From contig OZ024740.1 of NCBI GenBank assembly GCA_964016885.1, positions 425,382,001 to 425,446,000 of the forward strand: DNA of 64,000 nucleotides, given 5' to 3'. The DNA comes from Eledone cirrhosa. Lineage: Eukaryota. Both the position numbers and the translations under genes were made by a program. Shown one piece after another: positions 1 through 64,000 of the stretch. The notes beneath the pieces are model-generated. The model saw only the letters and a list, made by a program, of their open reading frames with translations. It was not told the origin of the DNA and made no database searches. Every line of letters starts with the position of its first letter. Position 1 is the stretch's first letter.

Positions 1-593
1 GTTTGTTTTTGAGTGTGGAACGGTCAAATATTTATTTACTTCAATGACAAAGAGAACTTATTACATTTCATACGAAACAACAATTATTCAAAAGCAACAG
101 ATAAATTTATTCAACAACAAAAAAAATACCGATAAATATTTTTTTAAACATCTATCAACGAACATGGAAGAAAGAAGTATCAGTTCATTTACTATACACA
201 ATAATATCCTCTATGAGGTCACTAAACCTGCTAGAAACAGCAGCTAACTCTCCCCCATATCACATCACTCCCTACTGTCTTAAATTTAGAAAACACACAT
301 TAGACAACCATGCAGAACAACTCCATCGCAGCTCTGTTGTTCGGCTGGCATCGTCTATGCGCGTGTTGCGCAAGTACTGTGAAACAATAAATTTCAACAC
401 TTCTTTGCATAGAGATAATATCCATAGGCGAAACTACAATTGTCACTGCTGGCGCAGCTCCTGCTTCGGCAGTCCAGGTCTGCAATTCATTCACCCAGTG
501 CCTGGCAGACAAAAAAGTGCTGCCATAAAATGGGTGGTGCAACCTAAATTTGGTAACTTACTGACCCCGAGCAACGCCGGGCTTTAATGCTAG
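1..593 (+). mobile_element. Helitron-like element, 3' end (non-coding, 5' boundary unknown)
   Basis: GC-rich hairpin CCCCGAGCAACGCCGGG (565-581) followed after 8 nt by terminal CTAG (590-593) and a T, the usual Helitron 3' signature. Confidence 0.6.
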
Positions 594-764
594 TATATAT
601 ATATATAATACATTAACAGAGAAAGCTTTAAGCGATACCCTGACCAACTCCATCTCACTCAACACACATTAGGAAATACCTAAGTATAATCCCAATTTAG
701 TGTTTGGGGTGCTAACTATACAGTATTCCGTGGATAGCTGGTTGTATTATTTTTTATGAGACAT

Positions 765-837
<73 letters not shown>

Positions 838-1070
838 TTAGAAACACACAGATACATGCGGACACACACATATATACATGAATGCATCCGCACCCAACTG
901 TGAGTTAAGGGTGCCAACTTCACCGATGTTGCTCAATGAATGACTGGGACAGACCAATTCAGTTGAACTAGACTGAACAAGTATCAGAGTTAAAAATACA
1001 TTATGAAGAGAGAAGAAACATTTAGATATAATTAGTAATAAAATGTATCATACCTAAACTGCTCCTAAAT

Positions 1071-1160
1071 TCCTCGACTACGTAGTTTCGTGGCATAAAC
1101 AAAAACAATATATCATAAAGATATAGAGTCCTTGCGAGGTCTGCCGACTTATCAAGAGGA
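1071..1160 (-). ncRNA. Hammerhead ribozyme (U3-A8 core variant), inverted copy
   Basis: Reverse complement of the motif at 2230-2319. Confidence 0.65.
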
Positions 1161-1634
1161 TACCTCATTTTACTAGTCTCAAGAACGCGTCTACACGACG
1201 TGAGAAAGAATCCCAAAAGGCGGAGGGGGAGATAGTCACGCGATATAACGGTCGAGAAACAGAGCTAAGCCCCTTATAACCCCGAAGAAAATACCACGGA
1301 GGCGGAGGGGGTATTTATATCGAGGCCGTAGAAGAGGTGGTGAAGAAGGCGAGAAGTATGAGTAATGGAAGCTTTCCAGCTGTCCCCACACTTCAAAGAT
1401 TGCTCGACCAGAGGGAGTTATTAACAATATATTTAGAAACACACAGATACATGCGGACACACACATATATACATGAATGCATCCGCACCCAACTGTGAGT
1501 TAAGGGTGCCAACTTCACCGTTGTTGCTCAATGAATGACTGGGACAGACCAATTCAGTTGAACTAGACTGAACCAGTATCAGAGTTAAAAATACATTATG
1601 AAGAGAGAAGAAACATTTAGATATAAATGAGGTA

Positions 1635-1724
1635 TCCTCTTGATAAGTCGGCAGACCTCGCAAGGACTCTATATCTTTATGATATATTGTTTTTGTTTAT
1701 GCCACGAAACTACGTAGTCGAGGA
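1635..1724 (+). ncRNA. Type I hammerhead ribozyme with UUGAUAA core
   Basis: tcctc-TTGATAA-gtcggca...tgccac-GAAA-ctacgtag-TC-gagga: 5-bp stem I, long stem II, palindromic stem III, GUC triplet. Confidence 0.65.
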
Positions 1725-2229
1725 ATTTAGGAGCAGTTTAGGTATGATACATTTTATTACTAATTATATCTAAATGTTTCTTCTCTCTTCATAATATATT
1801 TTTAACTCTGATACTGGTTCAGTCTAGTTCAAATGAATTGGTCTGTCCCAGTCATTCATTGAGCAACATCGGTGAAGTTGGCACCCTTAACTCACAGTTG
1901 GGTGCGGATGCATTCATGTATATATGTGTGTGTCCGCGTGTATCTGTGTGTTTCTAAATATATTGTTAATAACTCCCTCTGGTCGAGCAATCTTTGAAGT
2001 GTGGGGACAGCTGGAAAGCTTCCATTACTCATACTTCTCGCCTTCTTCACCACCTCTTCTACGGCCTCGATATAAATACCCCCTCCGCCTCCGTGGTATT
2101 TTCTTCGGGGTTATAAGAGGCTTAGCTCTGTTTCTCGACCGTTATATCGCGTGACTATCTCCCCCTCCGCCTTTTGGGATTCTTTCTCACGTCGTGTAGA
2201 CGCGTTCTTGAGACTAGTAAAATGAGGTA

Positions 2230-2319
2230 TCCTCTTGATAAGTCGGCAGACCTCGCAAGGACTCTATATCTTTATGATATATTGTTTTTGTTTATGCCAC
2301 GAAACTACGTAGTCGAGGA
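2230..2319 (+). ncRNA. Type I hammerhead ribozyme with UUGAUAA core (second tandem copy)
   Basis: Same sequence as 1635-1724, 595 bp downstream. Confidence 0.65.
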
Positions 2320-2388
2320 ATTTAGGAGCAGTTTAGGTATGATACATTTTATTACTAATTATATCTAAATGTTTCTTCTCTCTTCATA

Positions 2389-2471
<83 letters not shown>

Positions 2472-2475
<4 letters not shown>

Positions 2476-2531
2476 AACAAGTATGACCTCGACGGCAGAG
2501 CTCAAGCCGTTTCGACGGCTAATTCTGGACT
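2472..2531 (-). mobile_element. Mini-element family 1 fragment (3' half of an HHR)
   Basis: Minus strand GAAAcggcttgagctctgccgTCgaggtcatac matches 36061-36229 and 15059-15222. Confidence 0.6.
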
Positions 2532-2583
2532 ATATAAGAATTTTTAGCCTAGTAAATAAATAGCCAAACTTCATATATGTATA

Positions 2584-2653
<70 letters not shown>

Positions 2654-2835
2654 TATATATATACATATCACAGTATCACAGGCATTGATTGTTCCAGACG
2701 TGCCAACCTCTAAAAACCCAAACGGGAGTACCATGAAAAAAGAGTTGACAGGTCTGTCGTTCGACAGTTAAGCTTAAACTTAAACAAATCTGTTTAAGCT
2801 TAACCATTGAGCAAAACACCGCCATAGTATCTCAT

Positions 2836-3134
<299 letters not shown>

Positions 3135-3610
3135 CGTGTGTGTGTAGGGTGTCTGCATGTGTGTATGTGTGTATAATGAAATATTTACTATCCAGCCTTA
3201 CTTTTCAAGGAATACACAAGTATTTATAGCCTACCAAATTAGAATCGAAATCATGTCATTCACCGAATTTGTAAATAGTCTAATAAGAATTGGGTGTACA
3301 AAACTCCAGGGCGGAAACAATAGACATCAGCATGCGAGGGAATGGAACTGACACATTACTTTTCGTGAAAAATGTGATAGCCGATTGCAAATTCCATTGG
3401 CTGAGTATGGAACGCATCGAAACACGTGTCAGACTCTCGAATTGTTAATAAATAGATAAATTATTGAATATGACAAAGGAGACTTAATATTTTTTATTAA
3501 ACTGTATATATATATGACTCTCCACATGTTACCTTTGACACTAACAACAATTATGTACCCTAAATGTTCTAAATAACTAGGATTTTAGTAACATGTTTCG
3601 ACATTCCATA

Positions 3611-3657
3611 TGCTCCGATGATTCCAGACCTCCCTCTGGAAGAAACAATTGTCAGCA
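3611..3657 (+). ncRNA. Minimal Type I hammerhead ribozyme (CCGAUGA core)
   Basis: tgct-CCGATGA-ttccaga/cctccc/tctggaa-GAAA-caattg-TC-agca: perfect stems I and II, palindromic stem III, GUC. Confidence 0.75.
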
Positions 3658-3781
3658 AATAAATGTTCTAAACTATATATATATATATATATATATTGTT
3701 ATACTTGGGGAGGGTCATATTTGTGTGATAATATTGCCAGAATTAATAACAGATAAATTATATATATATAAATATATATAC

Positions 3782-3923
<142 letters not shown>

Positions 3924-3924
3924 A

Positions 3925-3969
<45 letters not shown>

Positions 3970-4898
3970 TCTTTTGTCAGTACTTTAAAAATAAATCTCA
4001 AAACGTATTAATTAAACGCTTAAATTTATTTAAGCTTTGTGGACTCCCTTGCTCTGATTAAGAAAACCATTCTAATAAATATAGATGCATGCATGCATGC
4101 ATACATACATACACATATACATACATACATACATACATATACATACATACATACACACATACATATATGATGGCTGCTCCCTCGTTATCGAGTATGGTCA
4201 TAACATATATACAGACATATATACAGACATACGTACATACATACACACATACATAGATCCATCCATACACACATACATACGTCCATCCATCCATACATAT
4301 ATACATCTAAACTTAGTTAAATGTAGATACATTCTAGTATTAAATTGAATGTCTGTTTTCAGTAATTATGTATTTGCACTGCAGTGACATAAATTGTGTG
4401 GCTTCTATGTTATTTGCTGAAAGAACACATCCGTCGTTAGTGAGGGCCCCGCGACAAGGTGTGGCTGTTTCAGGACTTCTCCCCCACCCCTCTCTGGGGC
4501 AATGTCTTCTTCATCCTGTTGGTCGGGTCCAGGAGTAGGACTGACCCTTAAGTTTCAATTATGGTGGTGGCATGTAGATTAGATTTACCTCTATATGTCT
4601 GATTAGTAAGAAAGTGAAAACATTTAACAGTAGCTATCTTTCCTCTCCCTTATAATATACATAACACATTCCTTACCCCTCTCTCAATATATGTAACTTA
4701 CCCTCTTCTCTCTCTCTATATAGATATATTACTCTCTTCCATTTCTCTCACGGCCAAATATTGCATTTAAAATATGCTATATGGTAAACGAGGGTTGATC
4801 GTAAGGTTAAGGTACCTCGAAACTTCCTATGTCGTCCCTCCTGTGTTTTCTGCATCCCTTTCTTGTTCTTTGCTTTCTTTTCAACCGTGAATTAGTGA

Positions 4899-4990
4899 AG
4901 GCATGTGGCATAGTGAGGTTGCGAGTTCGATTCCCGGACCAAGCGATACGTTAAGTCCTTGAGCAAGTCACTATATTTCACGTTGCTCCT
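4899..4990 (+). mobile_element. tRNA-derived SINE family A, 5' part, truncated by the satellite
   Basis: A-box-like TGGCATAGTG, B-box GAGTTCGATTCCC, then gtccttgagcaag...tttcacgttgctcc shared with other copies in the window. Confidence 0.7.
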
Positions 4991-4995
4991 TCTGC

Positions 4996-7900
4996 TAGTA
5001 GATAGTATCTGCAATGGAAGACCAGTAAATAGTATCAACAATGGAAGACCAGTAAATAGTATCAACAATGGAAGACCAGTAAATAGTATCAACAATGGAA
5101 GACTAGTAAATAGTATCAACAGTGGAAGACCAGTAAATAGTATCAACAATGGAAGACCAGTAAATAATATAAACAATGGAAGACCAGTAAATAGTATCAA
5201 CAATGGAAGACCAGTAAATAGTATCAACAGTGGAAGACCAGTAAATAGTATCAACAATGGAAGACCAGTAAATAGTATCAACAATGGAAGACCAGTAAAT
5301 AATATCAACAATGGAAGACCAGTAAATAGTATCAACAGTGGAAGACCAGTAAATAGTATCAACAATGGAAGACCAGTAAATAGTATCAACAATGGAAGAC
5401 CAGTAAATAGTATCAACAGTGGAAGACCAGTAAATAATATCAACAATGGAAGACCAGTAAATAGTATCAACAATGGAAGACCAGTAAATAGTATCAACAG
5501 TGGAAGACCAGTAAATAGTATCAACAATGGAAGACCAGTAAATAGTATCAGCAATGGAAGACTAGTAAATAGTATCAACAATGGAAGACCAGTAAATAGT
5601 ATCAGCAATGGAAGACCAGTAAATAGTATCAGCAATGGAAGACTAGTAAATAGTATCAACAATGGAAGACCAGTAAATAGTATCAACAGTGGAAGACCAG
5701 TAAATAGTATCAAAAATGGAAGACCAGTAAATAGTATCAACAATGGAAGACCAGTAAATAGTATCAGAAATGGAAGACCAGTAAATAGTATCAAAAATGT
5801 AAGACCAGTAAATAGTATCAACAGTGGAAGACCAGTAAATAGTATCAAAAATGGAAGACCAGTAAATAGTATCAACAATGGAAGACCAGTAAATAGTATC
5901 AACAATGGAAGACCTGTAAATAGTATCAACAATGGAAGACCAGTAAATAGTATCAACAATGGAAGACCAGTAAATAGTATCAACAATGGAAGACCAGCAA
6001 ATAGTATCAACAATGGAAGACCAGTAAATAGTATCAAAATGGAAGACCAGTAAATTGTATCAACAATGGAAGACCAGTAAATAGTATAAAAAATGGAAGA
6101 CCAGTAAATAGTATCAACAGTGGAAGACCAGTAAATAGTATCAGCAATGGAAGATTAGTAAATAGTATCAACAATGGAAGACCAGTAAATAGTATCAACA
6201 ATGGAAGACCAGTAAATAGTATCAACAGTGGAAGACCAGTAAATAATATCAACAATGGAAGACCAGTATATAGTATCAACAATGGAAGACCAGTAAATAG
6301 TATCAACAGTGGAAGACCAGTAAATAGTATCAACAATGGAAGACCAGTAAATAGTATCAGCAATGGAAGACTAGCAAATAGTATCAACAATGGAAGACCA
6401 GTAAATAGTATCAGCAATGGAAGACCAGTAAATAGTATCAGCAATGGAAGACTAGTAAATAGTATCAACAATGGAAGACCAGTAAATAGTATCAACAGTG
6501 GAAGACCAGTAAATAGTATCAAAAATGGAAGACCAGTAAATAGTATCAACAATGGAAGACCAGTAAATAGTATCAGAAATGGAAGACCAGTAAATAGTAT
6601 CAACAATGGAAGACCAGTAAATAGTATCAAAAATGGAAGACCAGTAAATAGTATCAACAGTGGAAGACCAGTAAATAGTATCAAAAATGGAAGACCAGTA
6701 AATAGTATCAACAATGGAAGACCAGTAAATAGTATCAACAATGGAAGACCTGTAAATAGTATCAACAATGGAAGACCAGTAAATAGTATCAACAATGGAA
6801 GACCAGTAAATAGTATCAACAATGGAAGACCAGTAACTAGTATAAAAAATGGAAGACCAGTAAATAGTATCAACAGTGGAAGACCAGTAAATAGTATCAG
6901 CAATGGAAGATTAGTAAATAGTATCAACAATGGAAGACCAGTAAATATTATGAACAATGGAAGACCAGTAAATAGTATCAGCAATGGAAGACTATTAAAT
7001 AGTATCAAAAATGGAAGACCAGTAAATAGTATCAACAGTGGAAGACCAGTAAATAGTATCAACAATGGAAGACCAGTAAATAGTATCAAAAATGGAAGAC
7101 CAGTAAATAGTATCACCAGTGGAAGACCTGTAAATAGTATCAACAGTGGAAGACCAGTAAATAGTATCAACAATGGAAGACCAGTAAATAGTATCAGCAA
7201 TGGAAGACTAGTAAATAGTATAAAAAATGGAAGACCAGTAAATAGTATCAAAAATGGAAGACCAGTAAATAGTATCAACAATGGAAGACCAGTAAATAGT
7301 ATCAACAATGGAAGACCAGTAAATAGTATCAGCAATGGAAGACTAGTAAATAGTATCAAAAATGGAAGACCAGTAAATAGTATCAAAAATGGAAGACCAG
7401 TAGATAGTATCAACAATGGAAGACCAGTAAATAGTATCAAAAATGGAAGACCAGTAAAAAGTATCAGCAATGGAAGACCAGTAAATAGTATCAGCAATGG
7501 AAGACCAGTAAATAGTATCAGCAATGGAAGACTAGTAAATAGTATCAGCAATGGAAGACCAGTAAATAGTATCAACAATGGAAGACCAGTAAATAGTATC
7601 AGCAATGGAAGACCAGTAAATAGTATCAGCAATGGAAGACCAGTAAATAGTATCAACAATGGAAGACCAGTAAATAGTATCAACAATGGAAGACTAGTAA
7701 ATAGTATCAACAATGGAAGACCAGTAAATAGTATCAAAAATGGAAGATCAGTAAATAGTATCAACAATGGAAGACCAGTAAATAGTATCAACAATGGAAG
7801 ACCAGTAAATAGTATCAACAATGGAAGACGAGTAAATAGTATCAACAATGGAAGACTAGTAAATAGTATCAGCAATGGAAGACCAGTAAATAGTATCAAC

Positions 7901-10900
7901 AATGGAAGACTAGTAAATAGTATCAGCAATGGAAGACTATTAAATAGTATCAAAAATGGAAGACCAGTAAACAGTATCAACAGTGGAAGAGCAGTAAATA
8001 GTATCAACAATGGAAGACCAGTAAATAGTATCAAAAATGGAAGACCAGTAAATAGTATCAACAGTGGAAGACCAGTAAATAGTATCAACAGTGGAAGACC
8101 AGTAAATAGTATCAACAATGGAAGACCAGTAAATAGTATCAGCAATGGAAGACTAGTAAATAGTATCAAAAATGGAAGACCAGTAAGTAGTATCAAAAAT
8201 GGAAGACCAGTAAATAGTATCAACAATGGTAGACCAGTAAATAGTATCAACAATGGAAGACCAGTAAATAGTATCAGCAATGGAAGACTAGTAAATAGTA
8301 TCAACAATGGAAGACCAGTAAATAGTATCAACAATGGAAGACCAGTAAATAGTATCAACAATGGAAGACCAGTAAATAGTATCAGCAATGGAAGACTATT
8401 AAATAGTATCAAAAATGGAAGACCAGTAAATAGTATCAACAGTGGAAGACCAGTAAATAGTATCAACAATGGAAGACCAGTAAATAGTATCAAAAATGGA
8501 AGACCAGTAAATAGTATCACCAGTGGAAGACCAGTAAATAGTATCAACAGTGGAAGACCAGTAAATAGTATCAACAATGGAAGACCAGTAAATAGTATCA
8601 GCAATGGAAGACTAGTAAATAGTATAAAAAATGGAAGACCAGTAAATAGTATCAAAAATGGAAGACCAGTAAATAGTATCAACAATGGAAGACCAGTAAA
8701 TAGTATCAACAATGGAAGACCAGTAAATAGTATCAGCAATGGAAGACTAGTAAATAGTATCAACAATGGAAGACCAGTAAATAGTATCAAAAATGGAAGA
8801 TCAGTAAATAGTATCAACAATGGAAGACCAGTAAATAGTATCAGCAATGGAAGACTAGTAAATAGTATCAAAAATGGAAGACCAGTAAATAGTATCAAAA
8901 ATGGAAGACCAGTAGATAGTATCAACAATGGAAGACCAGTAAATAGTATCAAAAATGGAAGACCAGTAAAAAGTATCAGCAATGGAAGACCAGTATATAG
9001 TATCAGCAATGGAAGACTAGTAAATAGTATCAGCAATGGAAGACTAGTAAATAGTATCAGCAATGGAAGACCAGTAAATAGTATCAACAATGGAAGACCA
9101 GTAAATAGTATCAGCAATGGAAGACCAGTAAATAGTATCAGCAATGGAAGACCAGTAAATAGTATCAACAATGGAAGACCAGTAAATAGTATCAACAATG
9201 GAAGACTAGTAAATAGTATCAACAATGGAAGACCAGTAAATAGTATCAAAAATGGAAGATCAGTAAATAGTATCAACAATGGAAGACCAGTAAATAGTAT
9301 CAACAATGGAAGACCAGTAAATAGTATCAACAATGGAAGACCAGTAAATAGTATCAACAATGGAAGACTAGTAAATAGTATCAGCAATGGAAGACCAGTA
9401 AATAGTATCAACAATGGAAGACTAGTAAATAGTATCAGCAATGGAAGACTATTAAATAGTATCAAAAATGGAAGACCAGTAAACAGTATCAACAGTGGAA
9501 GACCAGTAAATAGTATCAACAATGGAAGACCAGTAAATAGTATCAAAAATGGAAGACCAGTAAATAGTATCAACAGTGGAAGACCAGTAAATAGTATCAA
9601 CAGTGGAAGACCAGTAAATAGTATCAACAATGGAAGACCAGTAAATAGTATCAGCAATGGAAGACTAGTAAATAGTATCAAAAATGGAAGACCAGTAAGT
9701 AGTATCAAAAATGGAAGACCAGTAAATAGTATCAACAATGGTAGACCAGTAAATAGTATCAACAATGGAAGACCAGTAAATAGTATCAGCAATGGAAGAC
9801 TAGTAAATAGTATCAACAATGGAAGACCAGTAAATAGTATCAACAATGGAAGACCAGTAAATAGTATCAACAATGGAAGACCAGTAATTAGTATCAGCAA
9901 TGGAAGACTATTAAATAGTATCAAAAATGGAAGACCAGTAAATAGTATCAACAGTGGAAGACCAGTAAATAGTATCAACAATGGAAGACCAGTAAATAGT
10001 ATCAAAAATGGAAGACCAGTAAATAGTATCACCAGTGGAAGACCAGTAAATAGTATCAACAGTGGAAGACCAGTAAATAGTATCAACAATGGAAGACCAG
10101 TAAATAGTATCAGCAATGGAAGACTAGTAAATAGTATAAAAAATGGAAGACCAGTAAATAGTATCAAAAATGGAAGACCAGTAAATAGTATCAACAATGG
10201 AAGACCAGTAAATAGTATCAACAATGGAAGACCAGTAAATAGTATCAGCAATGGAAGACTAGTAAATAGTATCAAAAATGGAAGACCAGTAAATAGTATC
10301 AAAAATGGAAGACCAGTAAATAGTATCAACAATGGAAGACCAGTAAATAGTATCAACAATAGAAGACCAGTAAATAGTATCAGCAATGGAAGACTAGTAA
10401 ATAGTATCAACAATGGAAGACCAGTAAATAGTATCAACAATGGAAGACCAGTAAATAGTATCAACAATGGAAGACCAGTAAATAGTATCAACAATGGAAG
10501 ATCAGTAAATAGTATCAACAATGGAAGACCAGTAAATATTATGAACAATGGAAGACCAGTAAATAGTATCAGCAATGGAAGACCAGTAAATAGTATCAGC
10601 AATGGAAGACCAGTAAATAGTATCAACAATAGAAGACTAGTAAATAGTATCAACAATGGAAGACCAGTAAATAGTATCAAAAATGGAAGACCAGTAAATA
10701 GTATCAACAATGGAAGACCAGTAAATAGTATCAACAATGGAAGACCAGTAGATAGTATCAACAATGGAAGACCAGTAAATAGTATCAAAAATGGAAGACC
10801 AGTAAAAAGTATCAGCAATGGAAGACCAGTAAATAGTATCAGCAATGGAAGACCAGTAAATAGTATCAGCAATGGAAGACTAGTAAATAGTATCAGCAAT

Positions 10901-13517
10901 GGAAGACCAGTAAATAGTATCAACAATGGAAGACCAGTAAATAGTATCAGCAATGGAAGACCAGTAAATAGTATCAGCAATGGAAGACCAGTAAATAGTA
11001 TCAGCAATGGAAGACTAGTAAATAGTATCAGCAATGGAAGACCAGTAAATAGTATCAACAATGGAAGACCAGTAAATAGTATCTGCAATGGAAGACCAGT
11101 AAATAGTATCAACAATGGAAGACTAGTAAATAGTATCAACAATGGAAGACCAGTAAATAGTATCAACAATGGAAGACCAGTAAATAGTATCAGCAATGGA
11201 AGACTAGTAAATAGTATCAGCAATGGAAGACTAGTAAATAGTATCAGCAATGGAAGACTAGTAAATAGTATCAGCAATGGAAGACTAGTAAATAGTATCA
11301 ACAATGGAAGACCAGTAAATAGTATCAACAGTGGAAGACCAGTAAATAGTATCAACAATGGAAGAATAGTAAATAGTATCAGCAATGGAAGACTATTAAA
11401 TAGTATCAAAAATGGAAGACCAGTAAATAGTATCAACAGTGGAAGACCAGTAAATAGTATCAACAATGGAAGACCAGTAAATAGTATCAAAAATGGAAGA
11501 CCAGTAAATAGTATCAACAGTGGAAGACCAGTAAATAGTATCAACAGTGGAAGACCAGTAAATAGTATCAACAATGGAAGACCAGTAAATAGTATCAGCA
11601 ATGGAAGACTAGTAAATAGTATCAAAAATGGAAGACCAGTAAATAGTATCAAAAATGGAAGACCAGTAAATAGTATCAACAATGGAAGACCAGTAAATAG
11701 TATCAGCAATGGAAGACCAGTAAATAGTATCAACAATGGAAGACCAGTAAATAGTATCAGCAATGGAAGACTAGTAAATAGTATCAACAATGGAAGACCA
11801 GTAAATTGTATCAACAATGGAAGACCAGTAAATAGTATCAACAATGGAAGACCAGTAAATAGTATCAACAATGGAAGATTAGTAAATAGTATCAACAATG
11901 GAAGACCAGTAAATATTATGAACAATGGAAGACCAGTAAATAGTATCAGCAATGGAAGACCAGTAAATAGTATCAACAATGGAAGACCAGTAAATAGTAT
12001 CAACAATGGAAGACTAGTAAATAGTATCAACAATGGAAGACCAGTAAATAGTATCAAAAATGGAAGATCAGTAAATAGTATCAACAATGGAAGACCAGTA
12101 AATAGTATCAACAATGGAAGACCAGTAAATAGTATCAACAATGGAAGACCAGTAAATAGTATCAACAATGGAAGACTAGTAAATAGTATCAGCAATGGAA
12201 GACCAGTAAATAGTATCAGCAATGGAAGACCAGTAAATAGTATCAGCAATGGAAGACTAGTAAATAGTATCAGCAATTGAAGACCAGTAAATAGTATCAA
12301 CAATGGAAGACCAGTAAATAGTATCAGCAATGGAAGACCAGTAAATAGTATCAGCAATGGAAGACCAGTAAAATAGTATCAGCAATGGAAGTCTTGTAAA
12401 TAGTATCAGCAATGGAAGACCAGTAAATAGTATCAACAATGGAAGACCAGTAAATAGTATCTGCAATGGAAGACCAGTAAATAGTATCAGCAATGGAAGA
12501 CCAGTAAATAGTATCAGCAATGGAAGACTAGTAAATAGTATCAACAATGGAAGACCAGTAAATGGTATCAACAGTGGAAGACCAGTAAATAGTATCAGCA
12601 ATGGAAGACCAGTAAATAGTATCAGCAATGGAAGACCAGTAAATAGTATCAACAGTGGAAGACCAGTAAATAGTATCAGCAATGGAAGACTAGTAAATAG
12701 TATCAACCATGGAAGACCAGTAAATAGTATCAGCAATGGAAGACCAGTAAATAGTATTAACAATGGAAGACCAGTAAATAGTATCAGCAATGGAAGACCA
12801 GTAAATAGTATCAGCAATGGAAGACCAGTAAATAGTATCAACAGTGGAAGACCAGTAAATAGTATCAACAATGGATGACTAGTAAATAGTATCAACAGTG
12901 GAAGACCAGTAAATAGTATCAAAAATGGAAGACCAGTAAATAGTATCAAAAATGGAAGACCAGTAAATAGTATCAACAATGGAAGACCAGTAAATAGTAT
13001 CAACAGTGGAAGACCAGTAAATAGTATCAACAATGGAAGACCAGTAAATAGTATCAACAGTGGAAGACCAGTAAATAGTATCAACAGTGGAAGACCAGTA
13101 AATAGTATCAACAATGGAAGACCAGTAAATAGTATCAACAGTGGAAGACCAGTAAATAGTAACAGCAATGGAAGACTAGTAAATAGTATCAACAGTGGAA
13201 GACCAGTAAATAGTATCAAAAATGGAAGACTAGTAAATAGTATCAACAATGGAAGACCAGTAAATAATATCAACAATGGAAGACCAGTAAATAGTATGAA
13301 CAATGGAAGACCAGTAAATAGTATCAAAAATGGAAGACCAGTAAATGGTATCAACAATGGAAGACCAGTAAATAGTATCAACAATGGAAGACCAGTAAAT
13401 AGTATCAGCAATGGAAGACCAGTAAATAGTATCAACAGTGGAAGACCAGTAAATAGTATCAACAGTGGAAGACCAGTAAATAGTATCAAAAATGGAAGAC
13501 CAGTAAATAGTATCAAC
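4996..13517. repeat. 27-bp tandem satellite (AATGGAAGACCAGTAAATAGTATCAAC)n, ~315 copies, with a 1512-bp higher-order repeat
   Basis: Continuous head-to-tail units with no spacers. Rare variants recur 1512 bp apart (7400/8912; 7969/9481). 1-nt indels near 6037 and 12370. Confidence 0.97.
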
Positions 13518-13640
13518 ATGGAAAGATCAATGGAAGCTTTGTTTCCCTTGGTCCGATTTGATGGCCTCGATAATTAAATGATGTCTGCGATCTTGTTCAT
13601 TAAATCCATCTTTTCCCTATTTCCGCTCATAATAGTGTGT

Positions 13641-13716
13641 TTCTTCTTCTTCTTCTTCTTCTTCTTCTTCTTCTTCTTCTTCTTCTTCTTCTTCTTCTTC
13701 TTCTTCTTCTTCTTCT

Positions 13717-13778
<62 letters not shown>

Positions 13779-13835
13779 TTCTTCTTCTTCTTCTTCTTCT
13801 TCTTCTTCTTCTTCTTCTTCTTCTTCTTCTTCTTC
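13641..13835. repeat. (TTC)n microsatellite, ~65 units
   Basis: Seen directly. Confidence 0.97.
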
Positions 13836-13845
13836 AAGTTCTGTG

Positions 13846-13990
13846 TTCAAAATTCGCCGAGGTAAGCTTTGTCTTTCATCTTTACGGGGTCGATAACATA
13901 AATTACCAGTAATACACTGGATCAATATAAAAGAAGGTCTTTCCACCCCAACCCCCCAAACATTGCTGGGCTTGTACCTCACTCAGAAAC
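13846..13990 (+). mobile_element. SINE family B fragment
   Basis: gttcaaaattcgccgagg...ctttcatc..tacggggtcgataa...accagtaatacactgg core shared with other copies. Confidence 0.7.
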
Positions 13991-14103
13991 CATTATTATT
14001 ATTATTAGGCATGTATTTTGTTTCTTGAAAGTAAAAAAGATTTGAAGCGAATAATATGTGGTGTACAAACATACCCCCCCCCCCCCCAACACACACACAT
14101 ACA

Positions 14104-14298
14104 CGTGCTGTGGATTGACAGTAGCGGGAAAGTGTCGTCGGCCGCAACACTTTACAACGTAGAGTTATGGCCCTTTACGTGTGAGTTCAAATCCCGACGA
14201 GGTTAATTTTGCCTTTCATCCTTACGGATTCGATGGAATAAAGTACCAGTAATGCACTGGGATAATTGTTCGCCTTGTGCCAAATGTAGAAACAATTA
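14104..14298 (+). mobile_element. tRNA-derived SINE family B
   Basis: B-box GAGTTCAAATCCC, core gcctttcatccttacgg..tcgat...agtaccag, tail ccttgtgccaaa.gtagaaacaattat. Confidence 0.8.
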
Positions 14299-14536
14299 TA
14301 TATAGCGGGGGGGGGGGTTGGGGTTGTATGGGTGTGTATGTATGCATATACAAGTATATATATATATATGAGTGTATATATATATATATATATATAATTT
14401 ATATATATATTATGTATAATATCTTTCAACATGTTAAAATATTCCCCACACACGTACAGACACATTCCTACTGACCTATCCCTCTACCACGAATTACTCT
14501 GCTACACACACACACACTCACACACACACACACACA

Positions 14537-14583
<47 letters not shown>

Positions 14584-14984
14584 TTGTCTTAAAAGACTTA
14601 TTTTTCAGTGACTTCTCAATCAGCGAAAAAAGACACTCTTCGACAAACCTACATTTGGCGCAAAATCATTTTTTAACATTCACGTGACCTCTACAGACCA
14701 ATCAAAATTGTTTTGGCCACAAGAATTTTTGCAACACGAATTGGCGCGAAACTTATTTTAATACCTCTGGAGCCACTTTTTTCACATAAAACAGGTAGAA
14801 TTTCCAAAACTAATCAGATTAGAGCAAACATCACGGGCGCTCTTTCTCAAAATTATTTTTGAAAAGCATTAGAAATGCGCAACCGGTAAACACTTAAAAC
14901 TAAAACTGAATACTTATTACTAGTTTTTACTTATTCCTAATTAAACTATTTTTCAGTGGGAACAATTTGTCAGCATTTTCTTTT

Positions 14985-15058
<74 letters not shown>

Positions 15059-15060
<2 letters not shown>

Positions 15061-15222
15061 CGAAGGAAATGTGGTAAGGAACCAGGTGGACCATAACGCA
15101 CCAAAGTACTCAATACTTGAGGTAGTAGAGTGGGTAATAGGAACCAGTAAGGCCCCGACAGCTGAGCTCAAGCCGTTTCGACGAAACGGCTTGAGCTCAG
15201 CTGTCGGGTCTTACTGGTTCCT
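15059..15222. mobile_element. Mini-element family 1, fold-back hairpin in (TA)n
   Basis: ~40-bp inverted arms centred at 15181 (ccgtttcg-a-cgaaacgg); each arm starts at the GAAA of an HHR 3' half. Confidence 0.75.
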
Positions 15223-15230
15223 ATATATAT

Positions 15231-15272
<42 letters not shown>

Positions 15273-15472
15273 NNNNNNNNNNNNNNNNNNNNNNNNNNNN
15301 NNNNNNNNNNNNNNNNNNNNNNNNNNNNNNNNNNNNNNNNNNNNNNNNNNNNNNNNNNNNNNNNNNNNNNNNNNNNNNNNNNNNNNNNNNNNNNNNNNNN
15401 NNNNNNNNNNNNNNNNNNNNNNNNNNNNNNNNNNNNNNNNNNNNNNNNNNNNNNNNNNNNNNNNNNNNNNNN
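15273..15472. other. Assembly gap (200 N)
   Basis: Run of N. Confidence 1.
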
Positions 15473-15944
15473 CGAACTTCAGCCTGACATTGCTTTGACT
15501 GATAAACTTCCTTCCGTGTATATATCACTCGCATGTATGTGGTTGCGCGTGTGTGTGTGTTTATACGCGTGCTTTCATACTTGTATGTATATATATTTCA
15601 ATCCTTATTACCTGAGTGTGGATATACGTTAACTCTATTATCTTACAATTTCTTTTTCAACATATATTATATACGTATTTGTGGTCACACATACACTGAT
15701 ATGCTTGCCCTCATATATGTACTTACGCACACATTTTTTCACTATACACATGCATTTGTACATACACACATATGTACATTTGTGAGTGAATATACATACA
15801 TTTATACACATACCCTAACTATATTTCCTTATTTTATTTTTATATATCTCTTGCATTACTTTTATTTATTTATTTTTTTTTGCCCGTTAATCTTTTGCTT
15901 TTCTTGAAGAGATTTTTCAATATTTCACTAAGTTTTAAATTGCA

Positions 15945-16008
15945 TTGTCCGACGAACGAATGAGGACGTTTCTGGTATTCGTCTTATTCGGGAAACCTCT
16001 GGTAATAA
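15945..16008 (+). ncRNA. Hammerhead ribozyme (CCGACGA core)
   Basis: ttgt-CCGACGA-acgaatgaggacg...cgtcttattcgg-GAAA-cctctgg-TA-ataa. Confidence 0.6.
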
Positions 16009-16115
16009 GTAATTATATTGTATTGTTTATTATACATAAAATTTAGCTCTGGTACTTACATAGAGCACTCTTCACTCCTATGACTTTTTCAATTTTCAAC
16101 GGAAACTTCAATACT

Positions 16116-16233
<118 letters not shown>

Positions 16234-16347
16234 GTATATATATATATAGCAAGCGATGTCAACATGAATGGACGTGTTATTTTTATCTTGACATTTTTTC
16301 CAATTCCAAGCCGCCCGTCTTCTCAATCTATTTTATTTCTCATTCTT

Positions 16348-16383
16348 TCTTCTGATGAAGGACTAGCGTCCGAAACGTTAAGA
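16348..16383 (+). ncRNA. Minimal hammerhead ribozyme
   Basis: tctt-CTGATGA-aggac/tagc/gtcc-GAAA-cg-TT-aaga. Confidence 0.75.
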
Positions 16384-16472
16384 CCCTCTTCCTGCTATAT
16401 CAAGCGTTAACCTAATATATACCTTCCATATACTGTACCGATTGTGTTGTCAGTTCTGTTTACCTTTTACAT

Positions 16473-16518
<46 letters not shown>

Positions 16519-16560
16519 AATAAATAACAAAGAACGCTTATAGCATATGCATATCTTTAC

Positions 16561-16608
16561 TTACTAACATTGTTTCATCCGCACTATAAGTGGGACTCAT
16601 CAGAGCAT
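16561..16608 (-). ncRNA. Minimal hammerhead ribozyme
   Basis: Minus strand tgct-CTGATGA-gtcccac/ttata/gtgcggat-GAAA-caatg-TT-agta. Confidence 0.7.
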
Positions 16609-17281
16609 AAAGGTTAATTACATACCATACAAGCAATAACAAATCCAAGACATTGAAGAATGAAAGGTAATAATAGACGATAGAGGATAAGAATAAAAAT
16701 AAAAATAAAAATAAAAATAAAAGTAAAAATAAAAATAAAAATAAAAATAAAAATAAAAATAAGGGGTGCTATCAGTCACAGTTGGGCGGGGTGCTGTCAA
16801 CATATAGTTACATACAAGCATACACATGGATAAGAGAACAGACAAGAGTAGACACATGATAAGAGAACAGACAAGAGTAGATAAGATAATGGGATTAGGT
16901 AAGAGTAGGTAAAAAATAGGTAAAAAATAGGTGAAAAACAGACTTATAATATATATAAAAAGTAATCCAAAGAAATACATAACAAACTTACATATAAAAT
17001 ATAAAATATAGGGTAAGGAATGAGATAAAATAATATAAAATTAAAAATTAAAAATTATATACATAGAACATAATATAGTATAACCGTAAAAAAAGATAAA
17101 ATAAGGTAAACTAAAATCAAATAACATAGACTAAATTAAAATAATATAATATAAGATATAATTAAATGTATAATTAAATGTAATTAAATGTAATTAAATA
17201 AATAAATAAATAAAAATTAAATAAATAAATAAAATTTAAATTTAAATTTTAAAATTTTAAAATTAAAATCTAAATTTAAAT

Positions 17282-17312
<31 letters not shown>

Positions 17313-18311
17313 GATAAATAAATAAATGGAGTCAAGTAAGTAAATAAATAAAATTAGATAACATGAAATGAAATAAAATAAAATGAAATAAAGTAAATTG
17401 AGATAAGATATATATTTTTTAGAATATATCTCTTGAATATATCAGGGGCCCACGAAGGCACTAAATGTCACAGTTATGTGCATCACTTGACCAATTTTTT
17501 AAAAATATATATTTCTTGAAAACATCAGGGGCCCACGAAGGCACTAAGTGTCACAGTCACCAGTATCACTTGACCATTGCAAGGCAATGGAGGCGTCCCA
17601 GGTTGGGCAGTCTCGAAAGTTCACTCGAAAGTCATGGGTGTGCATTCACACAGTTGAGCGGTGGGGTAATCACAAACCGGTTCACACACGGGCAGGAGTC
17701 AAATGGTCAGAGAGAGGTGTGCATCGAAGGAGGTAGAAGAATTCACATGCATTAGCAAGCGAGGTGAGGTTAAAGCAAGCAGACACAGTTGTAGCGCATA
17801 CAAAATATATATAAAAAGACAGAAGATATATAAAAAGCCATTAAGTCACCGCATTGGGACATCACAAGATTGTACACATCAATAAGTTCAGCACGTATAT
17901 GCACGTATAGACACCACATGCATATGCAGAGACGGTATACATATATATATATATATTTTTTTTTTATATATACACAGACACATATAACCACCTACACCCA
18001 TACACATATAAATGTATACACGGACACACACGCACACACACACAGCGTAGGACACCCGGGTCAAAGCCGATATTAAATACGATATTAAATACGATATTAA
18101 ACACCGAAATACCACATTAGACCAGACCCACCACCACAGGTAATATATTCAAAACAAATACATACGATGAGATGTATTAAAATAAAGTTGAAATCCTACG
18201 GAGATATTCATGTCTGCACGTGCCATTGACCGATTCGAGTGTATATATATATATATACACACACACAGAATATATATATACAGAGTATATATATATATAT
18301 ACACACACACA

Positions 18312-18363
<52 letters not shown>

Positions 18364-18456
18364 GTATATATACATATATATATATATCTATGTATATATA
18401 TCTATACAATGTGGTCTAGCTTTTGTTAAGCTAATATCTAATATATATAAATATAT

Positions 18457-18489
<33 letters not shown>

Positions 18490-18899
18490 GAGGTTATCAC
18501 ATACATAAAATTAAATTAAATTAAATCAATGATACATATATGTGTTGCAACTGTTCACTTTTAAGCTCAATGAAGAATTAATAAGTTAAAATCAAAAACT
18601 CAGAGCATTATATCATAAAACGTGTCTATAGAATCAATCAGATATTAAAATATATACTATTTCTTCCTCTAATCAGCATAATTAACCATATACATAATCA
18701 AATCCAGCAAGCTTTAAGAGTAAATTTTCTAACTGGGAAATCTCCGACAAATAATTGATCGCAGCCAGTTCGCGTTAACTCCGTTCCATTATTTATCAAA
18801 CATTTCGGCAGCATGCAGAATCCGATCAAACATATCGTCAACCGCACATAATTAGTAGTAAAATTAAACTTAGAAGAAATGCGCACATACCGTAATTAT

Positions 18900-18978
18900 A
18901 TTTCGACCATGGTTTCTTCCTTGTTTAGGACATCCAAATAATATGGACTGTCCTGAGTCAGGCTAATCATCAGGAGAC
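18900..18978 (-). ncRNA. Hammerhead ribozyme, inverted copy
   Basis: Reverse complement of 19227-19305 with one change in stem I. Confidence 0.7.
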
Positions 18979-19226
18979 AAACTCATAAATAGACATTTAA
19001 TTTCTCGGACAGACCCCGCCAAATTTAGATTCAAAAATGGCTAAGATCGCAATGTAGCTGTGTACCAGCCAGAGAGAAAGCGTGTGATTGGTCGCTTACG
19101 GCGGGTAGGCATGCTGCTAGAAAGCGCAGCCATATATCGCCAAATTTAATCTCAACCGATAGGGAGATTATTAAATCTAAATTTGGCGGGGTCTGTCCGA
19201 GAAATTAAATGTCTATTTATGAGTTT

Positions 19227-19305
19227 GTCTCCTGATGATTAGCCTGACTCAGGACAGTCCATATTATTTGGATGTCCTAAACAAGGAAGAAACCATGGTC
19301 GAGAT
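19227..19305 (+). ncRNA. Type I hammerhead ribozyme with extended stem II
   Basis: gtctc-CTGATGA-...aggacagtcca/tatt.tt/tggatgtcct...-GAAA-ccatgg-TC-gagat. Confidence 0.75.
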
Positions 19306-19589
19306 ATAATTACGGTATGTGCGCATTTCTTCTAAGTTTAATTTTACTACTAATTATGTGCGGTTGACGATATGTTTGATCGGATTCTGCATGCTGCCGA
19401 AATGTTTGATAAATAATGGAACGGAGTTAACGCGAACTGGCTGCGATCAATTATTTGTCGGATATTTCCCAGTTAGAAAATTTACTCTTAAAGCTTGCTG
19501 GATTTGATTATGTATATGGTTAATTATGCTGATTAGAGGAAGAAATAGTATATATTTTAATATCTGATTGATTCTATAGACACGTTTTA

Positions 19590-19620
<31 letters not shown>

Positions 19621-19641
19621 CGCACACACACCCAATATATT

Positions 19642-20400
19642 CGAGGTGGGTCAGAAAATTCTCCCGGTATCCTCCGCAGTTCCGTCGTCACGGCCTTTTT
19701 GTTGTCTGTCGACTACGTCTTCAAAACAGGTTCCCCCAGGGTCGTACTCGAACATCCATGGCTCATCACCGCTGATGACTGTCCCTAGCAAGTCTGGTTC
19801 AGTTTCAAGACGCTCGAGGATGTCCTGTCACACTTGCTTGCGTCGACCCTCTGGTCATCGTTCAGCAGTTTTGGCACCATCTTCGCGCAGACTTTTCGCG
19901 TGTCCAAATCTTCAGTGAGAATCTTCCAGACGCTGTCCCGATTCATGCCCAGCTCATTAGCCATCAGTCGAACAGTCAGCCGACGATCGCTACGCACCAT
20001 CTTCCTGACGCGCTTAACGTTGACCCCAGTCCTGGTTGTTGAGGGCCTTCCGCTCCTGGGGTCATTCTCCACGTCCTCGCGCCCTTCTTTAAACGTCTTG
20101 CACCACTCAAAAACACGTGAGCGTGACATCGTCTCATCGCAATACACTTGCTGCAGCAATCCCAGTGCTTCAGACGGAGTTTTCAAGTTTGTTCGTTGCT
20201 CTGTGCTCATTGCTGACGACCTGAGACAGAGGACATGTTTATAAAATTTTGAAGAAAAAAGTTTGATCGCTGCAGAGAGCTAAGATTACAGTAACATACT
20301 CCAGGGGGATTACTTTGAAGGAGAAAACTCTTGGTGTGAAGTTTGGGTTTGAAATAAATCTTTTGTGAGACCAGTCCTGGAACTTTTCTGACACACCTCG
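19642..20400 (-). mobile_element. Internally deleted mariner transposon (transposase pseudogene)
   Basis: Imperfect TIRs CGAGGTG(G/T)GTCAGAAAA with TA on the right flank. ORF 19785-20210 has the mariner HTH/linker (VFEWCKTFKEGRE..D.PRSGRP, KVCAKMVPKLL); a shifted frame gives ISGDEPW, then the catalytic domain is missing. Confidence 0.9.
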
Positions 20401-20795
20401 TATCTGTGTGGGTATATGTGTGTGTGGGTGTGCGTGTGGGTGTGTTTGTGTGTGTGTCTGGGTGTTTATATATATATATATATATATATTAATGAAAATA
20501 AACAAAATCTAAAATGAAAGCCTATTTAAATATCAATAAATATCGTTTATTGATAATTATGAGGTTTATAGCAGCTGTTGATTTGCTCCATATGCAATAA
20601 AAACAAGTAAGAATAGTAGAATTAAAATTCTCCCTACGTGTGAATGGAAATGATCCATTATAGAGCTGTCGCCTGGGGAAACTTGAAGCGGTAGCGGCAA
20701 TCGTTATTGTCAAGCCTGTCATAAGACAGACGTATGTTCCCACACAAACACACATATATATATACCTAAACGTGTAGAAATATATACACTCGTCG

Positions 20796-21074
<279 letters not shown>

Positions 21075-21397
21075 CATGTATATATATGTATAAGTCGGGA
21101 CTGAAGAAAAACAGGTAAATTTTTTCTATCATTCCTCATATTTTGTAATTATATATATATATATATATATATACGAATTTTAGTACACCATCAACGAAGC
21201 TTTTGGCAGCAGCCAAGCTAACGAATGCAGATTTGGTGTACGGCTAAGCACTCAATGGTGGTTAATATTACCCCAGAGTTATAACATTACGTTTAGACAG
21301 CTTTGCAAATCAAATACAGCGACCGATAGTCGGGCCGCATTGCCATAGCGACGAAAAAAACTGAACTCAGGAAATATATATATATATATATATATAC

Positions 21398-21596
21398 GTT
21401 ATTCCGGGTTGAGTCGGAGGTAACCACAGTAAGTAAGGTACTCAATACATTGCAGAGTATAAAAGTTTTAATATAGATGAGATTCTACAGGACTAGAACT
21501 GTTTCATTCTTTAGAAATCATCAGGAATTTCTGAGATTCCTGATGATTTCTAAAGAATGAAACAGTTCTAGTCCTGTAGAATCTCATCTATATTAA
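21398..21596. mobile_element. Mini-element family 2: ~60-bp-arm hairpin with back-to-back HHRs, in (TA)n
   Basis: Arms 21468-21528 and 21536-21596; homologues at 28357-28555 and 44996-45196. Confidence 0.8.
21532..21586 (+). ncRNA. Complete Type I hammerhead ribozyme
   Basis: tgagattc-CTGATGA-tttc/taaa/gaat-GAA-acag/ttctagtc/ctgT-A-gaatctca: 8-bp stem I, 4-bp stem III, GUA triplet. Confidence 0.8.
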
Positions 21597-21625
21597 TATA
21601 TATATATATATATATATATATTTAT

Positions 21626-21790
21626 TTATTTATTAAAATAACAGATTAAAGTTTAAGCAAAGAATCGATTCTTTGCTTAAACTTTAATCTGTTATTTTAA
21701 TAAATATTTGCTCTACGGTTCTTATATATTTGATGTATATTTATCCTTATCTAGCCCTCTTTGGATTTTAGTCTTCAAATTTATTATTAT

Positions 21791-21795
<5 letters not shown>
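21626..21795. mobile_element. Mini-element family 3, fold-back hairpin in (TA)n
   Basis: Perfect palindrome centred on gaatcgattc (~21666); homologues at 25602-25628, 27151-27324, 29069-29124, 44931-44995 and 50100-50192. Confidence 0.75.
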
Positions 21796-21848
<53 letters not shown>

Positions 21849-21854
21849 ATAATA

Positions 21855-21940
<86 letters not shown>

Positions 21941-22019
21941 GTGCATGTGTGTATATGTATATATATATGTATATATATGTTATATATGTGTGTGTATATG
22001 TATATATATATATGTATAG

Positions 22020-22058
<39 letters not shown>

Positions 22059-22689
22059 TTATATATACCACACCCATGCTTATATATCTGTGTGTGTATA
22101 CAGTCAGGCGTCATCGTGTTATATCGATAACAACATCTATATATTCATATATAAATATATAATGGAAGCCAGGAGAAAACAAACAGTTATTTCAATGATT
22201 AGTTACTCATAACGTGTCACCTCGGGTTGTTTGGGGGTGGGTATTAAGAGTAGAAAATCCCCACCTGGAATCACACAACAGAAATAGGCCCAACATAGGC
22301 CCATTATGACTCGGAATGAAGAAGAGCCGAACAAGCAATTGACAAATAAGGAAAATGGTGGGTGTTTAAATGCCTCTAGATACATCACAAATAGTATAAA
22401 CTTAAAGTTTGCTTCGCTGTCGTTAGACACACGGTATTTGCAGACGACAAGTGGGTGATAACCCCGTGCAAGAAAGAAAGACAGTCTTGCAGTGAAACCC
22501 AGAGAGAGATAGAAGAAACATATCATTTAGCGGTGAGAGTGACAAGAAAAACTGCATCAACCGGTGAGAATGGATGAAAATAGGGGGAGATATCACACAG
22601 CGTTCGACAACACCACTGTCGTGGAGAGTCATTAGTAGAGGTGATGTAAATAGAGTGTAAGATGTGACAGGTGGGTTGTCACAGATAGA

Positions 22690-23814
22690 AATGGTGAGTC
22701 AAAATAGGAGAGAGACAAATGAGTTTGTAGGGGAGGTAAATGGTGAGTGAAAATAGGAGAGAGACAAATGGCTGTGTTGCGGAGGTAAATGGTGAGTGAA
22801 AATAGGAGAGAGACAAATGACTGTGTAGCGGAGGTAAATGGTGAGTCAAAATAGGAGAAGGACAAATGGCTGTGTAGCGGAGGTAAATGGTGAGTGAAAA
22901 TAGGAGAGAGACAAATGACTGTGTAGCGGAGGTAAATGGTGAGTGAAAATAGGAGAAGGACAAATGGCTGTGTAGCGGGGGTAAATGGTGAGTCAAAATA
23001 GGAGAAGGACAAATGGCTGTGTAGCGGACATAAATGGTGAGTGAAAATAGGAGAGAGACAAATGACTGTGTAGCGGAGGTAAATGGTGAGTCAAAATAGG
23101 AGAAGGACAAATGGGTGTGTAGCGGAGGTAAATGGTGAGTGAAAATAGGAGAGAGACAAATGACTGTGTAGCGGAGGTAAATGGTGTGTGAAAATAGGAG
23201 AAGGACAAATGACTGTGTAGCGGAGGTAAATCATGAGTCAAAATAGGAGGACAAATGGCTGTGTAGCGGAGGTAAATGGTGAGTCAAAATAGGAGAAGGA
23301 CAAATGGGTGTGTAGCGGAGGTAAATGGTGAGTCAAAATAGGAGAAGGACAAATGGCTGTGTAGCGGAGGTAAATGGTGAGTGAAAATAGGAGAAGGACA
23401 AATGGCTGTGTAGCGGAGGTAAATGGTGTGTGAAAATAGGAGAAGGACAAATGGCTGTGTTGCGGAGGTAAATGGTGAGTGAAAATAGGAGAGAGACAAA
23501 TGGCTGTGTAGCGGAGGTAAATGGTGAGTGAAAATAGGAGAAGGACAAATGGCTGTGTAGCGGAGGTAAATGGTGAGTGAAAATAGGAGAAGGACAAATG
23601 GCTGTGTAGCGGAGGTAAATGGTGAGTGAAAATAGGAGAAAGACAAATGACTGTGTAGCGGAGGTAAATGGTGAGTCAAAATAGGAGAAGGACAAATGAC
23701 TGTGTAGCGGAGGTAAATCATGAGTCAAAATAGGAGGACAAATGGCTGTGTAGCGGAGGTAAATGGTGAGTAAAAATAGGAGAAGGACAAATGACTGTGT
23801 AGCGGAGGTAAATG
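22690..23814. repeat. 49-bp minisatellite, ~23 copies
   Basis: Unit gtagcggaggtaaatggtgagtgaaaataggagaaggacaaatggctgt; period 49 (22691, 22740, 22789). Confidence 0.95.
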
Positions 23815-24472
23815 AAGAATTCAAATGGAAGGTAGAATAATAAAGAAACAGAATCTAACAAAAGAACGTTTATTGCATCCTTTGCTACACACAGCGGGTG
23901 ATCTCAGTTTTTCAGTGTTATGAGTAGAAGTGCTCCACGAGGAATAGCACAACAGTGATAGGCCTGACATAGTTCAATCGTTATACGGCATTTGTGGCTA
24001 GAAAGCAATTACCAGAGAACAAATAAACAGCTGAGAGAGTATGAAAGTAGTTAATATTTAAACTGGGTACATCATGAATAGTAGGGAGAAAACAGGGAGA
24101 AAATAATCGAAAAATCTTCCTTTGTTTTAATACTTGAGGGTAAAACAAAGGCAGTTATCACAGTCTGAGTATGGCGAGTGGGTAAAAGTTGCAGAACCGA
24201 AACACCCTTTACAGGTATTCAGATTAGGAACGGCAAGCAAGGTAGCTAAGCATATGTTCTGAGCCGATTGAAGATTTTTAGAACGATCTATGATAATAGA
24301 GTGCTACTGGATCTTGTTAATACGTAAGCCAACTTAGTATACCAAGAATATTCCATCTTCAGCAGGTGCTTGGTCACTATACATTGACGACATTTTATTT
24401 TAATGTCTCTTACTCTCTCTCTGTATATATATATATATGATATGATATGTATATATATATATCCCCACCCCC

Positions 24473-24552
24473 CACTCTCAAGCGTGAAACTAAAAACCAT
24501 ATCAATTGTACTGCCTCTCTGTTTTTTGTTCTCTGTTCATTTATTAAACTAT
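24473..24552 (+). repeat. Short interspersed tail ending in (TA)n
   Basis: Near-identical to 51784-51864. Confidence 0.7.
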
Positions 24553-24554
24553 AT

Positions 24555-25502
<948 letters not shown>

Positions 25503-25503
25503 A

Positions 25504-25558
<55 letters not shown>

Positions 25559-25559
25559 A

Positions 25560-25607
<48 letters not shown>

Positions 25608-25623
25608 TAAAATAACAGATTAA

Positions 25624-25758
<135 letters not shown>

Positions 25759-25832
25759 TAGAAAAAATGAGGAAGATTCGTTTACATATGAAAAATATTC
25801 GTTTACATATGAAAAATATATAGCTTATCGAA

Positions 25833-25889
25833 CTGTTACGTGCGTTTCGCGTGGACCCGACTCCACTATCTATCTGCTCCTCAGACTGG
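25833..25889 (-). ncRNA. Hammerhead ribozyme motif
   Basis: Minus strand cagt-CTGAGGA-gc...gtgga/gtcggg/tccacgc-GAAA-cgcacg-TA-acag; one mismatch in stem I. Confidence 0.55.
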
Positions 25890-26039
25890 TATGTGGTATG
25901 TGGGCCGAGAAAGTATATATATATATATATAGGCATCGGCTCTATTTTTTTTCTTTTTGCGTGTGGGCGTTTGTGTGTATTTTGGTGTAATTGGTGGGGA
26001 GGCAATGCGGGTATGTGTTCACAGATATTCATGAGCCTG

Positions 26040-26650
26040 TTTACGTGAGCACGCGAGCAATTAAGGATTGACGATGGGGATGCTGAGGTGGATGTGCGCA
26101 CAAGGGTGGGAAAAGCAGCGGCGGTCTTCCAGCGACTCCGTCCGGTATGGTCCAGGTGTTCCATCGGCAACGCCGTCAAATTCCGTGTTTACATGTCCAT
26201 TGTGGTACCAACAGCGATATATGCCTGTGAGGCATGGAAGAGTACGGAAAGTGTATGTAACAAGCTTGATGTATTCCACCGTCGTTGCATTCGGACCATA
26301 TTGAAAATTTCATGGAGAGACCAAGTTAGCAACGAGGAAGTGATGAGGAGGTCAGGATTGGAGAGGTTAAGGGACATTGTCCGGAAAAGGAGACGGCGGT
26401 TCACGGACCACATCCTTCGTTTGCCGGCAGATCGACCTGCTCATATTGCCATGGATTGGGTACCAGAGGGTGGCAGGAGAGAACGGGGAAGACCACGAAA
26501 AACATGGCGGAGCACATTCAGGGAGGACCTGCAGCAGATGGGAATTACCTGGAGAGGTGCTAGAAGGGCCGCCAGTGACAGTATCAAGTGGAGGAAGCTC
26601 GTCGCCCAATGTTCCACAAGGAACTGGAGGAACTAATACTAAGACTAAGT
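26040..26650 (+). mobile_element. RTE-clade LINE, 5'-truncated 3' end
   Basis: ORF 26088-26636 (DVRTRVGKA..F..L..VW, K.RVY...V.P..IYACEAW, R.RGRPRKTW) is the post-RT C-terminus typical of RTE; short ACTAA-type tail. Confidence 0.88.
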
Positions 26651-27019
26651 GTGTGCGTGTGTGCGCGCGTGTGGGCACGATTTGGAATGCTTAGTGGTCA
26701 GTCAAAGATTTGTTTTGAATTAAAAAAGAAGCAGGTGTTTGTTGGGTGTGCCATACTTGGACGACCCGATGATAGTTTATCGTGTCAGTAAAGGCATTTC
26801 ATGTTTTTGTCAAAGAATTAAAAAGAAGAATTGTCTGGTTGAAGATAGTATTTTTAAGATGTAGAAATTCAACAACATAGTCAAACAGACACTCACAGAT
26901 ATGTATATACATACATACACTCAAACACAGGAGCCCAAGCACGTCTATAAGTGTGTACACACACAAACATTTATAGATCACATACACACACCCACTATCA
27001 TATATACATACATACATAT

Positions 27020-27106
<87 letters not shown>

Positions 27107-27150
27107 CATACATACATATATACATACATATATATATATATATCTGATTA

Positions 27151-27320
27151 TACAGATTAAAGTTTAAGCAAAGAATCGCTGTTTTCACCCTTAACGCGAT
27201 TCTTTGCTTAAACTTTAATCTGTTATTTTAATAAATATTTGCTCTACGGTTCTTATATATTTGATATATTTTATCCTTATCGAGCCCTCTTTGGATTTTA
27301 GTCTTCAAATTTATTATTAT

Positions 27321-27324
<4 letters not shown>
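27151..27324. mobile_element. Mini-element family 3 hairpin copy
   Basis: Homologous to 21626-21795 with a different fold-back point. Confidence 0.75.
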
Positions 27325-27350
<26 letters not shown>

Positions 27351-27354
<4 letters not shown>

Positions 27355-27565
27355 GTAGAACACTGGAAGGTAATATCCGTAGTGGTAGAGCACTCAGTCC
27401 ATGGGTCGAATTTGGTAGAAGTGGTAGCACAACAGTTAGTTCACCATACCGAGAACAATTGTTTCACCTTAGCGGATACTCAGCTTGTAATGGACATAAC
27501 GAGCTGAGGATCCGCTAAGGTGAAACAATTGTTCTCGGTATGGTGAACTAACTGTTGTGTAACCA

Positions 27566-27568
<3 letters not shown>
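27351..27568. mobile_element. Mini-element family 4: hairpin with back-to-back HHRs, in (TA)n
   Basis: Arms ~27421-27486 and 27501-27567. Confidence 0.75.
27500..27537 (+). ncRNA. Minimal hammerhead ribozyme
   Basis: cgag-CTGAGGA-tccgctaaggt-GAAA-caattg-TT-ctcg. Confidence 0.65.
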
Positions 27569-27650
<82 letters not shown>

Positions 27651-28088
27651 GTACAGATACACACACATATATACACACTTATATGTAAGGACATGCACAC
27701 ATACATGTCCATTAAACGTACATAAATATAGCCACATGCACTCACACATGCTTACACACTCACAAGTACACACACACGGAAACTCAGAAATATGTACACA
27801 CACAGAAGACACATACACACGCACGCACACACGCACGCACAGAGACACACACACACACACACACATATACGCATAAACACGCACACATACGTATACATAC
27901 GCATACACAGGCATAAATGTACACATGTGCACATATACAGACTGGTGCGTGCCCCCGTATACAGCCATGTACATACATATAGGGGAAGTAACAATAACGA
28001 CAGTAATAATGAGAAGATGGTGTACAGATACATATAAAGTGTTATAAGTAGATTTGGTACCAACACCATTATTTCATCGTGCTACCTA

Positions 28089-28150
<62 letters not shown>

Positions 28151-28153
<3 letters not shown>

Positions 28154-28271
28154 AAAAAGTATGAGCTCTGCCGTCGGAGTCATACTTTTTCCTATTTCCC
28201 AAACTACTACCCGAAGTATTGAGTACTCTGGTGCGTTATGATCCATCTGGTTCCTTACCACAATTCCTTTG

Positions 28272-28273
<2 letters not shown>
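28151..28273 (+). mobile_element. Mini-element family 1 copy with short fold-back
   Basis: aggaaaaagtatga...tcatactttttcct hairpin plus the family 1 tail. Confidence 0.7.
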
Positions 28274-28356
<83 letters not shown>

Positions 28357-28358
<2 letters not shown>

Positions 28359-28555
28359 TTTATCCCGGGTTCAATTGGAGGTAACCACAGTAAGTAAGGT
28401 ACTCAATACAAAGCAGACTATAAGTATTTAATATAGAAAGGCTTCTACATGACTAGAACTGTTTCATTCGGTAGAAATCATCAGAAAGCAGCTGCTTCCT
28501 GGCGATTTCTACCGAATGAAACAGTTCTAGTCCTGTAGAAGCCTTTCTATATATT
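28357..28555. mobile_element. Mini-element family 2 hairpin with HHRs
   Basis: Homologous to 21398-21596; CTGATGA core on the minus arm, CTGGCGA on the plus arm. Confidence 0.8.
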
Positions 28556-28735
28556 ATTTATATATATATTTTTTTTTCAGTCCTACGCTTCAACCTCATT
28601 TGCATATTCATCAAAATAATTTGAAATATTTGTTTTTTCCTTTCTTCCTCTTTTTCACTCTTTCCTTTCACTTATCCAAACAGAACCGTTAAGGTCTCAT
28701 TCCTGGGTATGTCACTATTTAGAAAACAAACTCTG

Positions 28736-28795
28736 TATTTTATCTGATGAGAGCGACCAAAGTTTTGGTACCCTTGAAATATATATAATAGAATA
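28736..28795 (+). ncRNA. Hammerhead ribozyme
   Basis: tattttat-CTGATGA-gagcgaccaaa..ttggtaccctt-GAAA-tatata-TA-atagaata; homologue at 50703-50767(-). Confidence 0.7.
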
Positions 28796-28886
28796 AATAT
28801 GGTTTTATAAATATAGTTTCCATTTATTAATATCATTGATATATATATATACAGATACATATACATATATATATATATATACATAT

Positions 28887-28956
<70 letters not shown>

Positions 28957-29012
28957 CTTTTACCTGTTTCAGCCATCTGACTGAGGCCATGAGATAGATA
29001 TGTGTATATATA

Positions 29013-29057
<45 letters not shown>

Positions 29058-29220
29058 ATAATAAATTTGAAGTTAAGGGTGAAAGCAGCTATTCTTTGCT
29101 TAAACTTTAATCTGTTATTTTAATATATATATATATATGCGTGTGTGTGTTTGTGTGTGTGTATACTTTTCACCGTACATACAGCTTGCGTAAAAGAAAT
29201 TGCTTTCATATGCTAGCAAG

Positions 29221-29260
<40 letters not shown>

Positions 29261-29371
29261 CGTTGTTTGCATTAACATTCATACACGCACGCGTGTGCCT
29301 GCACGTTCTGACACACACATAAACTGATGATGCCTCTTTACTGAGTTTATGAGAGAGGAGGGAAGCAAAGT

Positions 29372-29428
<57 letters not shown>

Positions 29429-30717
29429 GGGAGTGAGGGAGGAAGAGAGGGTGTGTGGAAGGGAGAGAGAACGTTAAACAAAATCAATGTTCATTAAAGT
29501 GCGACAAAGTTGTCTCTAACACATTAACATAGTGTGATAAACGCTTATGTAACAGCCTTTTATTCGACATCCCAACAGATAACGTGCCGGTTTTATGTAT
29601 TTTCCTGATTATAAGACCTGAAGGAACTTTAATTGTTATATGGTCATAGTATGAAGATTTCGACTGGTAACAAAGATAAAATGATAGTTTATAACCTCTC
29701 TCCGGGGCTTGCTCATAGACATACGGAAGCTAATGTGGGCTATGTTATACAAGCTAACGTCCAGTTGGTCGCTCAACCAATCAATATAAAACAAGCTTCG
29801 CAGTCGACATCATTTAACCAGCTACGCTAATGTGGAATGTTCCGAGTCACTTAATATTTCCTTACTTTAGACTAAGTGGCTTTTTATAGCGCTTGGCGAA
29901 TGTTTATTCAACAAGTCATTGAGATTAAAGATGGCTGCGCCGATAAAAGACGTAATTGGGCAGTTAGGCGTTTGGTAATATTTGGCTAAATTATGTTCAA
30001 TCTGAAGAGACAAACACATTCATATTTGAATGAAAATATTAAATAGCACCTTCAGGGACATTATCCTTTCAGATTGATTGATGATAGCCAAATAAATGTC
30101 ACGTAAGTAGCTGCAAACCTAAACAAGCTCGCTGGCATATTTCCCTTCCTCCATCAAGCCAGTCTTCTTGCCAATGTATTCTACAGCTACAACTTGCCGA
30201 TTATTGATAACGATCGTATTACAAACAACAATTGCCTGCATTTCATAAAGCTGTTAGCCTTATTAGTCTTTTAATATTTCAAGTATTTTTCAGATAATAC
30301 TCATAATATTTTGATGCATAGGCGCGAACAGACGTCAAAAATGCCTAAGAAAACTTATCACTACATCTCTCTATCTATATATATTTATCTATATATTTAT
30401 CTGTTTTACCTAATTTACTCTATCAATGCATGTATAAAGGAATGTATATGTATCTATATATGTATGTGTGTGTATGTATGTATATATGTATGTATGTGTG
30501 TGTGTGTGTGTATGTGTGTGTGTGTGTATATATATATATATGTGCATGTGTCTATGTATATATGTATGTATATGTGTATGTATGAATGTATATGTGTATG
30601 TATGTATATATGTATGTATGTATGTGTGTATGTATGTACGTATGTATATATGTGTGTATGTATGTATGTGTGTATGTATGTATGTATGTATGTATGTATG
30701 TATGTATGTATGTATGT

Positions 30718-31322
30718 CAGGTCACCACTTGGTGCTACAGGTAACACGTATCCCAGTACAACCTGTCTCATGGTCGGGTCGTTGGCGACTAAACTGGCAA
30801 CCCCACCAAGGTTTCTTGGTGAGGAGGGTGACTTTGGACATCCTGCAGGACTAAAAACAAAACCTGTCAAAGGGCAAAGGAGCTCTTAAGAGTCAATGGC
30901 CATCCAAAATCACTGGGAGAGATGACCCCTTAGCCTTTGTCAAGGCAGAATTCTAGGAGAAGGAAAATTCTGATATAACACCTGCAACCCTGATGGTATC
31001 CAATGATGTTGACTTGTTCTTCTTTTTGGTAAATATCATCTTGGTTAAGAGAGTGGGACTGGCTTTGTGCAGTGCCTTTGCTCACTATAAAAGCTTCACG
31101 GCACAAGCATTGCTTTATATCTGGAGATCTCTCTGCACTTGTCGTCACATGGTACCATGGGCCCAGCACTATGTGTCAATAATTGTCACAAGTGTAGTGT
31201 TTGTACCAGAGTTTTCAAGTCGCTGGCTGGACTAAAAAGTCACACTCGTTCAGCGCATCGGTAGGGGTTCTCCTACATGGATATAAAGTAGTGGCCGTAC
31301 TCGAAAACAAGTTGGCAGCCAT
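30718..31322 (+). mobile_element. Unclassified GC-richer insert in (TATG)n, possibly a LINE 5' leader or SINE
   Basis: Sharp composition change bounded by (TATG)n on both sides; no coding motif recognised. Confidence 0.35.
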
Positions 31323-31338
31323 CATGTATGTATGTATG

Positions 31339-31762
31339 TTCTTCTGGTTTTATAATTTCACAAAGTTTTACCAATAGAGAGAGAGAGTCGGTTTCTAACA
31401 TAGACACAAGACTCTCTCATTGGAATTTACACAACATCAACTAGGTAGATATGTATGTCTGCATGTGTAGATATGGATGTTATTGTATGTGTGGATGTGG
31501 ATGTTTTGAGTTGTATGTGTGCATGTGCATACGCTTTGTATCTGTACATGTGTATATGCAGTTATTAGATGCAACATTTTTGGAATGTCTTACATATTTT
31601 TACTGTTCCATTAATGGATTGTACTTGTAATTTCCTAACTAGTTGTGTTCTTTCTGTTCCTATGAAGCCCAGCTTCTCCAGATTTGTATTGAGGCAGTTA
31701 CTAACATACCCCAGTGCCCCAATAATCACAGGCATAAATCTGAAGGTGTAATCAGGGTGGAG
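31339..31762 (-). mobile_element. 5'-truncated 3' fragment of the R4/Dong-like LINE
   Basis: Duplicate of 31782-32154; minus frame LHPDYTFRFMPVIIGALGYV is the end of an RLE domain. Confidence 0.8.
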
Positions 31763-31781
31763 ATGTATGTATGTATGTATG

Positions 31782-34700
31782 TTCTTCTGGTTTTATAATT
31801 TCACAAAGTTTTACCAATAGAGAGAGAGTCGGTTTCTAACATAGACACAAGACTCTCTCATTGGAATTTACACAACATCAACTAGGTAGATATGTATGCA
31901 TGCATGTGTAGATATGGATGTTATTGTATGTGTGGATGTGTATGTGTGCATGTGTATATGCTTTGTATCTGTACATGTGTATATGCAGTTATTAGATGCA
32001 AAATTTTTGGAATGTTTTACATATTTTTACTGTTTCATTAATGGATTGTACTTGTAATTTCCTAACTAGTTGTGTTCTTTCTGTTCCTGTGAAGCCTAGC
32101 TTCTCAAGATTTGTATTGAGGCAGTTACTAACATATCCGAGTGCCCCAATAATCCTTCAAAGTGGGAGCCAATATAGCAGTTGTTGGTCCAAGATAGACT
32201 TTATCTATATTACTCTCCCTTTGAAGCTTCCTGGCAACATATCCATGCATGATTTTTTGCTGATAGGCATGCAGTTTTTCATCCATGGATTCACTGCGAT
32301 ACTGCTGAGCGACATCCCTGGGTGTGAGTTTTTGATTATCACACCGGGAATATCTCTCAAGGAGTTCCTTCCCAACTCTCATGATCTTATCTGTTTCATG
32401 CAGATAGACTTGCTCGAGAAGCGGGCTCCTACGCTTCGAGGTTCGTAGATGTTGACTGAGAGATATGATGCGACATTCAAATGTTGTCTGGACTGATGTT
32501 AGGCCTCTGCCTCCCTGCTTACGTTTCAAGTAAAGGCGGTCTATGTCACTATTGATGTGCAAGTTTCCGGTGTTGTTCAGTAATTTTCGAGTTCCAACAT
32601 CAACTGCTTGGATTTCGTCTATCGTCCAATTGAGTATTCCAAACGTTGGTGTTAGGACAGGCACAGCAAACACATTGTGAGCCACTGTTTTGTTTTGCGC
32701 AGAGAGTTCCGATGACCAGATCTTTCTTAATCGGGTGTAGTATTCCCTGGTTACGCGTTCTTTATTACATATACCATTATAGGATATGTTCTCATCTATC
32801 CCCAGGTATCTGTAGCAGTCCTCATCAGATATCGGTGAAACAGTTAGACCATTGATGACAATGTTGCTAGATTGGGTTGTTGCTTTTCCCCGCTTTACAG
32901 TCATGTATGAGCATTTATCTTGGCCAAACTCCAGTCCTATATCCTTTGAGAACGTTGTAACCAGGTCAAGATTTTTCTTCATCCCATCTATGTTCTTGGC
33001 ATAGAGTTTCAGATCATCCACAAAGAAGTTATGGGGTAGGTTCGTATTTCTGTCCTCCTGTGAACCAATGATGTATCCCTCACATTTCTTGAGCAGAAAG
33101 GACAAGGGGTTTATTGACAAGATGAACAATATCACAGAGAAACTGTCCCCCTGAAATATACCCCTGCGATATTTTACTTTATCAGTGAAAATAGAGTCCT
33201 CCCTCTCTGTCTTTAACCTTAGGATAGTAGCCCAAGAAGAAGACAGCCTCTCTATGGCTCTGACAATAATGTCTGGGACTTTAGTAAGCTGGAGGGCCTC
33301 TATCATCCAAGAGCGGGGAACAGAAACGAAAGCTTTCTTGTAGTCCAGCCAGACTGTAGTCATATTCCTCCTAAGTTGTCGCACCTCCGACATCGCAGTT
33401 TTGTTGATTAGGAGTTGTTCAGCACATCCCCAAACCCTTTTCTTTCCAGCTGCTTGTTCATCTGTGATAATGTTATTATTTTCACAGTGATCTTGGAGGA
33501 ATAGGTTCAGGCAGGCTGTATACATCTTATACATCAGGTTCTGGCATGCAATGGGTCGGCAGTTTTTGCCAAGTTGGTGTCTTTGCTCTTGGGGACCAGT
33601 AACGTTTGTGCTAATGTCAACCATTCTGGTATAAGTGTATCTCCCTTAAGAACTTGTTGGTAGAGGTCAGTAAGATACCTCCGATAGAATATCAGTTTTT
33701 TGTACCAGTAGCCGACAATCATGTCTCTTCCTGGTGTTTTCTTATCTTGGAGTTTTCCTATCACAGTCTCAAGGGTACCCTCACTTATTTCATATGTTTT
33801 TGTTGTAGTGTAGGAGCAATAGTTCTTTCGGATTTCGCTTAGCCACACTGCATCTTGGTTGAAATTCTTCTTTTCACCCCATATTTTTCTCCAAAAGGAA
33901 TCTATGTCTTTCTGGGATGGGGCCTCAGTGACACTTATTATTTTGCCCTTCATATCTCTATAGACTGATGTTTGGTTTCGTCTGAATCTTTTATTAAGCA
34001 TTTTTCTCTCATCTACCTTCTTCAGGTATCAGCGTTTTTCGCTAACAGCTCTCAATTCTTGTTTGAGGGTGATCAGCTTATATTGGAGAGTTCTGTTTCT
34101 ACTGTTACCAAACATCTTCTCTATTTTATTTTTCACTCTTTGTTGGTGAGGAGTGATGTTTTTTTTAGTTTGTTTGCATGTAAGGAGCATTATCACATGA
34201 CCTATGTTTTTTCGTAGGTCAGCACTCTTTTTTTCTATTTTAGTTATATATGATGGTATTTTTGGTGGTGTTTTGTTCTTGTTAATATCTCTGCTATCAC
34301 CAAGATAATGCTCCACTGTCATTGCTAAGGCATATAAACAGGCGTTGATTTGCCAAAATGTTGGGGTTTTTATCCGTCGTAAATATTCATCCCCTATTTC
34401 GTCAATAACACGTAGTATTTCATTATTTGGCTTTTTATTCACCATTGTCATTTTAACACGTTCAGCCAGAGAGATATTTATACATGAGTTAATTTCTCTC
34501 TGGAAGATTTCGTTGAGGGAAATTTTCAATTGTTTATACTTTTGATTATCATTATGGATAGTATTTTCCACAACAGTCGAGGTAGACTCGGATGGTATAC
34601 GTGGTGTCACATTTATTTGATTATTATTATTATTTCCTCGATTATTATTATCGATAGTGTTTTCCCCAGCATTCGAGGTAGACTTAGATAGTACACGTGG

Positions 34701-35356
34701 TGTCAAATTTCTTACAGGCATAGTTGTTTCAAGGCGCTGTTCGACCTGGCTGCTAGGAAGTCTAGTAGCATGGCGATCTGTAGCACGTGTTGTTGATTCC
34801 ATGTTTGTTGTGGGGGACTTACAATTAATAATATTTATCTTATTTTTACGTTCAACAAACATCGCTTGTTGGCGTAATTGTTTCGCTGTGAAATAATTTA
34901 GCTCTGGGTGCATTTCGTCCCAGTGTAGCTTCATTCTATTCATATAGCCAATGGAGGGATTGTTTTTTGCCATTTTATAACAATTAAATAAATCATTATT
35001 AAGTTCGCAACCCCAAGAGAAATGCGATTTATAATTTCGGTTTCTTCTGTAGCTACAACTGAATAAAGTTTGATTACCTTCTTTGTTATTTGTCTTCGAT
35101 ACTTCCTTAATTTTCTTGTTGATGTTGTGTTCAGCCATGCTGTTTGTAGCAAATCCTTGTAAAATGAATTATGTATTTAGTCGGATATCTCTACGAATTC
35201 GAATAAAAGGTGTCTTCAGAAGGGATAGTTAGAAGAATAACCAGTTATTCAACCTGGCTGTAGTTGTGGCATTACTGTCGGAGATAGTATTCATCTTAAA
35301 TTTAATAAATAGTCTCCCACGCCAAAATATGCGACTGATCGCGTTGACTGATGGAA
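31782..35356 (-). mobile_element. R4/Dong-like RLE non-LTR retrotransposon, frameshifted and internally deleted
   Basis: ORFs 34029-35138, 33534-34001 and 32128-33624: N-terminal W...CY...GY..RM..W block; RT motifs RPIAC, WLDYKKAF, RGIFQGDS, FVDDLKLY, YRYLG; flanked by (TATG)n. Confidence 0.85.
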
Positions 35357-35684
35357 TGTATGTATGTATGTGTGTGTGTATGTATGTATGTATGTATGTA
35401 TGTATGTATGTATGTATGTATGTATGTATGTATGTATGTATGTATGTATCTATGTATGTGTGTGTGTATGTATGTATGTATGTATGTATGTATGTATGTG
35501 TGTGTGTATGTATGTATGTATGTATGTATGTATGTATGTATGTATGTATGTATGTATGTATGTATGTATGTATGTATGTGTGTATGTTAGTCGGACTGGC
35601 TGAAAGTATGGATGAATGATGAATACATTAATATGTTTATCTACCTTTCATCTGTTTGTGTACGCCTGTCATTGAGTATGAGAA

Positions 35685-35754
<70 letters not shown>

Positions 35755-36060
35755 TCAACAATGGTGAGCTGTGTTGTTGCAATGGTGTATAAAAAATGAA
35801 GAATTAGAAATAGATGTCAGGATTAATATATATATATATATATATATATAAATGTGTGTGTGTGTACGTGTGTGTGTGTGTGGTGTAACAATTACTTTCA
35901 TGGTTGTCAAATAACTATCGTGTTTAGAAATTGACTATTTAATGGGTTTTTTTTATACATGAATAAAACACGTACACAGACAGACACACACTCACACACA
36001 CACAAACAGAACACATACACACACACACATACACACACACATATATATATGTATATTTAT

Positions 36061-36227
36061 ATAGGAAAAAGTATGACCCTGACGGCTATTTCTGGACTGA
36101 AATAGCCGTTGAAACGGCTTGAGCTCTGCCGTCAGGGTCATACTGTTTCCTATTTCCCACTCTACTACCCTAAGTATTGAGTACTCTGGTGCGTTATGGT
36201 CGATCTGGTTCCTTACCACAATTCCTT

Positions 36228-36229
<2 letters not shown>
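36061..36229 (+). mobile_element. Mini-element family 1, longest copy (HHR stem II, GAAA, stem III, GUC)
   Basis: gacggctatttc/tggact/gaaatagccgtt-GAA-acggc/ttgagctct/gccgT-C-agggtcatac, closed by a ~24-bp fold-back arm. Confidence 0.75.
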
Positions 36230-36267
<38 letters not shown>

Positions 36268-36274
36268 TAACATC

Positions 36275-36340
36275 TCTGTCTGACGACGGACTCAGACGTA
36301 TGCTATTATTGTCTGTGATCCTGAAACCTTTGGTAATGGA
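36275..36340 (+). ncRNA. Hammerhead ribozyme
   Basis: tctgt-CTGACGA-cggactcagac...gtctgtgatcct-GAAA-cctttgg-TA-atgga. Confidence 0.7.
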
Positions 36341-36435
36341 GTAGTTATATTTTGTGTTGTTCACTTTCCAATTAAATAGCTCTGTTCTACACATAGATCA
36401 CTCTTTTTTCCTTTGCTTTTCCTTCGGAATTACCT

Positions 36436-36522
<87 letters not shown>

Positions 36523-36544
36523 CATGCATACATATGTATATACC

Positions 36545-37110
36545 ATTGATTTCTCTTCCAAACACATACACTTTTCTACCAGGAAGGAATACCTCCGGCC
36601 CCTGCTGTAGAAGAACGACATTTTTATCAAAACACTAAGACTTCTTCGACCAACACAACCAGCAGCAGGACAACTTCCAACAGAAAGAAAGATTTATGGA
36701 TTCAAATCCATATTGACCCTACAGGCCAACCCTCAATTGGTTGAATTTGAAGCTGAGCTCTTCTCTCTGATCAAGGATAAATTAAATCAAACAGCACACT
36801 AACGAGTTCCAGGGAGAAAACTCCAACAATTCATCAGAGAACTCTTAAACACGAATAACCTCCTGGTACACTTATCGTTACCCTAAACGTTAACACAGCT
36901 TCATCTACAACAGCCTCACTTCTAATTACAGAAAGACCAACCACTCAACCACAACACAATCAATAAAGCGGGCCAGCGGTTTACCTTCGACGTCTTAATC
37001 CAAGACAGAAGAAAACACCTTAGCCCACAGGAACCATGAACGACCATCAGCGTGATTTCAGCAGCAACCCAACTATACTTCACATCGACCCCACCAAGCA
37101 AGATAGGTTA
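36545..37110 (+). pseudogene. Decayed 5' part of a second Penelope-like ORF
   Basis: Broken frames FSSKHIHFSTRKEYL, YGFKS, PQLVEFEAELFSLIK and KLQQFIRELLNTNNLLVH align by eye with STKNIPIPSRNTY, FGFKT, NSFENDLVKLV and KLNTSIS..SNKIIVH of the 819-aa ORF. Confidence 0.6.
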
Positions 37111-37124
37111 GCAGCCAACTGTTG

Positions 37125-37317
37125 GACCGCATTATATGCAGCATCGGTAGAGGGTCGGACGCCATGCTTTGACGCATAGAGTTATGGCCCTTGCCATTCT
37201 GAGTTCAAATCCCGCCGAGGTTAACTTTGCCTTTCATCCTGACGGGATCGATAAAATAAAGTACCAGTAATACACTGTGATAATTGCTGCCCTTGTGCCA
37301 AAAGTAGAAACAATTAT
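37125..37317 (+). mobile_element. tRNA-derived SINE family B
   Basis: B-box GAGTTCAAATCCC plus shared core and tail. Confidence 0.8.
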
Positions 37318-37332
37318 GAGAGAGAGAGAGAC

Positions 37333-37631
37333 AGGCTCCTTCGGTCAAAAGTGACCATGGGATTTACACTTAGAAAGTTTTCTTCGAGACAAAAGTCTGG
37401 ACAAGATCTGTTTGTGAAAGACGCCCCACTCCACGCCACCAATGTTGTACAAGGGAAAGGCAATGGCCGATGTAGCTTGGCACCAGTGACGTCGCAACAC
37501 ATTTCTACAGCTGAGTAAACTGGAGCAACGTGAAATAAAGTGTCTTGCTCAAAAACGCAACACACAATCCTGTCCGCGAATCAAACTCACACCTCCATGT
37601 TTGTAAGCCCGAAGCTCTTACCACTAAGCCA
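37333..37631 (-). mobile_element. tRNA-derived SINE family A, near full length
   Basis: Minus strand tggcttagtggtaagagc...gagtttgattcg...ttgagcaagacactttatttcacgttgctccag. Confidence 0.8.
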
Positions 37632-37737
37632 TATATATACATAACATACGAATACGTTTGTATAGTAGTATATATTTATGTATCTAGCTATCGGTAGCAG
37701 TATATATATAAATATACTTTAATGAGAGTGCTTAAGA

Positions 37738-38030
37738 CTATTCAACAGAATTCGTAATATGATCGGCTTGTCTCCCCACAACCCCGGCGGATAGAAAGGA
37801 GAAGGCGTTTCTCCGGAAGACGGCAAGGGAGACGCGCTGGAAAAGCCACTCCAACTCGCGGGACTCACACCTGCGGCTGGCCAGATCAGCGCCTATGGTG
37901 GTGAGTAGGGAGGTAGTCCTAGGGCCGAGGACACCAGAAGTCTCCACTGCCAAGGGAAACAACCGCAAACCTGTCGGAGAGCGACCGGTATTTGAGGAGT
38001 TTGGCCTCCCCAGCCCGACGTGCAGTAGAA
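37738..38030 (-). mobile_element. CRE-like non-LTR retrotransposon 3' fragment (RLE C-terminus)
   Basis: FPLAVETSGVLG...LFQRVSLAVFRRNA resembles the conserved end of CRE-clade ORFs. Confidence 0.7.
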
Positions 38031-38151
38031 CCTGGGTTAGTGTTTTATGTATTTATATATCACACACTCTCTCTCCACCTCCCCTTCTCTCTCTTTCTCT
38101 CTCCCTCTCCACCCCCTTCTCCTATATATCTATCTATCTATCTATCTATCT

Positions 38152-38226
<75 letters not shown>

Positions 38227-38281
38227 GTACCTATCTATGACCTTTGTGTTGTTTTCATTGTTCAAGATACACATACACACG

Positions 38282-38333
<52 letters not shown>

Positions 38334-38364
38334 AAGAATCAAAGAACTGTTCAAAACATTATTG

Positions 38365-38412
38365 TGCTTACAGCTGTTTCCTCCAAACCGAGGTTTGGAT
38401 TCTTCGGAGCAA
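38365..38412 (-). ncRNA. PLE hammerhead ribozyme (mirror copy)
   Basis: Reverse complement of 44665-44712. Confidence 0.7.
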
Positions 38413-39854
38413 TTTATTAATGCATGGACAGTTATATGACCTCCTTTTCAGCCGAGAGACATACCAAATACATATTCAAACATTGATACATATTCAAACA
38501 TTGTGGGTCAACATTCATTACAGAATTTAGAGTGGCAGTACACACTTCGAGATTACATTTATATTAATAGGTACAATCAAAAATCAAAGATATAGGTTAA
38601 AGTACAACATGAAGATAAGTGGTTATATAGTGCAAATGTTATATGTGTGGCACGCATGTGCGTCTTGTTTATATAGTGTGGCAGAGAGATATGTGTGGTA
38701 GAGGCACTTAGGTAGGTAAATAAGAGTGTTAGGTTGGTAGGTCTGGTGGCAAAGTCTTTATATGATTGATATAGTCTGTGTGTGGAGAAATATTATAAGC
38801 ATTAAAGATAGTGCAAGCATTAAAAGTGTTATAAGTATTGGAGATGCACAGCGCAGGGATGTCAAGTAATTCATGTACTTCGGCATTTTCATGGTCAAGG
38901 GAGTGTATATTTCGATTATATGCCTTTCACATAATCCACGACAATCCAGTTAGAGATCGTAGTCTGGTGTTCTTTAGTTCGATACAGGAGGTTGTTACGT
39001 TTCGAGAAACGCCATTGAATACCGGAAGTGTGTGTGTGGCTAAGGGGAGTTAATGCATGCGGGGAGGTAACTCTGGGGTTTCTATATCTAGCCATTAAAA
39101 TGTGTCCCAATATAGACCCTAAATTCTATGGTGAGGTGCACCTTCCAAGAGAGACTTTTAAAGCATAAAGTGTACTAACTATAGAGTAGTTTAACTAAAT
39201 TATGCTGAAGGTGATCATATTATTATTAAGGTGGATTAACCCATCTTAAGGTGCTACAAATGGAAATTATAGATGATGAGCGAGGATTCTAAATTAATGA
39301 TCTCTGTGGTTGTAGTCTGCTCATATGACCAGGCGCGGTGATTGCAGGATTGTTTCAGGACCCAATGATCTCTGGTAAGATCTGGGTCATCGCTTGCTAC
39401 ATTGGATGTCGAAAGATAATCGTCCCCAGGCAGGCCAAAGGTCAATCCGCAGTCCTCGCGACCCCTCTCTGACCGTCAGATCATCCATATACGTACAACC
39501 CGCACGGCAGTTGCATTGCATTCACTCACTGCGCTCAGCAGCCCGGTCCTACTGGTCAACAGCGCTACTCGATTAAATCATTTTACATCTGTCTAAGGAA
39601 GGTGTTTCCTCTGCCCAACACCATCCAACCGATCAATTCATGCTAAAATTACCCTTAGAGCGGTGTAGTGCCATCAAGTGGGTGGATGTTGTCACACCTG
39701 CCGTAGAGGTATAAATGGGTATTTTCCCTGCGAAGGGTTCCAGAGGGATGTCGTTGTTTGTGTTATAATGGATCAGCTAGTGTTGGGTATGTAGTATAGG
39801 GTGTGTTTCTGGTGTTTGATGCTAGATGTGGTGTTAGGTTCCAGTCCGACATTG

Positions 39855-42314
39855 CTATATATAGGGCTTAAAGTTTTGGAAGGAATGTCTGAGGCGGTGC
39901 TGGCAAGTTGCAAACACCTCAGATTTTTTGTTAAGTAGGTTACGGTTGGAGAAGATAATATTGTGTGTCTCTAGTATACAGAGGTTACAGAATTTATTAG
40001 GTGGTTTGTACGAGGTCGCGCTGCCTATCACTTCCCATTTGAGTGTGTATGGTTTATTTTTAGATTTTAGATAGTGTATGTAGCTAGAAAGTGAGGTGGA
40101 GTTGGCTAGGCTGTGCTTTTTGAACGAGTGGATGTGCGAGTTATATCTGATTTTGAAGCAGTTAGAAGTGGAGCCTACATAGGTTTCTGAAGAGTTATTA
40201 GTCGTGACTGTGCATGAGTATATGACATCCTTGGTTAGGCATTTTTTATCTAAAGGGCAGGTTCTATTAGCTCTACAGTTACAATTATTCTGTGCGTTAG
40301 TCCGCTGGTTATAATGCAATGCGGAAGTCTGTGTGGTGGATATAGGATTTTGGGTGTTCGGGTTGGCAACCCTGGTGTTATTACTTATACTAGTGTTATT
40401 TCTATTGTTACTGCCGTTGCTATTGTTGCTTGCTACAGTGGTATTTAGAGGGTTTGCATCCTGTTGTGATTTTGTTTGTTGGAAGTAAGAACTAATTTTA
40501 CTATTATTGCTGCTAGCTATGTGGTATGCTAAGTTAGGCGTCGTAGAGTATGAGATTTTAATGGTGTTTTTGTTTAAGAGGTTGTGGTACTTGTGTCCTA
40601 GAGGGAAGTTTTTATCTAGTAGTGAGAAGAAAGCCCTAGGTATGTTGGTGGAGACATTTAGGTTGAAAGGAGGGTTGAAAAATGTATTATTTCTTCTTCT
40701 ATTTTTGCTTTTAGTGTTTGGTGTGTTGCTTCCTCCTAAGGCCTCACAGTAGTTTCCATGGTAATGGTTACTTCCTGTGGCACCCTCCGCTTTGGTGTAC
40801 TTGTGGTTGCTATTCCTATTATTAGATTTCCTCATGGACATGTTGTGCGAGATTATGTTGTAGCTATGTGTTTTCTTAGGTAGGAACTCAATTTCTATAT
40901 TATGGCCGGAGCTAGCTAATGCTTGATTGTAATATTGTGAGTTTTTGCTAAATATGTTTGCGTCATAGGACAGACTAGAGATTCTATTGGACACCCCCTT
41001 AGAGATAGAGTTTAATATTGATCTAGGGTGATTAGACTTGGTATCTACGTAAATAAGTTTCTCATTAGGCTTATGGAAAGGTGTATATATTTTTGAGTCT
41101 AGGTATAGTGTGGCGTCTAGGAAGTTAACATTTTTAGTGTTTTTGTCCATGGTGATACTAAGGTTAAAGTTTTTGAATGTCTTATGCAGTTGTTTTCTAG
41201 TTCTTTCTATATTAAATTTTTTATATTCTATGAGTAGAAGTGCATCATCGCGGTACAAACCACCGTTGAGGTAAGGGAGGTCTTTATGGATTTCATTGAG
41301 GAGGTATAGGCCGACCAAATCAGTGACCTGCGCCGAGTCACTAGATCCCATGGTTATGTCGAAGTTGTTGTGCGTATCCTTGCGTGTCCATAGTTGGTCC
41401 TCGAAGGTGATTATGGTTTTACGGGCCGCAAGGATGACATCAACCTGGGCTCTAGTCAGGTCGCTATTGGTCATGGCCATGATAAGTGCCTTATTTAATA
41501 GGATAGGGGAAATAGAGGTGTAGTATGAATTGATATCAAATTGAATAAATTTTTTGTTCTTATTATTCTTGATATCCTTAAACCATTCAATTACTTCACC
41601 CGTATTTCCCCATTGTTTAAGGTGTATCTTGTGTTTAATTTGTGGGATGATTTTATCCAAAATCTTCTTGCTGATAATACCAATGTCGGACTTGGAAGGG
41701 CAGATAAGTCTTATCGTGGGGTTGCTGATGAAGTTCTCCTTATGGTCCTTCAGAGAGAATCTAGGGTGGTTCGGAGTGAAAGGTTGTGTATGCCTCTGTA
41801 GTCCTAGTTTAGACACTATATTATAACCCTCTACATTAATATCTTCTAAGTTTTTCAAGGTGGTTTTTTTGTAGCTTTTATGTAGTTCATTATATATAAA
41901 CTTTCTATAAGTAATATAATCTAGGCTGTATATGTTATTAGTTTTATCTGCGTGTACAATAATTTTATTACTAGTTTTGAATCCACTAATAGAAGTGTTA
42001 AGTTTGTTTAAGAAGGTGTTGCTTCTAATATGGTGCTTATTGTATTTAATGTTCGTAACTAGTTTAACTAGGTCATTTTCAAAGGAGTTAAGTAGAGTGT
42101 TATGAGGGGGGCTTTTAAAGGTTTTAAAGCCGAAGGAGTCAAAATTGTTAGTATTATTCAAGTTGTTAGATTTGTTTCTATCATAATGGAATGTCCTCCA
42201 TCTCACTCTATTGATAAATGAATTTACACTGTTGATCAGCAATTTCTCATATGTATTCCTGGATGGTATTGGTATGTTCTTGGTTGACATGGGGAGTTGG
42301 TCTTTGATTAGCAT
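39855..42314 (-). CDS. Intact Penelope-like reverse transcriptase / GIY-YIG endonuclease, 819 aa (possibly Nematis-like)
   Basis: Uninterrupted ATG ORF; RT motifs FDINSYYTSI, MGSSDS, LYRDD, FLD; Cys linker CNCR...CPL..KC; GIY-YIG VIY..YVG..RY..H, CNLCILE, LLNK. Confidence 0.92.
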   Translation of the reverse strand: MLIKDQLPMSTKNIPIPSRNTYEKLLINSVNSFINRVRWRTFHYDRNKSNNLNNTNNFDSFGFKTFKSPPHNTLLNSFENDLVKLVTNIKYNKHHIRSNTFLNKLNTSISGFKTSNKIIVHADKTNNIYSLDYITYRKFIYNELHKSYKKTTLKNLEDINVEGYNIVSKLGLQRHTQPFTPNHPRFSLKDHKENFISNPTIRLICPSKSDIGIISKKILDKIIPQIKHKIHLKQWGNTGEVIEWFKDIKNNKNKKFIQFDINSYYTSISPILLNKALIMAMTNSDLTRAQVDVILAARKTIITFEDQLWTRKDTHNNFDITMGSSDSAQVTDLVGLYLLNEIHKDLPYLNGGLYRDDALLLIEYKKFNIERTRKQLHKTFKNFNLSITMDKNTKNVNFLDATLYLDSKIYTPFHKPNEKLIYVDTKSNHPRSILNSISKGVSNRISSLSYDANIFSKNSQYYNQALASSGHNIEIEFLPKKTHSYNIISHNMSMRKSNNRNSNHKYTKAEGATGSNHYHGNYCEALGGSNTPNTKSKNRRRNNTFFNPPFNLNVSTNIPRAFFSLLDKNFPLGHKYHNLLNKNTIKISYSTTPNLAYHIASSNNSKISSYFQQTKSQQDANPLNTTVASNNSNGSNNRNNTSISNNTRVANPNTQNPISTTQTSALHYNQRTNAQNNCNCRANRTCPLDKKCLTKDVIYSCTVTTNNSSETYVGSTSNCFKIRYNSHIHSFKKHSLANSTSLSSYIHYLKSKNKPYTLKWEVIGSATSYKPPNKFCNLCILETHNIIFSNRNLLNKKSEVFATCQHRLRHSFQNFKPYI

Positions 42315-42535
42315 ATTGGCAATATTATATGTCAGCTCAACGATATGGAGCAGTTAATAGTATTAGTTATACTATTTATGGTTATGTAAACACAAAACCT
42401 TAAGCAGTTGTAAGTATTTTACACACACCCTAAATAGTGGTAGGCAGTAATGTATTACTACCTTATTACCAGTAAGTTAAGTAGCTCAATGTAAAAACAT
42501 CAGATGATTTACAGAGCAGTTATATGAAATATAAG

Positions 42536-43222
42536 ACGCCTAACTTAGCATACCACATAGCTAGCAGCAATAATAGTAAAATTAGTTCTTACTTCCAACA
42601 AACAAAATCACAACAGGATGCAAACCCTCTAAATACCACTGTAGCAAGCAACAATAGCAACGGCAGTAACAATAGAAATAACACTAGTATAAGTAATAAC
42701 ACCAGGGTTGCCAACCCGAACACCCAAAATCCTATATCCACCACACAGACTTCCGCATTGCATTATAACCAGCGGACTAACGCACAGAATAATTGTAACT
42801 GTAGAGCTAATAGAACCTGCCCTTTAGATAAAAAATGCCTAACCAAGGATGTCATATACTCATGCACAGTCACGACTAATAACTCTTCAGAAACCTATGT
42901 AGGCTCCACTTCTAACTGCTTCAAAATCAGATATAACTCGCACATCCACTCGTTCAAAAAGCACAGCCTAGCCAACTCCACCTCACTTTCTAGCTACATA
43001 CACTATCTAAAATCTAAAAATAAACCATACACACTCAAATGGGAAGTGATAGGCAGCGCGACCTCGTACAAACCACCTAATAAATTCTGTAACCTCTGTA
43101 TACTAGAGACACACAATATTATCTTCTCCAACCGTAACCTACTTAACAAAAAATCTGAGGTGTTTGCAACTTGCCAGCACCGCCTCAGACATTCCTTCCA
43201 AAACTTTAAGCCCTATATATAG
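42536..43222 (+). pseudogene. Duplicated 3' part of the PLE ORF (linker + GIY-YIG only)
   Basis: Identical to the C-terminal ~228 aa of the 819-aa ORF; the ATG at 42524 comes from the inversion junction. Confidence 0.85.
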
Positions 43223-44664
43223 CAATGTCGGACTGGAACCTAACACCACATCTAGCATCAAACACCAGAAACACACCCTATACTACATACCCAACACTAG
43301 CTGATCCATTATAACACAAACAACGACATCCCTCTGGAACCCTTCGCAGGGAAAATACCCATTTATACCTCTACGGCAGGTGTGACAACATCCACCCACT
43401 TGATGGCACTACACCGCTCTAAGGGTAATTTGAGCATGAATTGATCGGTTGGATGGTGTTGGGCAGAGGAAACACCTTCCTTAGACAGATGTAAAATGAT
43501 TTAATCGAGTAGCGCTGTTGACCAGTAGGACCGGGCTGCTGAGCGCAGTGAGTGAATGCAATGCAACTGCCGTGCGGGTTGTACGTATATGGATGATCTG
43601 ACGGTCAGAGAGGGGTCGCGAGGACTGCGGATTGACCTTTGGCCTGCCTGGGGACGATTATCTTTCGACATCCAATGTAGCAAGCGATGACCCAGATCTT
43701 ACCAGAGATCATTGGGTCCTGAAGCAATCCTGCAATCACCGCGCCTGGTCATATGAGCAGACTACAACCACAGAGATCATTAATTTAGAATCCTCGCTCA
43801 TCATCTATAATTTCCATTTGTAGCACCTTAAGATGGGTTAATCCACCTTAATAATAATATGATCACCTTCAGCATAATTTAGTTAAACTACTCTATAGTT
43901 AGTACACTTTATGCTTTAAAAGTCTCTCTTGGAAGGTGCACCTCACCATAGAATTTAGGGTCTATATTGGGACACATTTTAATGGCTAGATATAGAAACC
44001 CCAGAGTTACCTCCCCGCATGCATTAACTCCCCTTAGCCACACACACACTTCCGGTATTCAATGGCGTTTCTCGAAACGTAACAACCTCCTGTATCGAAC
44101 TAAAGAACACCAGACTACGATCTCTAACTGGATTGTCGTGGATTATGTGAAAGGCATATAATCGAAATATACACTCCCTTGACCATGAAAATGCCGAAGT
44201 ACATGAATTACTTGACATCCCTGCGCTGTGCATCTCCAATACTTATAACACTTTTAATGCTTGCACTATCTTTAATGCTTATAATATTTCTCCACACACA
44301 GACTATATCAATCATATAAAGACTTTGCCACCAGACCTACCAACCTAACACTCTTATTTACCTACCTAAGTGCCTCTACCACACATATCTCTCTGCCACA
44401 CTATATAAACAAGACGCACATGCGTGCCACACATATAACATTTGCACTATATAACCACTTATCTTCATGTTGTACTTTAACCTATATCTTTGATTTTTGA
44501 TTGTACCTATTAATATAAATGTAATCTCGAAGTGTGTACTGCCACTCTAAATTCTGTAATGAATGTTGACCCACAATGTTTGAATATGTATCAATGTTTG
44601 AATATGTATTTGGTATGTCTCTCGGCTGAAAAGGAGGTCATATAACTGTCCATACATTAATAAA

Positions 44665-44712
44665 TTGCTCCGAAGAATCCAAACCTCGGTTTGGAGGAAA
44701 CAGCTGTAAGCA
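44665..44712 (+). ncRNA. PLE minimal hammerhead ribozyme (CCGAAGA core)
   Basis: tgct-CCGAAGA-a-tccaaac/ctcg/gtttgga-g-GAAA-cagctg-TA-agca; predicted cleavage after 44708. Confidence 0.72.
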
Positions 44713-44930
44713 CAATAATGTTTTGAACAGTTCTTTGATTCTTATATTTCATATAACTGCTCTGTAAATCATCTGATGTTTTTACATTGAGCTACTTAAC
44801 TTACTGGTAATAAGGTAGTAATACATTACTGCCTACCACTATTTAGGGTGTGTGTAAAATACTTACAACTGCTTAAGGTTTTGTGTTTACATAACCATAA
44901 ATAGTATAACTAATACTATATATATATATA

Positions 44931-44995
44931 TTTATTAAAATAACAGATTAAAGTTCAAGCAAAGAATCGCTGCTTTCACCCTTAACGGGATCTTC
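44931..44995 (-). mobile_element. Mini-element family 3 fragment with truncated HHR
   Basis: Minus strand GAAGA-tccc/gttaa/gggt-GAAA-gcagc; the copy at 29069 reads GAAAgcagcTA. Confidence 0.55.
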
Positions 44996-45196
44996 TATAT
45001 ATTTAATATAGAAAGGCTTCTAAAGGACTAGAACTGTTTCATTCCGGAGAAATCATCAGGAATCATCCTGATGATTTCTTCCGAATGAAACAGTTCTAGT
45101 CCTGGAGAAACCTTTCTATATTAAATATATATACTTTGCTTTGTATTGAGTACCTTAATTTCTGTGGTTACCCCCGATTGAACCCGACTAAACTTA
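44996..45196. mobile_element. Mini-element family 2 hairpin with HHRs
   Basis: Homologous to 21398-21596 in the opposite orientation; CTGATGA on both arms. Confidence 0.8.
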
Positions 45197-45391
45197 TATA
45201 TATATATAGAGAGAGAGAGGTCAAAATGACTGTAACTACAGATAATACTTCTTCGAAGACACCTTATGCGTTGAGCACCTAAGGCCAACACTATAAGACT
45301 CACGCCTCTCGCTGAAACCATCTTTTCCAGGCCACATTTAGTTCTAACAATGTTATCGTCCACAAAATAAACAAGTGGAAACCAACATTTT

Positions 45392-45483
45392 TGACAGCTG
45401 AGCGGACCAGAGCAACATCGAATAACGTCTTGCTCAAGGACACAGCGTGAGCTGAATACCCTAACCACAAGGCCACGTGCTTT
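45392..45483 (-). mobile_element. SINE family A fragment
   Basis: Minus strand gtggccttgtggttagggtattc...gtgtccttgagcaagac. Confidence 0.65.
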
Positions 45484-45514
45484 CACATACACACACACAC
45501 ACATACACACACAC

Positions 45515-45556
<42 letters not shown>

Positions 45557-45557
45557 C

Positions 45558-45640
<83 letters not shown>

Positions 45641-45756
45641 GTGTGTGTGTGTATCAAACTTCCACTATATGCAAATAATCATCATCAAAAATGTGGCATT
45701 TTGAAAATCTATCTAAAAGAAACATTAGGTTCTCTACCCCTGAGCAAATGAGTAAA

Positions 45757-45800
45757 GGTCACTGATGATGGATTAATGATTCTGAAATACTAGTATCGTG
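45757..45800 (+). ncRNA. Hammerhead-like motif, weak stem I
   Basis: CTGATGA-tggattaatgattct-GAAA-tactagta-TC; palindromic stem III. Confidence 0.45.
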
Positions 45801-45974
45801 TATTCTAACACGGTGACAGAAGTAACAGTGAGACGATAGATATTATATATGCTGGTATATACACCTTTTTGCTTTCACTCTCTCTCAATACATACACACA
45901 TACACACACACACACACACTCACATATATATATATGTATATATATGTGTATGTGTGTGTGTGTATACATATATA

Positions 45975-46163
<189 letters not shown>

Positions 46164-46678
46164 TATATTTATGTATACATAACTATATCTATCTATATAT
46201 ATATATACATTTATATGCCTGCGTGTGTGAATGACTATAGTAATGTATTTTTCTGTGTGGTTTATTCGTTCCATTTTGCACCATTTACATTATCTATAGC
46301 TGAATGTATCACAATATGTCATGTGATATAAGAAACATGATAGTCTTCATATCTTTATAGTATTTACTCACAACATGTTATATTTTAGTATCAAGCAGTT
46401 AATATTTACGCTTTAGCAGTAATTAAATTCATACTTACATTAACACAGTAATTTTCTCTTTGTTGGCTCTTTTAAAAGAAGGATGTGAATAATTATAGTT
46501 CTTTGTTGTTTTTAGTGTTGATATGTGGATTATTGGTAAGAAAGGTTGTTGGACTTACGATAATGTGTGTGTGTGTGACAACTCACACCTATGCAGGTTT
46601 AGCTGGCCTCCTCCAAGGTATATCTCGTTGGAGGTGTCTTGGGTAATTTAATGATAGGGATCCCAGTCTTATCATCTC

Positions 46679-46785
46679 ATTTCTGCAGCTGAGTAAAGTG
46701 GAGCAACGTGAAATAAAATGAGAATTGAACTCACAACCTTTCGATTGCAAGCCCAATGCTCTAACAACTAAGCCATGCGCCTTCA
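46679..46785 (-). mobile_element. SINE family A fragment
   Basis: Minus strand ggcgcatggcttagttgttagagc...gagttcaattc...tttcacgttgctccac. Confidence 0.7.
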
Positions 46786-46914
46786 CTTACAATCATACAG
46801 TTGTGCGTTCGATTCTTTGACTGAGTTTTGTTCAGTATTCATTATATGTTTCGGACAGTACTTTGGACATTTCTTAAATAAATAAATAAATAAATATATT
46901 TTCCAAAAGAAAAT

Positions 46915-47670
46915 AATGAGTTACTCTAGAACTGATCTACAAGACTTTCTGAATGTACTGGCCAAACATTCGCTGGAGGCTGGCTTACACACCAACATCT
47001 CCAAAACAAAATGTATGACAACTGATAAAAAGAATACCAATCTCCAACTCACAATCTACAACCAGTAAATTGCTCAAGTTACGGAGTTTGTATATCTCGG
47101 TCACAAACTATCATCAAACAACAATGGAATGGTTGCTGTGCAGTATCGCATTGCTCTAGGTTGGGCAGCTTTCAACAAGAACAAGGAAGTACTAACATCA
47201 AAACGAGTTTCCTATCATTTGAAGGCTAAGATCTCTGATACTTACATCCTACCAGTTGTGTTATATGGTCTTGGTTGTGTTAATTGGACGACAAGGTCAC
47301 TTCAGAAGCTCTCTACATTCCAGAACCACATCATGAGGCTTATGACTGGCAAGCGGCTCAGCGACCGTATCTATCAGTGAGCTGCTCAACATTACCATAC
47401 TTAGACCAATACATCAACTGTCAATACTCAAACTATACGGTCATATAAAAAGATCAACTCGTGGTGTGAGTAGGTTATGCCTGGAAGGAAGGTTGACTGG
47501 TAAGAGAAGCAGAGGCCGGCAGACAAAACGATGGCTTGATAATATCAACTTATGGATTGGACTTGATCTTTGCTCTTTAAACTCTGCTGCTGGTGATCGA
47601 ACTTTGCTGAGAAAAATATGTCATGTTGATGCGCAGTCTGCACCTGGCGGAGTTTAATGTCACAAGAAAG
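46915..47670 (+). mobile_element. RTE-clade LINE 3' fragment, decayed
   Basis: GLHTNISKTKCM, EFVYLG, RIALGWAAF, ILPVVLYG, GKRSRGRQTKRW across broken frames. Confidence 0.82.
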
Positions 47671-47679
47671 GTATCAAGA

Positions 47680-47895
47680 CGCGTAGCCACGTGGTGTGTT
47701 GAACTAACGATCACAATGTTGGCTTGATTCCTGGATTAAGTTGTGTGTTGTGTTCTTGAGCAAAACATTTCATTTCATGTTGCTTCAATATACTCAGCTG
47801 AAAATGAGTACCAGCAATAGCTGGGGGTTTAACCCTACGATTGACTGGCATTCAGTCCTGGGGGAAGTGATCTTGTACTCTCAATTGCTTCACGC
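47680..47895 (+). mobile_element. SINE family A, diverged
   Basis: tgtgttcttgagcaaaacatttcatttcatgttgct...ctcagctgaaaatgagtacc. Confidence 0.6.
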
Positions 47896-48172
47896 TATGA
47901 CCATCATATCGACGGCAAGAGCTCAACCGACGGACACTAACTCTTTACAATACCTACACTCTATTTCCCCCAGTATTGAGTGTTTGGTCTAACTAGTTTA
48001 AACTGGTAACTTCCAATCAATTTATTCCCCTCTCTCTCACTCTTTCCTCTCTCTCTTTCTCTTTCTCTCTCTCTCTCTCTCCCCCCTCTCTCTCTCTCTC
48101 TCTCACTATATATATATATAATTTATGTAAGGCTGGTTATCAATGGGTAGTTTGGGTTGGTAAACAATGATG

Positions 48173-48248
<76 letters not shown>

Positions 48249-49104
48249 GTATATATATATCGAAGAAAGAGAGTGAGTGTGACAATGAGAAACACATCAT
48301 GTGGAAGCGACAAGAAAAGATAAAAGATTTGTTATAGTAAATCTAAACAATGTCAAACTAATTATTATTCCTGGTAAATTGGAGAGAATGTAGAAATATT
48401 ATATATCGTCTCTGTACATTTGTCATATAAGCGATATCATTTACAATTATATCTTAAAGTCTGCAGATATGGATTATATACCTTGTATTGATAAACTGTT
48501 TATGCTTTCACTACTACTTCAATCATAATTGTTGAGTGGAAAGTTCAAGAACTTGTATTCTATTTTTAAGCACATACTTTCATGGTTATTTATAACGATC
48601 ACCTATTTAGCCATTGTACGCGGTGTATTTAACATTTCATGCTACTTTGCATTTTAATTTTAGCTGTCCGGAAAACTAACTAAATTTACTGTATGAATTT
48701 CAATGCTTAACTTGCTTGATTTATGATCATAGTTCTATTAACTTCTACAGAGTCACCGATAAGAGAAAACGAGTAAGTTTAAGTGTCAATTACAATCAAG
48801 AGGAAACCAATTATTACCTTCATATGGATATTAAAGAAAACTGAGACAGAATTAGATGAACTGAATGATAAATTATATCTAAAACTCTGCGGTACCTAGG
48901 TGCTTTGGGTTCAATTCTTTGGGGAGTCAACTTTACATATCCCCTTACAATTTAACAATAAACAATTTGACTGTTGATTAAACAATCTATACATTCTTTC
49001 ATGCTAAGAAATATTGACCTCCTACATGAGCTTACGAAATATATAGTTGCTATCTTATATCATAATATTTATAGCAATAACTGCTTCATATTCATATAAA
49101 ATAT

Positions 49105-49281
49105 AATTGTTTCTACTTTTGGCACAAGGCCAGAAATTATCTCAGTGTATTACTGGTACATTAATTTATCGACCCCATAAGGATGAAAGGCAAAGTTAAC
49201 CTCGACGGGATTTGAACTCAGACCGTAAAGGGAGTAACTATGCTAGAAAGCATGGCGTCCAACCCTCTACCGATACTGCCA
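49105..49281 (-). mobile_element. tRNA-derived SINE family B
   Basis: Reverse complement of the 37125-37317 type. Confidence 0.8.
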
Positions 49282-49589
49282 ATTCATATAATCATAGTAA
49301 ATTAGATTTCTTGTACAATGTTATTTTGTTCTACCTAATTTAAGGTATCTTCCTCTTTGCCCAATTATTCCTGAGAGGATTGTGGTGGTAGATCCTCAAA
49401 CACTCCTTCCAGCGGGTCCTGTTACAAGCAACCGTCTCCAAATAATGTGGCTGGATCCTCAAGCGAGATCAGCCAACTTCATGGATGTTATCTAATTTAA
49501 GATATGTGATATCTAATTCTCGATACATACGACATCAGATCCTGTGAAGTTACACATCAATGTGGCAATTGGTGGACTGTATGATCAAT

Positions 49590-49724
49590 GGTATATAGTA
49601 TGTTATCAGGTGTATAGTATGATAACTGGTATATAGTATGTTAACAGGTGTACAGTATGGTAACTGGTATATAGTATAATAACTGATGTATAGTGTGGTA
49701 CCTGGTGTATAGTATGGCAACAGG
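49590..49724. repeat. Degenerate ~20-bp minisatellite interrupted by the hAT element (resumes at 55835-55860)
   Basis: (tatagtatggtaactggtg)-like units on both sides of the insertion. Confidence 0.7.
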
Positions 49725-50187
49725 CAGTGGCGGACTGGCCAGGCTGCCAGGCTGTCCAATGGCATGTGGGCTCCAGAGGGGCCCACGGTAGTATTGCAAG
49801 AGCCCACAGCAGCGTTGCAAGGCGCGCTGTAGTATTTTAGGGGCCAATACTTTGCTTTAAAAAAATACCTGAAATCTGAGAGAAAGAATAACAATTTTTA
49901 AAAATAAATAAACCAATTAAGCAAAGCATTTGGTCAACCAATTCCCCAGGGAATTACTAGAAACCAAAATATACAATGGTGCAAATAGCTGGAAACAGTG
50001 GTTGTACATTCTACTAAATTTAAAGCTTAGTGTATTCATTCCTGCATGCAAACATACATATATAGACACAGGCACACAAGCATATATATATATATATATA
50101 GTAATAATAATAAATATGAAGACTAAAATCCAAAGAGGGCTCGATAAGCATAAATATATAACAAATATATAAGAACCGTAGAGCAAA

Positions 50188-50231
<44 letters not shown>

Positions 50232-50390
50232 GGAAAATCTGCTTCGTAGAATAGAGACGTATCCAAGGACCGCGCGATTTCAGAGTCAGGTTTGATCACC
50301 ACATCGATCGTGCCTCGAGCTGGTCGCCTGAGAAACAATTGTAATATGTCCAATAAATCCTTTCGTTGCAACACTGATTCTCTTTTTTCT

Positions 50391-50453
<63 letters not shown>

Positions 50454-50702
50454 CCTGATTGTTTTTACGTTGCTTCGGTGTTGTGGCTAGGCATGCTTGC
50501 CACAGTTTTCAATTTGTCCTGCTATCTAACGTATGTTATTACTCTGAGCACAGCTCATGGAGTGCTTGGCTGCATAAATTCCTGAATGTATTTCGTTAGC
50601 TTGGCTACAGCCGAAACATCCATTTTACTAAACTTCCACTTGTGTGTATATATATATACAATACTATTAAATAAATGGAAACTATATTTATAAAACCATA
50701 TT

Positions 50703-50767
50703 TATTTTATTATGTATATTTCAAGGGTAACCAAGACAACATTCGTACGATTTCATCAGATAAAATA
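50703..50767 (-). ncRNA. Hammerhead ribozyme
   Basis: Minus strand tattttat-CTGATGA-aatcg...accctt-GAAA-tataca-TA-ataaaata. Confidence 0.65.
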
Positions 50768-51314
50768 CAAAGTTTCATACCCATGAAAATACATGAAAAT
50801 CATACATTATCGGTTGGAAATTCACTGGATAGTGGAAATATATTAGGGATTATTCAAACTTATGTGTGAATATGCAAATGAATATGTAAATAATTGAAAA
50901 ACAACCGTTTATTTAAATGACATTGGAGAAAGAGAGAGAGAAAGGGGATAAAGATAAAAAATATTACGAGAGAGATAGAGAGAAGAAATAGACAAGAGAA
51001 GATGAATATAACGTTAATTTGGGGGAAAATATATTCTAAGTATAAATCTAATATTATGTGTATTTACGATTATTAGTTGTTTAAAATTCGTTTATAATAT
51101 AATATTTTCTGTTATAAGTAGATAGATAAATAAATAAACTGTTGAGTGCTCTAAATCAGTTATAAACATTTATGTTTGTCGGACTTCCAACAAATTAAAT
51201 ACCACTTCTACTTATATATATAGTAGTTCGTGTGTAAGTATATAAATACTTACACACGAACTACTGTCAATTGGTTAAAGACATCTGCCAAATCAATTAG
51301 TGGTGAAGGTGGTG

Positions 51315-51420
<106 letters not shown>

Positions 51421-51485
51421 CACACATACACACACACACATACATATATATATATTGAGTGAGTGTGAAAGACAAAGGTCATTAT

Positions 51486-51594
51486 ATCCCGCCGAGGTTG
51501 ACTTTGCCTTTCATCCTTACGGGGTCGATAAAATAAAGTACCAGTAATGCACTGGGTATTTGCTGGCCTTGTGCCTAAAGTAGAAACAATTATT
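51486..51594 (+). mobile_element. SINE family B, 3' part
   Basis: atcccgccgaggttgactttgcctttcatccttacggggtcgataaaataaagtaccag. Confidence 0.8.
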
Positions 51595-51943
51595 GAAAGT
51601 CTCTGGATTTCACAAAATACATAATATTTTTTATTGGAGATGGTAAGATATTTTCCCGCAAAAAATTTGATTGCACTGTTTTACTTACACTTATTATTTT
51701 TTTTTTTAAATGTAATTTATTCATTATAAAAATTAAATGGTAGCATACTATATCTGGCAACAGATATTTTTAGACCTAGTCCGCCACTCTCAAGCGTGAA
51801 ACTAAGAACCATATCCTTTGTACTGCCTCTCTGTTTTTTGTTCTCTGTTCATTTTTTAAACTATATATATATCACTGTGCTCTAGGAGAGCATCGATGCT
51901 CATATGGCCTACCGCATACGGACACTTTAAGCATCCAACACCA

Positions 51944-52077
<134 letters not shown>

Positions 52078-52919
52078 GCCAATCATTGTAAGTTTGAATC
52101 TAACTGACATGTGACATGCAACATTATATAAAGGGATAAGGTAAGCCAAAATCATAGCAGATTCAAATATCACAGAGAGAAAAAGAGAGACAGGGCGGAG
52201 GTGGGGGGTACATTAATGTTTACAGGTTAAAATGTAGTCTAGATAGATGAGAAACAACACGAGGATGCATTTTATGGAACACCCAAATAACACCCAAATA
52301 ACATTAAGAAAGACATGAACGACACCACATCATTTTGATTTGAAAATTTTGAAAGTAGGTTTATAAGTATGAAGTTTCATAAAATTTTCGTAGTTGTCTC
52401 TGTGGCCTAGCGGTAGGTACTAGAGACGGCGGAGAACCTGGCCTTGGGTTCAATCCTGGTCAAGAGGTGCATATAACCTTTACCAATTTTTATTTTACAA
52501 CCAATAGAAAAAAACTGAAAAGGGTTACCTGGAACCCTCCTCCCGACCGGGATCGAACTTCCGACTAGGATCACCACCGTCTGTGGTTTTTCTCACATGT
52601 GAGAAAAACCACAGACCCTCCATCTCAACTCTACTTTTGAAAAGCGGAAGAACTGCGAAACCGGTAAAGGAACCAAATAAATATATATATTTTTTTTAAA
52701 ATAAGACTCCAGTTGCATTTTAGATTTCATCTTTTTTTCTTTATACTTTCACTAGTGTAGGACACCTCGGTTATTTTTCATTTTGTAAAAAAGCCTCACT
52801 TTCTAATATATATGTATATATAAAATATTATAAAAAGGAATAATAGATACAATATACCAATTTTTTTCTTAGTCCCGACTGTACAGTTTCGCTATATATA
52901 TATATAGTTATATATATAC

Positions 52920-53066
<147 letters not shown>

Positions 53067-53067
53067 C

Positions 53068-53122
<55 letters not shown>

Positions 53123-53129
53123 TATATAC

Positions 53130-53499
<370 letters not shown>

Positions 53500-53646
53500 C
53501 ATGCATACTCCAGTCCCACAAACTGTAGAGTGCTTCTTATCCGATATCTGCATTGCTTTATTGTACTACAATAAAATTCACCTCCTACATATATATATAT
53601 ATATATATATATACACACGAACTATATATATATATATATATAACTA

Positions 53647-53813
<167 letters not shown>

Positions 53814-53816
53814 GCA

Positions 53817-54530
53817 TTATTGTATTTCTCCTGTGTCTTGAACTCTCCATTTAATAGACAACGACTCTTGTTTGTTTGTTTATTTATATCTTTACATCTT
53901 TATTTGCTGTATTAATGCTTTTCCACGTATTCTACCTCTATACATACATGTACTTTTTACTTCCCTTATTCGGACTTTTACTCGCGTGTACCCTTAGCAC
54001 ACGACACTGGAATATCTCCCCCTGGGAACATGAATACTGCAACCTGAACTATATTGTATTTCTCCTGTGTCTTGAACTCTCCATTTAATAGACAACGACT
54101 CTTGTTTGTTTGTTTATTTATATCTTTACATCTTTATTTGCTGTATTAATGCTTTTCCACGTACTCTACCTCTATACATCCATGTACTTTTTACTTCCCT
54201 TATTCGGACTTTTACTCGCGTGTACCCTTAGCACACGACACAAGATTGTCTCCCCCCGGGAACATAAATACTGAACTATATTGTAATTCTCCTATGTCTT
54301 GATTTCTCCATCTTACTCCAACACCACTCTTGTTGGTTTATTTACATATTTATACCTATATATTGATATGTTTATATATTTATACCTTTGCTTTGCCAAT
54401 GTGCTCTTCCATGTATTCCACTTCTATGTATCCAGGTATTACTACTCCTCACATTGGGACTTGTACCCATTAGCACACGACACTAGAATGTCTCCTCCTG
54501 AGAACAAACATAAATATTACACGACTATAT
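53817..54530. repeat. ~230-bp tandem repeat, 3 copies
   Basis: tattgtatttctcctgtgtcttga at ~53818, ~54052 and ~54279; the third copy is diverged. Confidence 0.85.
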
Positions 54531-56544
54531 CCCGTACTCTACATCCCACTAGGATAAATTACAGATCTACATAATACAATTAACGTTTCTTCATAAAAGA
54601 CTCTCTTTAATTAAACCCCGCAACCCAAAACCTCATAGAAGTTCTTTAAATGTTTAATCTTCAATTTTCTGTTTGTTCAATTCTCAATCTTCTTACTCTT
54701 TAATTTTATAATGTTATTCTGAATTCTTTCAACTTCATCCTATAAAGTTAAGCAATATTTTAAGGTTCCAACTTTCTGTCGGACTGTTGGGTGGGTTTTA
54801 ATGGCGGCGCGACCAGCCCCCTGGCGCACGGGCTTACATGGAGTGCTTGGAAAAATAAATTTCCCCTTCTTTCGGTAAATGAAAATACTCGGCGCAGCTT
54901 AATTCGCCCTGGGGCCCGGAGCGCGGTCGGTGTTTTAACCGCCACATAGTACCTTTAAATTACAGATCAAATCGGAACTATTAGATATATCAACCTGAAA
55001 ATGTTAAACTGTGTAACTTTAAATTTTCTAACCTCCTTAATATTGAATATTGATTATTAATTTTTTAACTTCATCCTATAAGTCTAAACATTGTAACACA
55101 CTGACTCCCAATATATTCATCTCTGCTACGATGCGGGTCCCTGTGAAAATTTTCTCGCGCCACTCCTGGCCTGACTGTGATCTGACATTAATATCGACCT
55201 TTCTTCCTCTTTCTTTCTATCCTCCTTTTTGTAGCCATCAACCCTTACTTTTCTACTTCTCTCTTCTCTTCCTTCTCTTCTCTTCCTTCTCTTCTCCCCT
55301 CTTCCTGTCTTCCTCCCGCAGACTTATCTTCCTTCCCCCCTTTTGTTTGCCTATATCTAAGTACAAGAGACGGTCAATTCTGGTCAAGAGGTGTATGTAA
55401 ACTTTTTCACTCTTTATTTTACAACCGATAGAAAAAAACTGAAAAGGTTTACCGGGAACTTCAAGCCAGTATCACCACCGTCTATGATTCCTCCAACTAG
55501 GCCACCGAGACAGCTACAAAAGTATAATAAACATTTATAATTATAAGCCTACTTTCAAAATCATAGCTTTCCTATAGCTATTAGTAATATTTAGGGTCGA
55601 CTTCTGGTCATTATTTAAAGTCTCTGGATTTCGCAAAATACATAATATTATTTATCGGAGAAGGTAAGATTTTTTTCCGCAAAAATTTGATTGCACTGTT
55701 TTGTTTCCACTTATGTATTTTTTGAAAATGTTATTTATTCATTATAAAAATTAAACGATAGCATTCTATATGTAGGTGGACCCCCTTCATCTGGCAACCA
55801 ATATTTTTAGACCTAGTCCACCACTGGCAACAGGTCTACAGTATGGTACCTGGTTTACATTTGGAGCTACTGCTGATATGTAGAAAAATAATTTCTAACG
55901 TTTTAAATTTCATAACTTCACAAGGTTTATTTTTCAACATATTCCCTGGAAGGAAGCACTGCAATTATTAATAAAAAGAGTTAATGCGTGTAAGATTTCA
56001 CAGCTCTAACATCACTCCTTGATAGTCAGCCTATGAGCTTTTCTGCCGACCCTCGTACATTAAGTTCAGTTAAAATCTAATATACGTTCTGTTAAAACAT
56101 GAATATTTATTGTTAAAATAATCCCATATAATAACACATGTCACCTGTAGGTATATATAATTATTTTCTCTCTGTAACTATATAGGTTATGTCGCTTTGA
56201 TTTATATTGTCACTTTCTCTTGTTGCTCTCTATCATTCTCACTATTTCTCTTGTTCATCTCCATATCTTTCTCACTCTTAAGACTTTATTAACAAATCAC
56301 CTCTTCCTTCTCCTTCTAGACACCCTGCTGTTGTGTTAAGAGAGAGAAAGTAGTGGGGAGAAAGAAAGAAAATGTGAGAAATAAAAATCAAGTAAGAGGG
56401 AGTGAGAAATATATAAAGAGAGGCTTGGCATCATAAATGCTATGTACGCTGTAATACGTTATGGAATACGATTAAAAACAGAGAGAAAAATGGGAACAGA
56501 GATATAGAGTGCGTGAAAGACACGTCAATAGAGAGTTAGGATGA

Positions 56545-56649
56545 GACAGACAGACAGATAGATAGATACATAGAGAGAGAGAGAGAGAGAGAGAGAGATA
56601 CATAGATAAATAGATAGATAGATAGAGAGAGACAGAGAGAGAGAGAGAC

Positions 56650-56730
<81 letters not shown>
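56545..56730. repeat. (AG)n/(GATA)n microsatellite
   Basis: Seen directly; abuts the LINE 3' end. Confidence 0.95.
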
Positions 56731-56733
<3 letters not shown>

Positions 56734-59147
56734 TTATTTGCCAGAGGGGCGTACAAAAATGGACATTACAAGACGTGACGGCGGGGGTTTTACATAAAAA
56801 TCATATAACTTTAACATTAATAAATAACAATAAACTATATATAATAAAATAACAATTGAAATCCCCAATAGGGGGGAAGGGAACGTTACTGCAGGGTTGT
56901 TTTACACCCCGTGGATAGAACAACCCTCAACTGACAACTGGATGTGTCCCACACGTGACAGTAGCTGTTCGACATAATTCGACAGGTCGGTCACCCCTGG
57001 GCACTGAACATTTGCATGCAGAACGGTTTCGATGTCCTTCTCGCATCTTGGACAGGTCCTTTTGGCAGGATCTCTGCCTGTAGATTTTGTCTCGAACTGG
57101 TAGAGCTCCTCAGTAGCATGCAGGCCAGAGACCTCTGGAAGTTATCCATAGGCCCTGGACGGAAAGTCCTCCCGAACAGACTGGTCAGTTCGTCCTCCTC
57201 GATGCCTAGAGTTTCCCCGAAAACGTGGTCGCACTTATCCTCCACTAATCCCCTATAGAATGTCGAAGTGGAGTCTCCGCTGATTGCCTTTTCCGCTTGG
57301 TAGAGGGCTGTGAGCGCCTAAAGGCACTCGAGGTGCCAGGCACCCATTTTCGGTCTTCGCTTGACCCAGGACTACAGCTCTGTTAGTGAGACGAATTGTG
57401 GAAGAGCTTCTCTCACAAACGACAGCCACACCGGGTCACCGGTCAGGAATACCTGGAGATGGCGTAGCCCCAGCGCGTGTTTTCGCATCATCAGCCACGG
57501 CATGCCCGGCCCTCCGTTACAAGGGTGTTGACAGCAGATGGATCTCCTCACCAATGGAGCCTGTTTCTTCTAGAGGAACTTGAAGAGTAGGCGTTCCATT
57601 TTGGTGAGGTATTCGCGGAGACAAGGCACGACTGTCAAGCGGTAGTAGATGACTGACGCTATGTAAGTGTTCGTCACCTCCACTCGACCTTTCAAGGAGA
57701 GTTTGCACTCAGCCCACTTCTGAGTGAGTGCAAACATCTTCGCCGTGACCTCGTTCCAGTTCTTGTCCACCTGGAGGTCTGGACCAAACCAGACCCCGAG
57801 CAATTTCACCGGTCCTTCCGTCCAGCGTCCAACGACACTGTCGGAAGCCATGGGTTTGCCTCTCCATGTACCGAGCTGCAAACCGACAGACTTGTTTGGG
57901 TTTAGTCTTGCTCCTGTCAATGTTTCGTATTCCTGTAATAGGTTGCCGATTTCGCCGATTTCCGAGGTTTTTTTACACCATTACGGTTATGGCGTCGGCA
58001 TAGACCGATGCTGCTTTCCGCAGTCCTGGTTCGATCGGGATGCCCTGCAACAGCTCCAACTTCCGCAGTAATGGCTCGAGAGACAGTACATACAGAATGG
58101 AGGTGAGGGGCATCCCTGACGGATGGAACGCATGATTTGGAATGGCTCCGATAGGTAGCCATTCACCTTGACTGCTGAGCAGATGCTGGTGTGCATGGCA
58201 GCGATCCAGCCTCTGAAGACGGAAGCGAAGCCGGCCGCCTTGAGAGCCGCTTCCACGTGTTGATGGTCGACCCTATCAAATGCCTTAGACTGATCTAAAT
58301 TGATCAGAGCCCCACCGAAGCCAGGTTTACACTCTACACTCTCTATGATGTATCGCATGAGGTGGAGGTTGTGGTGTATGGACCTGGTTGGGATTGCACA
58401 CGTTTGCGCTTCCCCTACCAGGTTCTCGACGACAAGCGCCAGCCTCACTGCTAACACCTTGGCCAAAATCTTTAACTCTGTGTTGAGCAGAGTTATGGGC
58501 CTGAAATTGCTTATCTCATCCCCCCTTGTTCTCATCTTTCCTGATCAGCGCCACTACGCCTCTGCCTACAGAACTAGGCATACTCCCGTTCTGCTGCCAG
58601 TTGCAGTAGACCGATTCGAGGACGCCAGAGAACAAGTCTGGGATGCCTATGTAAAACTCATAGGGTAGACCATCTAAACCGGGGGATTTGCGTTTCCCGC
58701 AGCGGCCTAGGGCATCTTCTATTTCGCCCGCTGTGATCGGCCTTTCGCAGGTCTCTGCATCCGTGCACGAGAGTCGTGGTAAGCCGTCGAGGTAGGAACT
58801 GAAGTCCATCACATCGCTCGATGTACCGCTTTGCCCGAACAGGCCGTGCACATCTGCTTGGATTCAAGTAGAATGCGTCCATCTTTGTCTTGCAAATACC
58901 GAATTGTGGATTTTTTGCCACTTTTCGCCTCTGCTACTCGGGCCCAGCTAACAGCTTTGGCTCCCTCGTTTCTTAGCGCACGTGTTCTACTCCTGACAAT
59001 ACAACCTTCGTGTTTCACGTTGAAGAACTGGTCTAGTGCCGTTCTCGCCGCTAGCACGTCAGCTGTACTGCCATGCCTAAGTGCCTCTTCTACTTTAGCT
59101 ACCAGTTCCTTTTCAGTTTTGTTTTTTTCTACAGCTACTTCCTTCTA
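56731..59147 (-). mobile_element. Tx1/L1-like LINE, 5'-truncated, frameshifted
   Basis: KSPGLDGLP.EFY, NFRPITLLN, LDQSKAFDRV, RQGCP, KLLGVWF, LSLKGR; 3' AATAAA into (TC)n. Confidence 0.88.
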
Positions 59148-59172
59148 TAGACAGACAGACAGACAGACAGAC

Positions 59173-59242
<70 letters not shown>

Positions 59243-59248
59243 ATAGAT

Positions 59249-62200
59249 AACTTTCTTTTTATTTGCCACCAGGGTATCAAAGAGTGGGACAAGTATAATG
59301 GGGGAGTTTACATAAAAAGGCGTCCTCAATAAGGAGGAGGCAATAACAAGATATAAAAAATATATAAAATATAACAAAAATAAATTTAATAACAAAATCC
59401 CCAATAGGGAGGAGGCGCCTTGGGGGATCGCACACACCCCTGAAAAAAGTGTGCAACCCTTCTCCTCAGGAGCACAGAGAGGGGGGGGGCTCCCTTGATC
59501 TTTCATCTTCCTCAACTATAGTCTGATGTAGAGTGAAGGCACATTCACACGGGCCATTCTCGCCACTGATCTCCATCCTGATCCTTCTTCCGAAATGATA
59601 TCGGAAGAAACGGACCAGTTGTTGGCCAGAGAGAAAGGTGTCTGACCTCAGTCCTTTCAGACGCGTCCACCATACAACCTCTTTCGCCATGGCTATTACG
59701 CACAGAAACACCGCCTCTTCGTTTTTGAAGAGGGGAGGCGGCTTGATCGTTACAATAGCTTCGGTGGTCAACCGGATCGGTCCCACCCTTGACAGCAGTT
59801 GTTCGACATAGCCCCACAGATCGGCAATGACCGAGCAGTGTACCAATGCGTGTGTAACGGTTTCCTCGTCGCACACGCATCTGGGACAGAGTTTTTAGAG
59901 GGGTCCCTACCAGGGCGCCCCTGTCTGTAGAGCCTTTCTCGAACGGGCAGAGCCCCCTGATAGCACTGCCAGGCCAGGGACCTCTGGAAGTTATCCATGG
60001 GTCCCGGACTGAATGTCCTACCGAACAGGTTGGCCAGTTCGTCTTCCTCCATGCCTAAGGCTTCTCCGAGGGTGTCGTCGCACCTGCTAACCACCAGCCC
60101 TCTATAGAATGACGAGGTGGATTCTCCACTGACAGCCGGGTCCGCCTGCCAGAGAGCCGTGAGCACCTGGAAACACTCGGTGTGCCAGGCGCCCAGTTTT
60201 CTCGGTCTTTGCTTGACCCAGGACTGCAGCTCGGTGAGCGAGACGAGTCTGGGAAAGCCTCGCCTCACAAACGGGGCCCACACCAGTTGACCGGTGAGGA
60301 ATACCTGGAGGTGCCGTAGCCTTAATGCGTGTTTACGTATCATTAGCCACGGCATCCCCAGCCCTCCTTTCGAAGGGTGTTGACAGCAGATGGATCTGCT
60401 CACCATAGGAGCCCGCTTCTTCCAAAGGAATTGGAAGAGTGCGAGCTCCATTTTGGCGAGCGTTTCCCTTGGGCAAGGCACGACGGTCATGCGGTAGTAG
60501 ATGACGGACGCTATATAAGTGTTCGCCACCTCCGCCCGACCTTTCAGGGACAGTTTGCACTCGGCCCACTTCTGGGTCAGTGCAAACACCCTGTTCGTTA
60601 CCTCACCCCAGTTCTTCTCCACCTGGAGGTCTGGTCCGAACCAGACCCGAGCAACTTCACCGGGCCCTCCGTCCAGCGCCCGACGACGCCATCGGAGGGC
60701 ATCGATCTGCCCCTCCACGTGCCGAGTTGCAGACCGATCGACCTGTCCCGGTTCAGCTTAGCCCCTGTAAACCTTTCGTACTCCTCCAGTAAGGTGCCGA
60801 TCGCCCCGATTTCCGAGGCCGTCGACACCATTACTGTTACGTCATCGGCGTAGGCCGACATCGCTTTCCGTAATCCCGGTTCCAACTGGATGCCCTGCAA
60901 CAACTCCAACTTCCGCAGCAGTGGCTCTAGAGTCTTTACAAACAGAACGGAGGAGAGAGGGCACCCTTGTCGGATGAACCGCGCGATTTCGAACGGCTCC
61001 GAGAGGTATCCGTTCACCTTGACCCTAGAGCAGATGCGGCTGCTGTGCATGGCATTGATCCAGCCCCTGAAAACGGGTCCGAAGCCTGCCGCCGCTAGCA
61101 CCGCATCCAGGTAACCATGGTCGACCCTATCGAACGCCTTAGATTGATCCAAGTTGATCAGGGCCCCACCAAAACTGGCTTCGTTCCCAACCCTCTCTAT
61201 GATGTATCGCTTGAGGTGGATGGACCTGGACGGGATAGCACATGTTTGCGCATCTCCCACCAGGTTGCCCACGACAAGCGCCAACCTCTTTGCTAGCACC
61301 TTGGCCAAAATCTGTAACTCTGTATTTAGCAGAGTTATGGGCCTGAAATTATTTATATCGTCCCCCTTGTTCTCGTACTTCCTCACTAGCGTGACTACGC
61401 CCTTGGTCACAGCACAGGGAATTCTCCCGTTCTGTTGCCAGTTGCAGTAGACCGCCTCGAGGAGATCGGGGAACAAGTCCGGCATAGCTAGATATAGTTC
61501 GTATGGAAGACCATCGAGACCCGGGATTTGCGTTTGCCGCATTGGCTCAGCACGTCCTCTATCTCAGCGGCTGAAATCGGCTCCTCGCAGGACTTCGCCT
61601 CCCTGTCCGAGAGACGCGACAGGCCGTCGAGGTATGGACCGAAGTCAACTTGCCCAACCGGCTTCCCGCCCCTTCCTAACATTCTGGTAAGGTGCTTTTG
61701 AAAAGCCTCGCACATCTGCCTAGGTCGAAGGATCACCCGTCCATCCTGGTCTCGCAAAGACCGGATAGTAGAACTACTCCCTCTTTTGGCTTCTGTCACG
61801 CGAGCCCAGCTAACAGCTTTGGTCCCCTCGTTTCCCAGAGCACGTATTTTGCTTCGGACGATGCAGCCTTCGTGTTTCGCGTCGAAGAACTGGCCCAAGG
61901 CCGTTCTCGACGCTAGCACTCTGGCCACGTCGCCGCTTCTAATTGCCTCTTCTACACTATCTACCAACTCCCTTTCCTTCCTATTTCTAATTGAGGCTAA
62001 CTCCTTACTAAATTCTATAGAGACTACTCTAATCTCTCTTTTGAGAGATCCCCACCACCTGCTGTTGACGATGGCGCCCGTCAATCGCTCCTTAACTAAA
62101 GTGCTAATCCGGTCCCTGTAAGCCCTACTTGCCGGTAAGGACAAGTTGAGCTTCCAGTAACCGGGTCCCTGTCTATGCATTCTGTCAAGATTGACCATGC

Positions 62201-64000
62201 AGGTCACTAACTTGTGGTCTGAATAGCCAACCATGAGCATTTTTGGACAGCTTACAAAGTCCTTATCCTTATTTCTAACTAAGAACCTATCTAGGTACGG
62301 TACGACCTAGATGATCCGCTGCGGTTTGCCCAAGTCCAGGTTGGCGCAGTCGGAAAATCTAATCGATATCTATCGGCCAGGTCAAATCGACCGATTAACC
62401 CTTTGAGACTGTTAAACCCCTCTCTATCGGGACAGGCCCCTGCGTAGTCCCAACGTGCATCTAGGATACCATTCCAGTCCTCCACTAATAGCAAGGAGCG
62501 GGACGTCCTCAGAAAAGTCTCCAGACGATGGAAGAAGTCTGGCCGCGTTGACCCGAAAGGGACGTAGACGGCTACCAGCCTAAACGCTCTGCCTTCATCA
62601 CTGCCAAGGTCCAGAACCACTAGTCGACCCTTCGGGTCCAAATGTACGGTCTGTGTTGCGAGACCCAGATGTTTTTGCAGCAGAACGACAACCCCACCCC
62701 ACCTCCGGGCTGACAGAGAGATGCGTGCATCTCAAAGTCATCAAAGGTGGGGGCCAGCTGTCGCACGTTGCTGATCCGGGCCTCGCAAATAACCATCACA
62801 TCTATACGTTGTGACCTGAGGTCATTTAGAAGCATTGCTTGCTTCCAAGTTGAGCCCAGGCCACGCGCATTTAGACAGCCTACTCTTAGCATAGCCATGT
62901 TGGTGGTGAAGATAAAAGGCACCTACCTCTCTGCGTCCCGGGTATCGGGCTCTTCGTCTCCTGGGGACCAGGCTGCACAATTTCCATGGGGTGTTGGAGG
63001 GTATTTTTGATGGGGTGGTGGTTTCTCTTCGTCTCCTGGGGACCAGGCTGCACAATTTCCATGGGGGTGTTGGAGGGTTTTTTGGTGGGTTGGTGGTCTC
63101 TGGCGGGATGGGGACGGAGATGTTTGGTGGGGAGGGGGTGCGTCTGGGGTGTGAGTGTCTGGGTTGGGGGTGTGGAAACATTTCAAAAGGGCGCGGTTAT
63201 AGGGTTTGACGCAGGGGTTACCTACGTCGTTAGGAAATTTTTCCTTTAACTGTTTATGTGTGTCCATGGAGATCCTAATCATTTTAAGATTAGGATTCTC
63301 CGAATAGTGTGTAAAAGTTTTCCCTTCGGACTCCACCGAAGGGTTTTTATATATGGTGTCTGTTAAAGTTTTATTGTTAGAATTTATGTAGGTGTAATAT
63401 TTTTGTTGTGTTGTGTTTTTTTTTTCTGTGGTTCTTGTGTGTGTTTACGTTTTGTAGTAGGTGTTTTGTTTTCAGGAGGGGGTGTTTTTGTTTGTGCTGT
63501 TTGCGTCGCTTGTATTGGTGTTTGTGTGTTTGTTGCATTTTTGTTTGTGTTATGTCTTTTCTTTTTTTCTTTTTACTGGTCGGAAAGGCTCTCCCTCACC
63601 GTCACTGGGTGACGATGATGAGGCCTCATCCGTGGTGTTGGGGAGGAGTACATTTTGAGGAGCTGTGTGTGGGTGTTTCTGGAGTTGTTTTAGGTGGGGA
63701 GGGGTTGGGTGGGACTGTGTTTGCAGTTTGGTTTGTTTTTGTGTGTTGTTGTTGTGGTGGTTGTTGTTGTTGTTGTTGTGGTGGTGGTGGTGGTGGTTGT
63801 GTTGTTGTGTTGGGTGTCGGCAGTAGTGCATTTTTTTTATTGAAGTTAATTGAGGACAGGAAGCCCTCAGGTGACCACTGCTTAAACAGTGGTAACATGA
63901 AGGCCGCCTACCCTCAACAGAAATGTTTATGTAGGAATTTCCATCCAGAGGCACATGTTGTGGTATTCTAGCTATCCGTTCTGGTCTCATTTGGACCAGA
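59249..64000 (-). mobile_element. Tx1/L1-like LINE, near full length: ORF1 zinc knuckle plus APE-RT ORF2 (broken); continues beyond the window
   Basis: ORF1 CYHCLSSGHLRASC; APE LNARGL, DWN, SDH, GYWKLN; RT NFRPITLLN, LDQSKAFDRV, RQGCPLS, AYADDV; C-terminal C..ET..H...C; 3' AATAAAA into (TATC)n. Confidence 0.92.

Follow-up and report, generated by a model that had tools for sequence, protein, structure and literature searches.

Introduction

For animal retrozymes, it has been proposed that tandem cDNA is made on a circular template by the reverse transcriptase (RT) of Penelope-like elements (PLEs) (PMC7229834; bioRxiv 10.64898/2026.07.22.740005), and circle-templated insertion of retrozymes appears as a hypothesis in PMC4209133 and PMC7229834. 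The 2026 preprint (bioRxiv 10.64898/2026.07.22.740005) additionally proposes homology of retrozymes to the pLTR of autonomous PLEs. In the case of the PLEs themselves, the origin of tandem and inverted insertions and of insertions with a one-sided tail is called undefined in PMC8557442, where insertion into (TA)n is described for the Hydra clade. In vitro, hammerhead cleavage proved dispensable for the anole PLE, the uncut RNA being the main substrate (PMC11167929).

Regarding the ribozymes, a palindromic helix III is described as the dimer design of PLE hammerheads (PMC4209133; PMC6765202). Natural covariation from C3-G8 to U3-A8 is likewise published and stated to be active in vitro, with about 1,300 U3-A8 matches in Schistosoma and a palindromic helix III that suits dimers (PMC3088659; PMC4209133).

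The retrozyme class, the U3-A8 core and the idea of a circular template are thus already in print (PMC7229834; PMC4209133; bioRxiv 10.64898/2026.07.22.740005). The present work adds genomic evidence that priming occurs at two fixed sites of one template, that copies pass through a monomer bottleneck, and that editing has likely left an imprint. A search of mostly open-access literature found no report of this family, of an obligatory pairing of two end sites or of an editing imprint in retrozyme copies.

Results and discussion

Structure of the insertion

The insertion lies within the window, i.e. the whole stretch of 64,000 nt of Eledone cirrhosa DNA that was analysed. Its target is a (TA)n microsatellite, of which the left half occupies 771..830 (repeat finder and sequence) and the right half 2392..2473 (repeat finder). 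Between these halves two arms stand head to head. The left arm (831..1626, minus strand) has 796 nt or 1.34 units and covers unit positions 45..595 and 1..245, and the right arm (1625..2394, plus strand) has 770 nt or 1.29 units and covers 501..595, 1..595 and 1..80; self-BLAST places their junction at 1625..1626, with an overlap of 2 nt. A first-pass annotation had described about 1.3 copies of a 595-nt unit in each direction, both arms exceeding one unit, and this agrees with self-BLAST and a repeat finder. The monomer (1720..2314, plus strand) is flanked by both predicted cuts and gives the predicted circle used for circular folding; unit position 1 is 1720, the first base past the predicted cut. 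Read from 1626 to 831, the left arm is 98.9% identical to this monomer (self-BLAST).

The 3' end of the right arm marks site A (2382..2394, plus strand, unit ~68-80) and that of the left arm site B (831..840, minus strand, unit ~236-245). Both are TA-like and may act in priming, and site B shows microhomology to (TA)n. Within the monomer they delimit an A-to-B domain (1787..1964, plus strand, unit ~68-245) that consists of site A, hairpins and site B, and in which the alignment fold contains six base pairs with compensatory changes on both sides. Pairing of A with B is seen in the alignment fold and is absent from the fold of the whole circle.

Folded as a circle, the unit reached a z score of -6.5 for the sense strand and -1.2 for the antisense strand against 40 dinucleotide shuffles. 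The absence of a convincing ORF, also noted earlier, was confirmed, as the longest ATG-initiated ORF on the circular unit has 76 aa in sense and 46 aa in antisense direction. An RT-endonuclease ORF is absent from the 595-nt unit, and the element itself is not an autonomous PLE.

The hammerhead ribozyme

Each hammerhead of the insertion is of type I, with a 5-bp helix I, a bulged helix II into which a long hairpin (~55 nt) is inserted and a 10-nt palindromic helix III. Two lie on the plus strand, at 1635..1724 (predicted cut after C 1719, based on sequence, fold and conservation) and 2230..2319 (predicted cut after 2314), and the left arm carries one on the minus strand at 1071..1160 (predicted cut between 1076 and 1075). 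The first-pass annotation had listed the two plus-strand motifs, which indeed end at 1719 and 2314, exactly 595 nt apart; the total rises to three with the minus-strand motif (1076). Its cut positions coincide with our own hammerhead mapping, and the core UUGAUAA, with U3 at 1640 and A8 at 1645, is borne out by the sequence. For helix III, the predicted energies are -12.9 kcal/mol as self-duplex versus +1.5 kcal/mol as hairpin, and the palindrome marks a predicted dimer-type ribozyme.

In each of the insertions that cover the position (134 of 134), every copy carries U3, 54 loci having been selected on that half of the motif, and both U3 and A8 were kept in 20 of 20 older relatives. A genome search returned 0 C3-G8 relatives with these flanks and 8 U3-G8 point variants. 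The compensatory double change suggested earlier is therefore fixed throughout the family, but it is not new (PMC3088659; PMC4209133). Compared to the published U3-A8 hammerheads, the pair is here fixed across a retrozyme lineage of about 25% divergence and is combined with the 10-nt palindrome and the hairpin insert in helix II. An Rfam scan of the window at gathering threshold yielded no hammerhead and only a tRNA-like match; standard CUGANGA or Rfam scans overlook this family of thousands of copies.

Judged by its pattern of variation, the ribozyme sequence is under constraint. All-copy variants affected 1 of 44 sites in the hammerhead versus 100 of 501 elsewhere, a depletion that is inflated because 54 loci had been selected on the hammerhead 5' half and A8 was left out. 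In the unselected 3' half alone, 1 of 25 sites was affected (p 0.06). Between the majority sequences of old and young copies, 0 of 19 hammerhead 5'-half positions differed, versus 97 of 500 elsewhere (p 0.03). Variants of single copies were not depleted in the hammerhead (23/44 versus 191/501). As the alignment contained no two-sided changes in the hammerhead helices, covariation gives no support here and invariance does.

Further U3-A8 hammerhead-like families with differing palindromes were observed at loci L120 (minus strand, ~2479), L260 (~4832) and L004 (~2781), so that U3-A8 occurs in more than one family of this genome. Across the mapped loci, about 20 types of hammerhead-like motif with a palindromic helix III could be distinguished.

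The family and its relation to retrozymes

A 27-mer of the hammerhead has 5,595 exact matches in the 3.0-Gb genome (reversed control, 0), and the copies are dispersed over many contigs. Units of 595, 593 or 591 nt follow each other head-to-tail for up to 4.9 turns. The retrozyme family is young and high-copy, and in its older relatives (73-85% identity) the unit length and the two end sites are preserved. For the following analyses 140 loci were mapped in five sets. Of these loci, 54 were unselected and comprise the clusters formed by the first 100 matches on one contig, minus one. Site A served as anchor for 20 loci and site B for 20 of 22, and the remaining sets are 39 best BLAST matches and 7 carriers of the substitution A8G.

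We conclude with high confidence that the element is an animal non-LTR retrozyme. This had been suggested from the window, and the non-coding, tandem units in thousands of dispersed copies fit it well. None of 212 arm 5' flanks continues into a PLE ORF, which argues for a non-autonomous unit and not for the stump of a PLE; three flanks contain PLE pieces at a distance of about 500-1,200 nt. It is thus very improbable that the copies are pLTR stumps left by 5' truncation of an autonomous PLE, or a tandem satellite homogenised by conversion. Although the architecture matches that of PLE insertions (PMC8557442), PLE stumps would not account for a 595-nt period repeated up to 4.9 turns without an ORF. 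Moreover, only 8 copies diverge directly after the hammerhead, all of them point variants, and no coding PLE with a 3' end matching unit 505-250 was found. A search for a coding partner with the same hammerhead gave 391 matches that differ in the base after helix I; none of the 30 loci checked was attached to an ORF, these being older 73-85% relatives or point variants. For a diverging contig of public run X5, no counterpart family was found in the genome.

Considered as an animal non-LTR retrozyme, the element agrees with this class in the type I hammerhead of every non-coding tandem unit, the thousands of dispersed copies, the strongly folded predicted circle and the co-occurrence of PLEs (PMC7229834; bioRxiv 10.64898/2026.07.22.740005). 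Its unit is longer than the usual 150-450 nt of animal retrozymes, yet within the range of 51-972 given in the preprint (bioRxiv 10.64898/2026.07.22.740005). It differs from known animal retrozymes in the U3-A8 core and the long helix II insert. In the predicted circle the hammerhead is sequestered, which is unusual for animals according to PMC7229834. The parts of PMC7229834 and of the preprint consulted here mention neither fixed ends at two sites nor inverted arms nor an A>G imprint, all of which are described below.

In comparison to plant LTR retrozymes, which have type III hammerheads in LTRs and a 4-bp target-site duplication, the fold is of type I and there are no LTRs, the only terminal direct repeats being those of the unit itself. 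TA was found on the 3' side of 66 of 68 single-armed copies and on the 5' side of 52 of 68. In such (TA)n targets a target-site duplication would be masked. The unit was also seen at far lower depth in runs of two other organisms (X4 and X6), and X6 contains a diverged form as well.

Two fixed outer ends

Two places with a spacing of 165 nt account for the outer (3') arm ends, namely site A at unit ~80 and site B at unit ~245. It had been asked earlier whether genomic copies start at varied phases of the unit; this is the case for the inner (5') ends, which are scattered, but not for the outer ends with their two fixed sites. Among 74 two-armed insertions, 70 combined A with B, two had A at both ends, two had A and another end, and none had B twice. 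In the unselected set alone, 25 of 26 two-armed insertions were of the A+B type. The older relatives followed the same rule in 10 of 12 cases, of the other two one being truncated and one unassigned. Loose (AT)n ends in public contigs were found at 1963, equivalent to site B (run X1), and at 1799, i.e. at site A (runs X1 and X2).

The gaps at the junctions of 70 simple pairs were mostly between -11 and 0, consistent with joining by microhomology. A pile-up of A-arm ends at site B, as a stalled circle might give, was not significant (1/66).

Two apparent A+A pairs among the older copies turned out to be B arms in which another element interrupts the arm at site A. A repeat starting with CTAG, which may be Helitron-like, is inserted exactly at site A of the older copies L127, L133, L135 and L143 and splits the arm. 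An end related to this repeat adjoins (TA)n near 570-594 of the window.

A probable single template for both arms

To what extent both arms descend from the same molecule can be read from their variants. Segregating minor alleles were present in both arms in 172 cases and in one arm in 28. Variants common to both arms would also follow if the second arm had arisen by self-priming, with the first cDNA folding back as its own template, a hypothesis put forward for Penelope inverted repeats (PMC3846280), and 41 of 66 simple pairs are compatible with this in length. In the remaining 25 of 66, to which the window insertion belongs by its coordinates, neither arm is contained in the other, which rules out fold-back copying as the source of the second arm there. 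As both outer ends are in addition fixed and joined directly to the target, we consider fold-back synthesis most unlikely. Instead, it is very likely that two target ends prime on one template.

Copying extended beyond one unit length. In locus sets A-C, 64 of 144 arms exceeded one unit and 11 exceeded two, the longest reaching 4.9. In these sets 184 cut sites were crossed and only 4 inner ends lay within 5 nt of a cut. All 307 passes over the unit junction were free of indels.

More insight can be gained from rare variants at the 35,512 arm positions that were copied at least twice. Here 101 variants occurred in all turns, 208 in one turn and only 2 in some turns. A change can reach every turn only via a monomer step followed by synthesis of the concatemer; the all-turn variants point to a monomer bottleneck. 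Of the variants present in both arms, 22 were in all copies and 5 were not. The private haplotype of locus L094 was common to 8 turns. The all-turn and one-turn classes also differ in their mutation spectrum (see below), which makes conversion between units a poor explanation: a satellite homogenised by conversion predicts many partial patterns and one spectrum, as opposed to the two spectra observed.

These patterns bear on priming by a PLE at two sites of an uncut linear multimer, transcribed through a tandem copy, for which the hammerhead would be dispensable. The in vitro preference of the anole PLE for uncut RNA (PMC11167929) speaks for such a template. So do locus L258, with A8G in both covered copies, and a slight excess of inner ends at unit 1-25 (14/198, one-sided p 0.04). 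Two of the five variants that are in both arms but not in all copies, at loci L280 and L283, are limited to the first-copied turn of both arms, which fits a multimer template or conversion between arms. On a multimer, however, a new change could not reach every turn, contrary to the 101 all-turn variants, which have a distinct A>G spectrum and face only 2 partial variants, and to the 8 turns of L094. Priming of both ends at one site of two different units would also be possible, whereas B+B was never seen and A+A is rare. The ribozyme, moreover, is conserved. Altogether, we regard the uncut multimer as unlikely.

The sharing of variants by all turns would be explained equally well if a monomer bottleneck were followed by a different concatemer step, namely RNA-to-RNA rolling-circle replication or exact, repeated template jumps on a linear monomer. 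Replication from RNA to RNA has been reported in a plant retrozyme (PMC9695139), and for DRT2 the literature describes tandem cDNA that stems from a single non-coding RNA (PMC12039810). Either route requires an extra activity. With template jumps the 307 junction passes without an indel are less expected, and with an RNA multimer the A+B pairing is not forced; this makes both routes rather improbable. Rolling-circle reverse transcription is preferred here, and a monomer circle is likely to be part of the cycle.

An excess of A>G changes

The spectrum of the all-turn variants was dominated by A>G, with 55 cases versus 10 of T>C, compared to 19 versus 32 among the one-turn variants (Fisher p 2e-7). 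Because the all-turn counts are not independent, they were recounted by tree parsimony, which gave 51 A>G and 18 T>C (113 of 140 insertions); G>A and C>T were likewise unequal (27 versus 15). Two or three subfamilies show A>G at identical sites, and 10 of 13 recurrent sites lie within predicted A-U pairs. The PLE used as control showed no such bias, with an A>G to T>C ratio of 22:49.

In variants unique to one insertion the excess was not significant (A>G 6 versus T>C 7), and neither were ADAR neighbour preferences at the A>G sites. Fixed differences between old and young copies were little biased (17 of 128 A versus 15 of 181 T). Selection for G-U wobble pairs could contribute to the bias. 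Nevertheless, we consider it moderately likely that the A>G changes originate from ADAR acting on the sense RNA, as suggested by the mutation spectrum and by what is generally known of ADAR behaviour. In mussels, editing has been named as one possible cause of the heterogeneity of circles (PMC7229834).

A candidate partner enzyme

The window also contains a two-armed insertion of an intact Hydra-clade PLE (38327..44920), a candidate source of the RT/endonuclease in trans. Its 832-aa ORF (39855..42353, minus strand) encodes an RT plus, at the C-terminus, a GIY-YIG-type endonuclease with the Hydra motifs RWR, DKT, CxCX5C, CxxC and CxH; the clade was assigned by comparing translation motifs to section 11 of PMC8557442. 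A Pfam search of the protein returned no family. The PLE has a hammerhead-like motif with the core CCGAAGA and targets (TA)n. All 150 of 150 scored genomic matches to its endonuclease region were 98-100% identical, and judged by these identities the PLE is very young and its family apparently active.

The end rule applies to this PLE as well. Among pairs chosen from genome-search matches, 17 of 18 two-armed insertions were complete, and 17 of 17 paired position cut+43 with cut+207, a spacing of about 164. Its variants were found in both arms in 193 cases (71 unique to the insertion) and in one arm in 66. Directly after site A, the unit forms a bulged stem (1805..1864, plus strand), a candidate recognition element by a motif that was defined post hoc; the stem likewise follows site A of the Hydra PLE and, with compensated letters, recurs in five other types of hammerhead motif.

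Unit and Hydra PLE thus share the site spacing, the (TA)n target and the bulged stem. Comparison of the unit with the tail of the window PLE gave no significant similarity (70 of 200 shuffles scored as high), and no significant alignment was obtained with other hammerhead families in the mapped loci. Because the stem motif is post hoc and the similarity not significant, the partner can be named at the level of the clade only. At this level, a Hydra-clade PLE is the probable partner enzyme, as far as can be deduced from sequence.

In more general terms, the insertions resemble those of endonuclease-bearing PLEs in their head-to-head arms, the longer 3' end on one side only and the AT-rich targets (PMC8557442; PMC3846280). 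PLEs are also comparable in having two internal RT start sites, extension of both strands in vitro and a predicted dimer (PMC11167929). The retrozyme is non-coding, unlike endonuclease-bearing PLEs, and its one-sided 'tail' has 165 nt and is near-obligatory on exactly one side, whereas 30-40 nt are given for known PLEs (PMC8557442; PMC3846280). For the anole PLE, start sites are described as equal between the strands and without homology to the target (PMC11167929), as opposed to the ends with TA microhomology observed here.

Proposed mechanism of insertion

Taken together, insertion probably proceeds by twin-primed rolling-circle reverse transcription of a single RNA monomer, probably circular and probably A-to-I-edited, by a Hydra-clade PLE enzyme. 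Firstly, a copy with two hammerheads would be transcribed, the palindromic helix III would let these act as a dimer that cuts after C17, and the 595-nt circle would be closed by a host ligase. Secondly, the mutation spectrum suggests that ADAR could edit some adenosines in the stems of the circle. The (TA)n tract would then be cut by a Hydra-clade Penelope-like RT-endonuclease. Thirdly, TA microhomology would let one target end start at site A and its counterpart at site B, a step of which the pattern is observed and the enzyme putative. Fourthly, each RT would circle the template with strand displacement over a random distance. Finally, the two cDNAs would be joined head to head over a few shared bases, which would give the inverted two-armed insert that is observed.

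Twin priming as described by Ostertag and Kazazian for LINE-1 is reportedly similar, in that both target ends prime on one RNA and the inverted segments join by microhomology. The second site is said to be variable there and the segments to be without overlap. In the present case, by contrast, neither site varies, and the arms overlap each other and are longer than one unit.

As a tentative extension, it is conceivable that the genome preserves traces of rolling-circle retrotransposition, in which a dimer of a Hydra-clade PLE enzyme docks on the structured 165-nt RNA domain, primes both ends of the cut microsatellite at the two fixed sites and makes several rounds of a ribozyme-made circle. 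A-to-I edits of the circle would then enter each turn and be inherited, host editing would drive the evolution of this viroid-like element, and the two-site rule would account for tandem and inverted PLE structures and for one-sided tails in general. The data provide population-scale genomic support for the insertion mode of PLEs and for circle-templated insertion of retrozymes. They also define a small kit that can be tested: the 832-aa protein, the 595-nt RNA, the start sites mapped at two places and a target of (TA)n. Should the mechanism hold, a eukaryotic retrotransposon RT would perform rolling-circle synthesis at both ends of a break, and RNA editing would become heritable via a circular intermediate.

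Other features of the window

Further hammerhead-like motifs with a palindromic helix III were detected at 3614, 16351 and 27503 (plus strand) and 53366 (minus strand), each ending at (TA)n. At 18486-19590, a two-armed head-to-head element carries a C3-G8 hammerhead-like motif with the palindrome ACCATGGT and, downstream of it, a very long predicted hairpin. The tRNA-like Rfam match (46710-46782, minus strand) has a poor acceptor stem and is possibly the head of a SINE. Broken LINE-type RT frames lie at 32128-35168 (minus strand) and 57570-62731, the first with a match to Pfam RVT_1. Finally, a tandem array with a 27-bp period fills positions 4997-13523; it has about 316 copies, and both strands contain long open frames.
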